This document shows positions 1 through 64,000 of a DNA stretch of 64,000 bases, piece after piece. Under the pieces are notes generated by a model that saw nothing but the letters and a program-made list of their open reading frames with translations, made no database searches and was not told the DNA's origin. Positions within the stretch are counted from its first letter, which is position 1; every line of letters begins with the position of its first letter. The translations under genes were made by a program, and so were the position numbers. Location: the IMG/VR virus record IMGVR_UViG_3300034012_003212, positions 62,001 to 126,000 of that record, one strand, 5' to 3'.

Positions 1-1262
1 TCGCCTTTAACGTTGTGTGGTGCATTGTCAATATAGCAATCAAAAAAGGTGTTATGGGGTGTAGCAATATGACATGATTTTATCTTTGAGAACTCTATGT
101 TGTTGTCCAGCGAGATGTTACAGTAAAACAAATGAGACTCTTTTACTTTACATCCTATGAAGGTGCACTGTTCTATCACAGCACCTTTTATGTAACAGTC
201 GACGAAATCCATATCAGAAAATTTCCACGATCTAAGAAACTTTCCATCTTTTACTTGATACCGATGTAGGTCGTTATCAAGGTTTATCATGCCAGACTTC
301 AACCCGTTTGTATATATCAGATTGAATAGGATGTTTCTTATCTCATTCCAGTATGTTGCCAACAGCTGATCATCGTCCTTGAGATCGACAAAAACTTTGA
401 TCTTTGGATACATCACCTTAAAAACCCTGTGATTTATTATACTATTGACAAACTTTTTATGGTCTATCATCCTCTGTCTCAGGCTATCGACATCCGCTTG
501 ATCGTATGATGGAACCCTCAGGCATTCATATATGGTCAGAGCTGTATAATCAATGAGACTTAGTATATCTTCTATCTTTTCCTCATAATCCCGCCCTCCC
601 ATATACCTCATTTCAAGGTAACCAAATTCAAGCTTTGAGAAATTGAAACCAAAGTACTTGTCACTTGGTACGGTAAAACTCGAACGATTTATCGTCTTTA
701 TGTTATCTGTGAAGGAAAAAAGATTATTCGGAAGGACAAAATCTATAGACTTTGCAAAAACATTGTCCATCCTCTCGGGAAACTTATCGAATACATTATT
801 CTCATCGTAGGATAATATGAGTTTTAATGGATCCAACCCTGATAAATTTATGGTTTTATCAGGGGTCTTAAATGGATCAAAACTTATATTTACGTGTATG
901 CCAGAACGAGATGTGGTTTTTCCATTATCTCGTATGTAATTAAGAACTTTAGCTAGTATTATTTTTGCCTCATAATAAGGAGTAGGACCGGTGACCAATT
1001 CCATCATCGCCGGCCCTCCTGAAAAATCATGCTCTAGCTTATAGTTATAGTAAGAAACCTTCATCTCTGTGTGAGCTCCGGGTATCTTTTTTCCGCTAGG
1101 ATCTGTCTTAAATGCAGCAACGACCTTTTTTTCAAGGATATCTGATAGTTCGCGCGCAACTTTATTGAATCCCTTCTTACAAAAGAATTCAAACTCAAAT
1201 CCTATTATAACAGAATTCAGTATCGCGTTCTTATTTAAAAAATCCCTTGTTTTAAGGTTCAT
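1..1262 (-). CDS. Amidoligase-like enzyme (COOH-NH2 ligase type, Amidoligase_2-like) with a C-terminal beta-repeat-like region; runs off the left edge
   Basis: Absent from the ORF track; translated by hand from ATG at 1262, which overlaps the S1 gene stop: MNLKTRDFLNKNAILNSVIIGFEFEFF...MMELVTGP...SRSGIHVNISF...KYFGFNF...YLEMRYMGG. These match the GxExE / ExV / GxHxN / ExR ligase motifs. Frame stays open to position 1. Confidence 0.7.
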   Translation of the reverse strand, partial: MNLKTRDFLNKNAILNSVIIGFEFEFFCKKGFNKVARELSDILEKKVVAAFKTDPSGKKIPGAHTEMKVSYYNYKLEHDFSGGPAMMELVTGPTPYYEAKIILAKVLNYIRDNGKTTSRSGIHVNISFDPFKTPDKTINLSGLDPLKLILSYDENNVFDKFPERMDNVFAKSIDFVLPNNLFSFTDNIKTINRSSFTVPSDKYFGFNFSKLEFGYLEMRYMGGRDYEEKIEDILSLIDYTALTIYECLRVPSYDQADVDSLRQRMIDHKKFVNSIINHRVFKVMYPKIKVFVDLKDDDQLLATYWNEIRNILFNLIYTNGLKSGMINLDNDLHRYQVKDGKFLRSWKFSDMDFVDCYIKGAVIEQCTFIGCKVKESHLFYCNISLDNNIEFSKIKSCHIATPHNTFFDCYIDNAPHNVKG

Positions 1263-2388
1263 TTTCTGTGTATAATGTTGCTTGGATCAAATTCCGTTTT
1301 TCATTTATACTACTAACTACGATTTTTACCGTGTCCCCTTGCTTTATCCTTTGTTGTGGAGCAGTCACTGATTTGATGGGAACTGTTGTAATTATGTTTC
1401 CGAATTTAATGGTAACATGTGATCCGCGTATAGATTCCACTAGAACATCGACGCACAGATCACTATCGTTAGTTTCTATGATATTTTTTAGGTTCTTCAA
1501 TTGTTCGTACAACGCCTGAACAAAACTTTCATTTTGCGTGAGAACAAAATTCTTAGGCGGTATGACATCCCGGATCCAAACTTCTATTTCAGAACCAGGC
1601 CTTAAAAGCTTTGAAGAAAAATCAGCCGCAGTCTGTTTATTCATATCACCCACGGACAGAAGACCTGTCATTATGCCGTTAAACTCAACAAAAACTCCAG
1701 CATCTATCGATCCCGTCACTATGCCAACGTACAGATTCCTTATATCAAGGTCTGCCACCATCTTAGGCATGATGTGATCTATGTACTTCTTATTGGAAAC
1801 GATGAACGTGTTATTCGCATGGATATACGAATCTACCATCACTTTTATAGTCTTTCCAATGAGTGCTTCAAAATTTGTTATCTTATTAGCACTTGCGAGT
1901 GAACCTGGCAAAAATGCTTCAATGCCATTGATATCAACAAAATATCCCCCTTTGTTCTTCTGAAGGACCTTTGCATCATACACTTTCGTTTGCGCATCAA
2001 TCTGCGAAAAGAAATCATTGAAGATGGATTCACGCTGAGCCTCGGCGAAGCTTCCCATAAGACCACCGTCTGTTGAAATGATCTTTATCGTCTGCTTGCT
2101 TCCGTTTCTCACCGATTCGATAAAACTAGCGGCGTCCAAACCAAGGCCCTTGAGAAAATCTTTCTCTTTATTGATTTTAACACTCACAGCAGGGCAAGAT
2201 TCACCCGTTACTATGACCATGTTATCGTTGGAAGATAGGACGGAGTCTATTTCAAAGATTTGACCGATTGTTACTGATTTGTTCAACTCCCCCTGTGAAT
2301 TGTTAGATATCATCTCCATATAGAGAGAATCATCTATATCATGCGAAAAATCTTGCTGGCTGAAGAGATTCGCGGAAACGTATTTCAT
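1252..2388 (-). CDS. rpsA: Ribosomal protein bS1-like protein (tandem S1 OB-fold domains)
   Basis: NKGGYFVDINGIEAFLPGS resembles bS1 domain 2; YVGIVTGSIDAGVFVEFNGIMTGLLSVGDM resembles domain 3; a further degenerate S1 repeat lies at the C-terminus. Confidence 0.85.
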   Translation of the reverse strand: MKYVSANLFSQQDFSHDIDDSLYMEMISNNSQGELNKSVTIGQIFEIDSVLSSNDNMVIVTGESCPAVSVKINKEKDFLKGLGLDAASFIESVRNGSKQTIKIISTDGGLMGSFAEAQRESIFNDFFSQIDAQTKVYDAKVLQKNKGGYFVDINGIEAFLPGSLASANKITNFEALIGKTIKVMVDSYIHANNTFIVSNKKYIDHIMPKMVADLDIRNLYVGIVTGSIDAGVFVEFNGIMTGLLSVGDMNKQTAADFSSKLLRPGSEIEVWIRDVIPPKNFVLTQNESFVQALYEQLKNLKNIIETNDSDLCVDVLVESIRGSHVTIKFGNIITTVPIKSVTAPQQRIKQGDTVKIVVSSINEKRNLIQATLYTENEP

Positions 2389-2428
2389 TACTACCCCTAA
2401 AAATGCTTGAAAAAAAATTAATTCATAC

Positions 2429-2436
2429 TATATATC
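2429..2436 (-). promoter_or_regulatory. Putative late promoter GATATATA upstream of the bS1-like gene
   Basis: Overlaps the stop of the 887-aa ORF, 40 nt before the S1 ATG. Confidence 0.6.
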
Positions 2437-5098
2437 AAAATGGATCTCTGAAGAATCCACCTTTTTCCTTACCGGCTGAGCACCATTTCCATAAAAAAAG
2501 AAGAAATGCTATGTTATCTAGGCTAAGACGCTCCCAGACAGGAAATTCATCTGAAATCATAGGAAGAGATGCTGCAAGAGATGGGTTCAATTCTGCAAGA
2601 AAATTCATGTGCGTGATCTTCGGGGACAAGATCGAAGCCATAGATTGAACTGACCCCAGAGAAAGGCTGAAACCTTGTATCAAGGATGACACGTTTATCT
2701 TATTAAGATCTATGACAGGAACTTTTATGTTACCAATAAGATTCCTCAGGTCCTCAAGAGAACTATCATATTCATTGTATCTTTCTCTTATCTCATTTAT
2801 CTTCTCATCATACTGCTTTTTTGCTTTACTTATTTCATCGTTGTACTTGTCACTTGCATTTTTTACTAAATTATCGGCCGATTGTTTTGCTAAATCTATC
2901 ATGTCTTGTGCCCTCTTCTTCTCTTGCTCAAATCGGTTAATCTCCTCATTCAGTCTGGTTTCGTTCACTTTTACCAATTCCTCGACGTCTTTGTTGAATT
3001 TATCACGAAGGGCATTTAATCTCACGCTTACCATTTCTCTGGATAAAGGATCCTTTAGATTTTCGAGCTGAGACTTTAGATTTTTTTCCTGGATAGAAAA
3101 TTCATTTTCATATGCAGAAATTGTTTCTTGTGTGCTTTTTCTTAGATTATCTGATGCAGCATCTAAAGATTTTTTCGCAGAATCTTTGATCGTTGCTGCT
3201 TTGTTCTCCGCATCTTTTATCGCGTCAGATGCAGATTTTTTAAGGTATTCAAAGTAAACATACGCAGACTGTTCAAGTTCGGCTTCCTTTTGTTTTGCTT
3301 CAGAAAGGAGAGATCCAACTGATATGCCTACTCCACTTCTCAATGATTTTACTGCTTCATTTATCAATTGCATGAGTGGATTTATGCTTGGAAATGGAAT
3401 GCTTGACAATGACTCATGGCTACTTATGTTTATTGCACCCCGTATGGCGAGAATGAAATAAGGATTGTTTGATTTAAATGGCCCAACAGGAAATGGCAAA
3501 AAATGCTGAGCAAACAAAAAAGGGCATGGTAGTATACCGCACTGACCTATGAATAGTACATATATCCCTGTTTCGCTTGCTATAACGAACAATGGTATCC
3601 ATATGATAGGAAACGGAACCTTTATGAGTGCAACCGGAGTTGGTATAATGAGTCCTATCGGCCAATGAACTGGTATGAGGTTTACTATTGTGGCAAGCGT
3701 TGAAAACTTCTTCCACCATGCATAATCAAATATTGTGGGATTTGTGCTCACATTCTTGAAGTTTACATCTTTTCCAGATTCAACTCCCGGAACTATCTCT
3801 TTCTGAGAACATCCCATCTTTGCAAGTTCCTGATTTACGAGATCATTGACCTTCGATATTACTGCTTCTGCTATCTTTTCCCTCTCCTTTGCAGAATCAT
3901 ACTTCTTCTTTATATCATCGGAATCTGTTTTCCTAAATGCAAGCCTAGTCTTAAAATCGGATGGAAGCTTTTCCTTCTTAGAGAATTTATTAACTCCATA
4001 AGAAAATGATATTTCACCTATAAATTTTAGTGTGTTTTTATATGCGTTATCAAGGTCCAGCTCAGCTTTTTTCGCCAGTTCCAAGGCAGAAGTTTGGTTT
4101 GACTCAACAGTTAAATCAATAGAAGTTATATCATTGGAAAGTTTCGTCGGTATATCCTTAACAGTTCCAAAAAGATCCTTTGATTTATCAAAACCCGCAT
4201 CTAATTTTTCTGCGTCGACGTACAACTGGGAACTGAACTTACCGTATGCTGATGACAGTTGTTTCTGTGCATCCTTTGCGTTTTTACCATACTTGTTAGT
4301 TTTTACCAGATTCTTTAGTGTATCTGATATCTTTGTTTTTTCAGTAGCTGATTGAGCGCTAGAAAGAAGCCTCTGTAGTCTATTGGATTCATCATACCCC
4401 TTCAGGAACGATTCGTAAAATTTATATGATAACTGAGTATAGTAATAATCAAGCTGTAACGATTGTACTTCTTCTTTTGCCTTTTTATATTCTTCTGTCT
4501 GGTCCTGTATCTTTTTTGACAATGAGTTCATCACAGAAAAGCAACCTGAACCGTTTGATGAAAAAAGAGGGACCGTCTGTTCCCTCTCGGCAAAAACCCC
4601 GTCCGATGCAACCTGGCCTTCTTTTAGTGCTCCTGTGCTCAGTGAAGGCTTTAAAGGCGTTGCAGGGATTGGCTGACCATTCTTCTGCTTCCTCCTCTGT
4701 TCTGTCCCAAGAGGATCAAGAACACTATTGATGGATGTTTCTAGACTAGATATGAACTGATCTATGACGGATGGATCAAAATCTCCGACGGATTGTGGCG
4801 TGGAACTTCTATCTATCGAAAATGGAGGTATTACCTGTGCAGTGATCGGGTTCGTGAGTTCTTCGAAGGGTATCTTAACTGGCTCACATGCCGCCTGTTC
4901 TACTTCGCTGTCATTAAATAATTGAGCCGCCTCTGTTTCTTCCGGGGCGCACACAATCTCATCCTCGTATGGAATAAGATCCAGCTCAGAAGGAACCGGG
5001 GACTGATCTGCTTCTGCTAAACGGAGTGCATCAGCGAGCTCCTTCTCTGAAAGAGAAGTTAGATCAATTTCCTTTGGTTCCTGATCATTCACTAACAT
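2435..5098 (-). CDS. Large coiled-coil protein with a central Pro-rich hydrophobic segment; probable virion/baseplate-associated
   Basis: 887-aa ORF with K/E/A-rich heptads flanking WPIGLIIPTPVALIKVPFPIIWIPLFVIA...; lies two genes downstream of gp5. Confidence 0.55.
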   Translation of the reverse strand: MLVNDQEPKEIDLTSLSEKELADALRLAEADQSPVPSELDLIPYEDEIVCAPEETEAAQLFNDSEVEQAACEPVKIPFEELTNPITAQVIPPFSIDRSSTPQSVGDFDPSVIDQFISSLETSINSVLDPLGTEQRRKQKNGQPIPATPLKPSLSTGALKEGQVASDGVFAEREQTVPLFSSNGSGCFSVMNSLSKKIQDQTEEYKKAKEEVQSLQLDYYYTQLSYKFYESFLKGYDESNRLQRLLSSAQSATEKTKISDTLKNLVKTNKYGKNAKDAQKQLSSAYGKFSSQLYVDAEKLDAGFDKSKDLFGTVKDIPTKLSNDITSIDLTVESNQTSALELAKKAELDLDNAYKNTLKFIGEISFSYGVNKFSKKEKLPSDFKTRLAFRKTDSDDIKKKYDSAKEREKIAEAVISKVNDLVNQELAKMGCSQKEIVPGVESGKDVNFKNVSTNPTIFDYAWWKKFSTLATIVNLIPVHWPIGLIIPTPVALIKVPFPIIWIPLFVIASETGIYVLFIGQCGILPCPFLFAQHFLPFPVGPFKSNNPYFILAIRGAINISSHESLSSIPFPSINPLMQLINEAVKSLRSGVGISVGSLLSEAKQKEAELEQSAYVYFEYLKKSASDAIKDAENKAATIKDSAKKSLDAASDNLRKSTQETISAYENEFSIQEKNLKSQLENLKDPLSREMVSVRLNALRDKFNKDVEELVKVNETRLNEEINRFEQEKKRAQDMIDLAKQSADNLVKNASDKYNDEISKAKKQYDEKINEIRERYNEYDSSLEDLRNLIGNIKVPVIDLNKINVSSLIQGFSLSLGSVQSMASILSPKITHMNFLAELNPSLAASLPMISDEFPVWERLSLDNIAFLLFLWKWCSAGKEKGGFFRDPF

Positions 5099-5303
5099 TT
5101 TTCTTTCCTTTTACTGCATCCAGAGATCTAGGAATTTTTAACTGGGATGATAGATCGTTATTCACAGGGGATATAAAAAACTGCTGGCCTGCAACTATCT
5201 TAGTGTTGATATTCGTTGTTTCAGACGACGCTTTTTTTCTGGCGGCAGTTGCAGCCCCATCAATCTTATTAAACCATCCTATTATTGAACTGAAATCTAT
5301 CAT
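5085..5303 (-). CDS. Small hypothetical protein (72 aa, MIDFSSIIGW...)
   Basis: ATG at 5303 overlaps the gp5 stop (ATGA); I prefer this start to 5384 in the ORF track. Confidence 0.55.
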   Translation of the reverse strand: MIDFSSIIGWFNKIDGAATAARKKASSETTNINTKIVAGQQFFISPVNNDLSSQLKIPRSLDAVKGKKNVSE

Positions 5304-6022
5304 GCAGTTGTCTTCACTGTGTTGGATAGAGCAGTTCTCGCCTGTTGCATGATGGCGGCACTTACTCCAGGAGAAGGAGGCCATTTGAGATCAACCGTAA
5401 GCGCGAGTGAATCAAGAGCTGCCATAAGAACCTCTCCTAGTATCACAGAAAACTCTGGAGCCGTTCCAAGTTCCGTGCGGCCTCCGTTAACGTGGACTTT
5501 CGGGGAATTTACTTCCACTTTTGTCACAGCATTAACAACGATGTTGCCTTCTTTTAACTCTATGTTTGATTTACTCTCTTTATGGTCTATCAAAATAGAT
5601 TTATCGGGATTTATTGATATGCTGCTATCGCCCCAAAAAATTTGTATTCCATTTCCAGGCGTGAACCATATTTTCATATTCTGGTCCTCGTCATAGACTA
5701 AAACATGACTATCCTGGTACGTCTCTTTGATGGAGTTCCTCATATCGTCATTGAGGTGGTGAACCCCATGCCACACAGGAGAATGTATATCACCATTCAT
5801 GAAACTAACGCGCACCTTCGTCCCAACTTTTGGAACGGAAAATGCTCCAGCTCCTTTTGACTGCCCTCCTGCAAAAACTGACATTCCATACGGAAATGCC
5901 CATGGGAGTTCTTCGTCTTGTAGATCATCAAAAACTCCATACACCCTGAGCTTGCAACGCCCGAGTATATCAGGGTCATTTGAATCAACTACTATCCCTA
6001 TGAATTCTTGATTAAGATCCAA
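5300..6022 (-). CDS. gp5: Baseplate central spike, gp5/VgrG-like (N-terminal OB fold, no lysozyme domain)
   Basis: FIGIVVDSNDPDILGRCKLRVYGVFD...LPWAFP...VPKVGTKVRVSFMNGDIHSPVW, followed by a beta-rich C-terminus. Confidence 0.85.
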   Translation of the reverse strand: MDLNQEFIGIVVDSNDPDILGRCKLRVYGVFDDLQDEELPWAFPYGMSVFAGGQSKGAGAFSVPKVGTKVRVSFMNGDIHSPVWHGVHHLNDDMRNSIKETYQDSHVLVYDEDQNMKIWFTPGNGIQIFWGDSSISINPDKSILIDHKESKSNIELKEGNIVVNAVTKVEVNSPKVHVNGGRTELGTAPEFSVILGEVLMAALDSLALTVDLKWPPSPGVSAAIMQQARTALSNTVKTTA

Positions 6023-7886
6023 AGTCTTCCTCCACCTTAGGCTTATTAAATTTCACATCACTGGATATCCTTGTGTCCTCGAACGCAGGCCGAAGTTCGA
6101 TTGAAGTCAATGAATCTTCGGATAATACGGTAGGGAGGCCGAAATTCACAAACTTTTCCACATCGTTGATATTAACTACACTTGGAACCTGGAAGTCCAC
6201 TCTGTCTATAATTTCTTCTGATGTTGTAGATGAATTGAATTCAACACTTCCTATGCCAAACTCAACGCTAGGGGTCTTCAATTCAACCATCTCCGTTATA
6301 TCCAGATCAACCGTTGGTGCTGTGAATTTTACTTCGGATAATTGATCATCAACTTTAGGGACATCGAAAGATATGTTTGATATATCAGTGGACACTGTCG
6401 GTAGTTCGAACGAGATGTCGTTGATTTCGGTGGCAACAGTAGGAGCTACGTATTCTATTGCTGCCAGCGACTCATCAACTTTAGGTTTGTCGAACGTGAC
6501 ATCTCCTATTGAACTATCAACTTTAGGCTTCTGTAGATTAACGTCGGATGATATAGTTGTCTCAAAAGAAGGTCTTACTAGATTCACATTTGAGATCTCT
6601 GTCTCGACCTTTGGCCTCATAAATTCTACTTGATTAGGCATATCTTCATCTAATTTTGGTTCTTCAAATTCAATTTGTGGTTCAATATTAACATCTTGCG
6701 TTGGCCTCTCAAATTCGATCGAGTTTCTTATGTCAGTTGTTACGCTCGGACGGCCAAATTCGATTAATCTTGGTGTTTCTCCTGTGATTCCGGCTGAGCT
6801 CTCAATGGCCTGCATTATCGTTCTTGCTTGTTCTGCTCTTGAAGCTGACATGTCCATGGAATTTAGTTCAGCTTGACGGATTCTTTCACGCTCTTCTCTT
6901 GGAAGAGCTTCAACCGTGTCAGCTTTAGTGAATTCCATATTATTCAGAAAATAGTCACGTATGTTGTTGTTGCTAGATGCAATTACATTCTCATAATTAT
7001 TTTCATACTCTCTTATGAACGGTGCTAAAAAACTCCTATAATTCGTCACATCACGAAAATCATTGAATGATGCACCGCTTCCCCCTTGTTTTATGATGAG
7101 ATCTCGTTTCATCTCACCGAGCATGTAGTTTAGAAGTTTATATGAGTTTGCCTCTTGTACCCTTCCAACTTTTATGTTAAATGATGCTCCGGCAGTTGTG
7201 TATTCATCCCCCTTTAGGGTTTTAGCAGGGACAGATGAACTAAAGTCGAATTCGCAATCAAAACACCTGAACGCAATGGCAGAAACGTGGTTCAACCAAT
7301 CAGGACGAAGAGAATTCCTGCCCTGTTGAACAAATGTCTTCAAATATCTCGCCTCTCCTGCTATCACCGTCATATTGAACCTCCGTTTATTCAACGGAAG
7401 AAGTTCACGAAAGTATAACCTGTCCCATGAAGCCTTTCTGTATAAATCAGCAAGAGCCGTCATACGAAGGTCCACCGTCTCGTAACAATCCAAAGTTAAT
7501 GTAACATCATCAATCTGGGTCTTTGAGTCGTTTGACGCAGAAGGATATCCCCATTTCCAAAGACCCTCGAGTCCTGATATCTGTTTAAAAAACCAAGGAA
7601 AATCATCAGAAACTCTGCTCAGAAGCCACCTGAACTCCTTGAGCGCTTCCGCCTTTCCTTGTTCTCCGGTCCTACGGAGATAACTTATAGCACTTTCATC
7701 CCTGTCCTCTGATAAGAGAAGACCTTGTGTGACTTCATTATCATTGTTGAGTGGCTCAAAATCAAATAGCACCCTAAATGTGATAAAAGACGGATCATTG
7801 TACCTTAACTTATCGTCAGGTGTTGTTCCAGCTGACTCGAAGACGAACTTCCTCTCGAGTCTACCGACGTGCATGATTCCGCTCAT
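6012..7886 (-). CDS. Probable baseplate/tail structural protein with a C-terminal 14-16 aa repeat array
   Basis: 624-aa ORF in the baseplate cluster; globular N-terminus (NDPSFITFRVLFDF...DCYETVDLRMTALADLYRKA) followed by repeats. Confidence 0.55.
   Translation of the reverse strand: MSGIMHVGRLERKFVFESAGTTPDDKLRYNDPSFITFRVLFDFEPLNNDNEVTQGLLLSEDRDESAISYLRRTGEQGKAEALKEFRWLLSRVSDDFPWFFKQISGLEGLWKWGYPSASNDSKTQIDDVTLTLDCYETVDLRMTALADLYRKASWDRLYFRELLPLNKRRFNMTVIAGEARYLKTFVQQGRNSLRPDWLNHVSAIAFRCFDCEFDFSSSVPAKTLKGDEYTTAGASFNIKVGRVQEANSYKLLNYMLGEMKRDLIIKQGGSGASFNDFRDVTNYRSFLAPFIREYENNYENVIASSNNNIRDYFLNNMEFTKADTVEALPREERERIRQAELNSMDMSASRAEQARTIMQAIESSAGITGETPRLIEFGRPSVTTDIRNSIEFERPTQDVNIEPQIEFEEPKLDEDMPNQVEFMRPKVETEISNVNLVRPSFETTISSDVNLQKPKVDSSIGDVTFDKPKVDESLAAIEYVAPTVATEINDISFELPTVSTDISNISFDVPKVDDQLSEVKFTAPTVDLDITEMVELKTPSVEFGIGSVEFNSSTTSEEIIDRVDFQVPSVVNINDVEKFVNFGLPTVLSEDSLTSIELRPAFEDTRISSDVKFNKPKVEEDFGS
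6015..6764 (-). repeat. About 17 degenerate protein repeats, consensus (V/I)xFxxPxVxxxI
   Basis: IEFGRPSVTTDIRNS / IEFERPTQDVNIEPQ / VEFMRPKVETEISN / VTFDKPKVDESLAA / ISFELPTVSTDISN / VKFNKPKVEEDFGS. Confidence 0.85.
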
Positions 7887-9121
7887 TCGCCTTGAAATTT
7901 TGTTATAAGCGCAGCATCTGGTGTGTTCTCTGTGTTTGGTATCGATAGATCAGAACGCTGCCATTCTTCTCTCCAGACAAAATCATCATGACCAAGTTCA
8001 AGGAACCTCTCATGGATCTTCTTGTCATAGTATGATGCTATATATCTCACGGCCCGTTGTATCTCTGCCCTTCTTGGTTCCTGTGTGTTGTTTCCGCCTG
8101 CATTCATGTACTGTATGTAACACAGTTTAGGAACGTGTATCATCCTCGTGCCAAGGAAACTCCTCACGACAAGTTCATAATCATCTGCTATGTGCAATCG
8201 AGGATTATGGCCTCCTATTTCGTGGTAGAACTTTCGCTCCCACGCGCGTATGTGATTGGGGCACGCAATGATATGCCTCATCGTTTTTGGATTGATGGGC
8301 ACAGTCTCACATGTGTACTGGGCGTTATTATAGTTCGTGGTGTAGTGTTTGCCGTAACCGTATCCCCAAAAATCCCCGTAATTAACACATCCTCCGGTTT
8401 CAAAAACCTCAGACGCGTCCGTGTATAGGAATTTTCCTTCCGGATATTCGCCGAAACCGCGTTTAACGTGATCGAGTGCCCAAGGAGTCAGAGCATCATC
8501 ATGATCGAGTTCGACGAGGTATTTTCCTGTACAAAGACCCGCTGCATTTCGCTTCACTTCTCCTATGATTCCGCTGGGTTTGTTTGATTTAAAAACACGT
8601 ATACGGTGGTCCTGGCTCGCAAGCTGCAGGAGCATATCAAAGGTCTTTCCTCCGTCATTTGAATCATCGTACAAGACCCATTCCCAATTTGAGTGCCACT
8701 GATTCTTGAGAGATGTGAAAACGCGATCGATTCGATTCCCGGTTCTGTACGTGGGGGTAAAACAGCTTATCAACGGATCTTCGTCATTCTTCTCCTGGTT
8801 TAAAATAGAGTCAATAAAACAGAAATACGCAGAATCTCCTATGTTGCCATCATCGGATTTTATATTTTCCACGTGTATCCATTTTCTCCTGATGCTATAT
8901 GGCGCGTTGTACAACTGTGCGAATAAAGACACATCAGGCCCGGTTGTTATGTACACCATAGGATTTATAGTCCTGATGATGAAATTGAGATCATCGGTAT
9001 GCGAAAAAAAGTGACACTCAAAATCATGGGATTCTGAAATCCACTGTACATTTGTTGAGTGTATCTCCGTCTTTACTTTACAATCCTTAGAGAATATCGC
9101 TACTACTGGTGTGATTGGCAT
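7883..9121 (-). CDS. Glycosyltransferase family 2 with an N-terminal extension
   Basis: ISCFTPTY...NWEWVLYDDS...GEVKRNAAGLCTGKYLVELDHDD...HIADDYEL (GT-A fold with DxD motif). Confidence 0.9.
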   Translation of the reverse strand: MPITPVVAIFSKDCKVKTEIHSTNVQWISESHDFECHFFSHTDDLNFIIRTINPMVYITTGPDVSLFAQLYNAPYSIRRKWIHVENIKSDDGNIGDSAYFCFIDSILNQEKNDEDPLISCFTPTYRTGNRIDRVFTSLKNQWHSNWEWVLYDDSNDGGKTFDMLLQLASQDHRIRVFKSNKPSGIIGEVKRNAAGLCTGKYLVELDHDDALTPWALDHVKRGFGEYPEGKFLYTDASEVFETGGCVNYGDFWGYGYGKHYTTNYNNAQYTCETVPINPKTMRHIIACPNHIRAWERKFYHEIGGHNPRLHIADDYELVVRSFLGTRMIHVPKLCYIQYMNAGGNNTQEPRRAEIQRAVRYIASYYDKKIHERFLELGHDDFVWREEWQRSDLSIPNTENTPDAALITKFQGE

Positions 9122-9143
9122 TACTTATCCCTTTGAAAAAAAC

Positions 9144-10559
9144 TTATTGCCTTCTTGCCGATTTAATCCATTCCCGTTTTGTGAGGTAAATTTCCTGGGA
9201 AAAACCTATTTGTTTAGACGGATCATAGATTATCTTATGGCCTTTAACAAAATAGAAGTCAGTGAGAAAAAAATTGATTGTCGCTGTTGTTTTGTCGTTT
9301 AGAAATATGATCGGAACGCTCTCGTCCAATTGGTCTATTTTATCAGCATATGATAATATCTCCAAAAATAGCCTTTGACCTCGGTGAACAAAGAAATTCG
9401 GAGTTGCTAGACTCGCCTCAACAATGATCTTATCCATCTGGATGTTATTGAACTTATTCTGCAGCGAAGCAAAATTGTAGTTCCGATGAACATTTCCAGT
9501 AGGATACGAATACTGTAGTCCTGCCCACTCACGAACTGATTGAAGTGATGTCCCTAAATTTGAAAAAATGCTAACCATCTTTTCTGGCGCATTTTCTGTC
9601 CTGAGTGGTACCAGCGAATCTTTTACAATATCCTTGACTGTGAAATCATAGAACGAATAATCCTTGTACACACCTTCTTTATATGTCAGAAGCGATGCAT
9701 TGTTAATTATGTTGTATTGCAATACAAAGTTATTAAACGATGCAAAATTCATGTTATTGGTGAGCCTAAAAACATCTAGCTGTGTTTCAAAAGTTGAATT
9801 TTCACTAGGTACTCTGATGTTTATATCGCTTATGACACCAGGCTGCCCGTCCTTTGAAAAAACGAACTGTTTATTCACATCAACGAAATTCAGATTGTAA
9901 TAGAAATCAACGAATGCGATGAAAAAACTATTCTCCCCGTCCCATGAATGTTCTGCTATTGATTTGATGTAACTCTCGTAGTTTCCCATATGGATCCACT
10001 TCATCTTATCGTCGGTTGAATCCACGTTCGATGCGAATCCAAGTGAAAGATCTTCGGCGAGTTTCATGAGGGCAGAATAGCTTGTGTCCTCTATCGAAAA
10101 TGTCTTATGATCGTATAATTTTGGTATGAACAGTCTCCCTGTTATGCTCAGGAAACCCTCGCCCGCGTCGCTGGGAAAATCACTCCCATCATAGTTTACC
10201 GTGATGATCTGATAATCATTTCTTATGGGTTTTATGTTATCATTAGGAGATCTAACGAATACTGAAATAACGTCTCCAGCTCTTGGAAATGATTTTGCAA
10301 AAAAGTTGGCCTTTCCTGGCATTATGCTTATGGTGAGCGATATTTTGGGAAGAAACCCCATACAATCGATCTCCATGTGACGTATCTTATTTCGCTGGAT
10401 TTCAGCTCCATTTAAGACTATGTATGGAAATGCCTGACCGAGGTAGGATGCATTATAACCCTGGGGGCCTCCGTAATCAAGGCGTTGTTCGAACGCCTCG
10501 AGCTGCACAAGAGGTACCTTTGATTTTATCTTTTCTTTTATGTTTATCTGATCTAACAC
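9144..10559 (-). CDS. Baseplate hub protein, gp27/late-control-D-like
   Basis: 471 aa, beta-rich, between the gp53-like gene and gp5; assignment rests mainly on synteny. Confidence 0.5.
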   Translation of the reverse strand: MLDQINIKEKIKSKVPLVQLEAFEQRLDYGGPQGYNASYLGQAFPYIVLNGAEIQRNKIRHMEIDCMGFLPKISLTISIMPGKANFFAKSFPRAGDVISVFVRSPNDNIKPIRNDYQIITVNYDGSDFPSDAGEGFLSITGRLFIPKLYDHKTFSIEDTSYSALMKLAEDLSLGFASNVDSTDDKMKWIHMGNYESYIKSIAEHSWDGENSFFIAFVDFYYNLNFVDVNKQFVFSKDGQPGVISDINIRVPSENSTFETQLDVFRLTNNMNFASFNNFVLQYNIINNASLLTYKEGVYKDYSFYDFTVKDIVKDSLVPLRTENAPEKMVSIFSNLGTSLQSVREWAGLQYSYPTGNVHRNYNFASLQNKFNNIQMDKIIVEASLATPNFFVHRGQRLFLEILSYADKIDQLDESVPIIFLNDKTTATINFFLTDFYFVKGHKIIYDPSKQIGFSQEIYLTKREWIKSARRQ

Positions 10560-10560
10560 G

Positions 10561-11175
10561 TTAACCTAGTAAACGATTTTTAATCAATTTAGAAACCAAT
10601 TCTCCCTTGCTGATCGGCTGATTTTCATTCGTCACACATTTACCTATGTTCGGAGCGAATATCACCCTGCCGCCCTTTACTATAAACTGCTTATCCCCGA
10701 AATCTGCAACAGTAGGAGGAAGGCCACTTCCATTCTGCTGTAATTCTGATTCCTGTTTATCGAATGCTCTGTTGAATTTCTGTATGGAAGATTCCGACTT
10801 TCTATCATCGACATCCTTGAATGAAATCCTGAAATCTTGTACCTTTTCATCCCTTGAGTCATCATTCTTTCTATTAAGAATGTTTCTAGAAAATGAAACT
10901 AGTTGAGGTATAACGAGTGAATTGTTCATCTCGATGGAAAAAGGATTTGATATGCCATTTGCTTTACATATTTCATCCTGATGATCATCGCTTCCATACA
11001 CTCTAAGAGACACAAGATCTGGTCTTGATTGTTCCCCGTCCTTTACGAGTGTGTATGAAAGAGGCTGAACACCGTCCAATGTATCAAGGGTCTTTTCGGT
11101 TAAAAGCACCTTCTCTACATTACCGTACTCGTCTATCTTTTTAGGTTTCTTTGAAAGAATTATTGACTCAAACAT
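10561..11175 (-). CDS. gp53: Baseplate wedge gp53-like (LysM-type) protein
   Basis: YTLVKDGEQSRPDLVSLRVYGSDDHQDEICKANGISNPF. Confidence 0.75.
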   Translation of the reverse strand: MFESIILSKKPKKIDEYGNVEKVLLTEKTLDTLDGVQPLSYTLVKDGEQSRPDLVSLRVYGSDDHQDEICKANGISNPFSIEMNNSLVIPQLVSFSRNILNRKNDDSRDEKVQDFRISFKDVDDRKSESSIQKFNRAFDKQESELQQNGSGLPPTVADFGDKQFIVKGGRVIFAPNIGKCVTNENQPISKGELVSKLIKNRLLG

Positions 11176-11779
11176 CTGATTGTAATTTTTTTAAGATCCA
11201 AAATGAATCAATGACATCATCCACCGGTTTTACCACCTTATCTTTCTTGAGAACTTCATCAATCGATGATGAAATCCTAACATGAACGTCGTTTTTCTTG
11301 ACAGAGAGATCATCCAATTCAATGAACTTTTCAAGCAATTGCACTTTATTGAATTTTCCGCTCCCAGCAAAGGCCTTTATAGTCATAGGAGAATAGAAAT
11401 ACATGTTGTTTAATTCAATGGATTTATTTTCCACTAACATGTACCGTAAAAGGAACTGATATGAAACAAGTTCTAAAAGAGAGTTTCCTTTACTTCCAAA
11501 TGAATGTCCTTCAAATGCAACATGTGTAACACCTCTTTTAGAGATCTCTAGGTAAATATTAGAACACAGATGTTTTGCATCATCCATCTTCATCCGTTCA
11601 TTTGAGCAGTAGTTCTTGTGTGATTCCCTTTTTGGGAGGACCCATTGTTGGAAATTTTTATTTCCAAGCCAGAAGTATTTAGAAGCCTCACGGCCGAAAT
11701 GCAGCCACGAGTATTCTCCATCTGAAAATATGCAAACAGACGCTGAATTTATGCTAAAGTCTATGCCGGCTAAAACCAT
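11168..11779 (-). CDS. RuvC-like Holliday junction resolvase
   Basis: LAGIDFSINS...VAFEGHSFGSKG...PMTIKAFAGSGKFNK...DDVIDSFWI (RNase H fold acidic tetrad). Confidence 0.8.
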   Translation of the reverse strand: MVLAGIDFSINSASVCIFSDGEYSWLHFGREASKYFWLGNKNFQQWVLPKRESHKNYCSNERMKMDDAKHLCSNIYLEISKRGVTHVAFEGHSFGSKGNSLLELVSYQFLLRYMLVENKSIELNNMYFYSPMTIKAFAGSGKFNKVQLLEKFIELDDLSVKKNDVHVRISSSIDEVLKKDKVVKPVDDVIDSFWILKKLQSDV

Positions 11780-11806
11780 GAAGTAGAGAATTTGTGTTGT
11801 AAAAGA

Positions 11807-14422
11807 TTAACCTAGAAAATTGTTTCCGATTCCAAAATTATTCGACTTCATTTGATTTATCGTAGCTTTAGCCGCTTCTTTCGCCTGGTTAAAGTTATCA
11901 TTTGCACTGGTGGATGCATCCTGATTCTTATTTGCGCCTCCGGTTGGAGATTTTGCCGGATCGTTTTGTTTAGGCCTACTGATATGAGGAGACACCGGTG
12001 ATATGCTTTGATTCAAACCTTCTTGGTTCTGGGCCTTCAGTGTTACCATCTGATTTGGCTTTGCGTTCATTGAATTTTCAATTCCCTGATCATTTGTCTC
12101 TCTTGCCTTGGTCTCTTGAAGCTCCTCAATTGATGGAAGGTTGTTGCTATCAGCTTTAGGTATGTAAAGTCCACCGTGGCCATCATTGAACACAGATTCT
12201 ATGTCTGCATTTGCACGGGGCATTCCTGGTTTAAGGGAAACTGTCGCCCTCATCTCAGTGGGAAAATCATCCGCTCCCAAATTATCATTGAACTCTATCC
12301 TAACTCCGGTGCATATGAGATTTCCCATTTTTGCTATAGGGTTGAACGGATTTCCTACTGTAATATGCCATTCACCAGTAGGAGCCCCGGTTCTAAATGC
12401 CTGGAATACAGGAAGGGATGCATTTGAGCCTCCTGCGGAAAGACCGAACATTCCCGATAGAAGGTCGTACAGCGCATAATCCTCTAATTTATCTAGCGTG
12501 GTTTGAAGATACCCCGTGTTAGCAGTACTCTGAGATATATCAACGGATCCTGGGTACAACGCCTTGGTCTCAGCAGAGCTCGACGGTGTTTCCTGATTTG
12601 CACTAACATGGGCGTTCACAAGATCTATTATCTGCTGGAACGTTGTGTCTTTTCCGAAACTCTCGACGAGTATATTCTTCAGGGCTTCTGTTGCAGACTT
12701 AAAATCACCTGACCAAAATCCTTGAACGAGTTTTAGCGTCTGACCTTCATCCAATAATGGAAATATTCCTTTATCAAGGAAAAAGCGCGCTTCACCTCCC
12801 CAGAAATTTCCACGATAATGGCAAGTCGCAAGAATATTTGCCATTATATCCAACATTACAGCTTTAGAATTAAGGTGACCGATGGACTTTAATGTGTAAT
12901 CAAAAACCAAACTTATACCATCAGTTCCGATTCCTCCGGTTAGTCCCGGCGTCCTTTCGTTCACAGATGATATAACATTAAATGGCTTCTGGTAAATATC
13001 CTGTAAATAACCACCACGATCGTACGGGTTGTATGTATCCCTATACGATTCAAGCCCCCCTGCTCTTTCTGGGTCAACGAGTCCAGAAAATGATAGCAAG
13101 CCCTTTGTGAGATCCTTCGCAGAAAGTCCGGATAGGGCCCCTTTCATGAGGGATGCGGCAAGACTCGCACCGCCAAATGACACAAGATTTGTCAATGATC
13201 CAGCAGCATTCGAGAGCTGGGATGCCTTTTCGGAAGCGAATTTTCCAATAGAACTATCTTTAAACAATGAAAGAGCATCTGTGCTTTTTCCTCCGAACAA
13301 ATTAATGTACTGTAGCTGTGAATCCTTGGACTGAACTGAAATCGATGGATTTATTGATAAAATCCTTGATAGTGAGTTCCCTGAAGGTCCACCGAAAAAT
13401 GTCACCATCTGAGCAACTGGGTTATTTGACCAGCCTTGAATGCTTGATTTTTTTGAGAAGTACGGACTCCTCTGCCTATCATCATTGATAGGGAACATAT
13501 AGCGTCGTAGCGTTATCTGGCGATTTAAAGGGATCTTATTATAATACTTAAGCCACAAGAAATCAGATGCCCTATATGGTGTTGGATTAGATTGAGAAAA
13601 GTTCCCGTACTTTGCAAGTATATTCGTAAGAGTCACTTCCTTCTTATTAAAGGAATTCAATCCATCTCTAAACTCTTTATCCAATAAGAGTTTTGACTGA
13701 AGCTCAGAATCCTCTCCTGCGCTATTCTTGTTTGCAACAAGATTCAATCGGAACACATAGTACGGATTCATAAGAGGTTCCACGCCCTTGAAATATATCG
13801 GGGTGTTTCCGTCCTTTGCCTTTCCTTGTGTGTATGATTTATGAGCAGTTATTGGACCAAAGTATGTGTATGATAGCCTTGAATCAGTGACTCCGAGGTT
13901 TGTTGTCTTCGCTGCCTCTGGACTGAGGAAAGAATTCACAGCGCCTCTTGCCAAATCTTTAACATCCTGAACAACAGAACGAGCAGCAGATTTAAACGTC
14001 TGCTTTGCCTCGTTTGCAGTAGAAGCGTAAAGATTATTTGCGAGGGTCTTAACTTCGCTCTTGGGGTCTCTTAGAAGATTCGATGGGTTTATCTGTGATA
14101 ACTCATCTGTGACAAAATTATTACCAAAGGTGGATGTTATACTTGAAATAGGAAGAACATCCTGTATGACACCGAAGTAGTTACCACGAACATTAAATTT
14201 GCTAGGGTCAGAGAGAACAGAGAATCTATCAAAATTTGGGCCCAACGCCTGAGCAGTATTATCAGAAACTTTATTGATGTTTACTATAGTGCTAATGACC
14301 TTCTGTGCCGGATCTGCTCCATATTTCATACCACTGGCCATAACATTTGTGACAGAACCCTCGGGCATGTTCACATAGTTCTTTGGCAGAGATGACGATA
14401 TTGCTTCTGAAAAAATTGGCAT
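11807..14422 (-). CDS. Large virion structural protein, possibly a gp48/gp54-like tube initiator
   Basis: IPLNRQITLRRY...WHITVGNPFNPIAKMGNLICTGVRIEFND...DFPTEMRATVSL; directly downstream of gp25. Confidence 0.45.
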   Translation of the reverse strand: MPIFSEAISSSLPKNYVNMPEGSVTNVMASGMKYGADPAQKVISTIVNINKVSDNTAQALGPNFDRFSVLSDPSKFNVRGNYFGVIQDVLPISSITSTFGNNFVTDELSQINPSNLLRDPKSEVKTLANNLYASTANEAKQTFKSAARSVVQDVKDLARGAVNSFLSPEAAKTTNLGVTDSRLSYTYFGPITAHKSYTQGKAKDGNTPIYFKGVEPLMNPYYVFRLNLVANKNSAGEDSELQSKLLLDKEFRDGLNSFNKKEVTLTNILAKYGNFSQSNPTPYRASDFLWLKYYNKIPLNRQITLRRYMFPINDDRQRSPYFSKKSSIQGWSNNPVAQMVTFFGGPSGNSLSRILSINPSISVQSKDSQLQYINLFGGKSTDALSLFKDSSIGKFASEKASQLSNAAGSLTNLVSFGGASLAASLMKGALSGLSAKDLTKGLLSFSGLVDPERAGGLESYRDTYNPYDRGGYLQDIYQKPFNVISSVNERTPGLTGGIGTDGISLVFDYTLKSIGHLNSKAVMLDIMANILATCHYRGNFWGGEARFFLDKGIFPLLDEGQTLKLVQGFWSGDFKSATEALKNILVESFGKDTTFQQIIDLVNAHVSANQETPSSSAETKALYPGSVDISQSTANTGYLQTTLDKLEDYALYDLLSGMFGLSAGGSNASLPVFQAFRTGAPTGEWHITVGNPFNPIAKMGNLICTGVRIEFNDNLGADDFPTEMRATVSLKPGMPRANADIESVFNDGHGGLYIPKADSNNLPSIEELQETKARETNDQGIENSMNAKPNQMVTLKAQNQEGLNQSISPVSPHISRPKQNDPAKSPTGGANKNQDASTSANDNFNQAKEAAKATINQMKSNNFGIGNNFLG

Positions 14423-14784
14423 CAGTTGGTTATTTGGAAAACAAGTTTCGAATCTATATAAACATCAAGTATCATTATCTTTGAGATCTCTCCATCACTT
14501 ATGTAGAGATCAAATTCAACTTGAACAGTTGGAAAATACGGTGAGATGAACTGGGCGTACTGGTAATTTATCTCTGAGAGAACGGTATCTTTGTCCAGTT
14601 CAAACTCAAAGAGCATGTCTTCCAAGTTTAATCCGTAATTTGGATATGCTATGACTTCCCCTGGGCAGGTCGCAAACAACATCATGAGGTGCTGCACGAG
14701 TACTTCGAGCATTTCACCTTCTTCGATCTTGTTCTCAACGAACTTTGGATCGTCTTCATTTCTTATATAGATTTCACGAAGCAT
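14422..14784 (-). CDS. gp25: Baseplate wedge gp25-like protein
   Basis: LVQHLMMLFATCPGEVIAYPNYGLNLEDMLFE. Confidence 0.8.
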   Translation of the reverse strand: MLREIYIRNEDDPKFVENKIEEGEMLEVLVQHLMMLFATCPGEVIAYPNYGLNLEDMLFEFELDKDTVLSEINYQYAQFISPYFPTVQVEFDLYISDGEISKIMILDVYIDSKLVFQITN

Positions 14785-14789
14785 AGAAC

Positions 14790-15521
14790 TTAGTGTACTT
14801 GGAGGAAGTAATCGGCAGTGTTGACACCATCAACCTGCGCGAGAACCTTGTCTATCATTGCATTGCCTTGGCTTTCGAACGCAGATGCGTTCACTGCAGC
14901 GCCGCCAGGAAGAGAAAATGTCATGAACGAATAAACCCTTGACATGCTTATCATAGCTTTACCTTTCACGTAATCTATGAACAGCGGATCATCATACAAC
15001 TTATCGCTCTGTATCTTGGTCATGACCTGCATAGAGACGTCGTGCTTGGGATCACGCCCAAGAAGTGTAAAATGGTGTGTATTCTGATTGTAATCAAATT
15101 GGATTCTTTCTAAGAAATACGCGCGTGTTAGATCGTAGTACGCATACTGGGCCGTACGATACACGAGATCATCGCTTCCGAATGGAGCCAGATATAGCTC
15201 TGCTGCAACCAAACGATTCTCGGTTATATCACGATCAACCATACCAAAGAAATTGCTTCCTCTGACTTCCTTAACATCAAGGACTGAAACAACACAATCA
15301 GGTAGAACTATCTGTCTCCTGTTCTTTTTCCACACAGTATCGAATTTAGCAAGGGGTAGTATGTAATAAACAGTTTCAACTGCATACCGATAGTTTTGAA
15401 AAAACCATCTTTCGGCATCATTTATGATCCTATCGATCTCCTTTATTCCTATAGAGGTCGGTATAGCACCCGATGCTGTTATTTCATCCTGTACGAGTTC
15501 TATCAATTGATCTTTTACCAT
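14790..15521 (-). CDS. gp13: Neck/head-completion protein, gp13-like
   Basis: IDRIINDAERWFFQNYRYAVE...IDYVKGKAMISMSRVYSFMTFSLPGGAAVN. Confidence 0.75.
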   Translation of the reverse strand: MVKDQLIELVQDEITASGAIPTSIGIKEIDRIINDAERWFFQNYRYAVETVYYILPLAKFDTVWKKNRRQIVLPDCVVSVLDVKEVRGSNFFGMVDRDITENRLVAAELYLAPFGSDDLVYRTAQYAYYDLTRAYFLERIQFDYNQNTHHFTLLGRDPKHDVSMQVMTKIQSDKLYDDPLFIDYVKGKAMISMSRVYSFMTFSLPGGAAVNASAFESQGNAMIDKVLAQVDGVNTADYFLQVH

Positions 15522-15525
15522 GCAC

Positions 15526-15563
15526 TATATATAAAAAAAGGGATACGCTTTTTACGTATCCCT
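15526..15563 (-). terminator. Intrinsic terminator whose U-tract runs into a late-promoter-like TATATATA
   Basis: Perfect 9-bp stem AGGGATACG/CGTATCCCT (15539-15563), then a T run and TATATATA, 5 nt before the gp13 ATG. Confidence 0.75.
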
Positions 15564-15603
15564 CGTTTCCTTATCAAATTATGATAGGGAAACCCCCGTT
15601 ATT

Positions 15604-15822
15604 TTAATCAATCAGTACGTTTCTTAGCTTCAACACACGTTCTTCCGCCTTTTCTTTTTCCTTGAAGCAATTACCAACATTCCACCTTAGTTGGTTTATC
15701 GGTATTTTTTCATCCCAGGTCCAACAGTGAACAACCGGAACCAACATAGAAAATGTATGAAATGAATCTATGTAGTAGTACTGTTCATTATTCTGCGGCT
15801 TCCATCTTTTACAATCTTCCAT
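15604..15822 (-). CDS. Small hypothetical phage protein
   Basis: 72 aa, RWKPQNNEQYYYID...GNCFKEKEKAE; tiles with its neighbours. Confidence 0.7.
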   Translation of the reverse strand: MEDCKRWKPQNNEQYYYIDSFHTFSMLVPVVHCWTWDEKIPINQLRWNVGNCFKEKEKAEERVLKLRNVLID

Positions 15823-15828
15823 TTAAGC

Positions 15829-16185
15829 TCATCTCACAGTTAAGATAGAATCTACTTCCATTTTCATTTCAGGCAGCTGTGACGAAACACACGCAAAGTA
15901 TTTTTTTACCTTTACATCATTTGCAATTAGGGTCTTCTTTATATTGCATATAAGCTGCGAGGACAGCTCTTTGTTAATGTAAACGATCGAGCTTTTCTTG
16001 TTCTTAAACGCAAATAAAAATTCATCCAACAACATCATATTGAGCGCGAATGTATACGAGTCTTTATCCGCATATGAAGAACTATTCGAAGAAGATAAGA
16101 TCTTTGCAACATTGATAACATATGGTCTATTTCCTAACGCATACTTAGGAAGACTATACTTTTGATCGCAAAAAATGAAATTCAT
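15829..16185 (-). CDS. Hypothetical protein
   Basis: 118-aa ORF in a co-oriented operon. Confidence 0.6.
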   Translation of the reverse strand: MNFIFCDQKYSLPKYALGNRPYVINVAKILSSSNSSSYADKDSYTFALNMMLLDEFLFAFKNKKSSIVYINKELSSQLICNIKKTLIANDVKVKKYFACVSSQLPEMKMEVDSILTVR

Positions 16186-16197
16186 CTATGAATTATT

Positions 16198-16785
16198 TTA
16201 TCCGATTAAAGACCTATGGATTGCATCCTTAATCGCATCCGAAACATCTTCTTTATTCACACCTTCGAGTAAAACATCGAGCACTTCATCAAAAACACCT
16301 TCATCAAATGATTCTGACACAAATTGCATGAATTGTTTAGTTGGAAGATCGACCTTGATCTCAATACTTAAAGTGTTGCTAGATGTTTTTGCCTTTGCGA
16401 GAAGATTTGCTGCAAAACTTCCAGCCTTTGACTTTTTCTGCTGCTGTTGTTGAACAGGGGCCTCTACTGGTTTTACTGGTTCTGGAATGACTTCAATAGA
16501 CGCGGATTCTGTCTGTTTTTTATGTTCCTCGAATGATTTTGCTGGACCTGTTCTAGAAGGAAACCTTTCTTCCTTTGGATACATCCTTCTTAAAGAAACT
16601 TCATCCATTGCAATATTCCTATCATTGAGTATGATGAATGCCTTTCCGTAAAGATGCATAGGAATTGACCTACCGCTAGCCGGAATCACAACGTCCTGTT
16701 TTCCGTCGAACATCTGTTCGGCTGGTTCAACGACAGCAAATTTATCGTCAGTTAGCCACTGGATGAATTGTTGACCGTTACTCAT
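16198..16785 (-). CDS. Hypothetical protein
   Basis: 195-aa ORF with a central P/E/Q-rich linker. Confidence 0.65.
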   Translation of the reverse strand: MSNGQQFIQWLTDDKFAVVEPAEQMFDGKQDVVIPASGRSIPMHLYGKAFIILNDRNIAMDEVSLRRMYPKEERFPSRTGPAKSFEEHKKQTESASIEVIPEPVKPVEAPVQQQQQKKSKAGSFAANLLAKAKTSSNTLSIEIKVDLPTKQFMQFVSESFDEGVFDEVLDVLLEGVNKEDVSDAIKDAIHRSLIG

Positions 16786-17111
16786 GCAAACAACCTCATT
16801 AAATTATCTTCGTAAAATCTCCTTTTGTCTTGATCCATCTGATCGATCTGGGATAACACAGTATTTTTCAATTGTATTAGAACCTTAGAAAAATGGACCA
16901 CTGCACCATCCGCTAGAACGTCTTTTTGGTTAGACATGAAACTACCGGTTATTCCTTTTAACCTCCAGAATATGTAAGGAGGAGAATCTATATATTCAAT
17001 GGTAACCTGCTTCCAACCAGGAGGTTGTATGAACATCCTATCAGCTTGGTCCCATTCAAGTGATTCTTCTAAATTGTAATCGAGCTTCATACTATATTCC
17101 TTGGCCACCAA
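16782..17111 (-). CDS. Hypothetical protein
   Basis: 109-aa ORF overlapping both neighbours. Confidence 0.6.
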   Translation of the reverse strand: MVAKEYSMKLDYNLEESLEWDQADRMFIQPPGWKQVTIEYIDSPPYIFWRLKGITGSFMSNQKDVLADGAVVHFSKVLIQLKNTVLSQIDQMDQDKRRFYEDNLMRLFA

Positions 17112-17779
17112 TCATCTTTCTGTATACCCATGAGCTCTAAAACTAATTCCAGTTCCCGGTCTGCGTTTATCCTATTGGGTAATTGCCAGTGCTGGCTCCC
17201 AACGGGTTTGGTGTGCTTTACGACAACAGAATCAACTATTCCTAGACCTTCATACTTTAGTTCCTTTGCCCATATTATATCCTGCCCCCAGCCGGAGTAT
17301 GTGATCTTTAACGTCCATAGTAGATTCTTCAGGACCTCAGATTTAAACAATGGGCACATTATCTCGACAAAATTAGTCCTTCTGAATCCATTTTTATTCC
17401 TATTGACGACGAGTTCGAAGCTTCTAAAACTATCTTGTGACAATGACGGCTGGCATATATTGCAGTCATTTGATTCCGCCTCGTCGAATAATCTTACTAT
17501 GTCATCAACTGTACCAAAATCAACATCATAATCAGGAAGCCAGATGTACTTATACTTATTAAAAACTTCCGGCCAATGCGTGTTCAGTATATTGTACAGT
17601 ATATGGTGCTTGAACCCCTTGAATGAAAACGTCTTCATGGACTTTGAAATATCAAAATCCGGTGGTATTGTGTCGAACGATATGTGCGCAACATCGAATC
17701 CAGGGCCGCCGTACAAAGAATTGTAAAAGCCTCCTGGTGCTATCGTACACAACACTAGTCTATCGTTATTGCTTCGCAT
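17087..17779 (-). CDS. DUF707-family putative glycosyltransferase (GT-A-like)
   Basis: YKYIWLPDYD...CQPSLSQDS...RRTNFVEIMCPLF...SGWGQDIIW. Confidence 0.8.
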   Translation of the reverse strand: MRSNNDRLVLCTIAPGGFYNSLYGGPGFDVAHISFDTIPPDFDISKSMKTFSFKGFKHHILYNILNTHWPEVFNKYKYIWLPDYDVDFGTVDDIVRLFDEAESNDCNICQPSLSQDSFRSFELVVNRNKNGFRRTNFVEIMCPLFKSEVLKNLLWTLKITYSGWGQDIIWAKELKYEGLGIVDSVVVKHTKPVGSQHWQLPNRINADRELELVLELMGIQKDDWWPRNIV

Positions 17780-18002
17780 TCTGCTGCTTCTCTTGATTTG
17801 ACGACATTGACTCTATCGTCTTTGTCTTATCAAAAAATGTCACGGCGTCATATACCATCTTGGACTCCTGGAGTGTGTATGCGCCTCTTTGCTGAGCCCG
17901 CTCAACTGCACTTATGAGTATGTTGATCGCTTTTACTGGATCATCAACAACAAATTGAGGTTGTTCCTGTTGTTTTTCTGCCGTCGTATTTGTTTCTTCC
18001 AT
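17766..18002 (-). CDS. Small conserved-type hypothetical viral protein
   Basis: AINILISAVERAQQRGAYTLQESKMVYDAV. Confidence 0.65.
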   Translation of the reverse strand: MEETNTTAEKQQEQPQFVVDDPVKAINILISAVERAQQRGAYTLQESKMVYDAVTFFDKTKTIESMSSNQEKQQNAKQ

Positions 18003-18011
18003 CTTTACTCC

Positions 18012-18854
18012 TTATTTAAGTATGAATTTTTTTAATAGATTAAGATAATCCTGTTGTTTCATCGATTCTAATCTTTCTTTGTCCGATACTATGCATTCCA
18101 TCTCATTGATAAAAGCATCATTGTTTCCGTCAAAAATAGAAACAATGTTGAATTCATATGGGGTTTTTGCAAGTTCATCTGAATCAAAACCATCTACAAT
18201 CTTTTGTGCAACATCAAAATGCCTCTCGTAGTAGTGTGTGTTGTCAGAGAAATGGTGGTATGTGCCCAGTTTAATGTTTTCATACCCCCTCAACTTCAAT
18301 TGATGCAGCATCGATTGCTGTACTGTTGAGAAGAATGGCGCGTCATATTGCAGTCCATAGAATATATCGTTTGATCTCATCTGTACCTTCATGTTTAATT
18401 TCGAATCTCTGACCCAAAAATTAACATACATCGTACACACGAAATCTTTTACACCACTTTTCTGGTAATCAGGGGTGTTAAACACCATAACAGCTTGTCT
18501 TGTGTTTATATCATTCGCGAGACAGTCCAATGCCCACTGGAACTGATCATGATTCCTCTTTTGAATGATGTAGCCATAATTGGAATTTATGATTCCATTC
18601 ACTCTGAGATTATCCCAGAAATTAGAGAAGTGGCGGATCTTGTCAGTAGAAAGATCGCACAACATGTACCACCACAATTCTCCTGCAAAATATTTCCAGT
18701 TGAACTTCCTCGATGAGAAGTTCATGATACAGAGTCTGGGATCGATCTCTAGGTGTGTGAGAGTCTTTTCCCTCACCTTTAGGTTTCTTGGCGCACATTC
18801 ATCCTGCATTGTAATCAGAAGATCGTACACACACTGATTTAGGCTTTTAGGCAT
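18012..18854 (-). CDS. gp42: dCMP hydroxymethylase-like enzyme (thymidylate synthase superfamily, cytosine-specific clade)
   Basis: YFAGELWWY, KDFVCTMY and MRSNDIFYGLQYD parallel T4 gp42 (RELEWY, SDFMCTNT, MRSNDVVFGFRND); Asp rather than Asn at the specificity position. Confidence 0.8.
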   Translation of the reverse strand: MPKSLNQCVYDLLITMQDECAPRNLKVREKTLTHLEIDPRLCIMNFSSRKFNWKYFAGELWWYMLCDLSTDKIRHFSNFWDNLRVNGIINSNYGYIIQKRNHDQFQWALDCLANDINTRQAVMVFNTPDYQKSGVKDFVCTMYVNFWVRDSKLNMKVQMRSNDIFYGLQYDAPFFSTVQQSMLHQLKLRGYENIKLGTYHHFSDNTHYYERHFDVAQKIVDGFDSDELAKTPYEFNIVSIFDGNNDAFINEMECIVSDKERLESMKQQDYLNLLKKFILK

Positions 18855-18884
18855 ATCTATTTTATAGATTTACTGACCGACTGT

Positions 18885-19970
18885 TTAAAAGAGCGCAACA
18901 GATCTGTTGGGATTTTGAAATTTATTCTTCTCGTCATTCTCAAAATTGTACTGATAACTGCTTCTTGAAAGATGCACGGATCCAGGCTTTTCCATGAATT
19001 TTGATGAGTATTCCTCTGGATCGATTGTATACCAAAAATCTGGCCATGTTATAGGGGCAAATCCCAATCTAGAACTATGTTCCATAAGTTCATCGTTGAA
19101 CAATCTCATAACATTGGATCGTTCTTCCCTTGAACCAAAGAATGGAGTTCCCTTGTACCAACCGGTTTTAGGTATACGTCTGTCCTCGTTTTCTATTGGG
19201 AGGAGGCACACAGGAGAAACAGTTTCAAGTTCGTACGAATCCATAAGTTTTACGAGGGATTCCATGTATTTGTTGCATAACTTTACGGCGGAATCCTGTG
19301 GATTAGATTCGCGAAGCAAATGGTGCCTAACATCTATATTACCGAAGTATGTTATGACATTCTTTGGGTAAACACCATCATAGATGAATTTGGATAAATC
19401 GCCGTCTTTTATGGCTCCATATAGCGTCTTTCCGTCGTTTCTATTTATGTTCGATCCAGGAACATACACTGAAACAGTGTGACTATCGCCCATGGCAAAC
19501 ACTTCGGATCGAAGGACGACTCGAACGGTTGGCACATTTGAACATATGTCACTGAACTGTGATGGATTCAATGATTTCCAAAAATCTTCACATGAGTTCA
19601 TCCTAGACAGAAGAACTGTTCCATAATCTGGCATTCTTTCATTCAAGCAGAATATGTCTCCGTTGAATATAGCCAGTCTGTTTATTCGATGTGCGTTTTC
19701 GTCACTCGCGCCCGAGAACATATTGAATGTTCCCTTATAGTCCATGGGAAGAAGGACTAGCCATGCGTCGAATTCATTCACGTCCTGTCCCTTTTCGAGT
19801 AACTTTGCATCAATTCCGGCGTGTCTCAGCTGATTGATGACAAGAAATGTCCAGGAGGATTTATGGCTTTCTGGCTTTTTGCTATACGTAGAAATAACGT
19901 CATCTACACAGACCTTTTTGCCATGCAATCTTTTTGATAGATCATAGACATCAATAAATGTTTGCATCAC
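18885..19970 (-). CDS. Two-domain protein: T4 beta-glucosyltransferase-like N-terminal domain plus SGNH-like domain; putative DNA-modifying enzyme
   Basis: N-terminus DVNEFDAWLV...FNMFSG...FNGDIFCLNERMPDY; C-terminus GDSH, DGKTLYG, YFGNID, SVHL; lies directly upstream of the hydroxymethylase. Confidence 0.5.
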   Translation of the reverse strand: MMQTFIDVYDLSKRLHGKKVCVDDVISTYSKKPESHKSSWTFLVINQLRHAGIDAKLLEKGQDVNEFDAWLVLLPMDYKGTFNMFSGASDENAHRINRLAIFNGDIFCLNERMPDYGTVLLSRMNSCEDFWKSLNPSQFSDICSNVPTVRVVLRSEVFAMGDSHTVSVYVPGSNINRNDGKTLYGAIKDGDLSKFIYDGVYPKNVITYFGNIDVRHHLLRESNPQDSAVKLCNKYMESLVKLMDSYELETVSPVCLLPIENEDRRIPKTGWYKGTPFFGSREERSNVMRLFNDELMEHSSRLGFAPITWPDFWYTIDPEEYSSKFMEKPGSVHLSRSSYQYNFENDEKNKFQNPNRSVALF

Positions 19971-20263
19971 TTTCCATTCAGATAGTTTTCTAATGCCTGT
20001 ATGTATGCGACAGCATCCAAGAGATTATCTTGTTTATGTGTATAGCTCTCTCTGGATAGTTTTAGGGCTATCATGGCCTTGTACATGTGTTCTGCGTCAA
20101 GTGTTAGGCCAGTCATGCCATTGAATATTTGCGCAGCTCTCGCCATACCTTCCGAGAATGGTCCATACTGTCTTTCCTTTTCCTCCGACCTCTGGTTAAC
20201 TATTTTATCTGCCTGTTGCAGTATACTATCTTCATTGGTCTTTGTTTGTTTCTTGGGTTTCAT
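19967..20263 (-). CDS. DUF6378-family protein (MazG-like all-alpha nucleotide pyrophosphatase candidate)
   Basis: ILQQADKIVNQRSEEKERQYGPF...MIALKLSRE...DNLLDAVAYI. Confidence 0.75.
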   Translation of the reverse strand: MKPKKQTKTNEDSILQQADKIVNQRSEEKERQYGPFSEGMARAAQIFNGMTGLTLDAEHMYKAMIALKLSRESYTHKQDNLLDAVAYIQALENYLNGK

Positions 20264-20280
20264 ATGGTATAGTTATGATT

Positions 20281-20700
20281 CTAAAAGACTTCTTCTGTTT
20301 TTACCCATTCCATGTATTTTATCAGGACTCTGTCCTTTGGTTTAACGCGGTTGTCATGTCTTTGAAAAATCATCCATGAATCTCTTGCGTATTCCCCGAT
20401 TCCATGCAATTCACTAGGATCTTCCCCGTTCCACTGGAGCCATTCATTCGAGAATCGTATGAGCTTCTTTGAACGAATATTCTGAAACCCGAGTGGTTTT
20501 ATACATCGCGCGACTTCAATTGGATCTGCCTTAGATAATCTATCTGCATTGGGGTACTTTTCAAAAAATTCATGTCTGACCAGGTCAACTTGACGAAAAC
20601 TCGTCTGGTTCAACATCATGCAGACCACCAGCATCTTCCATGGATCATCTCGGTATATTTCTTGTCTCAGATTATACGGACTTAATTTAGGATGTTTCAT
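20281..20700 (-). CDS. MBD4-like HhH-GPD DNA glycosylase (T/U:G mismatch type)
   Basis: DDPWKMLVVCMMLNQT...FFEKYP...IKPLG...ELHGIGEYARDSWMIF...VKPKDRVLIKY; catalytic Asp retained (cf. MBD4 VHPEDHKLNKY). Confidence 0.85.
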   Translation of the reverse strand: MKHPKLSPYNLRQEIYRDDPWKMLVVCMMLNQTSFRQVDLVRHEFFEKYPNADRLSKADPIEVARCIKPLGFQNIRSKKLIRFSNEWLQWNGEDPSELHGIGEYARDSWMIFQRHDNRVKPKDRVLIKYMEWVKTEEVF

Positions 20701-20728
20701 ATTTTTTTCGTTTTTTCGCCGAGAACGA

Positions 20729-20736
20729 GATATATA
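20729..20736 (+). promoter_or_regulatory. Putative late promoter GATATATA (plus strand)
   Basis: The motif flips strand together with the plus-strand gene pair just downstream. Confidence 0.6.
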
Positions 20737-20752
20737 GTTTAAATTTCAGAGT

Positions 20753-21070
20753 TTGTACACCTTTTCTGATATAAAAAACGGACTTCACACGCTGAATGAA
20801 GCTTCAACTGAATTGAATTCTAGCCTCAAGAAAGTACACAAACTTGGGTTGGAGTTACAAAACATACAAAAAGATGTCATAGATTTGTATGAAGACAAAA
20901 AGAAAATTGACCCTAAGTCAAAGACACTGAAGAAGTTAGAAGCTAAGATAAATTCTTTGTTGAAGACGAAAGTAAACATTGAAAAAGAGATGGATCGAGA
21001 AACGAGAAAGCTCGAAAGACACATCTCGCAATTGGATCCACAGGGGAAAATTCAGAAATTTTTCACATAA
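20753..21070 (+). CDS. Small coiled-coil protein, possibly a head-internal protein (TTG start)
   Basis: TLNEAS motif, K-rich coiled coil, preceded by GATATATA. Confidence 0.6.
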   Translation: MYTFSDIKNGLHTLNEASTELNSSLKKVHKLGLELQNIQKDVIDLYEDKKKIDPKSKTLKKLEAKINSLLKTKVNIEKEMDRETRKLERHISQLDPQGKIQKFFT

Positions 21071-21082
21071 AAACATCATACT

Positions 21083-21673
21083 ATGCCAGCAAAATCTAAA
21101 GCACAAAAGCGACTCATGACATGGGCGCTCGGAGTCAAAAAGGGCAAAGCAAAAACATCCTCGAAAAAAGTAAAGGATATTGCCAAGGATATGACAGTAA
21201 AGGAACTAGAGAAATACGCAAAAACAAAAATGAGTATGCCAGAACGAATCGAAGAGGCGAATTCAGTCGTGTGTTTCGATGACTTTGAATTCAAGAATTC
21301 AACGAATAAACGAAGGATTCTTGAGGCAAAGGATGATGAAGAAACAACAGATGTAACACCAGAGCCGGAGACAGAGATGCCTTCAGGTGATATGGCTGAT
21401 ACGCTGATGGCTCCCGAGGACGCAGAAGAAGGTGATAATGTTTTGATGAACATAAAATCTCCCGAGAAGATGTCAAGGACAAAGGATTCCTATGAATGGA
21501 GCGAACCTGAGTCAAAGATGATTCAATTTCAATTGAAGAACATCATTGAAAAGGCAGAAGAGCTCATACAACTCTTTGATGGCTATGACGAAATTGAAGA
21601 TTGGATTCAAGCAAAAATGACAGTTGCTGACAACTACATAAGTAACGTCCGTGACTACATGAAGCACAAGTAA
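21083..21673 (+). CDS. DUF3008-like N-terminal domain plus acidic linker and C-terminal helical domain
   Basis: MPAKSKAQKRL...KDMTVKELEKYAKT; C-terminal EIEDWIQAKMTVADNYISNVRDYM. Confidence 0.7.
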   Translation: MPAKSKAQKRLMTWALGVKKGKAKTSSKKVKDIAKDMTVKELEKYAKTKMSMPERIEEANSVVCFDDFEFKNSTNKRRILEAKDDEETTDVTPEPETEMPSGDMADTLMAPEDAEEGDNVLMNIKSPEKMSRTKDSYEWSEPESKMIQFQLKNIIEKAEELIQLFDGYDEIEDWIQAKMTVADNYISNVRDYMKHK

Positions 21674-21694
21674 ACGATACACATAGAAGATAAC

Positions 21695-21730
21695 AAACCC
21701 GTTAGTTAGCAATAACTTACGGGTTTTTTA
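21695..21730. terminator. Bidirectional-type terminator between convergent genes
   Basis: 14-bp stem AAACCCGTTAGTTA/TAACTTACGGGTTT with one mismatch, GCAA (GNRA) loop and a T-tract. Confidence 0.85.
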
Positions 21731-21731
21731 T

Positions 21732-22373
21732 TTACACTTTATACCATTCACGATTTCTAGATTCATCACTCTCGCACCAATCATCAAACGATATGGCATT
21801 TGCATCCTTTTCTGAAAGTATCGGATCAATTCCTAGATCTTTCCAGTCACAATCAAATGAGTCCCATCTGATTGATCTTTCCTTTTCATGAAACCTGTTC
21901 TCGTCGCATTTATAGCAAACATCCGCAACATCACTTAGAACCTGAAACCCATTTGCAAAACCGCTAGGAATCCATACCATCTTTGGTTCATTATCATTTA
22001 GATGTATCTTCACATGCTTACCGAATGTAGGGGATCCTCTACGGAGATCTAGTTCAACGAGCAAGATCTCGCCCCTGACAACTCTTATCAGTTTCCCCAT
22101 ACCAAACATGTACTGAAAGTGCATACCTCGGATCACGCCACGCTTTGATCTTGAGTGATTATCCTGAACGAATGATCCCGGAAGATCGTTATACGCGAAT
22201 GAGATCTTATTGAAACTTTCTTGAAAGAAACCACGATCATCCTCAAATCTCTTTCCTGTTATGATTTCCACGCCACCGAGAACAACTTCTATGCTATCTA
22301 TTGCATTTTTGCTCATAAGGCTGATTTTCTTGTGTATTGAATCCAAGGATTCTCGTGAATTTTTTAGTTCCAT
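21732..22373 (-). CDS. rmlC: dTDP-4-dehydrorhamnose 3,5-epimerase
   Basis: FEDDRGFFQESF...FVQDNHSRSKRGVIRGMHFQ...DLRRGSPTFG...WIPSGFANGFQVLS. Confidence 0.95.
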   Translation of the reverse strand: MELKNSRESLDSIHKKISLMSKNAIDSIEVVLGGVEIITGKRFEDDRGFFQESFNKISFAYNDLPGSFVQDNHSRSKRGVIRGMHFQYMFGMGKLIRVVRGEILLVELDLRRGSPTFGKHVKIHLNDNEPKMVWIPSGFANGFQVLSDVADVCYKCDENRFHEKERSIRWDSFDCDWKDLGIDPILSEKDANAISFDDWCESDESRNREWYKV

Positions 22374-22427
22374 AAAAACATCCTGTATTTTTGCTGTAAT
22401 CTAACAAAAAATTACAAATTTTTACAC

Positions 22428-22465
22428 AAAAAAATAAGGGCCCCGAAAAAATATCGGAGGCCCTT
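22428..22465 (-). terminator. Intrinsic terminator after the major capsid gene
   Basis: Minus strand AAGGGCC(T)CCGA...TCGGGGCCCTT followed by ATTTTTTT. Confidence 0.8.
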
Positions 22466-22503
22466 AACATTCTATAACCTAGGATCCCTTAGAATCCTTT
22501 AGG

Positions 22504-24333
22504 TTATGCCAAACCTGCTGTCGGCGGCTCAACCCAGAAAGTGTAGTATTGTGCTTCGGGGTAGAAACCAGCGTCAACCAGAGCGTAACGGCTCTTCACT
22601 GCGATCTTCGGCGACATTGTACCTTCAGCGATTGTGCTGATGGACTCTGCCATGAGGTAAGGCATGAACTTGATACCGGGTTCGATATCTGCACCCTTAC
22701 GACCAACGAGAACGCGTGTATCTTCCCATGTCATGTTAGGATCAACATAAACTGTCATTCCGAACAATGTACCAGCGGGATACAATTGGCCATTAGATTG
22801 GTTGAGGTTGTTATCAAACGGAGAGAACGTGAAGCCCTTAACAACGTTCAATGCCGAAATAACTTGGGCATTTGTAACGATGAAGTTAGCCGGGCCACGA
22901 CGACCGCGTGTGTGAATCAGGTTAGAAGCAGCATGGATCTTGCTAACAATACGATGTTGTACCGTTGTCAAGTTCTCGAATCCACCGTAATCAGCGAATG
23001 CGGGGATGTTGTTGCTCCAAGAAATTGCGCTATCAGATTTACCGATGAAGCTCAGAGTAGATGCGGATGTAGTTTGTGTAGCATCGCATGACAGGTTAAG
23101 AGTAAAACCTTGTGTCTGATAAACATCGTAGTTGTTCTGCCAGCCAAGTGCGAATGCACGGCTCAAGATGTGCTTGTTGATCGTCTGAGAAACTTCGTTA
23201 ACCAACACGCCTTCTGCCATACCAAGGATGTCGATACCGAATTGACGGTTAAGATCCTGGATCTGCTCAGTTGTTACGCTGATGTTAACTTGGAATGTAC
23301 CAGCCTGAACGTTCTTTGTGAACGTCTGGATGCCCATCGAACGTGAATACGTAGATTCACCGGTCGAACGATTCATCGGATCGTATGCCTTTGTACCATC
23401 GGTGAAAGGACCATTCCATGTGTTTGTGTCACTGTTGCCAGCGCCAGAAGGACCATATATGTGATTCTCGAGAGCCGATACGTATGTAGGCTTGTTGCCG
23501 TTGCAGCTTGCGAATGCTTCTGTATCTGCTGTGTTTGCGGATGCTTGACCTACGATCGCAGAGTAGGAACTGGTAGTGTTACCAAAACCGAATACGTCAG
23601 CGATGGAAACTGTGTTCTCATTTGTGCCTGCTGTGTATGCACCAGTCGATGCGATAGTACCAGTAGAAGTTACGCGGAAAATCAAATCGCCAGTAACGAA
23701 TGACTTACCTACGTATATCACCTTTGCAGCAGAGGTTGCTGCTAGTGTAACAGCATAACCTGTTCCGCTAGCAGTGTTCGAAGAAGCTTGTAGAGGCAAT
23801 GCATAATATGTCGTTCCAACTGCAAGTTGATCTGTGCTTGCATCGTATATAGAGCTAGTAGCGACTGCAAACATCAACGGTTGGTTTGTATTTGCATTCA
23901 AGTTATCAGCTGTATCAAGTTTACCACCAGCATAGATATAATCCATGTAAGGAAGGATACCTGTCGGACCCGGCATGGGGATAACCGAAACGATATCGAA
24001 ACCTATTGTCTTTGCTGCAACTTGGATAGCAAGAGGAAGCAACGACGGGAATTTATCACCAGAGCCTTGGTAAGCTGCATTATAGAAACCGGAAGCCGAT
24101 GTGCCATAAGCTGTACCGAGGTTAACTGCGCCCTGACCGGGAACGTTGATGAGCTGCGCAAGACCTGTGCCTTGGAAAGACTCGTTGAGGGATGAACTTT
24201 CGTTCATCTGATGGTAGTGGCAATACTTCGACAACCAAGTAGTCTTGTAGTTGTCGTTGACACCAACATCCTTAAGTACCGGGGCCCACTCGTTTACAAC
24301 TTGAGCCTCATTTATATGCATAAGATTATTCAT
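22504..24333 (-). CDS. gp23: Major capsid protein, T4 gp23-like
   Basis: LLPLAIQVAAKTIGFDIVSVIPMPGPTG...EQIQDLNRQFGID...RGRRGPANFIV...YMPYLMAE-like KFMPYLMAE...PKIAVKSRYALV. Confidence 0.95.
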   Translation of the reverse strand: MNNLMHINEAQVVNEWAPVLKDVGVNDNYKTTWLSKYCHYHQMNESSSLNESFQGTGLAQLINVPGQGAVNLGTAYGTSASGFYNAAYQGSGDKFPSLLPLAIQVAAKTIGFDIVSVIPMPGPTGILPYMDYIYAGGKLDTADNLNANTNQPLMFAVATSSIYDASTDQLAVGTTYYALPLQASSNTASGTGYAVTLAATSAAKVIYVGKSFVTGDLIFRVTSTGTIASTGAYTAGTNENTVSIADVFGFGNTTSSYSAIVGQASANTADTEAFASCNGNKPTYVSALENHIYGPSGAGNSDTNTWNGPFTDGTKAYDPMNRSTGESTYSRSMGIQTFTKNVQAGTFQVNISVTTEQIQDLNRQFGIDILGMAEGVLVNEVSQTINKHILSRAFALGWQNNYDVYQTQGFTLNLSCDATQTTSASTLSFIGKSDSAISWSNNIPAFADYGGFENLTTVQHRIVSKIHAASNLIHTRGRRGPANFIVTNAQVISALNVVKGFTFSPFDNNLNQSNGQLYPAGTLFGMTVYVDPNMTWEDTRVLVGRKGADIEPGIKFMPYLMAESISTIAEGTMSPKIAVKSRYALVDAGFYPEAQYYTFWVEPPTAGLA

Positions 24334-24347
24334 GTTTGTTTATTTTT

Positions 24348-26222
24348 TTAAATTTTTCCTTTGAGTGCTTTTCTTACAGCGTCACGGTATTCAGAATTTC
24401 CGCTATTCACGTTCTCAAGAACGGAATAAGGATTTGCTGATTCGTTTAGCGTTTGGACTGAACTACCATCAAAATTTGCGATTTCCGGCCTCGATGCCCA
24501 GAAGTTGCGAATCTGATATGGCGTATCTAATTTTATGTACTGAGCAGCAGCTGCGATTCGCTTCCTGCCATCATTACTCATAGATTCCCATATAGGAGCG
24601 TATTCCGTCGGCATCTCTGCGATCCACTTAGGAAGATTTCGACGCTCTCTATCTGCTGCCAGTGCAGATTCCCAAACATTCACTACATCCTTTTCCGAGA
24701 ATACTATAGCTGTGCTCAATGCTTCGCTCACTATCTCTTTTTCAGTTTGCTTAAGCTGTACGAACTTGCTACGCTTTTCCGGCGAAAGATAACGAAGGAA
24801 CGGGAATTTGGAGGACTCATTCATAACGCTTGCCTTCTCTTTTTTGGCTTCGCTTATCATGTGGTCCACTTTCTCCGATAAGTTTCGTCCACCGATCATG
24901 GCAGCTCTCTTCTCCATGATCTTTTTTGTTTTCTTCTTTTCTTTAACATTGATCGATTCTGCTATGTAATCTCCATAGCCTATTGATTTGTCGAGTTGTT
25001 CTGCGAGGTAGTTACTGTAGCCTATGTTACTATTGAGATTTTCGGCCAAGTAATCATTGTGTTTGATCGCATTGTCAAGATTCTCTCCAAGATATTCTTG
25101 GTATCGAATTGAATTATTGAGATTTTCTGAAAGGTAGTTAGAGTAATCTATCGCCTTATCAAAATTCTCAGCTATATAGTTAGAATAGTCAATCGTCTGG
25201 TTGATCTTGTTGGAAAGATAATTCGAGAACGATATGCTCTTGTCGAGATTCTCTGCAAGGTAGTTCTGATATTCAATAGAAACATTGAACCTATTTGCAA
25301 GGTAATTCGTGTACTCTGTGATATCATTCATATCGCGGCGTGCCTTCTTTGACTCGGAGATCGTCTTATCAACGTTCTCAGAGAGGTAATTGCTATACTT
25401 GATAGCACCGTTAAGCTTTTGTGCGAGATAATTAGAATATTCGCTCAGCTTAGATATTGTTTTTTCTGACCCAAGACTCTTCTTGGTGAGGACCTGTATT
25501 TTCTTCTCAAGGAGCTCTATTTCCTTCTTAACGTGTTTAGAGTACTCATTGAAATCCCTTTCAGAAATCATACCTGTGTTTTGGTTATTTTGGCTCATAT
25601 TATCACTTTTATTTTGCGTTTGTTTTCCTTTTGTTTCATTCGAAAGAAATGGCAATTCTGAATCATACATCTCAGAGACGTCATATATCTGTACATTTGA
25701 TTTGCCGGAGAATCCGAGGGATTCATTCACCAAACTAAGGGTGGCATTCTCAAATCCAGGATCAGCAACCAAATCGTATGTGAAAATCTTCTTTAGTTTT
25801 ACGCGTTTATCGGATCCTACAACGCCAGCAGCCCTGCTGCTTATGGACAAAGGAACCCCAGCTTCTATCAATTTCTTCGCCTGGCGGCCGGGATCTGTAT
25901 CTAGTAGACGAACGCGCCCTCTAACTGTCCTTGTTGCATTATCATAATCCAAGCTCTCGATTATGTGAGAGACTTTCTGAAGAGAGATATCAAATTTATC
26001 CGGATGATCTAATTCACCCATCAACCTTTTCGAACTTATTTTTGTTTTCAGGTATTCGAGGTGGGGCAAATATTCATTCTCTTCGTACAATCGGTCGTTA
26101 TTGTTAACAACACCAAACTGAGCAAATACTCCTTCGAGTATGACTGCTCCTGTTGAATCTGACTTGCTCTCAAGTATCGCGTTCGAATTCTCGAGAATAA
26201 GTAGCACTTTTTGTTGGTCCAT
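24348..26222 (-). CDS. gp21: Prohead protease (gp21/S78-S80-like) fused to a scaffold/core domain
   Basis: ILEGVFAQFGVVNNNDRLY...GELDHP...SHIIE...LLDTDPG...ISSRAAG...YDLVADPGFENA, followed by 14-aa helical repeats. Confidence 0.9.
   Translation of the reverse strand: MDQQKVLLILENSNAILESKSDSTGAVILEGVFAQFGVVNNNDRLYEENEYLPHLEYLKTKISSKRLMGELDHPDKFDISLQKVSHIIESLDYDNATRTVRGRVRLLDTDPGRQAKKLIEAGVPLSISSRAAGVVGSDKRVKLKKIFTYDLVADPGFENATLSLVNESLGFSGKSNVQIYDVSEMYDSELPFLSNETKGKQTQNKSDNMSQNNQNTGMISERDFNEYSKHVKKEIELLEKKIQVLTKKSLGSEKTISKLSEYSNYLAQKLNGAIKYSNYLSENVDKTISESKKARRDMNDITEYTNYLANRFNVSIEYQNYLAENLDKSISFSNYLSNKINQTIDYSNYIAENFDKAIDYSNYLSENLNNSIRYQEYLGENLDNAIKHNDYLAENLNSNIGYSNYLAEQLDKSIGYGDYIAESINVKEKKKTKKIMEKRAAMIGGRNLSEKVDHMISEAKKEKASVMNESSKFPFLRYLSPEKRSKFVQLKQTEKEIVSEALSTAIVFSEKDVVNVWESALAADRERRNLPKWIAEMPTEYAPIWESMSNDGRKRIAAAAQYIKLDTPYQIRNFWASRPEIANFDGSSVQTLNESANPYSVLENVNSGNSEYRDAVRKALKGKI
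24948..25445 (-). repeat. About 11 copies of a 14-aa repeat, xYSNYLAENLDKSI
   Basis: EYQNYLAENLDKSI / DYSNYIAENFDKAI / DYSNYLSENLNNSI / RYQEYLGENLDNAI / GYSNYLAEQLDKSI. Confidence 0.9.
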
Positions 26223-26254
26223 TTTAATTAGTTATTTCTATAAATCCGATGTTT

Positions 26255-26262
26255 TATATATC
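26255..26262 (-). promoter_or_regulatory. Putative late promoter GATATATA upstream of gp21-gp23
   Basis: Lies about 33 nt upstream of the ATG; the same motif precedes the sheath, chaperone, lysozyme and S1 genes. Confidence 0.7.
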
Positions 26263-26317
26263 AACACTAGTGGGAAAAAATTAAATTTTTTTCTCAATTT
26301 GTCCCTATAATTTTAGA

Positions 26318-27388
26318 TTATGCTAAAAACATCCTTTGTTCCTTTGACCTTCTTTCAGAAAGACCCGACAGAGTTCTACCCTGTGACTTAACCCAACGAG
26401 GGAACTCTGATGCAGCCCCTGCATAGTCCTTCGAATTGATCTTTTTCAGAAGAGTGCTTTTTTTGAAATTGCCAAACCCGACGTTGTACGCAAAAGAAAC
26501 GAGAGCATCCCATTGATTCTGTGTAACGGGGACTTTGACGACTGATCTCATCTTCTGTTCAAATTTTCCTACGACCCTTCTCATCATGGAATCTGCCTGT
26601 TCCCTTGTTATCGGTCCCATGTTTGGATTTTTAACACCTACACCGAATCCAATCGAATATCCATTTCCATCTTTGTATGCATTCTGCTTGAAACCCTCGT
26701 ATGCCTGTATGGCCTGGATTCCGCGTTCAGAGATTCGAATGTTTGATGGATTTATCGTCCCGGACGGTTGGTATGGTTCAAATTCGGTGGTGTCTGCATC
26801 ACCTGAACCATCATCTTTTGTTCCAGCCAAAGCAATAGAGCTTGTGGCCGCAGATGAGGTTATTCCGATTGATGCTAATTTCGGTAGGTCTTTTAGCGGA
26901 ACCTTTGTGACGATATTTACGCCCGATGAAGGGTCTTTGAAATACCCGAAGAAGTCTTTCTGCTGGACGTCGATGTTCTCGCCGTTCTTTGCGTCCTTTG
27001 ATAGAGCAATCTTGGCGTCTATGATCTTTTTTATCCTCGGATAAACAGAAACGACCATATCATCACTGACTGCGTCTGAATCAACGTCAGTCAATATGTT
27101 TACGTGTTTTATGGCAGTTGAAAGATCTGCCTTTGCTGTTGTTATATCGAGCCCGGAATCCTTCAAAAAGGACTCATGTTTGTCGATGAGTTTCAGGAGC
27201 TTGTCCCTATCGAACATCACCTGAACTGAAAATTTTTTCCGCTGAGATTGTTTTTCGCCTGATAGATATCTAAGTAATACCTGAAGATCAGAATAATTGA
27301 ACCCGTCGTTAAGGCAGGAAAGTATCCTAACAAACGCTACATTATAAGGGATGATATCCTCTATGTTCTCTAAAAGAAAATATTTCAT
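26318..27388 (-). CDS. GH24 phage lysozyme domain with a ~210-aa N-terminal extension
   Basis: ISERGIQAIQAYEGFKQNAYKD...SIGFG...TQNQWDALVSFAYNVG...STLLKKIN...EFPRWV...GLSERRSKE. Confidence 0.9.
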   Translation of the reverse strand: MKYFLLENIEDIIPYNVAFVRILSCLNDGFNYSDLQVLLRYLSGEKQSQRKKFSVQVMFDRDKLLKLIDKHESFLKDSGLDITTAKADLSTAIKHVNILTDVDSDAVSDDMVVSVYPRIKKIIDAKIALSKDAKNGENIDVQQKDFFGYFKDPSSGVNIVTKVPLKDLPKLASIGITSSAATSSIALAGTKDDGSGDADTTEFEPYQPSGTINPSNIRISERGIQAIQAYEGFKQNAYKDGNGYSIGFGVGVKNPNMGPITREQADSMMRRVVGKFEQKMRSVVKVPVTQNQWDALVSFAYNVGFGNFKKSTLLKKINSKDYAGAASEFPRWVKSQGRTLSGLSERRSKEQRMFLA

Positions 27389-27392
27389 GCCC

Positions 27393-27400
27393 TATATATC
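27393..27400 (-). promoter_or_regulatory. Putative late promoter GATATATA
   Basis: Ends 4 nt before the lysozyme ATG (near-leaderless). Confidence 0.6.
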
Positions 27401-27405
27401 TTTTT

Positions 27406-28074
27406 TCACACATGAATTGCAAGCAGCTCCGGAAGTTGAACATACTTAAACATCTTCCCTAGTCTATCGTATGTGTATCCATCGTTGTAATAACCCTTCT
27501 CTCCTATGAAATGATCCCAGCCACACTCCATCATGGATTTTGCACGAACAACAACCTGTAGTGTATCTATGTTCTGGAATACAGGAGGGACTCCACTTAT
27601 TACTTGAGGAGCATTACCTAAGTGAGAAGGAAGGGGGCCTAGATGCAATATCTTGCATACAGAAAACTCTGAATCAGGGTTCTCATTGAGTATATCTATA
27701 TTTTTTTTAACAAAATCAGGAAAAAGAAGATTATCATCATCGAGATGGATGATGAATTTGCATACATCATTTTGTATGTCATCCGCAAGTATATTATTCA
27801 TAACATGATGACGCACACCGCCTCCGTATGAATTTGTATTCACTGCGGTATAATCATACACAAGCTTTACGTGTTCCGGTAGCACTTCCTGTATTTCCTC
27901 TACGATTGAGCATGCGTGATCTTCTTTTGGGCCGTCTGAACACACTATCTGAAGAATATCAAGATTATTTGGTTTGATCTGCCATGCAACAGATGTTAAG
28001 CATCTTTTTATTATATCTCCATTTCTCTTATATGTGGGAGTTATGACTGCGATGTATGGATTGATGTTTTGCAT
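27406..28074 (-). CDS. Glycosyltransferase family 2
   Basis: IAVITPTYKR...CSDG...IIHLDDDNLLFPD. Confidence 0.85.
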   Translation of the reverse strand: MQNINPYIAVITPTYKRNGDIIKRCLTSVAWQIKPNNLDILQIVCSDGPKEDHACSIVEEIQEVLPEHVKLVYDYTAVNTNSYGGGVRHHVMNNILADDIQNDVCKFIIHLDDDNLLFPDFVKKNIDILNENPDSEFSVCKILHLGPLPSHLGNAPQVISGVPPVFQNIDTLQVVVRAKSMMECGWDHFIGEKGYYNDGYTYDRLGKMFKYVQLPELLAIHV

Positions 28075-28092
28075 CGTTTCTTGTGTTGATTG

Positions 28093-29346
28093 TTAAAAAC
28101 CTATTCTTTCTTTCTTTCTTCGTGCGTTGTGTTCTATAATGTTCCTGCTGTTCTTCATCGAATATATGGAAGCGAGACTCATGAAGCCTTGGGGCTCATA
28201 ATTATCTATTCCTAGATGTAGCAGGAGTTTTTTTGCCTGTTCTGAGTCAAGATCAAGGAATTCCTTTCTTGCAAGAAGACGTTCTGGTCTAAGTAGGGCA
28301 TCATCTATCATCTCAATATCAATGTTGAATGTTAGTATGATCTGGGTGCCTAGGATGTCGTTAAGGATGCCGTCTGTCGCATTGAGGAGGTTCGATATAC
28401 CTTGACTTCTATACCCTGGATCTCTGCTCTCTATCAGGCTCTCTGAATCTTCTATGAGTATGATAGTCGGATTGTTCATCGTGACTATCCAATCCTGTAA
28501 GAATGTTAGGAACGATGGCTCCATGAACATCTCAACAAAACTTGATGGTATGTATATCACATTCTTCGTGCTCTCTGCTAGCTCCTTTATCAGCATTCTA
28601 ATATAGTGAGTTTTTCCGCTTCCAGGAGTTCCGTGGAATATGAGAAGCCCTTTACTATCAGATTTTAACGTATCAATGACCTTTTGGTTGAAATCAGAAA
28701 ACCCGTCGCCGTAGTGAAGGTCCAGCTCTTCATCAGTCATGGGTTTTACGTGTTCATCGAGGCTGTATCTCCTTATCGTGAGACCGTCTTTGTCTGAACA
28801 CACCATGCCAATTATAGGAGAAGATTCATCAAATTCATCTTCTGACTTTTCATAACATGTGTTTAAAAGTTTCTGTATTTTTTTCTCTATCGAATTTTTT
28901 TGTTTGATGTCAGTAAAACACACTTCGATTGTGCTTATGATTTCCACTTGTTTCTGGCCAGGAATTCCATGGCTGTATGACAGGGAAAGCACGAGGACTT
29001 TGGAATCTTTTGACATGTAAAGATCACACATATCAGATGCAATGAATGAATCTGAATTCTTTATTCCATTTTTCATCCCTTTTCTGAATTGCGCTATTTC
29101 AGAATCATTCTCTATGATTATATCATCAGACGCTGACTGGTGATCAACGTTGAATATCTTCATTATGTTAGAGTGTGCTTTTTCTTTGTTTAGCATGCAC
29201 CGAACCCGTAACGATGAAACTGGCATATCCCCGTTCAGGTGAGACAGGAAACTAGAAGCGTTCACACTCCATGTGAACATATGCGTCCCATGCAGGGGAT
29301 AAAAAATCGAAGATTCTCTATTTAAGTCTAACATATTTGGACACAA
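28093..29346 (-). CDS. AAA+ ATPase
   Basis: Walker A HGTPGSGKT, Walker B ILIEDSE, LLNATDG, SRH-like IDDALLRPERL. Confidence 0.9.
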   Translation of the reverse strand: MCPNMLDLNRESSIFYPLHGTHMFTWSVNASSFLSHLNGDMPVSSLRVRCMLNKEKAHSNIMKIFNVDHQSASDDIIIENDSEIAQFRKGMKNGIKNSDSFIASDMCDLYMSKDSKVLVLSLSYSHGIPGQKQVEIISTIEVCFTDIKQKNSIEKKIQKLLNTCYEKSEDEFDESSPIIGMVCSDKDGLTIRRYSLDEHVKPMTDEELDLHYGDGFSDFNQKVIDTLKSDSKGLLIFHGTPGSGKTHYIRMLIKELAESTKNVIYIPSSFVEMFMEPSFLTFLQDWIVTMNNPTIILIEDSESLIESRDPGYRSQGISNLLNATDGILNDILGTQIILTFNIDIEMIDDALLRPERLLARKEFLDLDSEQAKKLLLHLGIDNYEPQGFMSLASIYSMKNSRNIIEHNARRKKERIGF

Positions 29347-29587
29347 TTTTTATGAATTTTTCATTTTGGATGTAGTTATATTTCATATCTGAAAAAAATA
29401 TGAGTGGAAACGGCATCCAACCGTCCAGACGATACATGATGAGCATTATATCATCGAGCTTTATGACAGTCTCTCTGACGGTGGGATCCGTCCTATATGT
29501 ATCCTTTTCTATGAGATCCTTGCGCCTCAATATCTCCGCATATACCATATGCGCCTTTGTTGGTTTGTATCCATTATCCATTAACAT
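29318..29587 (-). CDS. Hypothetical protein (start moved to MLMDNG)
   Basis: The shorter start removes the antisense overlap with the 29622 gene. Confidence 0.55.
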   Translation of the reverse strand: MLMDNGYKPTKAHMVYAEILRRKDLIEKDTYRTDPTVRETVIKLDDIMLIMYRLDGWMPFPLIFFSDMKYNYIQNEKFIKIVSKYVRLK

Positions 29588-29621
29588 TGATTTGTTTTCC
29601 TTGTAAAACCATAAAATCACA

Positions 29622-30908
29622 TTGCTATATATGTTCTTTGGCGCGCATGAAAAATTCGAACAAGGATTATATTTTGAGGCACTAGAATTGTTCAGGGCCA
29701 CAAAAAATGATGCAGATGACCGTATACGTTATTGGTCGAATATTTTCATTGGAAGATGCATGGATGGATTAAACATGCCAGGGTCTTTGGAACACTACAA
29801 AGAGGCACATGTTGTATTTCCAGGAAGGGCTGAAGCACTCCATGAGATTGGAAAATTCTATTACAAAACAGGGGATCTGATTACGTCAGAAAAATTCCTC
29901 CAGATGGCAAAATCGTGCAATCCTGGCGTTGTATGCATACGTTATGAACACGATAAATACTTCGAGAGGAATCACGAACTTCTGATTGATATCTATGTGC
30001 ATCAATCGAGGTATAACGACGCAGAAGAGCTGTTGTATACTCTAAAACAGAACGGCTCAAAGGAGCACTACGACTATAACAGAGTGAACTATAACCACCT
30101 GTTTGCGAGGCACTACAACAATGTTTTCATTGAATTTGCGAAAGTGAAAGCAGTAAATGCAAAAAAAGAACTGGTTATACAGCTGCCCGATGGATATGAT
30201 GGCCTCGGAGACCAATTGGTATTCAGCCATTTACCCGAACTAGCAAAAAAGACAGGAAGGTATGAAAAAGTGTACGTGTCGGAATTCAATAAATACGGTA
30301 GGCCGGAGTACAAAGATCTTGTGTGGAAAATGAACCCATTTGTTGACGGATTCGTTGATCTTCCAGGGACTTTCACAAATCGTATTCAGTTTGCAAGGAT
30401 CCTCGAGAAATGGATAGATCCAATGCCAGGATTAAATCTTCTGGATTCCATGATGTTACTGCACGACATAGATGACGGGGAAAGGGACCACAAGCCTGTG
30501 TGTTACTATAAGTTGAGGAAAAGAACAGACCTAGATGATATATCAGAAAAAACAATACTCGACATTGGATCAAGGACAATAAGTACGAAGGATTTTAATG
30601 TTGATGTATTTCTCCAGGAACTGGAAAAACAAGGATGTGTTCCAGATTTGTTTATAGTATCAAAGGGGCTGACTAATTCAATGGATGTGGATAAAGAGAA
30701 ATCCATAACACCTGAGGATATCTATGACTGGTGCGATATCATGATGTCGTGCAAAGAATATGTGTGTTTTAATAGTGGTGGGTACTGGCTATCATCCGCC
30801 CTTGGAGTAAAAGGTTCACATGTATGGATAAAGGAAAAAAATCTACCTGCTTGGTCATTTCTTGATCATAGAAACATCCACATGAGCCTTGCTACCATTT
30901 GTCAATAG
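29622..30908 (+). CDS. TPR-domain plus GT-B-type glycosyltransferase-like protein
   Basis: TPR helices (FPGRAEALHEIGKFYYKTG); DGLGDQLVFSHLP...NPFVDGF...YVCFNSGGYWLSSALG resembles GT9/fucosyltransferase motifs. Confidence 0.65.
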   Translation: MLYMFFGAHEKFEQGLYFEALELFRATKNDADDRIRYWSNIFIGRCMDGLNMPGSLEHYKEAHVVFPGRAEALHEIGKFYYKTGDLITSEKFLQMAKSCNPGVVCIRYEHDKYFERNHELLIDIYVHQSRYNDAEELLYTLKQNGSKEHYDYNRVNYNHLFARHYNNVFIEFAKVKAVNAKKELVIQLPDGYDGLGDQLVFSHLPELAKKTGRYEKVYVSEFNKYGRPEYKDLVWKMNPFVDGFVDLPGTFTNRIQFARILEKWIDPMPGLNLLDSMMLLHDIDDGERDHKPVCYYKLRKRTDLDDISEKTILDIGSRTISTKDFNVDVFLQELEKQGCVPDLFIVSKGLTNSMDVDKEKSITPEDIYDWCDIMMSCKEYVCFNSGGYWLSSALGVKGSHVWIKEKNLPAWSFLDHRNIHMSLATICQ

Positions 30909-31137
30909 GGCATTTTGACATTTTGAGGCGCGTCTTTGCATCCAAGAAACAGCCGCATTGTAAACACCTCGGGGATAATCCAGATGATGAAAAATAACTA
31001 CACCTTTCGCACGTGTTCATCCTTGACACTTGCTCTTCATCGGATGCAATGTACTCGTTCACTTTATCCTGAACCTTTTCTATAAACTGAACAGTTGTTG
31101 ATTTTTTCTTTTCCTTCTTGCAGCTGTTACATCCCAT
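30892..31137 (-). CDS. DUF6171-like Cys-rich zinc-binding protein
   Basis: RMNTCERCSY...RCLQCGCFLDAKTRL..KCPIDKW. Confidence 0.7.
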   Translation of the reverse strand: MGCNSCKKEKKKSTTVQFIEKVQDKVNEYIASDEEQVSRMNTCERCSYFSSSGLSPRCLQCGCFLDAKTRLKMSKCPIDKW

Positions 31138-31621
31138 CTATGTACTCCTTGAAGCTTTTTATGTATGTCTGTTTTTGTGATTCTGCCATAAGTTTACGCG
31201 GCTCCGACATCTCCTTTGACGGGCCAGGCACGAAGAAGTTATCGTACTTTGTGATCATGTCCATTCTATCGTAGTTGCTTCCGTCTTTGACTTTAACGAC
31301 AGTATCAGGGTCCAAATTCATCTTCTCATTATCGATAGTTCTTATAACTATGATCGTTGGATTCCCTTTATCGTCGTTCTTTATCTCTTCTATTTTTCCC
31401 TTGAAAATTTCTTCTGTCGTCTTCTCTGAGCTCTGACCTACGACATCGTCTCCAACCTTAAAAACATGAGAATAGTCTGCATCGTTACTTCCATCAACGG
31501 CAGGAAGGCCCGTGTCACGAATATCTCGCACTCGGATTCTAAACGCAGGATTCTCATAGTTTGAGTACGCATCCTGAGATGATGTCTGAAAGGGAAAGTT
31601 CCCTGATAATACTGCGGACAT
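31127..31621 (-). CDS. Hypothetical protein (SH3-like core; possibly virion-internal)
   Basis: FKVGDDVVG...FKGKIEEI; C-terminal LMAES...YIKSFKEYI. Confidence 0.6.
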   Translation of the reverse strand: MSAVLSGNFPFQTSSQDAYSNYENPAFRIRVRDIRDTGLPAVDGSNDADYSHVFKVGDDVVGQSSEKTTEEIFKGKIEEIKNDDKGNPTIIVIRTIDNEKMNLDPDTVVKVKDGSNYDRMDMITKYDNFFVPGPSKEMSEPRKLMAESQKQTYIKSFKEYIDGM

Positions 31622-31635
31622 TTTATAGGTATTTT

Positions 31636-31824
31636 TTACTTCTTCGGCTGCTCAATAGGAATCTGCATCTGTTGATGCTTTACATCCTGGGCATCATTCC
31701 TCAAGAGGTCATTGAGAACACTATTTCCTATGCTCTCAGGTCGATTGATTGATACTTCGTGTATCTTTGAAAAGAAATCATAAGGATTTCCATTCTGAAG
31801 AGATTCATTCAACTTGTTGTTCAT
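31636..31824 (-). CDS. Small protein MNNKLNES...
   Basis: ATG at 31824 lies 14 nt after GATATATA (31839-31846). Confidence 0.55.
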   Translation of the reverse strand: MNNKLNESLQNGNPYDFFSKIHEVSINRPESIGNSVLNDLLRNDAQDVKHQQMQIPIEQPKK

Positions 31825-31940
31825 GGTGTAGTTTTTTTTATATATCTGCAATACATGTAATTTAATTACTTATGGTGACTAATATGAGCATGGTCTAATA
31901 GATATCTCATATATCCAACCGTTTACGCATACTCATATTA

Positions 31941-33092
31941 TCAAGAAACTCCTGTTATCTTAGAAATAGACGCCTTCAATACAGAAGACACTTTACCCAC
32001 AGAACTATACAAGACTCCAGAAACTTTAAGAATATTTGTTATTATAGAAGTATACGTGTAATTATTTGCTACAAATGGACTACTGAAGTATGTAAAATCC
32101 ATTAGCTGCAAGTTAATACTTGTTTTTGCCGCCGGCGGAACGAGCGGATTTCCATAAATAGTATAATCTAATAGTTGTAGATTAGTTGGTAATGTTGATG
32201 TAATTACGCTAGTCGTTACAACTGTGAATGTACCACTTGACGTGAAAGTATGGATGGTATAAGCACCCGATACACTTTTAGTTCCACCTGTTGTTAATGC
32301 AGCATCAATTCCAGAAGAACCATTGGTTTTGTAACGAATGATTACAACCCCAGATCCACCAGAACCACCAGTAGTTGGTGTAGCACTACGACCGCCGCCG
32401 CCACCGCCACCACCTAATCCATTAACACCATTCACGCCACTTGTGTTTAAAGCACCACCATTACCCCCACCACCACTACCACCAGTAGCGCCTGTTGCTC
32501 CTCCTTGGGCACCACCGCCACCTCCGCCAGCATAAAAAGTAGCAGTTCCTGTTATAGAACTCTGAATACCAGTACCCCCTGTACCACCAATACCATCCGT
32601 GACTCCATTTCCTCCAACTGCTCCCGCTCCACCACCACCACCACCGCCTGCATTTTGAAATGAAGAAACGCTTGTACCAGCACCAGCAGCCCCTCCGTTA
32701 TTGCCCTGACCAAGTGTTCCAGTGCCACCAAGATTACTATTACGAAAACCGCCACCACCACTACCGCCGTTTCCACCAACAAGGATAGGACCAACAACTC
32801 TAGCGCCACCACCACCACCTATGGCAATAAGACCAAATCCAGAGGAGTTTCCACCTTGTCTTTGTGCCTCCGTATATTGACCATCGGTGCCTCCTAGACC
32901 GCCACTACCGACTGTGATTGAATAACTTTGAGCAGTAACTGTAACGTTTCCGGTTAATACGCCACCAGCACCGCCAGCGCCACCGCCGCCTCCATTATTA
33001 TCTCCACCGTTTCCACCACCGCCGCCTGCAACAATAAGGTAGTCAATGGATGTATATGTAGATGATATTGATGGTACTCTATTTCTTATCAT
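31941..33092 (-). CDS. Glycine-rich fibre/adhesin-type protein
   Basis: YLIVAGGGGG...SYSITVGSGG...GGSGGSGVVIIRY...YTIHTFTSSGTF. Confidence 0.75.
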   Translation of the reverse strand: MIRNRVPSISSTYTSIDYLIVAGGGGGNGGDNNGGGGGAGGAGGVLTGNVTVTAQSYSITVGSGGLGGTDGQYTEAQRQGGNSSGFGLIAIGGGGGARVVGPILVGGNGGSGGGGFRNSNLGGTGTLGQGNNGGAAGAGTSVSSFQNAGGGGGGGAGAVGGNGVTDGIGGTGGTGIQSSITGTATFYAGGGGGGAQGGATGATGGSGGGGNGGALNTSGVNGVNGLGGGGGGGGRSATPTTGGSGGSGVVIIRYKTNGSSGIDAALTTGGTKSVSGAYTIHTFTSSGTFTVVTTSVITSTLPTNLQLLDYTIYGNPLVPPAAKTSINLQLMDFTYFSSPFVANNYTYTSIITNILKVSGVLYSSVGKVSSVLKASISKITGVS

Positions 33093-33094
33093 AT

Positions 33095-33913
33095 TTAATC
33101 TCCTATGACCGGAGGTCTATTTTTAAATGGATGAGAAGCTGATAGATTACCAGTAAGTCCCCACTTCCATGCAAGGTAACCTTCATGCAACTGACGAATC
33201 TGTCCTGATTGAGAATTAGTCATAATAACAATCTCCGCTATTTGTCCGCCTAAGTATCTATCATATACTGTACCGGTGTACCATGCACCAATATTTAATT
33301 GAGACTGTATATTAAATACACCGGTATTAGCAGTAGTTTGGATTAACTCCCCATCCCTATAAAATGAGTCACTCACCCCACTAGATGCCTCCAAGCCAAT
33401 AATTCTCCATGTATTATTTCCAGTTGTAGTATTATCAATGGCACCGGCCGTTGAATTGGGTAAATGCTCAAAAGTTAACGGTCTATTTACTAAATCGGGT
33501 CTATCCTGTGCAACAAAACCACGGAGAGGGTCCGATAGGTGATTGTTATCGACAAGCGCCTGAATAGTTGTTGTAGAATTACCGATAGTTTGCCATTTAG
33601 CAATAACGTAGATATAAAGTTCCGTAAAACTAGTTGGAAATGATGTTGTTGATAGATAATCATTTGATCCATCAAATACAACTGCTGGAAGTGAATTTAT
33701 TAATGTTTGTGAATAAATGGGTTGGAATGCTGATGTACTCTGTGATATATGTCTACCATTACCGCTCTTATCACGCCATTCACTAATTCCAGTTGAAACA
33801 GTTATTGTACTAGCATCTGCTGCATCAAACCACAAAGCAGGACGAGACAGAGTAGGAGTCCACAACCTCCCCTGCAATCTTGCTTCATCATATTTATTCA
33901 CACCTCTTGGCAT
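33095..33913 (-). CDS. LamG/concanavalin-like lectin-fold tail protein
   Basis: LWFDAADASTIT...EWRDKSGNGRH...VVFDGSNDYL...GQIAEIVI...EGYLAWKWG. Confidence 0.75.
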   Translation of the reverse strand: MPRGVNKYDEARLQGRLWTPTLSRPALWFDAADASTITVSTGISEWRDKSGNGRHISQSTSAFQPIYSQTLINSLPAVVFDGSNDYLSTTSFPTSFTELYIYVIAKWQTIGNSTTTIQALVDNNHLSDPLRGFVAQDRPDLVNRPLTFEHLPNSTAGAIDNTTTGNNTWRIIGLEASSGVSDSFYRDGELIQTTANTGVFNIQSQLNIGAWYTGTVYDRYLGGQIAEIVIMTNSQSGQIRQLHEGYLAWKWGLTGNLSASHPFKNRPPVIGD

Positions 33914-34329
33914 TATACAACCCCCTCATTGAAGTCTGTTACATAGATTTCATTTCCACTCGCTGCAAGTGTTACCCCTGAGTTATTGACTATACTAAAC
34001 CTGAGTGAGAACGGATATAATCTCACCAAAGGAAAGTTAACAATCTTTGAAGATGTGGTCGTGGTAAGAGCCGCTGTGTATAAATCGCCTCCAACTGTTG
34101 CGTCTCCGAGGTCTGTGCTATCAGATGCAGTCACACGGAGAGATATACTACCGCCTGTTGATGGTGTTATACTTCCAAGTTTTACTGTAATGAAACCATA
34201 CAGATTCCTTGTTGAAGAATTGTCATATGTCACACGAGTTGACTCCGAACCATTTGCGAGTGAGTTAAGTGTGGTACTTGCAAGGTTTGCTGACCTTACC
34301 TGTGCGGTTCCCCATTTTGCTGTTGCCAT
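33913..34329 (-). CDS. Small beta-rich fibre-associated protein
   Basis: 138-aa T/S-rich ORF coupled to the next gene. Confidence 0.6.
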   Translation of the reverse strand: MATAKWGTAQVRSANLASTTLNSLANGSESTRVTYDNSSTRNLYGFITVKLGSITPSTGGSISLRVTASDSTDLGDATVGGDLYTAALTTTTSSKIVNFPLVRLYPFSLRFSIVNNSGVTLAASGNEIYVTDFNEGVV

Positions 34330-34358
34330 ATTATATTACCTCCGTTTATTATTATTTT

Positions 34359-34799
34359 TTAAAATCCGCCTCTAGCGATACCAATTATACGCGCATCTAC
34401 ATAAATATTATGATACTCTGACCAACTAGGAAACCTCTCCGATTTTGATAAATTTAAAATAGAATCAACTTGTTCTGATGTTAAAAGATTCAAAGGGGGA
34501 TCTGATAATTGCTGAATCTGTTGACGTGTAACAGATAAAGATATATCTAAGTTCCCCTGCTCTAATACCTTAAATGCCCATTTCATTTGTGGTATTGAAA
34601 ACAGGTTATCTAAGACATCGGAACCCTCATTAATTCCTAATGCAGATAATACGGACCCGAAACCGAGTTCTGTCTTTTTCCACTCAGTGATTATAGGTAA
34701 CGTAGTATCTGGTGAATTAAGGATTTCTGCGACTCTCCAATCAGGCAAAGCAACAACATCCTGTTGTGATATTCTCTGTATTAATTCATCTGGTATCAT
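34359..34799 (-). CDS. Hypothetical protein (possible fibre chaperone)
   Basis: 146-aa ORF inside the fibre cluster. Confidence 0.55.
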   Translation of the reverse strand: MIPDELIQRISQQDVVALPDWRVAEILNSPDTTLPIITEWKKTELGFGSVLSALGINEGSDVLDNLFSIPQMKWAFKVLEQGNLDISLSVTRQQIQQLSDPPLNLLTSEQVDSILNLSKSERFPSWSEYHNIYVDARIIGIARGGF

Positions 34800-34832
34800 G
34801 TTATTTATATTTTACAAGTATTTTTTACGTAA

Positions 34833-36788
34833 TTATGCCTGCGTTACGGTTGCATCGCCAAAGTAAACCGTGCCTGTTGAGGAGCCAAGTGCGTAACTTT
34901 CAAGGTCAATTTGCACCACGCCAGCGGACGATGGTGTGCAGGTGACAGTAAGTTCCTGCCATGTGTTTGCCGCCGCTGTAATGGTAGCGGTTACGTCAGC
35001 ATCGACCCCAGGGGTTACCCAACCTTTAAGACGCACCCGTCCTTCTACGTTCGTGTTTGTCCTTCGTACCCAAATCTTGAACGTAACAAGCGTCGATGCG
35101 CCAACGGCAAAGGGTTGCAATGGCTGAACAAAAGGAACTTCAGAAAATGTATTGGTAGTCGGCACATGGCGATACGACCGCGTGGCAGTGCCGTGTACAG
35201 GCGTGGCCACATCATCTACTACAACACCGGCATTGGAGAATTGATAGCCCACAAATGTTGAATACCGCGAAGCCCTGATTGAGGCTATCATGGCGCTGTT
35301 AGAAAACGGAGTTGCCTCTGATATGCTTGCATTGTTTAGGCGCAAAAGACCTGAATTAGTTGCGCCACCTGATGCGTTGCCTGAGGTTGTGAGACCGTTT
35401 AATTCCAAGCCTCCGGAATTATTAACGCCTTGCTGACTATTGTCACGGCAAACAATATCTTGCGCTATACAAAACCCAGTATTTACGAAACCTACCGCAT
35501 TGTTATTATGCGAAACCGCGTCATTTACAATACAATATCCAGCGGTCGATATTCCGATACCGGCATTGCTGTACGATATGGGACTTTGCAATTTTGCGTT
35601 TGTCGCTGAAATGCCCACGGCGTTCATACTTATTGCAACGTAATTTTCTACATACGCATCCCCTGTGACTGTAGGTGCAGAGTTTGTTCCGTAATGACCG
35701 CAATTTAGAAATTTAAGGTATTGACCTGCCGCTGAAAATGGTGCATTTCCCCACAGAACCGCCATTTTTTCAATTGTTAGGCGAGCATGATTATTAGTGT
35801 GTATGGTCTGCGTTGTCATTATATTGCGGTCGCTTGCTACAAACGTGACGCCGTCCTGCGTACTCATGTTAGTTCTATCCCATCCGCCCGAATAAATGAT
35901 ATTGTTGCCAGTCGATCCCGCTTCATTTATTGTTTGCTGCGCTGTTAAGCGGATAGTATCGCGAATGTATGCGGTTGTTGTGGTTGTGGTGTCGTGCCAT
36001 CCGCGAGAGGTGTTTGTGCCTTGTATGTTGTTTTGCTCTTGCTCAATAATTACCGTTGTTCCATTAACCGAACGAATCGGATACCAAATCATGTTGGTTG
36101 CTGATGACGATGTGCCGATTAACGAGTTGAAGTGCAGGTCGTTGCAGGCAATGATATTGTCAATTAGCACTGTGTTTGTGCCGGGATCAAGAAGCGCACG
36201 AATTGCTACCGACTGTATAGATGATGACAGCGCCGAGCCGTTTTTGAATGTTATAGGCTTGTATGCGGTAGCTGCAAAAACAGTATCAATTGTGAACGAA
36301 TGAACAGGAGTAGCTCCAGCTGTATCACTGCACAGATCAATACGAAAAGTATTGGCAGCGGTCGCAATTGACGTCCGCATCCAAAAAGAAATGTTGTTGT
36401 AGGCTGATAAATTAAGCGTACCTGTGGCTCGATATGCTACGAGACCTGTAGTGAACCCAGCGGCAATAGCAAGCTGTATAGCATTTGACCCTTCTTTTCT
36501 TGTGGTATTAAGAGTAGGCGTTACGTTAGCCGATGCCGTCCACAATGCTTCACACGTATCGATATTCGCAGTCACCGCGCTCGCAAGAGTAATCGTCGGG
36601 CTTTGCTTTGTGAACGTACCGTTAACCCCCAAACTCACGGGGTCGGTGCTTTTCATTATGCGGATAACATCGCCAGGTGCTGTACGTGCGGCGGTTGCTC
36701 CGCTTGTTATAGTTTTCCAGCGATTGGCAAATGTAGTTCCGTCGTTGGAATCGTTGCCGCCGTCAAAATCAAGATAAAATATTGCCAT
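34833..36788 (-). CDS. Tailspike-like beta-helix (pectate lyase-like) protein
   Basis: MAIFYLDFDGGNDSNDGTT...APGDVIRI; Asn/Gly-rich beta-helix rungs (SNAGIGI, NNNAVGF, DNSQQGV). Confidence 0.65.
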   Translation of the reverse strand: MAIFYLDFDGGNDSNDGTTFANRWKTITSGATAARTAPGDVIRIMKSTDPVSLGVNGTFTKQSPTITLASAVTANIDTCEALWTASANVTPTLNTTRKEGSNAIQLAIAAGFTTGLVAYRATGTLNLSAYNNISFWMRTSIATAANTFRIDLCSDTAGATPVHSFTIDTVFAATAYKPITFKNGSALSSSIQSVAIRALLDPGTNTVLIDNIIACNDLHFNSLIGTSSSATNMIWYPIRSVNGTTVIIEQEQNNIQGTNTSRGWHDTTTTTTAYIRDTIRLTAQQTINEAGSTGNNIIYSGGWDRTNMSTQDGVTFVASDRNIMTTQTIHTNNHARLTIEKMAVLWGNAPFSAAGQYLKFLNCGHYGTNSAPTVTGDAYVENYVAISMNAVGISATNAKLQSPISYSNAGIGISTAGYCIVNDAVSHNNNAVGFVNTGFCIAQDIVCRDNSQQGVNNSGGLELNGLTTSGNASGGATNSGLLRLNNASISEATPFSNSAMIASIRASRYSTFVGYQFSNAGVVVDDVATPVHGTATRSYRHVPTTNTFSEVPFVQPLQPFAVGASTLVTFKIWVRRTNTNVEGRVRLKGWVTPGVDADVTATITAAANTWQELTVTCTPSSAGVVQIDLESYALGSSTGTVYFGDATVTQA

Positions 36789-37065
36789 TTTTTAGTTCCT
36801 CCATGTTCTTATTAATTCTCTCTACAACATCTAATAAATCTTGCTCATGCTCATAATATGGTGTGGATAATACTAATGGGAGTGATTTATCATATAAATA
36901 AATCTGCATAGCACCATAGCCAAGAGTCCCGCTAGACTGACCGAGTATATATACGATTGAAAGAAACCCATCGCTTGATGTATATGTATCAAACGATGGA
37001 TTATCAAATGTATTTAAAGTAAAAACCACTTGGTTTTCTATTATTTCTATTATGTAATCTATCAT
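36769..37065 (-). CDS. Hypothetical protein
   Basis: 98-aa AT-rich ORF. Confidence 0.5.
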   Translation of the reverse strand: MIDYIIEIIENQVVFTLNTFDNPSFDTYTSSDGFLSIVYILGQSSGTLGYGAMQIYLYDKSLPLVLSTPYYEHEQDLLDVVERINKNMEELKNGNILS

Positions 37066-37093
37066 GTAATAAAATATTTAATTATTAATATGG

Positions 37094-40000
37094 TTACGCC
37101 CGTTCTACTATCACAAGTTGTGGATTGAAATAAACAACGGTTGCCGAATACGCGATACCCAAAACAACAACAGCATTATTAGTTGATGACGGAGCGGTCT
37201 GTGTCATTAATCCACCTGTTGCAGCAGAAAGATATATGAATCCACCAGGAGTCCATGTCCAAGAGTTATTCTGCACAAATGAGTTTGCAAGAACAAAAGT
37301 TTCAGAAGCAGATGCGCTTACAGATGTTGAAGCCAATGCAATAGCGGCAGCTGTACCAACAACATCAGCTTTCGCCTTTGCCATCTGTGATGAACTATTA
37401 ACATAAACAACATCCCATTGTGTTAATGTTTCTGCCGCTGTTAGCGTGACACTTTGACCTGAAAACAGGTTATTACCAGGAGATACAGTGACAGTGGATG
37501 AACCAGCAGAACCTTGAAATCCTTGAATACCTTGGGTTCCTGTGCCTGTATTTCCCTGAAGTCCTTGTAATCCTTGCAACCCCTGGAGACCTTGAAGACC
37601 TTGAGTTCCTGCACCAGTGTTTCCTTGATTACCTTGATTACCTTGAAGACCCTGCAATCCCTGCAATCCCTGAAGACCCTGGGTTCCAGATGAACCTGCA
37701 ACACCTTGTGTTCCCTGGGTTCCTTGAAGACCCTGAAGGCCTTGAAGACCCTGGGTTCCTTCGCCTGTAGCACCTTGAAATCCCTGAAGTCCTTGTGATC
37801 CAACAGAACCTAATGTTGTAACAATATAAGAATAGTGCTGTGTACCTTCTGTATAAAAAGTAACTGTTCTATTAGCATTATCTAAATTATTAACATATAG
37901 ATTTATTATTAGTCTATCCGTAGCATTTAATGATGCGGTTGTAACTACTCCATTATTTTTAACTTCTACTGGAGTGGTATTATTAACAGACCAACCAATC
38001 GCGGAAGTATCTGATGTAAATAATAGTGTAGTAGTAGCGCCATCATACTTTGAAACGGTGAAATAATACTCTAAATCATTATTTTCTGCTTGTTTAGTCC
38101 AATATGAATACATATGCCATATGCCATTTGGTATAATTATAACATTTGGATCATTTGAATTAGTTATCCACCCGGAATCAACAAGTACATTTTGCTGATT
38201 TGCTGTCAAGTTTACAACAACAGTACTTTCGCTGGCAACACTTGTAGTTCTTGATAGTTGTGTATATGGACTCGGGGATTGTGCAACAGAAGAGTTTAGG
38301 AAATAATTGACACCACCGGAAATACCATCAATTCCATAAGATCCTTGTAATCCCTGAAGACCCTGGGTTCCTTGAAGACCTTGCAATCCTTGAAGACCCT
38401 GGGTTCCAGATGAACCTTCAACACCTTGTGTTCCCTGGGTTCCTTGAAGACCTTGCAATCCTTGAAGACCCTGGGTTCCAGATGAACCTTCAACACCTTG
38501 TGTTCCCTGGGTTCCTTGAAGACCTTGCAATCCTTGAAGACCCTGGGTTCCTGCGCCTGTATCACCCTGATTACCTTGGTTTCCCTGATTACCTTGGTTA
38601 CCCTGTAATCCTTGAAGACCTTGAAGACCTTGAAGACCTTGAAGACCTTGGAATCCTTGTGTTCCATTTCCGCTTCCACCAGCAGGACCTTGGTTACCTT
38701 GGTTACCTTGTAATCCCTGAAGACCTTGAACACCTGCGCCTGTAGCACCCTGGTTACCTTGGTTACCTTGTAATCCCTGAAGACCCTGAGTTCCTGTACC
38801 AGTAGCACCCTGATTACCTTGGTTGCCCTGGTTACCTTGGTTACCTTGTAATCCCTGAAGACCTTGGAGACCCTGGAGACCTTGAGTTCCTGTACCAGTA
38901 GCACCCTGATTACCTTGGTTGCCCTGGTTACCTTGGTTACCCTGTAATCCTTGAAGACCTTGAAGACCTTGGAATCCTTGTGTTCCATTTCCGCTTCCAC
39001 CAGCAGGACCTTGGTTACCTTGATTGCCTTGCAATCCTTGAAGACCCTGAAGACCCTGAGTTCCTGCACCTGTGGCACCTTGATTACCTTGATTTCCCTG
39101 TAAGCCCTGAAGACCTTGAGTTCCCAAGCCTGTAGAACCCTGTAATCCCTGAAGACCTTGAAGTCCTTGGGTTCCTGCTCCAGAAGCACCTTGATTTCCC
39201 TGATTACCTTGATTGCCTTGCAATCCTTGAATGCCCTGTACACCTTGAAGACCCTGAAGGCCTTGAACGCCTTGGGTTCCTGCTCCTGTCACACCTTGGT
39301 TACCTTGAAGGCCTTGAGCTCCTGCACCAGTAGATCCTTGATTACCTTGATTACCCTGTGTTCCAGACAATCCTTGAATACCCTGTAAACCCTGCGATCC
39401 TTGAACGCCCTGGGGTCCAAGTTGGGTAAACATAACCTGTTGAACTGTTACTATAACAGAAGGAATCTCGGGTCTATCTGGACTTGTTGCTACACTATTT
39501 TGAGCAAGTATAGAAACGCTTGTATCATCAGCAGACCAATAGAGTTCAACATATTCACCAGCATTCAACGATAACATGAAATTCCATGATGGAACATAAT
39601 ATCCGTTTCCGCCACCTGCTGGTTTTACTATACTAAATTCAGTGTTTGATTGAGAGAGATTTATTCCATTCTTTTTGACCCATATACTTACAGTTGCTGT
39701 ATTATTACCCGTATGCTGATATTGTGCAGAAAATTGTATGTTGTAAACACCAGAATAATTAACCTTTATTCTTGAATTATTCTGTATAAGAACTTCCTTT
39801 GATTCGGCAGTTGAGTTTATGGTAATAGGGTTTGCTACATTTGCGACTAAATTATACTGGGTTGTTGTATCATAAAATGATCCATAATATCCAAGAGCGC
39901 CGCCAGAACCTTGAGCGCCAGTAAAACCCTGGAATCCTTGTAAACCTGCGCCACCAGGACCGCCGTTGGAAGGACCCTGAGGACCGGTGAATCCCTGAAC

Positions 40001-41608
40001 TCCCTGGGGTCCCTGAAATCCTTGAACTCCCTGCAATCCTTGAAGACCCTGGAGACCCTGAAGCCCCTGAACGCCATCGGATCCTTGTGTGCCCCTAGCA
40101 CCCTGAAGACCTTGGGTTCCTGCGCCCTGGTTACCCTGATTTCCTTGCAATCCTTGAAGACCTTGAAGACCTTGAGTTCCTGCACCCTGGTTACCCTGAT
40201 TTCCTTGCAATCCTTGAAGACCTTGAAGACCTTGAAGACCTTGAAGACCTTGAGTTCCTGCGCCCTGGTTACCCTGATTTCCTTGCAATCCTTGAAGACC
40301 TTGAAGACCTTGGGTTCCTGCGCCCTGGTTACCCTGATTTCCTTGCAATCCTTGAAGACCTTGAAGACCTTGAAGACCTTGAAGACCTTGGGTTCCTGCG
40401 CCCTGGTTACCCTGATTTCCTTGCAATCCTTGAAGACCTTGAAGACCTTGAAGACCTTGAAGACCTTGAGTTCCTGCGCCCTGGTTACCCTGATTTCCTT
40501 GAAGACCTTGAGTTCCCTGAATTCCTTGAATACCTTGGGTTCCGGTTAGACCTTGATTTCCTTGATTGCCCTGATTTCCTTGCAATCCTTGAAGACCTTG
40601 AAGACCTTGAGTTCCTGCACCCTGGTTACCCTGATTTCCTTGAAGACCTTGAGTTCCCTGAATTCCTTGAATACCTTGGGTTCCGGTTAGACCTTGATTT
40701 CCTTGATTGCCCTGATTTCCTTGAAGACCTTGAGTTCCCTGAATTCCTTGAATACCTTGGGTTCCGGTTAGACCTTGATTTCCTTGATTGCCCTGAAGAC
40801 CTTGGAGGCCCTGATAACCACGAGCACCAAAATCACCCTGTGATCCAGTAGATCCCTGAAAACCTTGAGCACCCTGAGTTCCATTTGGACCTTGCCTTCC
40901 CTGCAAACCAGCTGAACCAGCTGAACCAGCAGGTCCAGTAGGACCTGCCAAACCAGGTTCTCCTTGGAATCCCTGAAGGCCATACGAACCCTGGGGTCCT
41001 TGCGCACCACCAGGAGAACCAGAAGGACCTGTGGGGCCTGTTACGCCGCCCGTTCCAAAGGGGCCTTCGTATGTGTATGCGGTTATGTATAAATCACCCA
41101 GGGATCCGGTTACTCCAACATCTTCAGGAAGATCCCCATGGAATGTAACAACACCAGAATAATTATTAAGAACCCAATTTCCAAGACCGTGTGGTATTTC
41201 TACATATGTACCACCTACTTTACAATAAAGAGTTGCGGAGTATTCACGGCCAAATACATTATAGTCTATGATGTTCTTTATAGGAACACTAGGATTCTTG
41301 AATGCATATTTACTACCACGCTCAAATGCTAAAGGATGGTAAATCCATTTTTTGATCTCATATGGGCCAGTTCCTGTGTGAGTATAACTTGTTCCTGTAG
41401 GAGAAGACGCACCAGTGGATCCAAGAGGATTATACCCAGAAGGGCCAGATGCAGGAATGTACTCGGCATTCTTCCAGACAAATTCAGGAAAAATTATAGT
41501 TTGACTAACATTGGATTCTTCAAAAGGAAGAATCCTTGTGTTAGTTGAAACTTTCGAAGCACTTACCTGCTTAAATGATATATCGCTTTTATCTTCTGGT
41601 GTAATCAT
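37094..41608 (-). CDS. Collagen-like fibre protein: three G-X-Q tracts, a C1q/BclA-like domain and a C-terminal cement-like domain
   Basis: Hundreds of GLQ/GNQ/GTQ triplets; YYGSFYDTTTQ...SGVYNIQFSAQ domain. Start MITPEDK (41608) chosen by paralogy with upstream genes and the adjacent AATATATA. Confidence 0.85.
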   Translation of the reverse strand: MITPEDKSDISFKQVSASKVSTNTRILPFEESNVSQTIIFPEFVWKNAEYIPASGPSGYNPLGSTGASSPTGTSYTHTGTGPYEIKKWIYHPLAFERGSKYAFKNPSVPIKNIIDYNVFGREYSATLYCKVGGTYVEIPHGLGNWVLNNYSGVVTFHGDLPEDVGVTGSLGDLYITAYTYEGPFGTGGVTGPTGPSGSPGGAQGPQGSYGLQGFQGEPGLAGPTGPAGSAGSAGLQGRQGPNGTQGAQGFQGSTGSQGDFGARGYQGLQGLQGNQGNQGLTGTQGIQGIQGTQGLQGNQGNQGNQGLTGTQGIQGIQGTQGLQGNQGNQGAGTQGLQGLQGLQGNQGNQGNQGLTGTQGIQGIQGTQGLQGNQGNQGAGTQGLQGLQGLQGLQGLQGNQGNQGAGTQGLQGLQGLQGLQGLQGNQGNQGAGTQGLQGLQGLQGNQGNQGAGTQGLQGLQGLQGLQGLQGNQGNQGAGTQGLQGLQGLQGNQGNQGAGTQGLQGARGTQGSDGVQGLQGLQGLQGLQGVQGFQGPQGVQGFTGPQGPSNGGPGGAGLQGFQGFTGAQGSGGALGYYGSFYDTTTQYNLVANVANPITINSTAESKEVLIQNNSRIKVNYSGVYNIQFSAQYQHTGNNTATVSIWVKKNGINLSQSNTEFSIVKPAGGGNGYYVPSWNFMLSLNAGEYVELYWSADDTSVSILAQNSVATSPDRPEIPSVIVTVQQVMFTQLGPQGVQGSQGLQGIQGLSGTQGNQGNQGSTGAGAQGLQGNQGVTGAGTQGVQGLQGLQGVQGIQGLQGNQGNQGNQGASGAGTQGLQGLQGLQGSTGLGTQGLQGLQGNQGNQGATGAGTQGLQGLQGLQGNQGNQGPAGGSGNGTQGFQGLQGLQGLQGNQGNQGNQGNQGATGTGTQGLQGLQGLQGLQGNQGNQGNQGNQGATGTGTQGLQGLQGNQGNQGATGAGVQGLQGLQGNQGNQGPAGGSGNGTQGFQGLQGLQGLQGLQGLQGNQGNQGNQGNQGDTGAGTQGLQGLQGLQGTQGTQGVEGSSGTQGLQGLQGLQGTQGTQGVEGSSGTQGLQGLQGLQGTQGLQGLQGSYGIDGISGGVNYFLNSSVAQSPSPYTQLSRTTSVASESTVVVNLTANQQNVLVDSGWITNSNDPNVIIIPNGIWHMYSYWTKQAENNDLEYYFTVSKYDGATTTLLFTSDTSAIGWSVNNTTPVEVKNNGVVTTASLNATDRLIINLYVNNLDNANRTVTFYTEGTQHYSYIVTTLGSVGSQGLQGFQGATGEGTQGLQGLQGLQGTQGTQGVAGSSGTQGLQGLQGLQGLQGNQGNQGNTGAGTQGLQGLQGLQGLQGLQGNTGTGTQGIQGFQGSAGSSTVTVSPGNNLFSGQSVTLTAAETLTQWDVVYVNSSSQMAKAKADVVGTAAAIALASTSVSASASETFVLANSFVQNNSWTWTPGGFIYLSAATGGLMTQTAPSSTNNAVVVLGIAYSATVVYFNPQLVIVERA
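37510..41040 (-). repeat. Hierarchical 9-nt tandem repeats (CAAGGTCTT-like) encoding collagen triplets, in three tracts
   Basis: Near-identical ccttgaaga units and higher-order blocks, e.g. GLQGNQGNQGAGTQ repeated in 40080-40800. Confidence 0.95.
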
Positions 41609-41612
41609 GCTC

Positions 41613-43226
41613 TTATATATTTTCTTTAGCAACAAAAGAATTTACTTCCTGAATAATACCTTCAAAAACTATTATCGGAGACGAATCATATGATACATTA
41701 TGACACACATCGTAAAAAAGGGTGTCCACTGGATAGTCATACTGATTGACGGTTCCTGATTCTGCTGTATCATACATTGAAGAAGAAACTATGCCCACCT
41801 TTAATCCATGCTGAACAGAAGAACTACCTGTATATGCTATGATATCAGATGAATTGGAAATGACGCGCGAGTTTCGAATCAATAGAGATGGGTTTGACAT
41901 GCCATAACTAGAAGGCACTCCACTATCATCTGCTGATATGATGTCTATTACTGTTTGATTCTCATTTTCTCCTGTAAAATGACATGCTTCGAACCTCACA
42001 CTGGATAATTCATCCATCTCAATAGTTCCTCTTATGCATGATCTTGTAAAAATTGCAAGAGATGAGTAGCAAATGATATTATTTACCGTTGAGTCTGTTA
42101 GCATGAGCCTAGATACGTCAGTCAGTCCTGTTGTTATCATTTCAATATCATGAATCTTTCCTCCGTTGACTTGGAGTGACGAATCTGATAATGATATGGT
42201 TCCATCATTGAATGAAAAATCATTTCCACATAATTCGATTTTAGATCCATCTGTGAAAGATATGTGAGATGCACCCCCATCAAAACTCACAGTAACATGC
42301 CCTATGAAGGTCATTCTGAGTTGTGCGGAAGCTGCACAATCAATGGAGTCTTCTAACACGTAATCACCTGGATAGATTATCATTGAAGACGCTCCAGTTA
42401 TATCTATGTAATCAAATGCATGCTGTAGGTTACTAGCAAGATTTGATATGTTAGGAAATCCAGGAGAAACGAAAACAGTAGATGCCGGATACGAAAAACT
42501 TTCTCTGAATTGCTCTGCCCCAAACGGAAGCCAAAAAGGAGCATCCACTGGGCTCCTGTCATTAAAGTCGACGCTGGAAAAATAGAATTTTCCTTCATAT
42601 TTAACAACATTCCACCTAGAATACGATGAATCTACGTCCCATGAACCCCTGTACCTAAAGGATCCGGGTTTTGTGGGTCCCGTGTCTCCGGTTTGACCAG
42701 TAGGACCTGTTGGCCCCGTGGGCCCAACGTCAGGAAATGAAGGAAACTGGGAGAGCGTGTTGAATCCTTTATCCCCTTCATATCTTATAAATGATATGTA
42801 TACTCTATTTTTATCATAAAGTCCTTTTAGTCCATTGGTGAGTATGAGGACCCCGGAATCTGAATCAAAAAATACATCGCCCTGAGAATATGGCATTTCT
42901 ATATAATTGCCTTGATTCGTGCGATTGAAGAATTGTACTCTATACGATGGATCAAAACCGGAATCAAAACAGACAACATCGTACACTTCACTTGATGTGA
43001 ATGCGTATTTATCCGAAGACATTCTTCTCATCTCAACATACTGCAACTTTTTCAGTATTGCCTTTCCCTTTGAGTTGCGGAAAAAACCATCCTGATCAAA
43101 CGATGGTGCATTCGATGGAATATCAGAACCGTCCCTCCATATTTGCGAGTTGAAAACGGACTCACTATTAGGGCTAACAATAGCGTATTTAGAATACAGT
43201 ATGTCTATCTTTTCTTGATCTGTCAT
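41613..43226 (-). CDS. Fibre/spike paralog with the shared N-terminal anchor domain
   Basis: MTDQEKIDILYSKY...DSDSGVL...RYEG; GPTGP linker; YRGSWD..YSRWNVVKYEG small carbohydrate-binding-like module; beta-helix-like C-terminus. Confidence 0.7.
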   Translation of the reverse strand: MTDQEKIDILYSKYAIVSPNSESVFNSQIWRDGSDIPSNAPSFDQDGFFRNSKGKAILKKLQYVEMRRMSSDKYAFTSSEVYDVVCFDSGFDPSYRVQFFNRTNQGNYIEMPYSQGDVFFDSDSGVLILTNGLKGLYDKNRVYISFIRYEGDKGFNTLSQFPSFPDVGPTGPTGPTGQTGDTGPTKPGSFRYRGSWDVDSSYSRWNVVKYEGKFYFSSVDFNDRSPVDAPFWLPFGAEQFRESFSYPASTVFVSPGFPNISNLASNLQHAFDYIDITGASSMIIYPGDYVLEDSIDCAASAQLRMTFIGHVTVSFDGGASHISFTDGSKIELCGNDFSFNDGTISLSDSSLQVNGGKIHDIEMITTGLTDVSRLMLTDSTVNNIICYSSLAIFTRSCIRGTIEMDELSSVRFEACHFTGENENQTVIDIISADDSGVPSSYGMSNPSLLIRNSRVISNSSDIIAYTGSSSVQHGLKVGIVSSSMYDTAESGTVNQYDYPVDTLFYDVCHNVSYDSSPIIVFEGIIQEVNSFVAKENI

Positions 43227-43228
43227 TT

Positions 43229-45070
43229 TTAGAGGTTGAAGTAAAAACAGGAATTTTGTCGAGCATCTGAGGACGAAAATTCTGTCTGAGATTCTAGAAA
43301 ATCTGCGAGGGCCTGATTGATTGTTGTCGTACCAATCCTCGTGAACATAGAATCAATTGATGGTGCATATGTACTAGGCATAACGCATGATCCGTATGTG
43401 GTTATATCTGAATAATCAGGAACATTAAATGAACTGTTGGGGCATGTTAATGTACTGTTTATTATGCTGATCTTTACGCGATACCTGTTACTGTTTGAAT
43501 CAGAGAACTCATATGGCCTCACAGGGAAAGTTATTCCAGCATATGCATATGACTGTCTGGTTTCAATAAAAGAACAGCGAACAAATATTAATTCAACATT
43601 GGAATACCTTCCACTATAGTCAAGGATGATATTAGTATCTATTAGTTCGCAATCAGTAAACATATGAACAACCCTATCCCTGTACTGTAGCGTAGATAGT
43701 GCGCCAGAATTCATTGATTGGTCTCCTACGCGTATTGTAGAATTCCAAAATGAGGATGAATCGATCTGAGATTTACCGTAGAGGTTGATGTTCGCATCCT
43801 GATAGTATGATTTATCGGACTTAAAAGAAACATCCTTTCCATCAAAAGAGATTCCATATGGATCAGCATAGAAGTTTAATGTCATTGATGAAGACACTGG
43901 CTCTATGATTTTTGAATTATTTATTTCCAGCGAACACCTTGAATCTATAACTGAATCATTTGTGTATAGTCCATCTATAGAAAAAATTCGATTACCTCCT
44001 GACATAAGTCCATAGTACGAATCATCTTCCATTCTTAACGGAGAATAGAAATTAATCCTTGTCGAATACGGCTGTGCTATATCGACGTAATAGAACATGT
44101 TAGTTGGTGCATCAAAAACATGTAGTGTTTGATCACAGTTCTTGTATTTATAGAAAAAATCACCTGGATATGTTGAAGTTGTTATACCTTCATAGAAATC
44201 CTGCAACTCTTGGAAATAAGGGACAGTTCCTATAGAAAAGCTAGAATCAAAATATTGTTCACAGTATGTTTTTATGAACCCATCCTGCAACTCGTTATAT
44301 GTTATTGAATCGAAGTACGTCGGCGTGAGTGAAGTAGGCCCCGTCGACCCTGTCTTCTTTACATATAATATCCCATTTTGCTCCACGATGTCATCCACTG
44401 CATACGCTGTAAGCGCATTGTATGATCCAGACCAGTTCATGGATTCCGTCTCAAAATTTCCTGTATCACCCTTAGGCCCAGTCGGACCCGATGGACCTGT
44501 TATCGTATCAGGAGAAAGCCCGTATGCACTCTTCTTTCCAACGTACCTATAAGCCGTGATGGCAGGAGGCTGGAACTGAGGGGATTTCATCTGCTTCGGA
44601 AATCCATCAAGAAATACTAAACACCCGGTTTCATAATCAAAGGACCATGGGTATTCACTAGGACTTATACGGTCTATGTAAACATTACTCTTCGCATTGA
44701 GAATGAAAACCTCAGGAGAAAAGCTTATGTGATGTGATGGAGATATGATATCTACTACTGCATCATCATTAGACGGATCGCTGGGATCATAGAATGCATA
44801 TGTTCCGCGTATCCATGTGAGCGTCTTCTTTACTATCTTTCGTATTACAGGGGAATTTGCATTCGTCCACTCTGACAGATTTACCGGACTGTTTATTAGT
44901 GGATTTTTTCCATACGGAAGATTCTGTAGATCAACGTATAGCTGATCGGGCAGAATAAATGGTGGATTGAATCCAAGGTTTGTATACGATTCTTGACCGG
45001 TCAAATCCATCATGATGGATTTATGACCGTACTTTTTTATGAGAATCGATATTTTTTCGGATTGCGTCAT
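43229..45070 (-). CDS. Fibre/spike paralog with the shared N-terminal anchor domain
   Basis: MTQSEKISILIKKY...DYETGCLVF...YRYVG; GPSGPTGP; start at 45070 overlaps the upstream stop (ATGA). Confidence 0.7.
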   Translation of the reverse strand: MTQSEKISILIKKYGHKSIMMDLTGQESYTNLGFNPPFILPDQLYVDLQNLPYGKNPLINSPVNLSEWTNANSPVIRKIVKKTLTWIRGTYAFYDPSDPSNDDAVVDIISPSHHISFSPEVFILNAKSNVYIDRISPSEYPWSFDYETGCLVFLDGFPKQMKSPQFQPPAITAYRYVGKKSAYGLSPDTITGPSGPTGPKGDTGNFETESMNWSGSYNALTAYAVDDIVEQNGILYVKKTGSTGPTSLTPTYFDSITYNELQDGFIKTYCEQYFDSSFSIGTVPYFQELQDFYEGITTSTYPGDFFYKYKNCDQTLHVFDAPTNMFYYVDIAQPYSTRINFYSPLRMEDDSYYGLMSGGNRIFSIDGLYTNDSVIDSRCSLEINNSKIIEPVSSSMTLNFYADPYGISFDGKDVSFKSDKSYYQDANINLYGKSQIDSSSFWNSTIRVGDQSMNSGALSTLQYRDRVVHMFTDCELIDTNIILDYSGRYSNVELIFVRCSFIETRQSYAYAGITFPVRPYEFSDSNSNRYRVKISIINSTLTCPNSSFNVPDYSDITTYGSCVMPSTYAPSIDSMFTRIGTTTINQALADFLESQTEFSSSDARQNSCFYFNL

Positions 45071-46866
45071 ATAGAAAGTATGTTCCACTGCGTAGCCATG
45101 CTGAAGTAACTGTCTATTGGCTTAGGATTGCTTGATGCCGGCGAATCCCATTCAACGGACCTCTTTGAAAATTCTTGTGTTAATATCAGGTCAATATTAG
45201 AAATAGGCCTGTATTCGATGATTCGGTCCGTAGTCGTATTATCAAAATTCAAATTATTCCCTCCTACTACAACAAGTCTTGCTGATTGGTTTGTTGACTG
45301 CGCGTCGAGCCTCACTTCAAAAAATATGGAATTATCGGAATACACATAGAATGTGTCGTATGAAATAGATTGTGTCTCCGGTAAAATTTTAACACAAAGT
45401 GATGGCAAAAGACTATTGAATGTTTGAACATAGAATGAGTTAAAATCATCCCTACGAGCAAGAATGATAACATCCTTAGGTTCTGTCGCCAGGCGGCCGT
45501 CCCCCATCCTGTTAAAAAACTTTGTATTTCTTATAGTTAATTCATGAGTTTTTCCTACATCAGAAATGCTGGATGCATCAAGTGTTATTGCGCAAAAAGC
45601 GAGAGAAGAGTCGAACTTTATGATAGAATTTGAAACGATGCAAAGAGGGTTAACATGGCTTCTATCAAAGTGAAGTGTTGCATCATAAGTAGATCCAGAT
45701 GTAGCTATTACTCTGTTACTATTTATTCTACAATTTATGAATTTCAAAGATGCATTTTGCATTTCTGCGGAAACAGTGATGTTATTTTCTATTGGATACA
45801 GAGTGTAAACTTTATCACCTCCTATTCTTGCATTTTCCACAACAACTTCGGAGTCAACAACGGAAAATGAAAAATCAACAGAAGTCGGAGTATCATTAAA
45901 AACGCTTGCGTACTTTTTAAAGATAAGGTTTATTTTTTTACCGCCGCTTATGAGAAATGATCCACCGAGCGGGGCTTCATTACTCATCTGATTTACCATG
46001 ATTGTTGTCCATATTCCGTTCTCGCAAGAATCTATGGCATCCTGTAATGCGGTGTAATGAGTCCCTCCGGATACAAAGAAATCACCAGTAGGAACGAGTG
46101 TTGCATCGCTCACATAGAGAACCCTGCTGGGCATGTAACCAGAATTCCCTGATGGAGATATGCATTCCCAAAAAGATGGGACATCATCGGGACTTCCATC
46201 AGTATCCTGCAGACACACGTAACTATTGCCATCTACCGTGTAGGTGATGACGTCATTAGTATGATATTGAGTGCCCGAAACAGAGAAATCAGTGGAGCCC
46301 CTGTAAATCATCGTGCTAGTATCCTTAGGGCCATTGGGCCCGGTTGGTCCAGCAACGCCACGCTGACCGATCCTATTGTATGTCTGTATCGCTCCGAGTG
46401 TTCTACCAGTGTATGAATAGTAATTTGCAACCGGAGGGAGATCCATGGACACATCAAATGGTTCACTATCATCAAACGTGATCAAACCTGATTCATAATC
46501 GACGTAAAAGGGGAAATCAATAGGATCTATTATCCTTCCCTCTTGTGTCTTTAATACTATGCCATATCCATTTCCATAACTCGCAGGAATTATTTTTCCA
46601 TACGAAAGCTTATAGCTCTTCCCATTTAATGACGCAGCGCTTGACAGATCATCCTTCACGTACTTTAACGTCAGAACTCCATTGAATGTGATATCATCCA
46701 ATGGGGCTTCTGACGGAATTGCATCGCTATTAACGTATACGTACGGAGAAGGGACCTGGCGAAATCTGGAGAATGGTTCCTCAAATGGAACTATTCCATC
46801 TTTCGTCCTGGCCTTCGAGTGCACGAGTTTCTTGTACACTATGTCAAGTTTTTGTTCGCTTATCAT
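45067..46866 (-). CDS. Fibre/spike paralog with the shared N-terminal anchor domain
   Basis: MISEQKLDIVYKKL...DYESGLITF...YSYTG; GPTGP; YRGSTD..YHTNDVITY; YTALQDAIDS. Confidence 0.7.
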   Translation of the reverse strand: MISEQKLDIVYKKLVHSKARTKDGIVPFEEPFSRFRQVPSPYVYVNSDAIPSEAPLDDITFNGVLTLKYVKDDLSSAASLNGKSYKLSYGKIIPASYGNGYGIVLKTQEGRIIDPIDFPFYVDYESGLITFDDSEPFDVSMDLPPVANYYSYTGRTLGAIQTYNRIGQRGVAGPTGPNGPKDTSTMIYRGSTDFSVSGTQYHTNDVITYTVDGNSYVCLQDTDGSPDDVPSFWECISPSGNSGYMPSRVLYVSDATLVPTGDFFVSGGTHYTALQDAIDSCENGIWTTIMVNQMSNEAPLGGSFLISGGKKINLIFKKYASVFNDTPTSVDFSFSVVDSEVVVENARIGGDKVYTLYPIENNITVSAEMQNASLKFINCRINSNRVIATSGSTYDATLHFDRSHVNPLCIVSNSIIKFDSSLAFCAITLDASSISDVGKTHELTIRNTKFFNRMGDGRLATEPKDVIILARRDDFNSFYVQTFNSLLPSLCVKILPETQSISYDTFYVYSDNSIFFEVRLDAQSTNQSARLVVVGGNNLNFDNTTTDRIIEYRPISNIDLILTQEFSKRSVEWDSPASSNPKPIDSYFSMATQWNILSI

Positions 46867-49800
46867 GAGTATTCCTCGAGAATGATAGTATTAAGTACGA
46901 TTCCAGATCCTTCTGCTATCCTATACCGTATCTGAAGGAATCCCGTTCTGCCTCCGACAACAGGGCCGAATGTCACACGCCTGTTGAATGTTGTGCTCAG
47001 GCCTGCATCGAGGGCGGCATCCCCTAATAGATTCGGCATCTCTGCCACATATGGGTCGTACGCATCATTGGCACTAACCCAATCAGTTCCATTGTCGCCG
47101 CTCAGTTTCACTTCCAGCTCCAGTCCAGGTGTCATCGTATTCGGAGAGTCCGGGTCGGAAAAATCTCCAGGAAAATTGCTTCCATTCAATGAAAGCACAA
47201 GATTCTGTATATTCTCGAGTTCTGGCATAAGTTCAGTGTCTATGTATTCCCATCCGTCTCCTTCTGTTACAGAATCGCTATTCACTATAACAACATTTCG
47301 GAATGCTATGCGAGCTGGATCGTCGTCTGCATTAAAATACCTGGTTCCTATTCTTACCCAAACAAGTCCCTTTCTTGCAGTGGTTCCAAATGTTATTCTG
47401 CGGAATAAAGGTCCTTGCGCAAAAGATGCATCTAATGCAGCATCACCATTTAAAGATGGATTAGGGTCAGATGGATCGTATGATTTATTTGCATCAAGCC
47501 ATCCAGTCTGCAGACCACTATCGGGATCATATAATTTCACCTGGAATGAAAAATCTCTAGACATCACAATCCCATCCCAATCCTCATTAATGTTATGTCC
47601 ATCAACTATTCTAAGCCTCACGAAGTGCGTCTCTACATCTATGTAACCTGCATAAAAAGTTGCATACCTATAATCATTATTAAGAAGATCGGGTATTCCT
47701 GAATAATCAGGAGGGAGTGGTGAAACTGGAGTCAAGGACTCATCTGCGTATATGTTAATACTTGAATAATCCAAATACGGGAAGAAATAATAACCACACT
47801 TGTCCTGACCTGTCAAGAAAGTCGCAACTCCTAATTGCAGTTCTTCTGTTGAGGAGAGGTCGTCCTGCGTTTCAACAGAACTATATGGTTTTCCCCATCC
47901 AGACGCCGTGTTATACATATACGGAACACCTCCCGTTGGAATTGTTCCAGAACCACTTGTATACCTGCCAGATGAAGGGACATATCCATTGTAATCGGTT
48001 GGATCAATTTCTGGTATTTCAGTTGTCTCTGATGCAACTATTAAGTCTGTTTCGTAGAGGGCATTTCCAATATCACTGACGTCTGTCCCCCTTGCATTGT
48101 ACGCAAGGAGATTGAAAGACAATGAATCACCACACGCCGATGAAGAAACAAATAGATCCACATCATCAAATGATAGCGTCTGATTAGAAGACCACGGTGA
48201 CCCCACGCTCGGAGCTCCCGTGCTAGTATCAGCATCGGTGAGACTAAACGGTTGAAAATCAGAGGTATTAGTACATTCTATGATCCTGTCTTTGTTATAG
48301 AAATAATTAACAGCATCATCCACATCTATCGACAGACGAACGCGATCACCGGTTCCAAGAACAGGAACCCCGGAGATATACTTATTAGATGTGAGTATTC
48401 CAAAAGGATTTGTCGTTGTTGTTATCGATGGAGTATTTAGATTCTCTACATAGAAATCGCACGTAGAATCAAGTCCAGCGTATTTAACGGCAAGTGTGTG
48501 CATTGTGCTAGAAGCGGATATAGAAGACATGGTCTCTACTCTCGCGGTAAATGCCGTGTATATGTCATTCTTCTGATCTATATTTTCATACGGATCAACT
48601 TTTGAAACAAGAAAAAGAACATCATCCTCTGATACAACTCTATTCGGGATATAGATTTCATACGAATCAAAGTCCCCGTTAAGTGAAGAAAATGGAGTGC
48701 TGTTATCTATTGGTATAGTCAGAACATTAGTTAGCCATGTAGCCGGAGTCTTTACCCTCACATAGAAGAAATTTGAAGGATCCGCCGTCTCTCTTATGAG
48801 CAAATACCTACCCTCTATGAGCATCGGGTGGTCCGATATATCATCGACAACAGAAATCTTTACACTCATGCTACCAGGTGTAACCACACTAGATGTGGAT
48901 ATGCCGTAATATGTCGGGATCTCGGGCGCATCAAAAAGAACATCGTCATCGTATGTATCCGTAGATTTAAATGTATCAACGTCGTACCAACCGAACATCA
49001 AGCAGTGGTTGTTCTTATCACGGAACGGCTTTCCATTAGGAGTTATGGCGATTGCCGGAGTATCGGAATCGTTTACGATATTCAGTTTCGTCAAACCGGT
49101 GAGCGCCTTTGCGGAAAAGCCCCCCATCGACTCCGACAGCTCGAGATCAAATGAACCAGCATCAAATGGTGCAGAAGGAGAGAGCTTTCCTATCATATCA
49201 TTGAGGTATGCTATCGAGTCTATCACTCGAGTTGTCGCATCCCATGATGTATAAAAACCGTCAGAAAATGAAGGAGCCCCTACAGACTGGGGGAACCCTA
49301 TATCAGAAAATGTGTCAACAGAAGACGTGCCCCCTCCCGTGCTACAGAATTCAACAAGATTTCCGGACGAAAGATCAGTCGCAAGTGAACTCGATGACTG
49401 ATATGTCTTCTTTACATAGTACATCGTGCCACAACCACCTGCCTTTGAGTAAAGCAATTGATTCTCAAACATGAGCGTGTTCTGTTGCCACTCAAAATTT
49501 GATTTCTGCCTACGGCGAATGAAATCGTTGACTGTGACAATCGGAAATGGGAATGTCGTGTAGAACGGCGATGTGAGTCCATCGGGATCCAATGGAGTTG
49601 CAGTTGCCGTGTCCATCTTGGCGTCAATCACCGAGAGAGGGTACAACTGGGTAGTTGACTGATTTAGATTAGCTGGGACATAAACAAGGCCAAGGAGAAA
49701 AGTGCCGCCTTCACAATTTTCATCAGGTTCTTCAACTATCGGTGGCCATATCTTCACCTCACCGCAACCGGCGTAATACTCTTCACCACGGACTACGGAA

Positions 49801-50255
49801 ATCTCAAGTTCATATAAACCCTCGGATTCGTTATATGTAGTTCCAGGTGAGGCCACAATTGCATCTATTCTAGGCCCCGGGGCACCGGAAGAACTTTCTA
49901 TAGTTATAGAACTAGGATTAGACAGCGAAGGGGTCTTATAAACATACGTGCGGCCTTTGAACCTAGCATATCCATCTGACACTGCTAAATAGGTTCCACT
50001 TGCACCAACGTTGGTGAGAACAAGACCAAAAAGTATTGCATTTTCTGTGTTTGGCTGGTATGAAGAATCACCGTCCTGGGTCCAAAGGGTGCCGCAGATT
50101 TCATTCAGTGCAAGTTCACCTGGATAAATGGAATTTTGCGTCCATTCTGGAGCATCATCAACGTGATTTGTGCCCTGAGGGGGTACGACAGGTCTCAATG
50201 AAGAAATGATCTTCTCTATCCTTCTAGAGAAGTTTGATTGCAGCTTCTTTGGCAT
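46863..50255 (-). CDS. Large virion structural protein with a duplicated C-terminal domain
   Basis: IYPGELALNEICGTLW N-terminal fibre motif; two copies of ..W..AN..YDP...GDAALDA...RR(I/V)TFG. Confidence 0.7.
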   Translation of the reverse strand: MPKKLQSNFSRRIEKIISSLRPVVPPQGTNHVDDAPEWTQNSIYPGELALNEICGTLWTQDGDSSYQPNTENAILFGLVLTNVGASGTYLAVSDGYARFKGRTYVYKTPSLSNPSSITIESSSGAPGPRIDAIVASPGTTYNESEGLYELEISVVRGEEYYAGCGEVKIWPPIVEEPDENCEGGTFLLGLVYVPANLNQSTTQLYPLSVIDAKMDTATATPLDPDGLTSPFYTTFPFPIVTVNDFIRRRQKSNFEWQQNTLMFENQLLYSKAGGCGTMYYVKKTYQSSSSLATDLSSGNLVEFCSTGGGTSSVDTFSDIGFPQSVGAPSFSDGFYTSWDATTRVIDSIAYLNDMIGKLSPSAPFDAGSFDLELSESMGGFSAKALTGLTKLNIVNDSDTPAIAITPNGKPFRDKNNHCLMFGWYDVDTFKSTDTYDDDVLFDAPEIPTYYGISTSSVVTPGSMSVKISVVDDISDHPMLIEGRYLLIRETADPSNFFYVRVKTPATWLTNVLTIPIDNSTPFSSLNGDFDSYEIYIPNRVVSEDDVLFLVSKVDPYENIDQKNDIYTAFTARVETMSSISASSTMHTLAVKYAGLDSTCDFYVENLNTPSITTTTNPFGILTSNKYISGVPVLGTGDRVRLSIDVDDAVNYFYNKDRIIECTNTSDFQPFSLTDADTSTGAPSVGSPWSSNQTLSFDDVDLFVSSSACGDSLSFNLLAYNARGTDVSDIGNALYETDLIVASETTEIPEIDPTDYNGYVPSSGRYTSGSGTIPTGGVPYMYNTASGWGKPYSSVETQDDLSSTEELQLGVATFLTGQDKCGYYFFPYLDYSSINIYADESLTPVSPLPPDYSGIPDLLNNDYRYATFYAGYIDVETHFVRLRIVDGHNINEDWDGIVMSRDFSFQVKLYDPDSGLQTGWLDANKSYDPSDPNPSLNGDAALDASFAQGPLFRRITFGTTARKGLVWVRIGTRYFNADDDPARIAFRNVVIVNSDSVTEGDGWEYIDTELMPELENIQNLVLSLNGSNFPGDFSDPDSPNTMTPGLELEVKLSGDNGTDWVSANDAYDPYVAEMPNLLGDAALDAGLSTTFNRRVTFGPVVGGRTGFLQIRYRIAEGSGIVLNTIILEEYS

Positions 50256-50439
50256 CTCAGAATATATTTGTCCTATATATTCTATGACATCACATAAAGA
50301 TGCTGGATGTGATCTATTTTAAGCTTGGGGTGATTTTCTTGTAAAAAAATCTAGCAGATCACAAATCTATATGGGGTTATGATAACGACTTCTCGTTTAC
50401 AGACTGGCGTGCAAGAATAATAACGCGCAATGCGCATTA

Positions 50440-50865
50440 TCACGCACCGACTATTATGTTTATAGTCACATCAGTATCAAGCTCATTTCGTAAATAGATC
50501 GTATCTATAGGCAAAGCATCGGTTCCGGATAGGCTTAATATGGATCCTACTGAATGCCAATCTGATTGATCGAACGACCAGCTGATAACTTTCTCAGAAT
50601 CAGATAGTGAGGAATCGTATGAGGTCAAAAGGAAAAGTATCGAGGGTGATTGTAAGTTTCCATAGGAAACTTCAAATGAACTCGTCGAAGCGGGAAGGAT
50701 GAATGAGGTAAATAAACTATCCTCAACGGGGACGAAAAAGGATTTAAGGGAAAGTTGTTGCTCTGTTGCACCTCCCTTTATTGCGGCTATACGGTCGCAT
50801 AAAAATACTATCCTCTTTTGGGATAATGAATCAAGGCCGTCATAACAAGGATTAGTGTAACTCAT
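50440..50865 (-). CDS. Hypothetical beta-rich protein
   Basis: 141-aa ORF. Confidence 0.6.
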   Translation of the reverse strand: MSYTNPCYDGLDSLSQKRIVFLCDRIAAIKGGATEQQLSLKSFFVPVEDSLFTSFILPASTSSFEVSYGNLQSPSILFLLTSYDSSLSDSEKVISWSFDQSDWHSVGSILSLSGTDALPIDTIYLRNELDTDVTINIIVGA

Positions 50866-50870
50866 TTGTT

Positions 50871-51632
50871 TTAATATTTTATCTTCGCGTTTCCTATAAC
50901 GCGGGTCTTTTTCCTTCTAGGTTCTTGTGGATTATCATCGGATTCATCGTAGGGATTATCTATTCCATACGAATCACCATCGGAAAAACTTTCTTCGTGC
51001 ACTTCCTCTTCGGAGGTGTTTTCATCTTGAGCTGCATTTTCATCTTGAGCGACAACATCAGTAGTAGTATCATTTATTTCAACATTCGGTACTACTTCAT
51101 TTGATTCTTCTACCATAGAATCTTCAGCTTCTACCTTGACCTGTTCCTTTTCCCCTGTATTCTTTTTTCCCAACTTTAAATAATCCATGTTTGACTTAAG
51201 GAAGAATAGGGCTATAAGAGGAATGGGTATTCCTATTATACAGGAAAGGAAGAGCTTAGCATCCTTTATGTCGTCCCCTGTTATGAACGAGAACAGCTCA
51301 TTAAATGTTGTGAGAAAGTTCTGATTCGACAACAGCTGCACACTCGTGAACGTGTACGAATAATAGACATTTCCGATTATCTGAAGTGCAGATAGCACGA
51401 AAAAGATGAACCATATCGCATAGGAATTTATCCTATCGATCACAGAAATGGCAAGCAAACTGGCAATCGATCCAAGCTCGAATGTTATAGCAAGAAGGAT
51501 CGACAGCCAGATAGGATTTCCTAGATTAAAAAGGTCCACCAAATGGACCATGGATATTGCAGAAGATATGGCAGGAACGGATAAAAACGTACCTATCACA
51601 AGTTTGCGCAATAGCGTATTATTTCTTGTCAT
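50871..51632 (-). CDS. Multi-pass membrane protein with an acidic C-terminal tail (holin-like candidate)
   Basis: Four hydrophobic segments followed by an E/D-rich tail. Confidence 0.6.
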   Translation of the reverse strand: MTRNNTLLRKLVIGTFLSVPAISSAISMVHLVDLFNLGNPIWLSILLAITFELGSIASLLAISVIDRINSYAIWFIFFVLSALQIIGNVYYSYTFTSVQLLSNQNFLTTFNELFSFITGDDIKDAKLFLSCIIGIPIPLIALFFLKSNMDYLKLGKKNTGEKEQVKVEAEDSMVEESNEVVPNVEINDTTTDVVAQDENAAQDENTSEEEVHEESFSDGDSYGIDNPYDESDDNPQEPRRKKTRVIGNAKIKY

Positions 51633-51915
51633 CTTTTGATATTTTTAATCGTATTTCTGAGAGACTTGTCTTCTTTTTGTCCAAATCATCTTCAAAAATC
51701 AAAAAATCGTACAGTCTCTCGGAAACTATTCTATCAATATCTTGCTTCGTTGGTGCAGCATTAGCAGTCTCTATACTATCCCGGATCTCAATCTCTTTTG
51801 TGAGCTTGTTTATCGCGCTGGTCTGCGAACAACTCCTAAAGAACAACAACATCATAATGGATATGAGAATTATTGTTCCGTATGTATCAACCAATTTTAC
51901 TACAGCATTTTTCAT
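51619..51915 (-). CDS. Single-pass membrane / signal-anchored coiled-coil protein
   Basis: GTIILISIMMLLFFRSCS followed by a coiled coil. Confidence 0.6.
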   Translation of the reverse strand: MKNAVVKLVDTYGTIILISIMMLLFFRSCSQTSAINKLTKEIEIRDSIETANAAPTKQDIDRIVSERLYDFLIFEDDLDKKKTSLSEIRLKISKDDKK

Positions 51916-51916
51916 A

Positions 51917-52216
51917 TTAATTCTTTCTCCTCTCTATCAAATTTTTTATTGAACTGTGCTTGACATCTGTAACAACCTTAATAAAATTGTCCTGGTCTAT
52001 TGTAGCACCCTTTTGTAGCAAATTAGGAGGAATGAGCATACCAACTGACTTAATGATAGAATCAATTGCTATGTTCAGATCCTCCTCTTGCTTTTTTCCA
52101 TCTTCTACGTCCTGGATTATCTGATTTATCTCATTGAGAATGAACAAATTGCTTAGGTATGAACGAAAAACATTATTACAGTTCAAACTATTGAGTAGTT
52201 CATTTAATCCAAACAT
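51917..52216 (-). CDS. Hypothetical protein
   Basis: 99-aa ORF, tightly tiled. Confidence 0.55.
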   Translation of the reverse strand: MFGLNELLNSLNCNNVFRSYLSNLFILNEINQIIQDVEDGKKQEEDLNIAIDSIIKSVGMLIPPNLLQKGATIDQDNFIKVVTDVKHSSIKNLIERRKN

Positions 52217-52230
52217 ATCAGCTCCAATTG

Positions 52231-52791
52231 TTAGTTCTCTTCATCAAACTCGATTAATTCATCGGGGTCCAACAGTCCCATTATCTTGGCATTCAGTTTA
52301 TCAAGATACGATTGAACTTTTGACTTCCTAACCATTGCTTCGTTCAGACAGATGAGAACGGGCTCAACGATTGCTGCAAGTTTTAATGCAGAATTGTATC
52401 CAGTTCCTGTCGCCTTCTGAAGATAATAATACAGAGCTTCTAAGTGTATGTTGGTCATGCCAAAATTATACTCATCGCTCTGAAGTGTGGCTGATTCTTC
52501 CTTTGCTTCTTTCAAAGCATTGTGTAAACGAATAACGCCTAGCGCATCCTTTCCATCGTACTTTACATCATTTTCAATGAAATTAAGGCATTTTGTTACA
52601 AATGACCTTTCAGTTGAAACTATGTATTTCCTTTCATCGAAATTCTTGGAAACAACTTGAATTTGTTCCCGCAACTCAGAAATCTCAGACTCGCTAAGAG
52701 TCCTAAAATTCTTCGTTTCCTCGGTTGAAGCATCACTTGTTGTGATAATTTCTCCCTCTATAGCATCAACTTGTGCTATCTCTTCTCTCAT
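52231..52791 (-). CDS. Hypothetical helical protein
   Basis: 186-aa ORF. Confidence 0.65.
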   Translation of the reverse strand: MREEIAQVDAIEGEIITTSDASTEETKNFRTLSESEISELREQIQVVSKNFDERKYIVSTERSFVTKCLNFIENDVKYDGKDALGVIRLHNALKEAKEESATLQSDEYNFGMTNIHLEALYYYLQKATGTGYNSALKLAAIVEPVLICLNEAMVRKSKVQSYLDKLNAKIMGLLDPDELIEFDEEN

Positions 52792-53557
52792 ACAGTACCT
52801 CGTAATTAAATGATGAATGAAACTTGTTCAATAACTCTTTGAACCCATTAAAGTATATATCTCTATCTTTGCGCAACAACTCAAAAATCTGAAGTCCAGT
52901 CTTATCATTACATATTAAGATCTGGGATTTTTCTACCTCCATCTCATACATCTCCTCGTATGCGACCATGTATGCCGCAACTTGCATGAAGTATGTCTCA
53001 ATCTCGTCCTCTGTTTTTTCCCTACTCGATGATTTATAGTCTCGAATTATGACAGAATTCTCAGTGAAATATGAACAATCACACGTTCCGGCGAACTTAT
53101 GTTCCAATGAAAACAGAGGTTCTTCCAATCCAGATATGAACTTAAAGTCGGATAAAAACTTAGGGGAATTGTAGTAAAAGTAGAATAGTTTTCTCCCCTT
53201 GGCTATAGTATCACGGCTGAATCCTTTTTCAGTTAGGCTTGTTGGAACTAATTCCTGCGTTTTCTGAAGTGCACTATTTTTATTGTGTGATATGTTGTAT
53301 TCTCGCATGAATACCTCGAGGAATTCATGCATGCACGTACCACGATCTGCTGCAGCCTTTGCTATAGACTTACTCGCTTCTTCTCCTACTGATAATTTCC
53401 ATTGCTCTAATTTTGGATTAGGTAGGAGGGATGTAACTGTTGTTACTGAAGGAAAATATAACCAGTTAAGACCAGTTCGGGTGTATTCGTTTATCTTGTA
53501 GAAACGCTTCCCATCTATCTCTTCACGGCCGTCGTAGAGATACTTATTTTGATACAT
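52766..53557 (-). CDS. PD-(D/E)XK exonuclease (T4-like/Cas4-like fold)
   Basis: FPSVTTV...RGTCMHEFLE...EEPL...FAGTCDC...IRDYKSS...QVAAY. Confidence 0.85.
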   Translation of the reverse strand: MYQNKYLYDGREEIDGKRFYKINEYTRTGLNWLYFPSVTTVTSLLPNPKLEQWKLSVGEEASKSIAKAAADRGTCMHEFLEVFMREYNISHNKNSALQKTQELVPTSLTEKGFSRDTIAKGRKLFYFYYNSPKFLSDFKFISGLEEPLFSLEHKFAGTCDCSYFTENSVIIRDYKSSSREKTEDEIETYFMQVAAYMVAYEEMYEMEVEKSQILICNDKTGLQIFELLRKDRDIYFNGFKELLNKFHSSFNYEVLYERRDSTS

Positions 53558-54023
53558 ATGTACTAAAAAAATATTTTAGGTAAGGAAAAGACCATATAAT
53601 AAAACAAGCGAATATGACCCTTCTCACAAACCACCAGAACCCTATCTCGTACATTAACGGTGAAAATTTGATGAGATATGAATTCGTTTCTTCGATTCTT
53701 TCGACGGTTGGCATTATGATTTCCGATAGGTTATTGTCAACCAACCAGTTTATCATAGGTTTTATCCTATCGAGAACAAGAGTTTTTTGCACGTCATTGG
53801 GGAGGCTTTGTTCTTCAAATGGAACGGACCTCACTGTGTACATTCTACCTACCCAGTCATGGCGTAAATTGAACTCAAGCCATTTTTCATTTCCCCTGTT
53901 TTTCCGTATGAATAGCCAGATGTAAACGTAGAAATAAATGTCCTTAAGTCCAGTTTTTAGCAAAAAAATATTTATCATTCTCTGAATTCTCCGAGTATAG
54001 TCAGATGCTCTTCCATTCATCAT
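53544..54023 (-). CDS. Hypothetical protein with a C-terminal transmembrane segment
   Basis: 159-aa ORF; IGFWWFVRRVIFACFIIWSF. Confidence 0.55.
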   Translation of the reverse strand: MMNGRASDYTRRIQRMINIFLLKTGLKDIYFYVYIWLFIRKNRGNEKWLEFNLRHDWVGRMYTVRSVPFEEQSLPNDVQKTLVLDRIKPMINWLVDNNLSEIIMPTVERIEETNSYLIKFSPLMYEIGFWWFVRRVIFACFIIWSFPYLKYFFSTYVSK

Positions 54024-54669
54024 ATAAATGCTGCAATCTATTTTTCAAGATTCGTCTTCCCTTATGAATGTATATCTTGCACTTGGGCATGTCTAGTTTA
54101 TACTTTTCTGCAAGATCCTTGTAACTCATCTTGTGGACTTCCCGATCCCAAATTATCCCCTTGTATCTATCATCAAGCTCTCGTATTTCTTTTATTACTG
54201 ATCGAATGAGGTATCTGAGGGCATCGTTTTTTATCTGTTTATCCGCATCGGGATTATCAATGTACTGATCCTTGACAGAAGATTCTATAAACATCTTAGC
54301 CTGAGACTGAGACGAATCCGAAGATCCTGCGGTGTGTGTTAATTCACCGTTGTTCATGGAAACTTCTTTGTATTTTTTCTTTTTACTCAGCTTGATAAGA
54401 GCTTCATTTTTTGCTATGGTATAAGACCATGTAGAAAATTTGAAGTATTCATTATAGCTGTCAATATTTATAAATATCTTCAGTAATGCATCACTGACGC
54501 AATCTTCCACGTCCATGTGTGAAAGTTCATTCGCTGCATTATAGTATTTATTTATAAAGAACTGAAAACGAGGCTTGAGCTCATTGTACAAAATGATGTA
54601 ATTCTCATGCGTCCTCGTGTTGAAATACTGCATGCCCAATTGCTGCAGATCTCTACCTTCTCTTCTCAT
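54001..54669 (-). CDS. ECF-type sigma-70 family RNA polymerase sigma factor
   Basis: Region 2 DVEDCVSDALLKIF...KFSTWSYTIAKN; region 4 MSYKDLAEKYKL...KIYIHKGRRILK. Likely start MRREG at 54669. Confidence 0.85.
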   Translation of the reverse strand: MRREGRDLQQLGMQYFNTRTHENYIILYNELKPRFQFFINKYYNAANELSHMDVEDCVSDALLKIFINIDSYNEYFKFSTWSYTIAKNEALIKLSKKKKYKEVSMNNGELTHTAGSSDSSQSQAKMFIESSVKDQYIDNPDADKQIKNDALRYLIRSVIKEIRELDDRYKGIIWDREVHKMSYKDLAEKYKLDMPKCKIYIHKGRRILKNRLQHLYDEWKSI

Positions 54670-55189
54670 TATATTCCTCCAAAATATAAGGGTAGTGATT
54701 ATGGAAATCACTGAAACTTCCGTGTCTTATCTTTAGCTTATCGGAATTTAAGACTGCGAGATGACGAATATCTCGATACTCTTCTTTCCAGTATATGCAC
54801 TTAAATCCTGAATTTATGAGGATTTTCATACATACTTCGCATGGAGAGTGTGTTAGAAGAACGACATAATCCTCTGGATTGTGTTCGTTGAACTTTGCAA
54901 CAAGATTCATTTCTGCATGGACAAACCCACTAGATCCGGATTCGAGGGAATTCTCCTCGCCGGACGTTGCTGGATTTATTTCAGCTCCTGGATATGAACC
55001 GTTGTAACCAAAACTGCCAATCTTTGAAAAGTCTTTTTTCAGTGCAATTGCACCAACCTTCAAAGTCTTTGAAACAGAAAGGCTTGCAATCTGACAAACA
55101 AAGTCAGTGAAAACATCTATCTTCTGGGACTTCCTCTTTGAACCCATGATCGAATCAACTTCCGTGGATGGTCTGAACTCGCTGCTCAT
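54653..55189 (-). CDS. dCMP deaminase
   Basis: KVGAI...GYNG...HAEMN...THSPCEVCMK (zinc-binding HAE and PCxxC). Confidence 0.9.
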   Translation of the reverse strand: MSSEFRPSTEVDSIMGSKRKSQKIDVFTDFVCQIASLSVSKTLKVGAIALKKDFSKIGSFGYNGSYPGAEINPATSGEENSLESGSSGFVHAEMNLVAKFNEHNPEDYVVLLTHSPCEVCMKILINSGFKCIYWKEEYRDIRHLAVLNSDKLKIRHGSFSDFHNHYPYILEEYNEKRR

Positions 55190-55228
55190 TGCAAATATAA
55201 CAAAGATTGCTTCGAGAAAAAAATATTT

Positions 55229-56995
55229 TTATCGACCTTCGTTCAAAAATCCTGATAGCGTGATGTTCTTAGCTATTTCCGCACCAAGTTTCTTTATCGA
55301 AGAAAGAGAAAGCTCAACTACATTAGAGGGAACGATCGTGGGATTGTTGATGTTCATCGGAGAAAAGACATTCGTGTTTTCTTCCTTTGAGGGTTCTGTT
55401 TTAGAAAATTCTGGATTGACGAATGTCACACTTTCCTTTGCATTGAAGGGCGGTGATGCAGATTCTTCAGTGGAAACATTATTGGTTATACTCATCGGCT
55501 GTATGTTTGTTACAGAAGTTTGTATAGCCTGCGATATATTTTCTGCCAGTTCCTTTGATGTTATTTTTTCGGTGGCTTCGCTCTCTCGGGTAATCATCCT
55601 CTCAACCGCATTGAAGAATGTTTCAGTTCTTGGCGTTATGACTATACTAGGAGTGGATTGAGGTGCTTCTCCGGTCGCAACTTCTCTAGTAGTGGAACCG
55701 CCTTCCACATACGAAGAGGAATTGTTAAGATCCATAGATCGTATGGATTCGATGATTCTGTCTTTGATCAAATTGGTCGATGTTCTCTCTGAGGTTCTAA
55801 TCTCTGGAGATTGAGATTCAACAAAGGGGATGCTTGTTGAATTTGAGATCATGTCATTCTGCAATACGCTGGTGCTGATCTTCTCTACTTCATTCAAAAT
55901 AGGAATAGTGCTTTCGATCACCTTAGTTTTTTCAATGAGCTGATTCAAAGAAGATGACAGGGTATCTTTGCTCGTCTGGATCCTTTCACTCGTTCCAGGA
56001 TATTGCTCAACAGGTGTGGTGACTATATTCTCTGTCGCTTCCCTGACTTCGGACGATGATTTTTCTAACATTCGTTCAAGTGAAGACGAAACATCTCTCA
56101 TCTGTGAAGTTGTTTCCACCGCAGTCTCGGCTTTTTTCTCGGTTGTTATTGCATTGAAGAGGGAAGAAAAAGTATTCTGCACTCCATCGATAATACGCTC
56201 CTTTAGAACGGATGCAACAGGTAACACATTGAGTGATCCACCCGGGAGCTGTTGCACAACTTCTTTTGTTGTTTCTAACGTCTTAGAAAAAACTTGATTC
56301 TCTGCCCCAAACGATGTTTTTGAATTTGATATAAACTCCTGCAGACTGTTCCCCGACTCCTTTTCCGTGTTCCTTTCTACTATGTTAGATATTACGCTCT
56401 GTATGAAGTTTTCAGTCTTTGATGCTATCTGATTTGTGAGCTCCGACGATTCAGTTGAAGTTGTGCTAGTCGATTCCCTTTCCCCGGGAACTGAAAATAT
56501 CCTGGTTTCTATAGGTTGCACTGAAGAAACTTGGGGTTCTACTACTGGAGCTTCTGCTGATCTTTCATTCGCCTGAACGTTTACATTGACGGTTATTTCC
56601 GGGGGGAATTGTTGTACGATTGGACCTGTTTCCCTAACTATAGGCTGCTGGGTCTCAGGTTTGGCCTTTTGTTCTAGAACTGTGGTCTTAGAAGGAGCTG
56701 ATGAAATCTCTCGTTGTTCGAGTATCTTTCCATACTGTTTCTCTACATTCTTTACACTGATCTCGCTTGACTTCTTTTTCGCAATGATGTAATCATCTTC
56801 CTTTTTCTCAAAGGATACATCAAAATCAAGCATGGCAGAATTCAGGTACTCGACTGCATCTGATTCGCCGTCGTATGAATACACAGCAGATTGGATCGCA
56901 TCCAATTCATCCTGTGAAAACACGGAATCACTCGATGCTTTTACCACGAGCTGGTCATCACTACTGGAGGCTAAGATGATGTTTTCTTCATCCAT
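55229..56995 (-). CDS. Probable tape measure / gp29-like protein (S/T/E-rich, low complexity)
   Basis: 588 aa, at the canonical position after sheath-tube-chaperones; assignment by synteny only. Confidence 0.45.
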   Translation of the reverse strand: MDEENIILASSSDDQLVVKASSDSVFSQDELDAIQSAVYSYDGESDAVEYLNSAMLDFDVSFEKKEDDYIIAKKKSSEISVKNVEKQYGKILEQREISSAPSKTTVLEQKAKPETQQPIVRETGPIVQQFPPEITVNVNVQANERSAEAPVVEPQVSSVQPIETRIFSVPGERESTSTTSTESSELTNQIASKTENFIQSVISNIVERNTEKESGNSLQEFISNSKTSFGAENQVFSKTLETTKEVVQQLPGGSLNVLPVASVLKERIIDGVQNTFSSLFNAITTEKKAETAVETTSQMRDVSSSLERMLEKSSSEVREATENIVTTPVEQYPGTSERIQTSKDTLSSSLNQLIEKTKVIESTIPILNEVEKISTSVLQNDMISNSTSIPFVESQSPEIRTSERTSTNLIKDRIIESIRSMDLNNSSSYVEGGSTTREVATGEAPQSTPSIVITPRTETFFNAVERMITRESEATEKITSKELAENISQAIQTSVTNIQPMSITNNVSTEESASPPFNAKESVTFVNPEFSKTEPSKEENTNVFSPMNINNPTIVPSNVVELSLSSIKKLGAEIAKNITLSGFLNEGR

Positions 56996-56998
56996 ATT

Positions 56999-57170
56999 TT
57001 ATAGTATCTTTTTTGTTCCCAGCTTCGCTTCTTCGATCTTATCAAGAAGTTCAAGGTAATTTTCAAGAAGTGTCTGGTACTCATAGAATGGCATGGATTC
57101 TATTCCTGTACTGCTGAGATTCAACTTCATGTACAACAACATCTTTGTGTTCAGAAAATCCGATAGATCA
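56999..57170 (-). CDS. gp51: gp51-like small tail-chaperone domain; start uncertain, possibly reached by frameshift
   Basis: FQIDLSDFLNTKMLLYMKLNLSSTGIESMPFYEYQTLLENYL resembles T4-like gp51 (..TELENMMPWERxxY..L). First ATG is at 57142. Confidence 0.6.
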
Positions 57171-58097
57171 ATCTGAAATGTTTGGTATAAAGAGTTCTTT
57201 AATTCCTCGCTGAAATCGAAGTGGTGCGACGACCCCGGCATCGCAGCTAGAACACTTATAGTAGAGATCAACCGAGTAAGATGAATTGATTCGTTCCACA
57301 AATGACTTAACGTACACGTAGATGTCAGGAGTCCAATCATCGAGCTTAGCCTCGAATGAATCAAAATCTTTCTTGCTTAGCTTCGTCCATGGCTTAACAA
57401 CAAAACACGCCATGAATTTATCCTGAGACTCTTCCTTTGAAAGAAACTTCCTGGCTTGTTGCATATTATAACAGCTAGGAAGGCAGAGCGAAACATTTTT
57501 GCCTGAAATAGTTCTCACTATCATTCGTTGTTCTTCGGAGTAGTGATTGAAGAAATCATTCAGTGCATCTTTCTTCATCGTTCCTATCCTCTCGGGCCGA
57601 ACATCAACTTGATCTTTGTTTCCGCATGATGTGCACGTACATTCTGCATTCATTATAGAAGGAAACTCGGTGAACGTCATACTTCGTATGATGAGAATAA
57701 GATACAATCTATCGATCTCGAGTAACGAATCTGTGTCAAACTCTGGATTTGTTTCCGATTGGACAAGAACAGCCTCGTTTATTATCATACGAAGCTTTGC
57801 ATCGACATCCATGCCGTCATTCTCATCTATTGATGAAAAGTGTCGTATGGCGCTAACTTTTAGTGGGAACACAACAATAACAAGATCTTCTGGATAAAAG
57901 AAACCCCGTGAACTCAAGTAGGATGGAGGCACAGCTTTTCCGCCATGCAGTTCTCGTATATCCTTTTTCTTCTCTTTTTGTGGTTCTATTATAGCATCTA
58001 AACTTCTATCAGCACCATCCTTTGATGTCTGGGCCTCATCATTTTCTATAATTTTTCTAAGGAAATCTTCGTTAGCTTGGGTAAATATGCCACTCAT
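57168..58097 (-). CDS. gp26: Baseplate hub / tail assembly chaperone, gp26-like
   Basis: LLEIDRLYLILIIRSMTF...CTCTSCG...YKCSSC (two CxxC pairs). Confidence 0.7.
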   Translation of the reverse strand: MSGIFTQANEDFLRKIIENDEAQTSKDGADRSLDAIIEPQKEKKKDIRELHGGKAVPPSYLSSRGFFYPEDLVIVVFPLKVSAIRHFSSIDENDGMDVDAKLRMIINEAVLVQSETNPEFDTDSLLEIDRLYLILIIRSMTFTEFPSIMNAECTCTSCGNKDQVDVRPERIGTMKKDALNDFFNHYSEEQRMIVRTISGKNVSLCLPSCYNMQQARKFLSKEESQDKFMACFVVKPWTKLSKKDFDSFEAKLDDWTPDIYVYVKSFVERINSSYSVDLYYKCSSCDAGVVAPLRFQRGIKELFIPNISD

Positions 58098-58130
58098 ATT
58101 GGCTGCCTATGGAAATAGTGAAACTTTCTG

Positions 58131-58169
58131 TATATATCAAAAAAATAGGGTCTACGTGTGTAGACCCTA
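58131..58169 (-). terminator. Terminator after the tube gene, abutting late promoter GATATATA
   Basis: Perfect 10-bp stem TAGGGTCTAC/GTAGACCCTA (58146-58169), T-tract, then GATATATA (58138-58131). Confidence 0.8.
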
Positions 58170-58197
58170 ATCATTTATCGCATTAACATCAGAATTT

Positions 58198-58803
58198 TTA
58201 CCTTGTGATGTTATCCCAGTAATCTGCCTTGAACTTGAATCCGGTTACCTTTGCAATCTCGGTTCCCTTTGTATAATCAAATCCTTCAAACACTCCACTA
58301 AGAGGAGTCGTCGGGAATATTTGCCTGAACACCATCTGTTTGATAACAACGCCCTTCTTGTTATACACAAGAACTGTCATCGAAGAAGGATCATCTGCGG
58401 TTCCCGCGTATTCACTCTTCAGACCAGTTTCGCCAGTAAGAGGGTTGTACATAAGATCGTTCCATGCCTTAAGGGCCTTGAAAACGTATGAGCTATTCTG
58501 ATTATCCAAGTTCAACTCAAACGAAAGTGTCAATTCAACACTAGTGTCAGTGGGTATCGTTCCCATGAAAGTCCTTGTGACACCTTTGTACTTCTGAGTC
58601 ACGGTTCCGGGCATTTTCTCTATTGCGCCAGTTCCTGAAATCTCAGTGAGGTTGTCTATAATAAGACCTGTGTTTTCCCAGGGTGTGCCAGTTCGAATGG
58701 CAGCAGGAGGCGTTATTCGCACCTCAAAAAGATTCTTATAGATAGGCTCGAAGGATTGCATCGAAGCCTGAGAAAGCCTAAAATGTGGAAGTCCTGTTGA
58801 CAT
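58198..58803 (-). CDS. gp19: Tail tube protein, gp19-like
   Basis: EPIYKNLFEVRITPP...QKYKGVTRTF...LSFELNL...KAWNDLMYNPLTG...FKADYW. Confidence 0.85.
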   Translation of the reverse strand: MSTGLPHFRLSQASMQSFEPIYKNLFEVRITPPAAIRTGTPWENTGLIIDNLTEISGTGAIEKMPGTVTQKYKGVTRTFMGTIPTDTSVELTLSFELNLDNQNSSYVFKALKAWNDLMYNPLTGETGLKSEYAGTADDPSSMTVLVYNKKGVVIKQMVFRQIFPTTPLSGVFEGFDYTKGTEIAKVTGFKFKADYWDNITR

Positions 58804-58821
58804 AATTCTGAATTATTTTTT

Positions 58822-61800
58822 TTATACTATTGTAAAACCGCCACTCGCGATACCGCCGGTTTTAAATACGGTTATCCTATTTATGATCTTCTGGAGTCCA
58901 CGCGCGGGCTCAATCTGAACATCTACTATTCCAATATTCTGATCGATAATTGCCTGTGTATTATTCGTCTCATCCATGATGACGCGATAATCATAAACTC
59001 CTCCTGCTGTCCTCACACCTTCAAGAAAACTAGCAACTTTGTTCTTTATTTCAAGTCGTGTTGCTTCATCGTTGAAGTCGAAGATGAAGTTCGTAAGGAT
59101 AGACTCGATCGACTGCTCTATCGTGATGAGAAGATCTCTCACATGGAGGTTATTGAACGCTGATATAGTCTTCTGGAACGTAGTCTGATTTGCATATATC
59201 AATGTTCCCTTTCCGCGCTTTGTGACGATAGGATTGAAACCGATAGGCTCAAGAACCTCTCTATCAGATAAGAACAGATCGGATTCAACACCAACGAGAT
59301 TAGGATCGCTTATAATACCCCTCTTCGTTCCTGCTACTATCGCATAAGGATAACCGGAGATGAATTTTTGCACAAAGTTGTTAGAAACGTGTGCAGAAGG
59401 CGGAACCAATATATTCTTGTTGTTCTCCCTAAGAACTATGTAAGGGAAGAACACTCCGCAGTACTTCGCGCCGTTGTCTTCATCAGGAAGACTGAACGTA
59501 AATGAAGGACCTAGAGACAGGTTACCACCGGCTGCGATATACTCCGTGTTAATAACAGGCCTCGGGATTCCAGCACCAGGATTCGGTTCATCCGTGAATC
59601 GAGGATCAGATGAATCAAAGAATTGCTTCAATGAAGGAGGATTCAAGAATGCAAGACATTTTCCGCGATTCTTCGCAAGTCTTGATAGTATATTCTTTGC
59701 CCCCAACTGAGGAGCAAGTCCTCCGTCGAATGTATCAATGATGTAACGGAAATCTATGATGTCAGAATCAGAAAGTGTCTCGAATATGTTAGTATTCTCG
59801 AGAACACCGAGGATCTTCTCAAGTTGAGAATTCTTGGTTCCAGACGAAGAAGGCAAATGGTATTCTGTCATCTTGAAACCTGACATGCTCATCAACTGAT
59901 AATTCGTAACAAGATTCTCTATTCCCTTGTAATGAATAACAGTCGGGTCAGTCGATTCATTTTGAATGTATGCAGGTTGCGAAATTGTCACCTGATACGT
60001 TATTATGCCGCTAACTGCATTAACTTTCTTTACTTTAGTCTTTATCTTCGACATGTGATATGACTCATCGCCGCTCTCGTCATACATTATACTAACGAGA
60101 TACTCACCAACGTTGAGACCAGCGCCGCTAGTTTCATCGAATGTAAGAACAGTGCGGCTAGTATCCCACGACTGTAACTCAACTCCAGTTTTGAGAGATT
60201 CTGCCGATATTGTCACGGTCATAGTGCCGCCACATTCTATGTTAGTATCTGCAACCTTCGAATTAAGGTTCTCATCAGAATACACATAAACGTAAAGAAC
60301 ATCCATACCATTGGCATCTTTACCGCGCTGGAACTTTAGGTATCCATCAGGATCCAGTGCACTGTTACATAGGAGTTCAGCAGAGTAGTATTCACCGTCC
60401 ACGATACTGATGTCCTCGTATGCTTTGTATATGTCAGAGTAGGGGTATGCAACATAAACGTCGTCCTCAGAATTATATCCATCAACATAAACCATGTCAA
60501 ATGCAGCCGGCTGATATGCAAAGGCTATGTTGTTATATCCGGCATTTTCATAAATTCTCGGGCAAACATATGAACCAAAGGTCACTGTGTAATTTGAAAC
60601 AACGCCAGCAGAAACCAGCTCTGCAAATTCAGAATTTACAACAATCGTAACACTCATAAGGTCAGTAGCACTGTTGTATGATGTGCTTGCTATTGTTGCA
60701 TAAAATTCAATTGTTCCGTTGGACACGAGTACCTTACGGCCTTCAGCGAGCCCTTTATCGGTTGTGAGATCCGTTGCAGAAGAAAACTTTATGATAGAAG
60801 AAGATGAACTTGCATCTATAGCATACGGCGTCCTTGTGCTTTCGTCCTCTTTCGCAGGGTGTGTATAAGAAACTTTAAGGTATGTGTTTCCGCCGATTAT
60901 AGATTCAGCAACACTACGAACAACACCCCAGCGGGCCAATTCATCGTTATCATTTGTGTTCAAAAGTATATTACTCTTTGCAACAACCAATGAATTCTTT
61001 ATCTCGTTGTACTGTTCAAGCGTGAAATCCGTGTCTGTGGACAGGGGCTTCTTTATCGAAAGGACGTTATCGAACCATCCATAAGCACCACCGACTTTAG
61101 AACTGTCGAGTGTGAAGAAGTCGTTAGACGTCGTGCAAGAATATGTCGAATAATCCGAAAAATCGGGCTGTTGATCAACTGCGTCACCTGGAGTGTTATT
61201 AGGAGATACGTTGAGCTCTGATACATCCACTTGGTTTGTGTTGATCTGCCTAGCGCCGAACGTGAAGTCTAAGCTTGTGTCCAGGTTGGCCTTATATGAC
61301 AAAAAGTCCATCTTGGTGCCCGAAAAATCGGGGGTTCCAAAACTGTGACCAACGAGGTCTATCTTGCTAGTCGAATCTACATAATTTCCCAACTGCTCAC
61401 GGTTTATTGCACAGAACAGTCCAGTCACACTTGTTCCATTATTTATGATGGTATCAAGAGACTGGTTTATATTGTTAGAATCGATGAAATCGGGGATGAT
61501 ACATCCTACGAATGAACCGATCTTTATAACCTCAGGCGATGCCAAAAAGTTATTTATTTGGTTCTTCTTTATACCCTTCTTATCAAAATATGTTGAATAT
61601 ACGGGATTTATTGCAAGCTCGGAATAATTGCTCCAATCACCTTGAACTATATCTACTTGCAAGAAATACTCAGAAATAGAATCCCATTCATATACGTAAT
61701 CGGGAACTTCCTGATTCAATTGAGAATAATATTCCTTTGCTGTTATATCATAACCCTTGATTCCAACAGCTTTACGCACAAATACCGATATAGGAGTCTG

Positions 61801-62304
61801 GCCTATATTTACAAAGCTAAGAAGCTTTCCTGTGTTCAGGGGGCTGTTGTTGGAAACAGAAATCAGGTTATCTTCAGACAACTTGAAAAATCTTTGTGTG
61901 TCATAGAAACTCTCGTAGAGGCTCTTTGTCTTTGTTCCATTTGCCTCTGTTGCCGACAGGGAGTATGACATGTAATCAACTGCATCGCCGCCGTCAGAAA
62001 TCGGCTTATTGTTCAAAGGAAGCAAATTAAGAGCATAAACAGGGCCTGTGCGAAGACAGGTGATCAAGGAGCGATGGAAAAATGATCCACGGCTCTCGAG
62101 AAATTTATCTGTATCGCCAAAAACCGTCTTCATTTCCTTCACATCACGAAGGAAAACTGGTGTGTTAAAGGGTCCCTTTCTTGAGAATCCAACAACCAAT
62201 CTGAGAGTGTTTGTGTTGACGACTATTCTCTCACTAGCGTCGAACTCGACGGTGTAGACTCCGCTAGCTTTAAACCTATTTAGATCAAGGGTTACATTTG
62301 CCAT
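58822..62304 (-). CDS. gp18: Tail sheath protein, gp18-like
   Basis: ASGVYTVEFD...VGFSRKGPFNTP...VPPSAHVSN...VAGTKRG...GFNPIV...LHVRDLLI...FDFNDEATR...CDETNN-like MDETNNT. Confidence 0.95.
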   Translation of the reverse strand: MANVTLDLNRFKASGVYTVEFDASERIVVNTNTLRLVVGFSRKGPFNTPVFLRDVKEMKTVFGDTDKFLESRGSFFHRSLITCLRTGPVYALNLLPLNNKPISDGGDAVDYMSYSLSATEANGTKTKSLYESFYDTQRFFKLSEDNLISVSNNSPLNTGKLLSFVNIGQTPISVFVRKAVGIKGYDITAKEYYSQLNQEVPDYVYEWDSISEYFLQVDIVQGDWSNYSELAINPVYSTYFDKKGIKKNQINNFLASPEVIKIGSFVGCIIPDFIDSNNINQSLDTIINNGTSVTGLFCAINREQLGNYVDSTSKIDLVGHSFGTPDFSGTKMDFLSYKANLDTSLDFTFGARQINTNQVDVSELNVSPNNTPGDAVDQQPDFSDYSTYSCTTSNDFFTLDSSKVGGAYGWFDNVLSIKKPLSTDTDFTLEQYNEIKNSLVVAKSNILLNTNDNDELARWGVVRSVAESIIGGNTYLKVSYTHPAKEDESTRTPYAIDASSSSSIIKFSSATDLTTDKGLAEGRKVLVSNGTIEFYATIASTSYNSATDLMSVTIVVNSEFAELVSAGVVSNYTVTFGSYVCPRIYENAGYNNIAFAYQPAAFDMVYVDGYNSEDDVYVAYPYSDIYKAYEDISIVDGEYYSAELLCNSALDPDGYLKFQRGKDANGMDVLYVYVYSDENLNSKVADTNIECGGTMTVTISAESLKTGVELQSWDTSRTVLTFDETSGAGLNVGEYLVSIMYDESGDESYHMSKIKTKVKKVNAVSGIITYQVTISQPAYIQNESTDPTVIHYKGIENLVTNYQLMSMSGFKMTEYHLPSSSGTKNSQLEKILGVLENTNIFETLSDSDIIDFRYIIDTFDGGLAPQLGAKNILSRLAKNRGKCLAFLNPPSLKQFFDSSDPRFTDEPNPGAGIPRPVINTEYIAAGGNLSLGPSFTFSLPDEDNGAKYCGVFFPYIVLRENNKNILVPPSAHVSNNFVQKFISGYPYAIVAGTKRGIISDPNLVGVESDLFLSDREVLEPIGFNPIVTKRGKGTLIYANQTTFQKTISAFNNLHVRDLLITIEQSIESILTNFIFDFNDEATRLEIKNKVASFLEGVRTAGGVYDYRVIMDETNNTQAIIDQNIGIVDVQIEPARGLQKIINRITVFKTGGIASGGFTIV

Positions 62305-62334
62305 TGTTTGAGATTATTTTCTTGCTTTGCTTTC

Positions 62335-62342
62335 TATATATC
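62335..62342 (-). promoter_or_regulatory. Putative late promoter GATATATA upstream of the sheath gene
   Basis: About 30 nt upstream of the ATG at 62304. Confidence 0.7.
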
Positions 62343-62356
62343 AAAAAAATCTAAAA

Positions 62357-64000
62357 TTACATAGGGTATGTCAGACCTTTTGGAATTTCCGGCTTAAAAT
62401 TTGTATCAAAGAGATTAAAATTTATATCCAGCATATCCCCGTCCTCATCTTTTGCATCAAGAGTCTGAAATATTTTGCTTTGCATCTTAGTTTTTACTGT
62501 TTCGTCTATATTATCATAGAGCTCTTCTACCTGGTACATTAGATCCTCTCCAGCTGGGTCGCCATCTATGTCAAAATCAACGAGATATGGGCACAAACAT
62601 ATGCATGTCATTGCTGCATCATCATGGTGATAAACATCTGCATTATAGGACGTTTCGGTCTTCTGGAAGTTTATGAGCTCTTCGCATGTAACACGTTCAT
62701 TGACTATAATCCTCTTTGACTGCTCGAGCCTTTTAAATGTCACACAGAATAGGTTTTTGTTGTCCTTTTTTATCCTAACGCCGGGTTTTTTCTTACGAGC
62801 ATCTTTTGTATGTTTTGTGTGAACAAAAACATCATCATGTATTTCATCCTGATTTTTTGCATCATTGAGTACCCTCGATATGAAATAATCTCCCTTGAAG
62901 TTTATCTCAACAATTGCTTTTGTGTTATCAACATTGGTGTAATTCTTCACAAGTTCAGAGAATATCCTTGCTGCATTCTCAATTGAACATTTATTATCCC
63001 TGAAAATTCCTATCTGTTTTAGGTAGAAAAAGTCACTATCCTGCGTGGGATTTGTTACGGAGTTCATCATGCTAATGTCCATGAGCTTGAGCTCAAATAT
63101 GTTCATCACGGTAGAATCCCTTCCATTTCCATCGGAAAGATCCACAGATATAACGAACTTCTTATCTGAAAAATCAAAATCAAAATCCGGGTCCCAAACT
63201 AGATTGTCATGGTTTATTCCAAGATCGTGGAGTTCTGGTATCTCTCTCCATTCATAATCTATGCAGCTCTTCTTCAATCTTTCTATCTGTTCCTCTGAGA
63301 GAAGCACGCTGCTTCCAACAAAGAAATTCAGACCATATTCACGGTCAAACTTATCCTGCCCTAGGTTGGCTATCTCATTTTTCTTCCAGTTCTCATCCCG
63401 GCCTTCAACCTCCCACCAATCCACACGGAGTGAACGATACTCGTTGGTCCCGTCGACTCCTCCAAAATATATGTCATGGAATAGATTCTTTCCATTAGGA
63501 GTTGATGTTAATATTATCTGAGCGACCTTTGATGATGAAAGCGTCGGATATATGGAGGTATAAAACTCTCCTGCGACGTTATCCGGAATGAACGCAAACT
63601 CATCAGCATACAATAAGTGCACGGTTTTTCCGCGGCCAGAACTCTTTGTTGTCGTCTCGGCATATATTTTACATCCATTATCAAAATAAAGGGTGTTTAC
63701 ATTATTTACCGTTATTCCGGGTTTTAGGAAGTATGGTACTTTATCATATACATCCTTTATCTTTTCCATGATCTCTTTTGCCGTGTTGCCCTTGTTTGCA
63801 AGAATCAACACATTGCGATCAATGTTAAAACATATGTACCAAACTATGTAGATCGACGATGTTACCGTCTTACCGACCTGTCGGCTTGCGAGCAGTGCAA
63901 CATATCGGTTCTTCTGGAATTCTGCAAGCATCCTTTTCTGGTATTCCCTTAGTTGCAGCTTTGCGATTCCAAAGTCCGTCATTGAATGTGCATGTCCATT
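62357..64000 (-). CDS. gp17: Terminase large subunit, gp17-like (5' part lies beyond the window)
   Basis: LQLREYQ, Walker A SRQVGKT, Walker B LLYADEFAF, TSTPNG, nuclease VDLSDG...HHDD; frame is open to position 64000. Confidence 0.95.
   Translation of the reverse strand, partial: NGHAHSMTDFGIAKLQLREYQKRMLAEFQKNRYVALLASRQVGKTVTSSIYIVWYICFNIDRNVLILANKGNTAKEIMEKIKDVYDKVPYFLKPGITVNNVNTLYFDNGCKIYAETTTKSSGRGKTVHLLYADEFAFIPDNVAGEFYTSIYPTLSSSKVAQIILTSTPNGKNLFHDIYFGGVDGTNEYRSLRVDWWEVEGRDENWKKNEIANLGQDKFDREYGLNFFVGSSVLLSEEQIERLKKSCIDYEWREIPELHDLGINHDNLVWDPDFDFDFSDKKFVISVDLSDGNGRDSTVMNIFELKLMDISMMNSVTNPTQDSDFFYLKQIGIFRDNKCSIENAARIFSELVKNYTNVDNTKAIVEINFKGDYFISRVLNDAKNQDEIHDDVFVHTKHTKDARKKKPGVRIKKDNKNLFCVTFKRLEQSKRIIVNERVTCEELINFQKTETSYNADVYHHDDAAMTCICLCPYLVDFDIDGDPAGEDLMYQVEELYDNIDETVKTKMQSKIFQTLDAKDEDGDMLDINFNLFDTNFKPEIPKGLTYPM

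What the first reader, a model, noticed from the sequence alone, without database searches (positions are those of the whole stretch)
18885..19970. Beta-glucosyltransferase acceptor-like domain fused to an SGNH domain: a possible DNA base acyltransferase
Seen: the N-terminal ~130 aa resemble by eye the T4 BGT N-terminal Rossmann domain (DVNEFDAWLV...FNMFSG...FNGDIFCL vs DVNDYDRLIV...INFFGG...YKSKIYYL). The usual sugar-donor domain is replaced by SGNH blocks: GDS(H), G, GNxD, and a terminal SVH with no canonical DxxH Asp. Established: SGNH domains act as O-acyltransferases in polysaccharide systems (AlgX, PatB, OatA). Inference: a base-flipping domain coupled to acyl transfer could O-acylate hmC or its sugar, or alternatively remove such a group.
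Basis: inference. Interest (0 to 1): 0.82.

Follow-up and report, generated by a model that had tools for sequence, protein, structure and literature searches.

The report
BGT-like domain fused to SGNH enzyme
This phage gene joins the DNA-acceptor half of T4's hydroxymethylcytosine glucosyltransferase to an esterase/acyltransferase-type domain, and it belongs to a large unnamed viral family that most likely modifies hydroxymethylcytosine in phage DNA in a way not yet described.

Summary
Window 18885-19970 (minus strand) is an intact 361-aa ORF (likely ATG start at 19967). A confident model (pLDDT 92) shows two domains.

- **C-terminal half:** an SGNH fold (Foldseek probability 1.0). GDSH, GNID and SVH are invariant; the usual DxxH Asp is missing.
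- **N-terminal half:** residues 17-114 are homologous to residues 1-104 of the T4 beta-glucosyltransferase (BGT) family (hhalign 96.9%, E 2e-10; 100 shuffles reach at most 34 against 73). The invariant N-x-F-x-G loops align. Foldseek did not pick out BGT.

Context supports a role on 5hmC DNA.
- The next gene is a dCMP hydroxymethylase by published diagnostic residues, and an MBD4-type glycosylase lies upstream.
- The family has more than 820 viral proteins, all unnamed.
- It occurs in Aeromonas phages 44RR, 31 and 25, which make hmC but have no glucosyltransferase.
- It carries the same C-terminal ..[SA]LF tail as the phages' DNA polymerase.
- It is repeatedly fused to, or followed by, proteins resembling amino-acid:DNA transferases; no DNA kinase was found beside them.

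Best reading, all inferred: a clamp-tethered enzyme that O-acylates the 5-hydroxymethyl group. No activity, donor or product has been tested.

The parts
18885..19970 (-). Target ORF: 361 aa from GTG 19970, or 360 aa from ATG 19967; stop codon at 18885-18887
   Evidence: PHROG 13881 (8.5e-57), function unknown; no Pfam or NCBIfam hit
19515..19970 (-). N-terminal Rossmann-like domain, residues 1-152
   Evidence: Domain model pLDDT 94. Invariant S35 H36 W40 N83 F85 G87 lie in loops after beta strands
19629..19922 (-). Core homologous to T4 BGT residues 1-104 (target residues 17-114)
   Evidence: hhalign 96.9%, E 2e-10; shuffle and reversal controls; reciprocal HMMER
19710..19724 (-). N83-M-F85-S-G87 loop, aligned to the BGT family's N70-F-F72-G73-G74
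18936..19514 (-). SGNH-fold catalytic domain, residues about 153-345
   Evidence: Foldseek PDB probability 1.0 to sialate O-acetylesterase, PAF-AH, Axe2 and TesA; weak Lipase_GDSL hits in 10 of 39 members; ESM Atlas neighbours are GDSL clusters
19479..19490 (-). Block I, G161-D162-S163-H164 (putative nucleophile Ser163)
   Evidence: Invariant; codons GGC GAT AGT CAC read
19332..19343 (-). Block III, G210-N211-I212-D213 (oxyanion-hole Asn), followed by invariant R215 H216 H217
   Evidence: codons read
18972..18980 (-). Block V, S331-V332-H333 (putative general-base His). No Asp at position -3; E327 is invariant
   Evidence: codons read
19131..19187 (-). Highly conserved loop E262..R264..P267-K268-T269-G270..G279 that the model leaves disordered (pLDDT below 50 at residues 266-275); a candidate substrate-contacting lid
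   Evidence: its role is inferred
18888..18902 (-). C-terminal tail S-V-A-L-F, a putative sliding-clamp-binding peptide
   Evidence: The LF end occurs in 72/82 family members, 29/35 HMUDK_hel partners and 6/7 polymerase C-fragments, against 34/2051 other ORFs. It is the only window ORF of 60 aa or more that ends in LF
18012..18854 (-). dCMP hydroxymethylase (thymidylate-synthase homologue), immediately downstream
   Evidence: Best solved relative is T4 gp42 (1.8e-18). Asp at E. coli ThyA positions 177 and 143, and Asp kept at 169; criteria from PMC13326640
19967..20263 (-). DUF6378 protein, overlapping the target start (TGATG)
   Evidence: Pfam 6.6e-12. Directly upstream of the target in 69 of 79 related loci
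20281..20700 (-). MBD4-type HhH-GPD mismatch glycosylase
   Evidence: E 4.5e-30 over the full length to the MBD4 glycosylase domain
17087..17779 (-). DUF707-like protein downstream of the hydroxymethylase; conserved in the sister locus L055. Whether it belongs to the pathway is uncertain
   Evidence: Pfam DUF707 4.5e-6; synteny

Best explanation
The protein is a post-replicative DNA-modifying enzyme that acts on 5-hydroxymethylcytosine (5hmC). The adjacent hydroxymethylase makes 5hm-dCMP, which is incorporated into phage DNA. The target's C-terminal ..ALF tail docks it on the sliding clamp behind the polymerase. Its BGT-derived N-domain binds the DNA and the flipped 5hmC, as the acceptor side of BGT does. 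The SGNH domain takes the place of BGT's UDP-glucose domain. It uses Ser163 and His333, with Asn211 in the oxyanion hole, to form an acyl-enzyme from a cellular acyl donor, and it passes the acyl (probably acetyl) group to the 5-CH2OH, giving 5-acyloxymethylcytosine. In most relatives an AADT/aGPT-Pplase-like partner (HMUDK_hel or 'u404' type, often fused to the enzyme) would then displace the ester with a nucleophile made by the variable cassette. On that reading acylation plays the leaving-group role that phosphorylation by 5-HMUDK plays for 5hmU. No such partner lies in this 64-kb window, so here the ester may be the final mark, or the partner may lie elsewhere in the 260-kb genome. Shown: the two-domain architecture, the homologies, the synteny, the fusions and the shared tail. 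Inferred: clamp binding, base flipping, acyl transfer, the donor and the activation role.
For: Architecture and conserved catalytic residues. BGT N-domain homology with invariant loops aligned. 5hmC supply next door. MBD4-type glycosylase, fitting repair of deaminated 5hmC. The cultured carriers are Aeromonas phages 44RR, 31 and 25, which have genes 42 and 56 but no glucosyltransferase, with the fate of their hmC unknown (PMC2993671; gene 42 seen). The polymerase-like C-terminal tail. T4 alpha-GT is reported to bind gp45 (Sommer 2004, listed as reference 20 in PMC13216743). Fusions: TARGET+HMUDK_hel in 44RR (BLASTP 6e-27), MT21+HMUDK_hel+TARGET, and eight TARGET+u404 representatives. The partners resemble amino-acid:DNA transferases. 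All 46 loci with at least 6 kb downstream carry hel, u404 or a hydroxymethylase within 6 kb. No conserved Walker-A kinase lies within the cassettes. The nearest SGNH structures are acetyl esterases.
Against: No activity, donor or product is known. No acyl-carrier or acyl-CoA gene is conserved nearby. The DxxH Asp is missing. Foldseek does not single out BGT. The position aligned to BGT's catalytic Asp100 varies (N/D/E/H). This window has no AADT-like partner. Phage 25 and some other loci pair the gene with sugar genes instead (GLF, a GT31-like protein), which an activation role does not explain. In part of the family the nearby TS homologue is a canonical ThyA, so the source of hydroxymethylpyrimidine there is unknown. 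A 247-aa Walker-A protein of unknown function lies about 9 kb downstream in 14 loci, and kinases could be encoded elsewhere in these genomes.
Confidence: 0.4

Rival explanations
1. The enzyme O-acetylates or de-acetylates the sugar or cyclitol already attached to 5hmC, as SGNH enzymes do on glycans, rather than acting on the hydroxymethyl group itself.
For: The nearest structures are carbohydrate and sialate O-acetylesterases. Every cassette carries sugar or cyclitol genes: Ino1 plus a HAD-like phosphatase plus FkbM methyltransferase, a Na:solute symporter in 44RR, UDP-galactopyranose mutase in phage 25, and DUF707, a rhamnose epimerase and a GT2 in this window.
Against: The enzyme stays constant while the adduct pathways differ. 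The BGT-type acceptor loop is invariant, which suggests the same acceptor as BGT. Fusion to AADT-like transferases points to an adjacent step on the base.
Confidence: 0.2
2. It is a hydrolase that removes an ester from modified DNA or from a pathway intermediate (trimming or editing), not a transferase.
For: Most SGNH enzymes are hydrolases. All the structural neighbours are esterases or thioesterases. No dedicated acyl-donor gene was found in the neighbourhood.
Against: No enzyme that would install such an ester was seen in the loci. A purely hydrolytic step is an odd partner for a fused DNA transferase.
Confidence: 0.15
3. It works on free nucleotides (5hm-dCMP or the dNTP pool) together with DUF6378, not on DNA.
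For: It is translationally coupled to DUF6378, which elsewhere is fused to the DUF4406 domain; from memory, DUF4406 is nucleoside-deoxyribosyltransferase-like. Neighbours include the hydroxymethylase, MazG-like NTP pyrophosphatases and ribonucleotide reductase.
Against: The C-terminal tail matches the DNA polymerase's. The N-domain is homologous to a DNA-acceptor domain. The fusion partners are DNA-transferase-like.
Confidence: 0.1
4. The N-domain is a generic Rossmann-like module, the BGT similarity reflects fold rather than common function, and the protein has no role in DNA modification (for example a cell-envelope esterase).
For: Foldseek finds only generic alpha/beta folds for the N-domain: E at least 0.025 in PDB, and outside the family at least 0.015 in BFVD. 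BLASTP is not significant.
Against: hhalign gives 96.9% with controls. The invariant loops coincide. Synteny, fusions, the shared tail and the phyletic pattern all point to DNA.
Confidence: 0.05

Closest known systems
T4 beta-glucosyltransferase (BGT; Pfam PF09198)
   Same: The N-terminal Rossmann-like core is homologous (target residues 17-114 to BGT 1-104). The N-x-F-x-G loop is invariant in both families. Both genes sit next to a dCMP hydroxymethylase. Both are expected to act on 5hmC in DNA after replication.
   Different: The UDP-glucose (donor) domain is absent and replaced by an SGNH domain. The position aligned to catalytic Asp100 is not conserved. There is no PF09198 hit. The predicted chemistry is acyl transfer or hydrolysis, not glycosyl transfer.
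SGNH/GDSL hydrolases and SGNH O-acyltransferases (sialate O-acetylesterase, PAF-AH, Axe2, TesA; PatB/OatA/AlgX-type)
   Same: The fold is the same. Blocks I, III and V sit in canonical order and position, with an invariant Ser, Asn and His.
   Different: There is no DxxH Asp, and the block II Gly is not invariant. Extra invariant Arg, His and Glu residues are present (R177, R215, H216, H217, R264, R284, E262, E327). There is a conserved disordered loop. The predicted acceptor is a DNA base, and no MBOAT or AT3 donor partner is present.
5-HMUDK plus amino-acid:DNA transferase (aGPT-Pplase2) thymidine hypermodification pathway (PMC8989533)
   Same: A hydroxymethylpyrimidine is made by a TS homologue. 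An AADT-like partner is adjacent or fused. PLP enzymes and variable tailoring genes are present.
   Different: The base is cytosine. No P-loop DNA kinase was found in the cassettes, and the BGT-N/SGNH enzyme occupies its place. The nucleophile genes differ (inositol synthesis or uptake). The window itself lacks the transferase partner.
T4 alpha-glucosyltransferase, reported to interact with the clamp gp45 (Sommer 2004, cited in PMC13216743)
   Same: It is a precedent for a 5hmC-modifying enzyme recruited by the sliding clamp.
   Different: Here the evidence is only a C-terminal tail shared with the polymerase. Binding has not been tested.

Membership tests
T4 BGT family (PF09198) | N-terminal Rossmann-like acceptor-side domain | tested here: met
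   hhalign 96.9%, E 2e-10, 92 columns; controls; reciprocal HMMER 15-21 bits. Foldseek did not rank BGT in its top 50.
T4 BGT family (PF09198) | C-terminal UDP-glucose-binding Rossmann domain (GT-B donor domain) | tested here: not met
   The full-length profile aligns only to BGT residues 1-104. The C-terminal half is an SGNH fold. No PF09198 hit in any of 39 members even at E up to 10.
T4 BGT family (PF09198) | Invariant Thr99-Asp100 (Asp100 is the proposed catalytic base; its role is stated from memory) | tested here: not met
   T99 and D100 are invariant in 25 BGT relatives. The aligned position is N110 in the target and N/D/E/H across the family.
SGNH/GDSL hydrolase superfamily | SGNH fold | tested here: met
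   Foldseek probability 1.0, target-normalised TM-score 0.5-0.6 to many SGNH structures; model pLDDT 92.
SGNH/GDSL hydrolase superfamily | Block I GDS nucleophile and block III GxND | tested here: met
   G161 D162 S163 and G210 N211 I212 D213 are invariant in 39 sequences and lie just after beta strands.
SGNH/GDSL hydrolase superfamily | Block V DxxH (Asp-His of the triad) | tested here: inconclusive
   H333 is invariant, but position -3 is G/K/R/Q. E327 is invariant and might substitute, or the enzyme may use a Ser-His dyad.
SGNH/GDSL hydrolase superfamily | Pfam Lipase_GDSL above the gathering score | tested here: not met
   No hit for the window protein. Weak hits in 10 of 39 members, best E 3.3e-4.
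SGNH O-acyltransferases (PatB/OatA/AlgX type) | Transfer of the acyl-enzyme to a hydroxyl acceptor rather than to water | not testable with these tools
   This needs an enzyme assay.
SGNH O-acyltransferases (PatB/OatA/AlgX type) | Dedicated acyl-donor partner (MBOAT or AT3 type) | tested here: not met
   None among the conserved neighbour families in 83 loci.
Kinase-primed hydroxymethylpyrimidine hypermodification (5-HMUDK + AADT) | TS-homologue hydroxymethylase | tested here: met
   The window gene has Asp at ThyA positions 177 and 143 and keeps Asp169, so it is the cytosine, hydroxymethyl type.
Kinase-primed hydroxymethylpyrimidine hypermodification (5-HMUDK + AADT) | P-loop 5-hm DNA kinase | tested here: not met
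   No Walker A in the HMUDK_hel, u404, u368 or u132 proteins. The only conserved Walker-A cluster that could be a kinase is a 247-aa protein of unknown function about 9 kb away. None found in the window.
Kinase-primed hydroxymethylpyrimidine hypermodification (5-HMUDK + AADT) | AADT/aGPT-Pplase-like transferase | tested here: inconclusive
   Present or fused in relatives but absent from this 64-kb window. The rest of the 260-kb genome was not seen.
Sliding-clamp clients | C-terminal clamp-binding peptide resembling that of the cognate polymerase | tested here: met
   LF end in 72/82 family members against 34/2051 background, and 6/7 polymerase C-fragments in the same loci. The 44RR fusion ends ..SLDGLFAI, compared with T4 gp43 ..SLDFLFG. 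Binding itself was not tested.

The most novel reading that the evidence does not exclude
Phages use O-acylation of 5-hydroxymethylcytosine in DNA, by a clamp-tethered BGT-N/SGNH enzyme, as the leaving-group step of a cytosine hypermodification pathway. AADT-like partners then attach inositol-derived or amino-acid-derived groups. This would be an ester-based counterpart of the kinase-primed thymidine pathway, and it would yield DNA bases not yet described, for example in Aeromonas phages 44RR, 31 and 25.
Probability: 0.3. Interest if true: 0.9.

Novelty: new variant of a known kind. Interest (0 to 1): 0.8.

Why it matters
No SGNH enzyme was found described as acting on a DNA base in the papers searched, and no acylated hydroxymethylpyrimidine is known in natural DNA to my knowledge. 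The family is large: more than 820 clusters at 90% identity and 286 at 50%. It is exclusively viral and entirely unnamed. It would answer a question left open in 2010, namely what Aeromonas phages 44RR, 31 and 25 do with their hmC when they have no glucosyltransferase. It also shows how a DNA-acceptor domain can be recombined with a different catalytic module. Because cultured phages carry the gene, the prediction can be tested directly by mass spectrometry and simple enzyme assays. A new modifying activity on 5hmC would also interest groups working on restriction evasion and on 5hmC labelling tools.

Tried and rejected
- **Direct sequence searches gave nothing.** Pfam, NCBIfam and PDB sequence searches of the target found nothing usable.
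- **Structure search was generic.** Foldseek of the isolated N-domain against PDB and BFVD gave only generic alpha/beta folds and family members, not BGT.
- **No close phage record.** Megablast of the region against GenBank phages found no match.
- **Partner genes are absent from the window.** phmmer and HMM searches for HMUDK_hel, u404, u368, Ino1, MT21, PALP and gp56 found none.
- **hhalign did not link the partner families.** It found no relationship among HMUDK_hel, u404 and u368. The ESM Atlas later linked u404 to HMUDK_hel/ADDT clusters.
- **DUF6378 stays unexplained.** hhalign against MazG-like proteins and gp56 showed no relation.
- **No solved relatives.** The HMUDK_hel profile and the 247-aa Walker-A protein found nothing in the PDB.
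- **Contig intersection failed.** Too few hits came back to intersect hydroxymethylase loci with target contigs.
- **5-hydroxycytosine synthase rejected.** I considered this reading for the TS homologue, but Asp169 is retained.
- **No prior description found.** Literature searches for SGNH, inositol or DUF6378 in DNA hypermodification found no description of this family.

Full report
**The ORF.** Window 18885-19970 holds one intact ORF on the minus strand, 361 aa from a GTG. The next codon is ATG (19967-19965) and overlaps the stop of the upstream gene as TGATG (read). The identical database protein has 360 aa and comes from a 260,658-bp viral contig. Pfam and NCBIfam give nothing. PHROGs places it in two families of unknown function. 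The family is large: 820 clusters at 90% identity with E below 1e-3 and 286 clusters at 50% identity for the N-domain alone. Every neighbour in the ESM Atlas is a viral 'hypothetical protein'.

**The two domains.** An AlphaFold model built on 39 diverse homologues is confident as a whole (pLDDT 92, pTM 0.90). That also implies a fixed arrangement of the two domains.
- Foldseek against the PDB matches residues from about 153 onward to SGNH hydrolases at probability 1.0. These include sialate O-acetylesterase, PAF acetylhydrolase, Axe2 and TesA.
- The SGNH blocks are invariant and sit after the expected strands: G161-D-S163-H, G210-N211-I-D213 and S331-V-H333.
- The Asp of DxxH is missing, because position -3 is G/K/R/Q. 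E327 is invariant.
- Other invariant residues (R177, D179, T182, R215, H216, H217, E262, R264, R284) suggest an anionic substrate. This is my inference.
- A very conserved loop (..IPKTG.YKGTPF.G) is the only disordered part of the model. This is what one would expect of a substrate-induced lid; that reading is also inferred.

**The BGT resemblance.**
- The family profile against one BGT sequence gives 53.6%.
- Against a 25-member BGT family profile it gives 96.9%, E 2e-10, over 92 columns. Target residues 17-114 align to BGT 1-104.
- Reversed alignments score 0.1-0.2%. One hundred block shuffles score 17.4 +/- 4.0 (maximum 34.1) against the real 73.2.
- Reciprocal HMMER searches give 15-21 bits, and the BGT profile hits all 120 family members.
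- The family's invariant N83, F85 and G87 fall on the BGT family's N70, F72 and G74.
- BGT's invariant T99-D100 aligns to a variable polar position (N110 here).
- Foldseek of the N-domain alone (pLDDT 94) returns only generic alpha/beta folds from the PDB, and family members from BFVD. BGT is not in either top 50.

I take this as homology of the acceptor-side core, with the donor domain replaced. The protein is not a member of the BGT family.

**Neighbours in the window.**
- Directly downstream (18012-18854) is a thymidylate-synthase homologue whose best solved relative is T4 dCMP hydroxymethylase (1.8e-18). It has Asp at the positions of E. coli ThyA N177 and L143 and keeps D169. By the criteria in PMC13326640 it is a 5hm-dCMP synthase, not a thymidylate synthase or a 5-hydroxy-dCMP synthase.
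- Upstream are a DUF6378 gene (19967-20263) and a full-length MBD4-type glycosylase (20281-20700, E 4.5e-30). Such a glycosylase would suit repair of deaminated 5hmC; that link rests on my knowledge of MBD4.
- The window is from a T4-like virus, with a gp23-type capsid protein and a prohead protease.

**Relatives.** In 83 related loci the gene order is conserved.
- DUF6378 lies directly upstream in 69 of 79 loci.
- All 46 loci with at least 6 kb downstream carry one of three companions within 6 kb: an HMUDK_hel protein (24), a 404-aa family I call u404 (17, plus one with a hydroxymethylase as well), or a hydroxymethylase only (4, the window type).
- The HMUDK_hel cassette also has inositol-3-phosphate synthase, a small DxDG (HAD-like) protein and an FkbM methyltransferase. 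The u404 cassette has a PLP enzyme.
- The partners are physically fused to the enzyme. In 44RR the 795-aa ORF233c is target plus HMUDK_hel (BLASTP 6e-27). A 981-aa protein is methyltransferase plus HMUDK_hel plus target. Eight representatives are target plus u404.
- The ESM Atlas places u404 among clusters carrying HMUDK_hel, ADDT (amino-acid:DNA transferase) and aGPT-Pplase3, with structural TM-scores of 0.62-0.70.
- By eye, all partner families share an E-x3-C motif. This recalls the essential Cys/Glu pair of the characterised transferases (PMC8989533).
- No Walker-A kinase is part of these cassettes.

**Cultured carriers.** tblastn finds the family in Aeromonas phages of the 44RR/31 and 25 types, in IME13 and, partially, in Tenacibaculum phages. 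Petrov et al. (PMC2993671) list 44RR, 31 and 25 as having genes 42 and 56, alc and denB but no glucosyltransferase, and say the fate of their hmC is unknown. I confirmed gene 42 of the hydroxymethylase type in 44RR. In 44RR the fusion gene sits next to a Na:solute symporter. In phage 25 the standalone gene follows a UDP-galactopyranose mutase and an unknown 358-aa protein.

**The tail.** The family ends in ..[ST][SA]LF in 72 of 82 complete copies. The HMUDK_hel proteins do so in 29 of 35, and the DNA polymerase C-terminal fragments of the same loci in 6 of 7. Among all other ORFs the figure is 34 of 2051; 16 of those are the ribonucleotide reductase small subunit and 6 are the polymerase fragments just mentioned. 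The 44RR fusion ends ..SLDGLFAI, like T4 gp43 (..SLDFLFG). The C-terminus of T4-family polymerases binds the sliding clamp (my own knowledge), and T4 alpha-glucosyltransferase is reported to bind gp45 (reference 20 in PMC13216743). I infer clamp recruitment, and therefore action on newly made DNA.

**Interpretation.** The evidence establishes a BGT-derived acceptor domain joined to an apparently active SGNH domain, in a 5hmC-producing phage, in a family tied to DNA-transferase-like partners and to the replisome. The most economical mechanism is O-acylation of the 5-hydroxymethyl group. Where AADT-like partners are present and no kinase is seen, the ester would serve as the leaving group that phosphate provides in thymidine hypermodification. 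This is inference (confidence about 0.4).

The alternatives are acetylation or de-acetylation of an attached sugar or cyclitol, a purely hydrolytic role, or a nucleotide-level role. The evidence against the main reading is as follows:
- No acyl-donor gene is conserved nearby.
- The triad Asp is missing.
- This window contains no partner.
- Some loci have sugar genes instead of a partner.
- In one clade the nearby TS homologue is a canonical ThyA.
- An unexplained Walker-A protein lies 9 kb away in 14 loci.

**Novelty.** No paper in the searched library describes the family or an SGNH enzyme in DNA hypermodification.

Noticed in passing
window 20281-20700 (-): A 139-aa protein matching the whole MBD4 mismatch-glycosylase domain (E 4.5e-30). 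HhH-GPD genes also sit near the target in 7 related loci (for example L088). It may repair deaminated 5hmC (5hmU:G).
   Followed up: partly
window 19967-20263 (-): The DUF6378 gene overlaps the target start (TGATG) and is directly upstream in 69 of 79 loci. Elsewhere DUF6378 is fused to DUF4406. Its function is unknown; hhalign shows no relation to MazG-like proteins or gp56.
   Followed up: partly
window 16782-17111 (-): A 109-aa ORF downstream of the DUF707 gene ends ..NLMRLFA, a tail resembling the clamp-type endings.
   Followed up: no
window 17087-17779, 21732-22373, 27406-28074 (-): Sugar-related genes in a T4-like virus: a DUF707-like protein, a dTDP-4-dehydrorhamnose 3,5-epimerase (8e-54) and a family-2 glycosyltransferase. 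They may act on DNA, the capsid or the host envelope.
   Followed up: no
L004, L010, L012, L023 and similar loci; L001 4366-5889: The cassette of inositol-3-phosphate synthase, a DxDG (HAD-like) 132-aa protein and an FkbM methyltransferase sits next to the target. In 44RR a Na:solute symporter takes its place. This suggests a cyclitol or sugar is supplied for the modification.
   Followed up: partly
L096 4773-6954 (Aeromonas phage 25): UDP-galactopyranose mutase (5e-54) and an unannotated 358-aa protein lie immediately upstream of the standalone homologue. Both are absent from 44RR.
   Followed up: partly
L076 11165-11959; L049 11052-11927; L068 11041-11907: Single-locus insertions right after the target: a CitG-like triphosphoribosyl-dephospho-CoA synthase (8e-11), a strong PALP enzyme (8e-68) and a GT31/Fringe-like protein.
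   Followed up: no
L010 19911-20660 and 13 other loci: A 247-aa Walker-A protein with no Pfam or PDB relative lies between the ribonucleotide reductase and the polymerase C-fragment. It could be a dNMP kinase or a DNA kinase.
   Followed up: partly
L097 2282-3472 (Serratia phage phiMAM1 gp083): This Ackermannviridae 'hypothetical protein' next to a MazG-like gene is homologous to the HMUDK_hel partners (1.6e-16). It has no Walker A and keeps the E-x3-C motif.
   Followed up: partly
L056 16251-17219; L049 17211-18266: In these loci the nearby TS homologue is a canonical thymidylate synthase (Asn177, Leu143), so the source of hydroxymethylpyrimidine in that clade is unknown.
   Followed up: partly
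window 22504-27388 (-): Structural and lysis genes just upstream of the modification block: a gp23-type major capsid protein, a prohead protease fused to a long C-terminal extension (624 aa), and a 356-aa lysozyme-domain protein.
   Followed up: no

What the first reader, a model, noticed from the sequence alone, without database searches (positions are those of the whole stretch)
20281..20700. Minimal stand-alone MBD4-like glycosylase in a bacteriophage
Seen: 139 aa closely tracking the eukaryotic MBD4 catalytic domain (DPWK...LN.T, KPLG, ELHGIG.Y..DS..IF, V.P.D..L.KY). Established: MBD4 excises T, U and 5hmU opposite G, which are the deamination products of 5mC, C and 5hmC. Inference: a fully C-modified genome escapes host Ung repair, so a dedicated glycosylase makes sense as the first gene of the modification operon. 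It could instead attack host DNA.
Basis: partly seen in the sequence, partly recalled or inferred. Interest (0 to 1): 0.7.

Follow-up and report, generated by a model that had tools for sequence, protein, structure and literature searches.

The report
Phage MBD4-type mismatch DNA glycosylase
A large freshwater bacteriophage encodes a 139-residue stand-alone copy of the catalytic domain of the animal DNA-repair enzyme MBD4. It sits at the head of a gene cluster that probably makes hydroxymethyl-cytosine DNA, and it most likely removes the mispaired bases left when those modified cytosines lose their amino group.

Summary
ORF 20281-20700 (-) encodes a 139-aa protein that aligns end to end with the MBD4 glycosylase domain (E 4.5e-30; model TM 0.91, rmsd 1.3 Å). 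Mig, MutY and Nth score about 26 orders of magnitude worse. The catalytic Asp (D123), the base-reading Gln (Q13) and Tyr (Y104) are kept. The helix-plugging Arg468 is Gln here. There is no Fe-S cluster, no catalytic Lys and no MBD domain.

The window is part of a 260-kb freshwater jumbo phage. The gene heads a tightly packed minus-strand cluster that includes a thymidylate-synthase homologue with the dCMP-hydroxymethylase signature and a GT-A glycosyltransferase.

Relatives are common in viral contigs (at least 577) and almost absent from prokaryote genomes. They lie within about 5 kb of a dCMP-specific TS homologue in five lineages, including the fully 5mC phage Xp12. The link is not obligatory: only 2 of 50 records with the same hydroxymethylase type carry the glycosylase, and many homologues sit in replication or repair modules.

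Best reading (0.55): a monofunctional glycosylase for T, U or 5-substituted U opposite G, repairing deaminated modified cytosine in the phage's own DNA. Activity is untested. I found no description of this in the literature searched.

The parts
20281..20700 (-). Stand-alone MBD4-type HhH-GPD DNA glycosylase, 139 aa. Predicted catalytic Asp is D123; pocket residues are Q13 and Y104; the plug residue is Q32, in place of MBD4 Arg468.
   Evidence: residue roles from PMC3479182
20701..20752 (.). A 52-bp divergent intergenic region between the glycosylase and the + strand genes 20753-21070 and 21083-21673 (DUF3008). This is the presumed start of the minus-strand transcription unit.
   Evidence: No sigma-70-like signal above chance. 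The same divergent arrangement occurs in relatives L004, L005, L008 and L013.
19967..20263 (-). DUF6378 protein, 98 aa, function unknown. It recurs next to the glycosylase or next to hydroxymethylase-type TS genes in other phages.
18885..19970 (-). A 361-aa phage-only protein (phrog_13881) with a GDSH motif. It may have an SGNH-hydrolase-like fold.
18012..18854 (-). Thymidylate-synthase homologue of the dCMP hydroxymethylase type, 280 aa. It is the only TS-family gene in the 260-kb record.
   Evidence: Best PDB hit is T4 dCMP hydroxymethylase at 1.8e-18, against ThyA at 2.7e-9. Motifs DFVCT and RSNDIFYGLQYD give D143, C146, D169 and D177 in E. coli ThyA numbering, read against the criteria. 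Single copy.
17766..18002 (-). 78-aa ORF of unknown function, conserved in relatives.
17087..17779 (-). GT-A-fold glycosyltransferase (DUF707-like), 230 aa, with an invariant D83-x-D85 motif. It is a candidate sugar transferase for hydroxymethyl-cytosine.
16782..17111 (-). 109-aa ORF of unknown function in the same cluster.
16198..16785 (-). 195-aa ORF of unknown function in the same cluster.
15829..16185 (-). 118-aa ORF of unknown function; the last gene of the cluster.
15538..15564 (-). Terminator-like hairpin (11-bp stem followed by a T run) that ends the minus-strand cluster.
54653..55189 (-). dCMP deaminase, 178 aa, located elsewhere in the window. It belongs to the phage's pyrimidine metabolism.

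Best explanation
The gene encodes an active, monofunctional MBD4-type glycosylase. It binds duplex DNA through the HhH hairpin and two loops and flips out a uracil-type base that is mispaired with G: thymine, uracil, 5-hydroxymethyluracil or a related 5-substituted uracil. Gln13, Tyr104 and a main-chain amide read the flipped base, and Asp123 helps cleave the glycosidic bond. The resulting abasic site is handed to host enzymes, because the phage record has no Xth, Nfo or UvdE homologue. Repair synthesis opposite G then draws on the phage-modified dCTP pool and restores the modified cytosine. The phage probably replaces C with 5-hydroxymethyl-C, possibly glycosylated, so deaminated bases in its DNA are 5-substituted uracils rather than uracil. 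Host Ung should not remove these (my knowledge of Ung's specificity, not tested here). The enzyme would therefore guard the phage's own genome against C-to-T mutation, for example damage accumulated in the virion and repaired after injection. Shown: homology, fold, conserved catalytic residues, gene context and recurrence of that context. Inferred: the substrate, the DNA modification, and the timing and benefit.
For: - Identity and fold: MBD4 domain at E 4.5e-30 over the full length; TM 0.91 and rmsd 1.3 Å to structures bound to T:G, 5hmU:G and abasic DNA.
- Active site: the residues reported as essential in MBD4 (Q449, Y540, D560; PMC3479182) are Q13, Y104 and D123 here. They are kept in 139, 148 and 146 of 150 stand-alone or viral homologues. 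The DNA-contact loops contain no indels.
- Monofunctional type: Tyr, not Lys, occupies the HhH position; only two Cys, so no Fe-S cluster.
- Context: it is the first gene of a tight cluster containing a TS homologue with the dCMP-hydroxymethylase signature and a GT-A glycosyltransferase. The order is conserved in relatives only 50-70% identical.
- Independent recurrence: in the Bradleyvirinae phages (Xp12 with fully 5mC DNA, AXL1 with Xp12-like restriction resistance, Donnerlittchen) the homologue sits directly upstream of NTP-pyrophosphohydrolase, an N177D TS homologue, dCMP deaminase and DHFR. L015 pairs it with an N177D ThyA-like gene, L081/082 with a D169N+N177D 5-hydroxy-dCMP-synthase type, and L152 with a hydroxymethylase type.
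- Genome level: 6 of 7 lineages with complete or near-complete genomes that carry the glycosylase also carry an N177D TS homologue.
- Substrate precedent: 5hmU:G and T:G are documented MBD4 substrates, and the 5-hydroxymethyl group makes no protein contact.
- Maintenance: the gene is intact in four other lake metagenomes, with only V26I and R124K differences.
Against: - No activity data exist for any phage member.
- The phage's DNA modification is inferred, not measured. No MazG-type dCTPase was found, only a dUTPase-family gene.
- Only 4 of 79 loci and 2 of 50 whole records with the same hydroxymethylase type have the glycosylase, and neither of the 2 records at least 90% complete does. It is therefore dispensable for such phages.
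- Most viral homologues lie beside PolB, FEN, UvdE, dUTPase or unknown genes, with no TS gene nearby. One complete 174-kb genome has the glycosylase but no TS-family or C5-methylase gene.
- The background frequency of N177D TS genes in large phages is unknown, so the 6-of-7 figure may overstate the link.
- Arg468, described as a key residue for locking the flipped base in MBD4, is Gln here, and pocket residue Gly471 is Phe. Specificity may therefore differ.
- If the hydroxymethyl group carries a sugar, the deaminated base may not fit the pocket.
Confidence: 0.55

Rival explanations
1. It is a general base-excision repair enzyme with no special tie to cytosine modification. It would clear U:G and T:G mispairs, or other damaged pyrimidines, from replicating phage DNA, as one of the repair genes a large phage carries.
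For: In other viral contigs the homologue sits next to UvdE (8 loci), a 5'-3' exonuclease/FEN, PolB or dUTPase. Canonical Asn-type ThyA is the nearby TS in L045, L047 and L058. A complete genome carries the glycosylase with no TS-family gene. Phages with the same hydroxymethylase type mostly lack the glycosylase.
Against: Adjacency to a dCMP-specific TS homologue recurs within about 5 kb in five lineages, out of the nine I count as having both genes. My rough binomial estimate, assuming about 10% chance adjacency per lineage, gives p of about 1e-3. For ordinary C-containing DNA the host's Ung already handles U:G, so the benefit would be smaller.
Confidence: 0.2
2. It is a counter-defence enzyme. 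The chemistry is the same, but the lesions would come from host or competitor DNA cytosine deaminases attacking the incoming phage genome rather than from spontaneous decay.
For: The conserved uracil-type pocket and G-mispair architecture would serve equally well. Glycosylases and base modifications are established players in phage-host conflict (PMC11078745 and bioRxiv 10.1101/2025.10.29.685425).
Against: Nothing in the locus points to a defence or anti-defence island. There is no PADLOC match apart from a weak hit to a nicking-endonuclease model. The neighbouring genes are biosynthetic.
Confidence: 0.1
3. It is an offensive enzyme. It would create abasic sites in host or rival-phage DNA, possibly after deamination of unmodified C, while the phage's own modified DNA is spared.
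For: The phage encodes a deaminase-family protein, and T-even phages are known to destroy C-containing host DNA (my own knowledge).
Against: The deaminase looks like an ordinary dCMP deaminase and lies 34 kb away. The MBD4 pocket binds cytosine only as an inhibitor, and the pocket residues are conserved here. Undamaged host DNA has almost no T:G or U:G sites.
Confidence: 0.07
4. It is a step in, or quality control of, the modification pathway itself, not repair of deamination damage. For example, it might remove wrongly incorporated or unmodified bases so that they are replaced, or perform a group-transfer reaction as the glycosylase-like aGPT-pyrophosphorylases are proposed to do.
For: It is the first gene of the biosynthetic cluster. 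Enzymes termed DNA base glycosylase-like have been proposed to act in thymidine hypermodification (PMC8256090).
Against: About 45% identity to a bona fide glycosylase, with all catalytic and uracil-reading residues kept. There is no match to aGPT-pyrophosphorylase families in Pfam. Phages with the same pathway mostly lack it.
Confidence: 0.05

Closest known systems
MBD4 (MED1) C-terminal glycosylase domain of animals and other eukaryotes (PDB 1ngn, 4e9e, 4ew0, 6vjw)
   Same: Same fold over the whole length (TM 0.91, rmsd 1.3 Å) and 40-45% identity. The catalytic Asp, the Gln and Tyr that read the flipped T/5hmU, Leu466 and Leu506 are all kept, and the DNA-contact loops have the same length. 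Neither protein has an Fe-S cluster or a catalytic Lys.
   Different: The phage protein has no methyl-CpG-binding domain or linker; it is stand-alone. The plug residue Arg468 is Gln (Q in 79 of 150 viral homologues, against K/R in 67 of 84 eukaryotic ones). Gly471 is Phe and Leu508 is Phe. It is encoded by a phage inside a nucleotide-modification cluster. Activity is untested.
Xp12 QNN97216 / AXL1 gp65 / Donnerlittchen gp32 (Bradleyvirinae phage proteins annotated 'hypothetical', 'ENDO3c domain' or 'endonuclease III')
   Same: Same family: 31-34% identity over 91% of the query, and all invariant residues are shared in alignment A3. They lie directly upstream of the dCMP-modifying TS homologue.
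   Different: Small siphoviruses whose modification is 5mC (measured for Xp12, inferred for the others). About 160 aa. They are not the first gene of their operon. The AXL1 paper judged the active site absent or uncertain and drew no link to MBD4 or to T:G repair.
Mig.MthI (PDB 1kea), the T/U:G mismatch glycosylase of Methanothermobacter
   Same: An HhH-GPD glycosylase specific for T or U opposite G (PMC8861164). From my own knowledge, it is encoded beside a C5-methyltransferase and its role is to counter 5mC deamination, which is the same logic proposed here.
   Different: Only distant similarity (E 4e-4, TM 0.68, 22% identity). Mig has an Fe-S cluster and is 221 aa. It is paired with a sequence-specific DNA methylase, not with nucleotide-level replacement of cytosine.
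Vsr endonuclease with Dcm in E. coli; TDG/MUG family
   Same: Same biological task: correcting T:G that arises from 5mC deamination. In the Vsr case the repair gene is linked to the modification gene (my own knowledge).
   Different: Unrelated folds and chemistry. Vsr nicks the strand, and TDG/MUG belong to the UDG superfamily. No sequence similarity was detected here.
Endonuclease III (Nth) and MutY
   Same: Same HhH-GPD superfamily. Public records label the phage homologues 'endonuclease III'.
   Different: Scores are far below the family cut-offs: Nth 33.7 bits against 211.7, MutY 18.6 against 286.5. There is no Fe-S cluster and no catalytic Lys. In the rooted tree they form the outgroup on very long branches.

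Membership tests
MBD4-type glycosylase domain (HhH-GPD superfamily) | HhH-GPD fold matching the solved MBD4 domain over its full length | tested here: met
   pLDDT 95.9. TM 0.90-0.92 and rmsd 1.2-1.4 Å to 16 MBD4 chains. phmmer E 4.5e-30 covering residues 4-133.
MBD4-type glycosylase domain (HhH-GPD superfamily) | Catalytic Asp after the HhH hairpin (human D560 / mouse D534) | tested here: met
   D123 aligns with the Asp that is mutated to Asn in the 4evv and 4ew0 chains. It is Asp in 146 of 150 viral and 84 of 84 eukaryotic sequences. Its role is described in PMC3479182.
MBD4-type glycosylase domain (HhH-GPD superfamily) | Uracil-type base pocket: Gln449 and Tyr540 (also Leu466) | tested here: met
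   Q13, Y104 and L30.
MBD4-type glycosylase domain (HhH-GPD superfamily) | Arg468 finger that fills the gap left by the flipped base | tested here: not met
   The position is Gln32 here. Viral homologues have Q 79, L 31, C 21 and R/K 17 of 150; eukaryotes have K/R in 67 of 84. The loop length is unchanged, and the orphan G is read by main-chain carbonyls in MBD4.
MBD4-type glycosylase domain (HhH-GPD superfamily) | No [4Fe-4S] cluster and no catalytic Lys (monofunctional type) | tested here: met
   Only C27 and C66 are present. Tyr104 occupies the HhH position where bifunctional enzymes have Lys.
MBD4-type glycosylase domain (HhH-GPD superfamily) | Excision of T, U and 5hmU opposite G | not testable with these tools
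   This needs an enzyme assay.
Full-length MBD4 protein | N-terminal methyl-CpG-binding domain joined to the glycosylase domain | tested here: not met
   The whole protein is 139 aa and consists of the glycosylase domain alone. Eukaryotic hits carry the match at the C-terminus of 220-1040-aa proteins.
Endonuclease III (Nth) / MutY equivalogs | Score above the curated family cut-off; Fe-S cluster cysteines | tested here: not met
   TIGR01083 scores 33.7 bits against 211.7; TIGR01084 scores 18.6 against 286.5. Only two Cys are present.
dCMP hydroxymethylase (neighbouring gene 18012-18854) | Catalytic Cys146, N177D (dCMP substrate), L143D/E (non-methyl product) and D169 retained (not a 5-hydroxy-dCMP synthase), in E. 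coli ThyA numbering | tested here: met
   Motifs DFVCT and RSNDIFYGLQYD, read against the criteria in PMC13326640. The best solved relative is T4 dCMP hydroxymethylase at 1.8e-18. The product itself was not measured.
Repair gene linked to a cytosine-C5 modification gene (Mig/M.MthTI, Vsr/Dcm logic) | Recurrent physical linkage of the glycosylase to the cytosine-modifying gene in independent lineages | tested here: inconclusive
   Linked within about 5 kb in five lineages. Six of 7 near-complete genomes with the glycosylase have an N177D TS homologue. Against this, only 2 of 50 records with the hydroxymethylase carry the glycosylase, and most glycosylase loci have no TS gene nearby. No background rate is available.
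GT-A glycosyltransferase (gene 17087-17779) | GT-A Rossmann-like fold with a DxD motif | tested here: met
   pLDDT 92.6. Foldseek finds TarP, POMGnT1, GalNAc-T2 and hyaluronan synthase at E 1e-6 to 1e-5 and TM 0.5-0.64. D83 and D85 are invariant. The acceptor substrate is unknown.

The most novel reading that the evidence does not exclude
Stand-alone MBD4-type glycosylases are essentially a viral invention. They would be a widespread, so far unrecognised phage repair module that safeguards genomes built from C5-substituted cytosine (5mC, 5hmC, 5hoC and their sugar derivatives). The glycosylase domain of eukaryotic MBD4 would then descend from such a phage enzyme and have been fused later to a methyl-CpG-binding domain for the same job.
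Probability: 0.3. Interest if true: 0.8.

Novelty: new variant of a known kind. Interest (0 to 1): 0.6.

Why it matters
Phages that replace cytosine with 5mC, 5hmC or related bases are a central topic in phage-host conflict, but how they cope with the mutagenic deamination of those bases has hardly been addressed. A dedicated phage T/5-substituted-U:G glycosylase would be a viral counterpart of the pairing of cytosine methylation with mismatch repair seen in archaea (Mig), bacteria (Vsr) and animals (MBD4, TDG). The family also occurs in the classic 5mC phage Xp12, where a knock-out and mutation-spectrum experiment should be feasible. The phyletic pattern is also notable: many viral members, almost none in prokaryote genomes, and eukaryotic MBD4 as a derived clade. 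This bears on the origin of an enzyme of animal epigenetic maintenance. Finally, a 139-aa enzyme that may accept bulky 5-substituents could be a useful reagent for detecting deaminated modified cytosines.

Tried and rejected
- Megablast of the 8.4-kb region against GenBank phages found no match. The phage has no cultured close relative.
- PHROGs has no family for the glycosylase.
- The sigma-70 promoter scan found no more sites than shuffled sequence does, so I name no promoter.
- The word-indexed protein search gave only 4 hits because of its length filter. The exhaustive HMMER search was needed.
- Alignment A1 was too diverse for pattern scanning.
- The genome search 'relatives' is not available for virus records.
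- Two pattern scans of 185,579 prokaryote genomes found 0 and 1 relatives. This is pattern-limited and does not prove absence.
- The 354-aa protein downstream of the glycosylase in 'type B' phages is not a detectable homologue of the window's 361-aa protein. That protein and nine other frequent neighbour families have no Pfam or PHROG match, apart from an FkbM methyltransferase.
- A canonical C5 DNA methylase as an alternative 5mC source is absent from the window's genome and from four other large glycosylase-bearing genomes.
- No AP endonuclease (Xth, Nfo, UvdE) was found in the genome.
- Strain variation from four other lakes gave only two substitutions in the gene, too few for a dN/dS estimate.
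- I expected the glycosylase to be common among phages with the same hydroxymethylase type.
- Literature searches for a described phage MBD4-like enzyme found none. The only mention found is the AXL1 'ENDO3c' note.
Full report
**1. The observation.**
ORF 20281-20700 on the minus strand encodes 139 aa. Against all PDB chain sequences the first 15 hits are MBD4 glycosylase domains, at E 4.5e-30 to 1.4e-27. They align to residues 4-133 with a single one-residue gap. The next hits are Mig.MthI (4e-4), MutY (7e-4) and Nth (7e-3). Pfam assigns HhH-GPD above its cut-off. NCBIfam scores for Nth and MutY are far below theirs: 33.7 against 211.7 bits and 18.6 against 286.5.

An AlphaFold2 model (pLDDT 95.9) superposes on MBD4 structures bound to T:G, 5hmU:G or abasic DNA at TM 0.90-0.92 and rmsd 1.2-1.4 Å. 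Mig is next at TM 0.68. A public gene call that starts at Met28 (112 aa) is too short.

**2. It is a phage.**
The window is part of a 260,658-bp IMG/VR virus record that CheckV estimates as 88% complete. It contains a major head protein, head protease, endolysin, tail fibres, large terminase and a head-tail adaptor. Near-identical sequence is present in about 20 freshwater and lake metagenome runs from 2016 to 2025. In four of them the gene is intact, with only V26I and R124K differences.

**3. Active site.**
I used the alignment together with the residue roles in PMC3479182.
- Kept: Q449 is Q13, Y540 is Y104, D560 is D123, L466 is L30 and L506 is L70.
- Changed: R468 (the residue that fills the vacated space) is Q32, G471 is F35 and L508 is F72.

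The mapping is self-consistent, because every cited human residue lands on the expected residue in the aligned mouse sequence. Across 150 stand-alone or viral homologues, D123 is kept in 146, Y104 in 148, Q13 in 139 and N31 in 150. Position 32 is Q (79), L (31), C (21) or R/K (17), whereas eukaryotes have K/R in 67 of 84.

The protein has two cysteines, so no Fe-S cluster, and Tyr where bifunctional HhH enzymes have the catalytic Lys. This predicts an active, monofunctional, uracil-type-specific glycosylase with a variant plug residue.

**4. The locus.**
The gene is the first of nine co-directional ORFs (20700 down to 15829). They are separated by small gaps of up to 30 nt or overlap by up to 25 nt. 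The run is preceded by a 52-bp divergent intergenic region and followed by an 11-bp-stem terminator-like hairpin at 15564-15538.

The fourth gene is the only TS-family gene in the record. Its best solved relative is T4 dCMP hydroxymethylase (1.8e-18, against 2.7e-9 for ThyA). PMC13326640 gives diagnostic positions in E. coli ThyA numbering: N177D means a dCMP substrate, L143D/E a non-methyl product, and D169N a 5-hydroxy-dCMP synthase. The window protein reads D143, C146, D169 and D177, which is the hydroxymethylase type.

Two genes further on is a DUF707-like protein. Its model (pLDDT 92.6) has a GT-A glycosyltransferase fold, and it carries an invariant DxD motif. The 361-aa protein between the glycosylase and the TS gene belongs to a phage-only family with a GDSH motif and a possible SGNH-like fold. 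DUF6378 is of unknown function.

Elsewhere the genome has a dCMP deaminase and a dUTPase-family gene. It has no C5 DNA methylase, no MazG and no Xth, Nfo or UvdE. The inference is hydroxymethyl-cytosine DNA, possibly glycosylated. This has not been measured.

**5. Relatives and their contexts.**
An exhaustive HMMER search of 1.84 billion cluster representatives found 2,290 hits at E up to 1e-3 and 990 at E up to 1e-10. These are a mix of 125-170-aa stand-alone proteins from metagenomes and long proteins whose C-terminus matches. Those I looked up that carry a source name are eukaryotic: MBD4 of a shark, and proteins of lamprey, spider, abalone and Acrasis.

IMG/VR holds at least 577 viral stretches that encode a relative. 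Two pattern scans of 185,579 prokaryote species genomes found 0 and 1. GenBank phages with a homologue are the Xp12, AXL1 and Donnerlittchen group, cyanophage S-TIM54 and a partial match in an Aeropyrum virus.

The gene order glycosylase, DUF6378, 361-aa protein, TS homologue is conserved in relatives only 50-70% identical.

In the Bradleyvirinae the homologue lies directly upstream of NTP-pyrophosphohydrolase, a TS homologue (GLPYD, that is N177D), dCMP deaminase and DHFR. Xp12 DNA is fully 5mC (PMC7653180), and AXL1 shows Xp12-like restriction resistance.

Further adjacencies to a dCMP-specific TS gene are:
- L015: a ThyA-like gene with N177D and L143 kept, which is methylase-like.
- L081/082: D169N plus N177D, the 5-hydroxy-dCMP-synthase type.
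- L152: the hydroxymethylase type, in a different gene order.

At genome level, an N177D TS homologue is present in 6 of 7 complete or near-complete lineages that carry the glycosylase:
- the window's own genome;
- the Bradleyvirinae;
- S-TIM54;
- G026 (93% complete);
- G036 (100%);
- G076 (91%).

The exception is G037 (100% complete).

**6. Limits of the link.**
Most of the 84 glycosylase loci have no TS gene within 5 kb. Their neighbours include PolB, a 5'-3' exonuclease, UvdE, dUTPase, an FkbM-type methyltransferase and several unknown families. Three loci have a canonical Asn-type ThyA nearby.

From the other side, 319 IMG/VR stretches encode relatives of the window's TS homologue, and 72 of 79 fetched loci carry the D143/D169/D177 signature. 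Only 4 of those 79 have the glycosylase within 8 kb. Only 2 of 50 whole records have it, and neither of the two that are at least 90% complete does.

The glycosylase is therefore an optional accessory. I have no background rate for N177D TS genes in large phages, so the genome-level co-occurrence is suggestive only. By my count, adjacency occurs in five of nine lineages that have both genes. A rough binomial estimate, assuming about 10% chance adjacency per lineage, gives p of about 1e-3. However, DNA-metabolism genes cluster in phage genomes anyway, which inflates such adjacency.

**7. Phylogeny.**
An unrooted quick tree of 170 domain sequences has a supported split (SH-aLRT 95). On one side are the window protein, 52 short proteins and 17 phage-locus proteins. 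On the other is the mostly eukaryotic set.

A careful tree of 89 sequences rooted with E. coli Nth and MutY places the eukaryotic proteins as a derived clade (support 93/94) inside a grade of phage proteins. The window protein sits in a 98/93 clade of phage sequences. The outgroup branches are very long (4.5-5 changes per column) and only 139 columns were used, so the root position is tentative.

**8. Mechanism and rivals.**
The best-supported reading is repair of deaminated modified cytosine in the phage's own DNA by a monofunctional T/U/5-substituted-U:G glycosylase, with host enzymes completing the repair (confidence 0.55).

The rivals are:
- generic base-excision repair unrelated to modification (0.2);
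- counter-defence against enzymatic deamination (0.1);
- attack on host or rival DNA (0.07);
- a role inside the modification pathway (0.05).

The conserved uracil-type pocket argues against action on normal C, 5mC or 5hmC, because cytosine binds MBD4 only as an inhibitor. The 5-hydroxymethyl group of 5hmU makes no protein contact in MBD4, which leaves room for 5-substituents. Whether a sugar would fit is unknown, and the G471F change lies in the pocket wall.

**9. Comparison with what is known, and novelty.**
The enzyme belongs to the MBD4-type branch of HhH-GPD glycosylases. It fails two features of full-length MBD4: the MBD domain and the Arg468 plug.

Pairing a mismatch-repair gene with a cytosine-C5 modification gene is known from Mig.MthI with its neighbouring methylase and from Vsr with Dcm. 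That comparison rests on my own knowledge; Mig's properties are from PMC8861164. A weak PADLOC hit to a 221-position 'type II nicking endonuclease' model may reflect such Mig-like proteins. This is my guess from the matching length.

In the searchable literature I found no description of a phage MBD4-type enzyme. The AXL1 paper recorded only an 'ENDO3c' domain with doubtful active site, 'found only in Xp12'. I therefore rate this a new variant of a known kind, of moderate to high interest. It is testable in Xp12 or AXL1.

Noticed in passing
window 20281-20700 (-): The public gene call for this protein starts at Met28 (112 aa, P0001). That cuts off about 24 conserved N-terminal residues, including the essential Gln13. 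The 139-aa ORF is the correct one.
   Followed up: yes
window 21732-22373 (-) and 7883-9121 (-): A dTDP-4-dehydrorhamnose 3,5-epimerase (E 8e-54) lies between the major head protein and the modification cluster, and a GT2 glycosyltransferase lies further along. These phage-encoded sugar-nucleotide genes might feed DNA glycosylation, or they might modify the host surface.
   Followed up: partly
window 18885-19970 (-): A 361-aa phage-only protein (phrog_13881) with a GDSH motif. The Atlas structure of a look-alike resembles SGNH/GDSL hydrolases. A homologue again sits next to the glycosylase in the unrelated locus L038.
   Followed up: partly
window 19967-20263 (-); L045, L047, L152, L119, L145, L147, L168: DUF6378 recurs immediately beside the glycosylase in three different gene orders. 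It also lies about 1.9 kb from hydroxymethylase-type TS genes in loci that lack the glycosylase. It looks like an unrecognised component of cytosine-modification or nucleotide-metabolism modules. The PHROG label 'phosphofructokinase' is probably wrong.
   Followed up: partly
L006-L035 ('type B' IMG/VR jumbo-phage contigs): About 20 contigs share the order 659-aa, 526-aa, FkbM-type methyltransferase, glycosylase, 354-aa, 651-aa. Apart from the methyltransferase, none of these proteins has a Pfam or PHROG match. The near-complete member G026 also has a hydroxymethylase-type TS gene about 100 kb away, plus a canonical ThyA.
   Followed up: partly
L030, L043, L048, L056, L057, L068 (also L009, L077): A UvdE UV-damage endonuclease (E 3e-61) lies next to or near the glycosylase in eight viral loci. 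This suggests a small phage excision-repair module in which UvdE could supply the strand incision.
   Followed up: no
L081/L082 (G076, G077) 40249-40638: A divergent TS homologue with D169N plus N177D, the published signature of 5-hydroxy-dCMP synthases, lies about 5 kb from the glycosylase. The search reported one in-frame TAA within the match.
   Followed up: partly
L032, L039, L040, L042, L044, L050, L052, L055, L062, L065, L069, L074 ('type C'): In these loci the glycosylase is 254-284 aa, with an extension of about 120 residues beyond the catalytic domain and conserved unknown neighbours of 390, 186 and 334 aa. The complete 174-kb genome G037 of this type has no TS-family or C5-methylase gene.
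   Followed up: partly
L003/L106 (cyanophage S-TIM54, OP053362.1: 142324-146233 and 175198-175584): This cultured cyanophage carries the glycosylase. About 30 kb away it has an N177D TS homologue (GVPLD) next to a C5 DNA methylase-like gene, which suggests modified cytosine in its DNA.
   Followed up: partly
tree: When rooted with E. coli Nth and MutY, eukaryotic MBD4 domains form a derived clade within a grade of phage stand-alone proteins. The family is almost absent from 185,579 prokaryote genomes.
   Followed up: partly
window 1252-2388 (-): A 378-aa protein with an S1 RNA-binding domain (E 8e-14) is encoded in the phage.
   Followed up: no

Follow-up and report, generated by a model that had tools for sequence, protein, structure and literature searches.

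A freshwater jumbo phage and its relatives seem to make two tail-assembly proteins from one gene through a conserved +1 frameshift

Frameshifted tail assembly chaperones (TACs) are a textbook feature of long-tailed phages, examples being lambda G/GT, HK97 gp13, P2 E/E+E' and Mu (Xu, Hendrix & Duda 2004). In these systems, two proteins share an N-terminal body, the longer one being made by a programmed frameshift near the 3' end of the gene, which is −1 in lambda, HK97 and P2 and uses other frames in a few cases. T4-type phages have stood outside this otherwise near-universal rule. In T4, genes 26 and 51 are divergently transcribed neighbors encoding paralogs (BLASTP 2e-06) that are both covered by Pfam PF12322 (T4_baseplate), with gp51 longer than gp26 by about 45 C-terminal residues and no frameshift involved. 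These proteins are considered hub assembly chaperones, gp51 having long been described as an essential hub-assembly protein of unknown function that is absent from the virion (PMC3004832). As for +1 frameshifting, the described sites include CUU_UGA in prfB, the capsid and tail genes of Listeria phage PSA, and UUU_CGU in influenza PA-X. In such sites, a P-site tRNA on an NUU or UUU codon can re-pair one base forward on a U run, which results in a minor long product.

We analyzed a 64,000-nucleotide stretch (hereafter the window) of a 260,658-bp IMG/VR virus record (88% complete, GC 41.6%), in which an earlier note had proposed that a gp26-like ORF is joined by a programmed frameshift to a gp51-like sequence in the +1 frame. 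The tail genes from the sheath gene to the 588-aa ORF all lie on the minus strand (Table 1). The arrangement described in the note is real. The end of the gp26-like ORF, which we named X, is exactly the reverse complement of window 57168-57221 and finishes with ATT TCA GAT TGA, while the +1 frame is open from 57364 to 56999 and reads FQIDLSDFLNTKMLLYMKLNLSSTGIESMPFYEYQ. The note had stated that the +1 frame has no ATG before 57142, which is correct between FQI (57178) and that position. However, there is an ATG at 57241-57239, inside X and 21 codons upstream of FQI. This ATG is not conserved since five of 14 close relatives have none upstream, and its position differs in the others. Near-identical DNA is found in lake and freshwater metagenomes from at least 11 studies, and contigs from four independent studies cover the junction with no indel and no substitution between 57016 and 57263. 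The two-frame layout is therefore real DNA rather than an assembly error. An alternative genetic code, considered because Lak phages recode TAG, was ruled out because the genome uses all three stops (TAA 122, TGA 71, and TAG 47), long ORFs are intact, and the frame-0 read-through after TGA is full of further stops.

Table 1. Coordinates of the features at the junction and of the neighboring tail genes (window positions)
Position	Strand	Feature	Support
58822..62304	-	Tail sheath gene (1160 aa)	PF17482 at 1.1e-08; phrog_34521 "tail sheath" at 6.8e-106
58198..58803	-	Tail tube gene (201 aa)	phrog_32623 at 8.4e-25; phrog_45 "tail tube" at 5.2e-06
57168..58097	-	Frame-0 ORF X (309 aa), stop TGA at 57170-57168; gp26-like short product (hub / tail assembly chaperone family)	phrog_36717 at 7.8e-17; see text
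57618..57971	-	Residues 43-160 of X, domain with predicted TAC fold	See text
57624..57635	-	First CxxC pair of the zinc ribbon (C155, C158)	Invariant in an alignment that includes X (A1)
57243..57254	-	Second CxxC pair of the zinc ribbon (C282, C285)	Invariant in A1; aligns with KCPECG of T4 gp26
57173..57185	-	Interval in which the ribosome would have to change frame, CCA AAC ATT TCA G; most likely slip on A_UUU_CA (57179-57174)	See text
56999..57175	-	+1-frame extension QIDLSDF...GTKKIL (58 codons) plus stop TAA at 57001-56999; gp51-like tail; predicted long product of 365 aa (X residues 1-307 plus 58)	See text
57140..57142	-	In-frame ATG inside the extension (Met of KTK-M-LLY); possible secondary start for a 47-aa peptide	Conserved in 14 of 14 close relatives
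55229..56995	-	588-aa Ser/Thr/Glu-rich ORF starting four bases after the extension; probable tape measure protein by position only	No family hit; the gene in the same position in Chryseobacterium phage MA9V-2 hits tape-measure family phrog_4372 at 9.6e-07

As for the protein encoded in frame 0, X belongs to the T4 gp26/gp51 family, an assignment that rests on relatives and on predicted structure. X itself has no Pfam hit at E<=0.1, and a direct PF12322 search of its genome was blank, as it was in the control genomes. In contrast, 11 of 27 full-length relatives hit PF12322 (best 6.7e-10), and P0013 carries a weak precomputed hit. Membership is therefore by transitive homology. When an AlphaFold model of X (pLDDT 77.5) was compared with the viral models in BFVD using Foldseek, there were 55 hits at E<=1e-3 with a probability of 1.00, including "Gp26 base plate hub subunit" (3.3e-05), "T4 gp51-like" (1.4e-04), and "Baseplate hub assembly protein, T4-like" (7.4e-08). 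Moreover, hhalign of A1 against T4 gp26 shows that the C-terminal zinc ribbon and the motif that follows, YYKCSSCDAGV..RGIKELF, align locally with IKCPECGKTH..RGLKEFF (E 2.6e-04). X is nevertheless about 100 residues longer than the T4 proteins at its N terminus. No solved structure is related by sequence to X or to T4 gp51, and Foldseek of either model against the PDB gave nothing significant. We modeled residues 43-160 of X alone (pLDDT 87.7) and compared the model exhaustively (VIA-align) with 48,161 PDB chains. The three best matches were 3fgx (Z 6.4, 90 of 96 residues aligned), 2ob9, which is the TAC of HK97 (Z 6.0), and 3klu, or YqbN (Z 5.0), while unrelated chains scored 3.3 or less. 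These are precisely the three entries described as phage TACs in a published structural comparison (PMC9603447). The Z values are moderate, which shows a shared fold but does not prove homology, and we found no family-level sequence match to any Pfam TAC family.

The extension in the +1 frame matches the C-terminal tail that distinguishes T4 gp51 from gp26. Of 31 diverse homologous extensions, 23 hit phrog_634 ("baseplate hub assembly catalyst"), always at profile positions 63-120 (best 2.9e-06), and T4 gp51 residues 147-246 cover positions 2-103 of the same profile. The copy in the window scores nothing by itself, but it aligns with the members that do (alignment A2). An hmmsearch between seven T4-like gp51/gp26 sequences and the conceptual fusions was too weak to use, hhalign of the fusion profile against the gp51 profile gave only a weak colinear alignment (E 0.0087, probability 4.6%), and hhalign of the extension profile against single T4 gp51 was not significant. 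An initial impression that YQI in T4 corresponds to FQI is not supported by that alignment. Consequently, on sequence evidence, frame 0 gives a gp26-type protein, while frame 0 plus frame +1 would give a gp51-type protein.

Next, to determine whether the frame offset is conserved, a comparison that the earlier note had suggested, we collected homologous loci. A DNA-level search of the phage collection and a single-protein scan of IMG/VR found nothing, and an alignment was needed as the query. This produced 169 loci with a readable junction (80 from IMG/VR, 80 from metagenomes, eight from Logan/ENA/JGI contigs, and two phage records), corresponding to 121 distinct junctions after removal of duplicates. 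The conserved extension motif, [P..][YFW][YFWS]E[YFLWI], lies in frame +1 in 116 of these and never in +2 or frame 0, while the other five, which are cut by contig ends or carry a variant motif, are also in +1. The median open length after the stop is 59 codons in +1 but 11 in +2. This is far beyond chance. The same +1 arrangement is seen in six more distant phages: Prevotella megaphage Lak-C1, three 460-735-kb uncultured phages (LR756502, LR745206, and LR756501), Tenacibaculum pT24, and Sphingomonas PAU.

An alternative to frameshifting is that the downstream ORF is a separate small gene translated from its own start, either ATG 57142 in this clade, or a noncanonical start or reinitiation after the frame-0 stop elsewhere. 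The close relatives (47-55% identity) all keep this ATG, gene callers use it to annotate a 47-aa ORF, and the deposited annotations of MA9V-2, pT24, and PAU list separate small CDSs. However, more distant clades have F, R, or V at this position, the Met of MPFYEY is I, L, Y, W, S, or E in relatives, and 45 of 116 junctions have no ATG anywhere in the open +1 frame upstream of the motif. No TTG, GTG, or ATT is conserved either, the +1 codon at −1, for example, being TTG in 48 cases and TTA in 47. Moreover, the 12 codons upstream of ATG 57142 (QIDLxDFFKTK) are under purifying selection in frame +1, with many synonymous changes, and in T4 gp51 the homologous tail is covalently joined to the PF12322 body. 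This makes a separate gene unlikely, although the close clade could still produce a 47-aa peptide.

Next, we explored where the frame changes. All junctions were anchored on the +1 Phe codon (TTT at 57178-57176 in the window), which is Phe in 113 of 113 anchored junctions, and pairwise synonymous and nonsynonymous differences were counted per codon in both frames. In the close clade, synonymous change in frame 0 is high up to Pro305 (CCA/CCG, with CCA at 57185-57183), about 0% from codon +2 on, and essentially absent from Asp309 on. In contrast, frame +1 shows 100, 73, 73, and 55% synonymous change from codon +1 on (CAG/CAA, ATT/ATA, GAT/GAC, and CTA/CTT/CTG/CTC), where CAG is at 57175-57173. 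In the CAA subclade, frame +1 is 100% synonymous at codons 2-4, where frame 0 is 0%. The frame-0 stop moves, being located 3-6 codons after the anchor in the close clade, where it occupies five different positions, and 9 codons after it in most others, while product length stays colinear. Together, these findings place the switch in a short U-rich patch several codons before the stop, in which the only re-pairing option is AUU to UUU on A_UUU_CA. The sites proposed in the note, CTT-CGA and TTT-C(AG), at about 57222-57211, are rejected since they lie 12-15 codons upstream, where frame 0 (LRFQRGIKELF) is still under strong selection and frame +1 is not.

In the more distant clades (96 junctions), frame +1 is already constrained three codons earlier. 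Frame-0 codons −1 and 0 are NTT in 95 of 96 and 96 of 96 junctions, against a background third-position T frequency of 0.53, whereas the overlapping +1 codons vary freely at their third position (TCG/TCA/TCC and TTG/TTA). Likewise, PAU and LR756502 resemble each other in frame +1 from FSL onward, while their frame-0 tails are unrelated. In these clades the slip is therefore probably CUU to UUU on C_UUU_UC, CTT TTC being present in 88-90 of 96 junctions. However, the site is not the same string in all lineages. A few sequences lack CTT TTC, one subclade has GTT CAA at the anchor (candidate RUU_CAA), and no candidate is obvious in Lak or pT24. The site seems to have moved by a few codons between lineages.

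A shift at the frame-0 stop codon itself, as in prfB, is tempting because a stop in the A site is a classic +1 stimulator and most relatives end frame 0 with CTT CTT TGA/TAA or CTT ATT TAA, identical in form to the prfB site. In the window, the corresponding site would be GAU_UGA_U. However, frame +1 is already under selection 7-8 codons before the stop, as illustrated by ISLEN, where ATC TTT GGA, ATC TCT GGA, ATC GCT GGA, and CTC TCT GGA all encode the same +1 peptide. In addition, the codon before the stop in the close clade is GAT, AGT, TCT, CTT, CAA, AGC, GCG, GAC, or AGA, with poor +1 re-pairing. The frame-0 tail GELL* does keep some constraint of its own (Leu codon 86% synonymous), but this fits a functional short product ending like T4 gp26 (FFELL). 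We therefore consider a shift at the stop very unlikely. Transcriptional slippage is more doubtful still. The switch point does lie in a T-rich patch (TTT in the window, TTTT in close relatives, and CTTTTC in others), but runs of 3-4 T are far below the length that gives polymerase slippage. A decaying pseudogene is equally doubtful since both frames are kept intact, under purifying selection, in 121 distinct junctions.

We then looked for elements that might stimulate a shift and found none. RNAalifold gives no consensus pair over 27 diverse junctions, the local fold is no better than shuffled sequence (z = 0.45), and no upstream Shine-Dalgarno-like element is conserved. Codon rarity is rejected because TCA is the commonest Ser codon in this genome, in which in-frame ATT TCA occurs 39 times against 24 expected, making NUU_UCA nothing special. 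The genome encodes only three tRNAs, none for Ser or Gln.

Together, these findings are best explained by programmed +1 ribosomal frameshifting, and the interpretation in the earlier note is thus partly supported, being right in its core but wrong in its slip sites. In this view, most ribosomes would read frame 0 to the TGA and make the gp26-like protein, consisting of an N-terminal helical part, a domain with the predicted TAC fold, and a zinc ribbon. A fraction would slip one base forward, in the window most likely when peptidyl-tRNA-Ile moves from AUU to UUU so that CAG is read next, and would continue to the TAA to produce the same body with a gp51-like tail. By analogy with lambda G/GT and with T4 genetics, the pair probably chaperones the tape measure and hub during tail assembly. 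A low-level shift would be enough if the long form acts in small amounts, in line with T4 gp51 being required but not in the particle (PMC3004832). What our analysis establishes is the two-frame anatomy, its conservation, the switch in selective constraint, and the family and fold assignments. That ribosomes really shift and make the long protein, the exact nucleotide, the efficiency, and the function, including any binding of the long product to the tape measure and of the short one to the tube, are inferred from sequence and by analogy. We are confident that a programmed +1 shift makes a gp51-like long form, but only slightly more confident than not that A_UUU_CA is the exact site in the window.

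Compared with lambda G/GT and the related TAC frameshifts, this locus shares the logic, a body domain with the predicted fold of HK97 gp13, and a location between the tube gene and an ORF that is a probable tape measure gene by position only. As for that location, BLASTP of the 588-aa ORF against T4 gp29 found no similarity. The locus differs in direction, which is +1 rather than −1 or −2, in the absence of an XXXYYYZ heptamer at the switch point, in its larger body with a zinc ribbon and a PF12322 affiliation, and in an extension unrelated in sequence to the T domain. Compared with T4, the short product ends like gp26 (zinc ribbon, then RGxKExF, relatives ending in ELL*) and the long one would carry the gp51-type tail, but T4 encodes the two forms as separate genes, a refinement to the note. 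Compared with the described +1 sites, the A-site codon is a common sense codon (UCA, or CAA in one subclade) rather than a stop or a rare codon. Deposited annotations of the cultured relatives list two unrelated "hypothetical proteins," one Acinetobacter T4-like phage record calls gp51 a "tape measure protein assembly chaperone," and full-text searches found no paper describing a gp26/gp51 frameshift.

An important biological implication is that the body-plus-tail pair encoded in T4 as gp26 and gp51 is encoded here, and in more than a hundred relatives among jumbo and mega phages (including Lak, PAU, pT24, MA9V, and 600-kb phages), by one gene with a strictly conserved +1 offset. It is possible, although we hold this tentatively and as slightly less likely than not, that the gp26/gp51 hub assembly proteins of T4-like and jumbo contractile-tailed phages are the long-missing G/GT-type TACs of that lineage. 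A single gene with a +1 frameshift would then be the widespread and possibly ancestral state, from which the two-gene solution of T4 would derive or which it would replace. The shift would use a new kind of +1 site, a short U run followed by a common sense codon with no stop, rare codon, Shine-Dalgarno element, or RNA structure, whose position drifts by a few codons between lineages while the offset is strictly kept. Our findings also correct the annotation of a whole clade, in which the extension is currently either a "hypothetical" mini-ORF or missed, and offer a natural series of +1 recoding sites without the usual stimulators for the study of frame maintenance. Since the body has the predicted chaperone fold, this locus links T4 gp51 to the frameshifted tail chaperone rule and suggests a testable function for gp26 and gp51.

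Some relatives carry an insertion of 30-40 codons in the +1 extension, with a second "FQ(I/V)D..." segment, which looks like an internal duplication of the start of the gp51-like tail. This is seen at the homologous loci L009, L012, and L090, in which the extension is about 130 codons long, and at L085, L094, L086-L088, L115, and L126. As for the end of frame 0, most loci of the far clade terminate with CTT CTT TGA/TAA (also CTA CTT TGA or CTT ATT TAA), the same string type as the prfB +1 shifty stop. Although the constraint analysis puts the frame switch upstream of this string, a second, minor shift at the stop is not excluded.

In T4, gp26 and gp51 are paralogs (BLASTP 2e-06), both in PF12322. 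Their genes are divergent neighbors in T4, RB69, Ac42, and Bp7, but are tandem (51 then 26, overlapping) in Cronobacter phage GAP161 (locus L177). T4 also annotates an internal product, 26'.

The ORF that follows the chaperone gene is very rich in Ser, Thr, and Glu and matches no tape-measure family, nor T4 gp29, while its homologs in close relatives vary from about 550 to 830 aa. The genes downstream of it were named from precomputed Pfam hits on the syntenic locus L164. As listed from a GTG start, the sigma-70 r2/r4-like factor overlaps the dCMP deaminase by 59 nt. The phage genome as a whole (record G000) encodes only three tRNAs (Lys-UUU, Met-CAU, and Arg-CCU), and near-identical DNA turns up in lake and freshwater metagenomes from many studies and in a "crustacean metagenome."

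Coordinates of neighboring genes in the window and of the compared loci
Sequence	Coordinates	Strand	Feature
Window	55229-56995	-	588-aa ORF after the chaperone gene
Window	52766-55189	-	Downstream genes (the three below)
Window	54653-55189	-	dCMP deaminase
Window	54001-54711	-	Sigma-70 r2/r4-like factor
Window	52766-53557	-	PD-(D/E)XK nuclease
L172 (T4)	3803-5229		Genes 26 and 51
L013 (far-clade locus)	3280-3310		Example of the frame-0 end

When the chaperone-fold domain was compared with solved structures, the fourth-best match, just after the three known tail assembly chaperones, was PDB entry 5ir0 (Z 4.0, 81 residues aligned), which corresponds to ORF19 of a Vibrio cholerae PICI-like element. 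This protein may itself be a chaperone-fold protein of a phage satellite.
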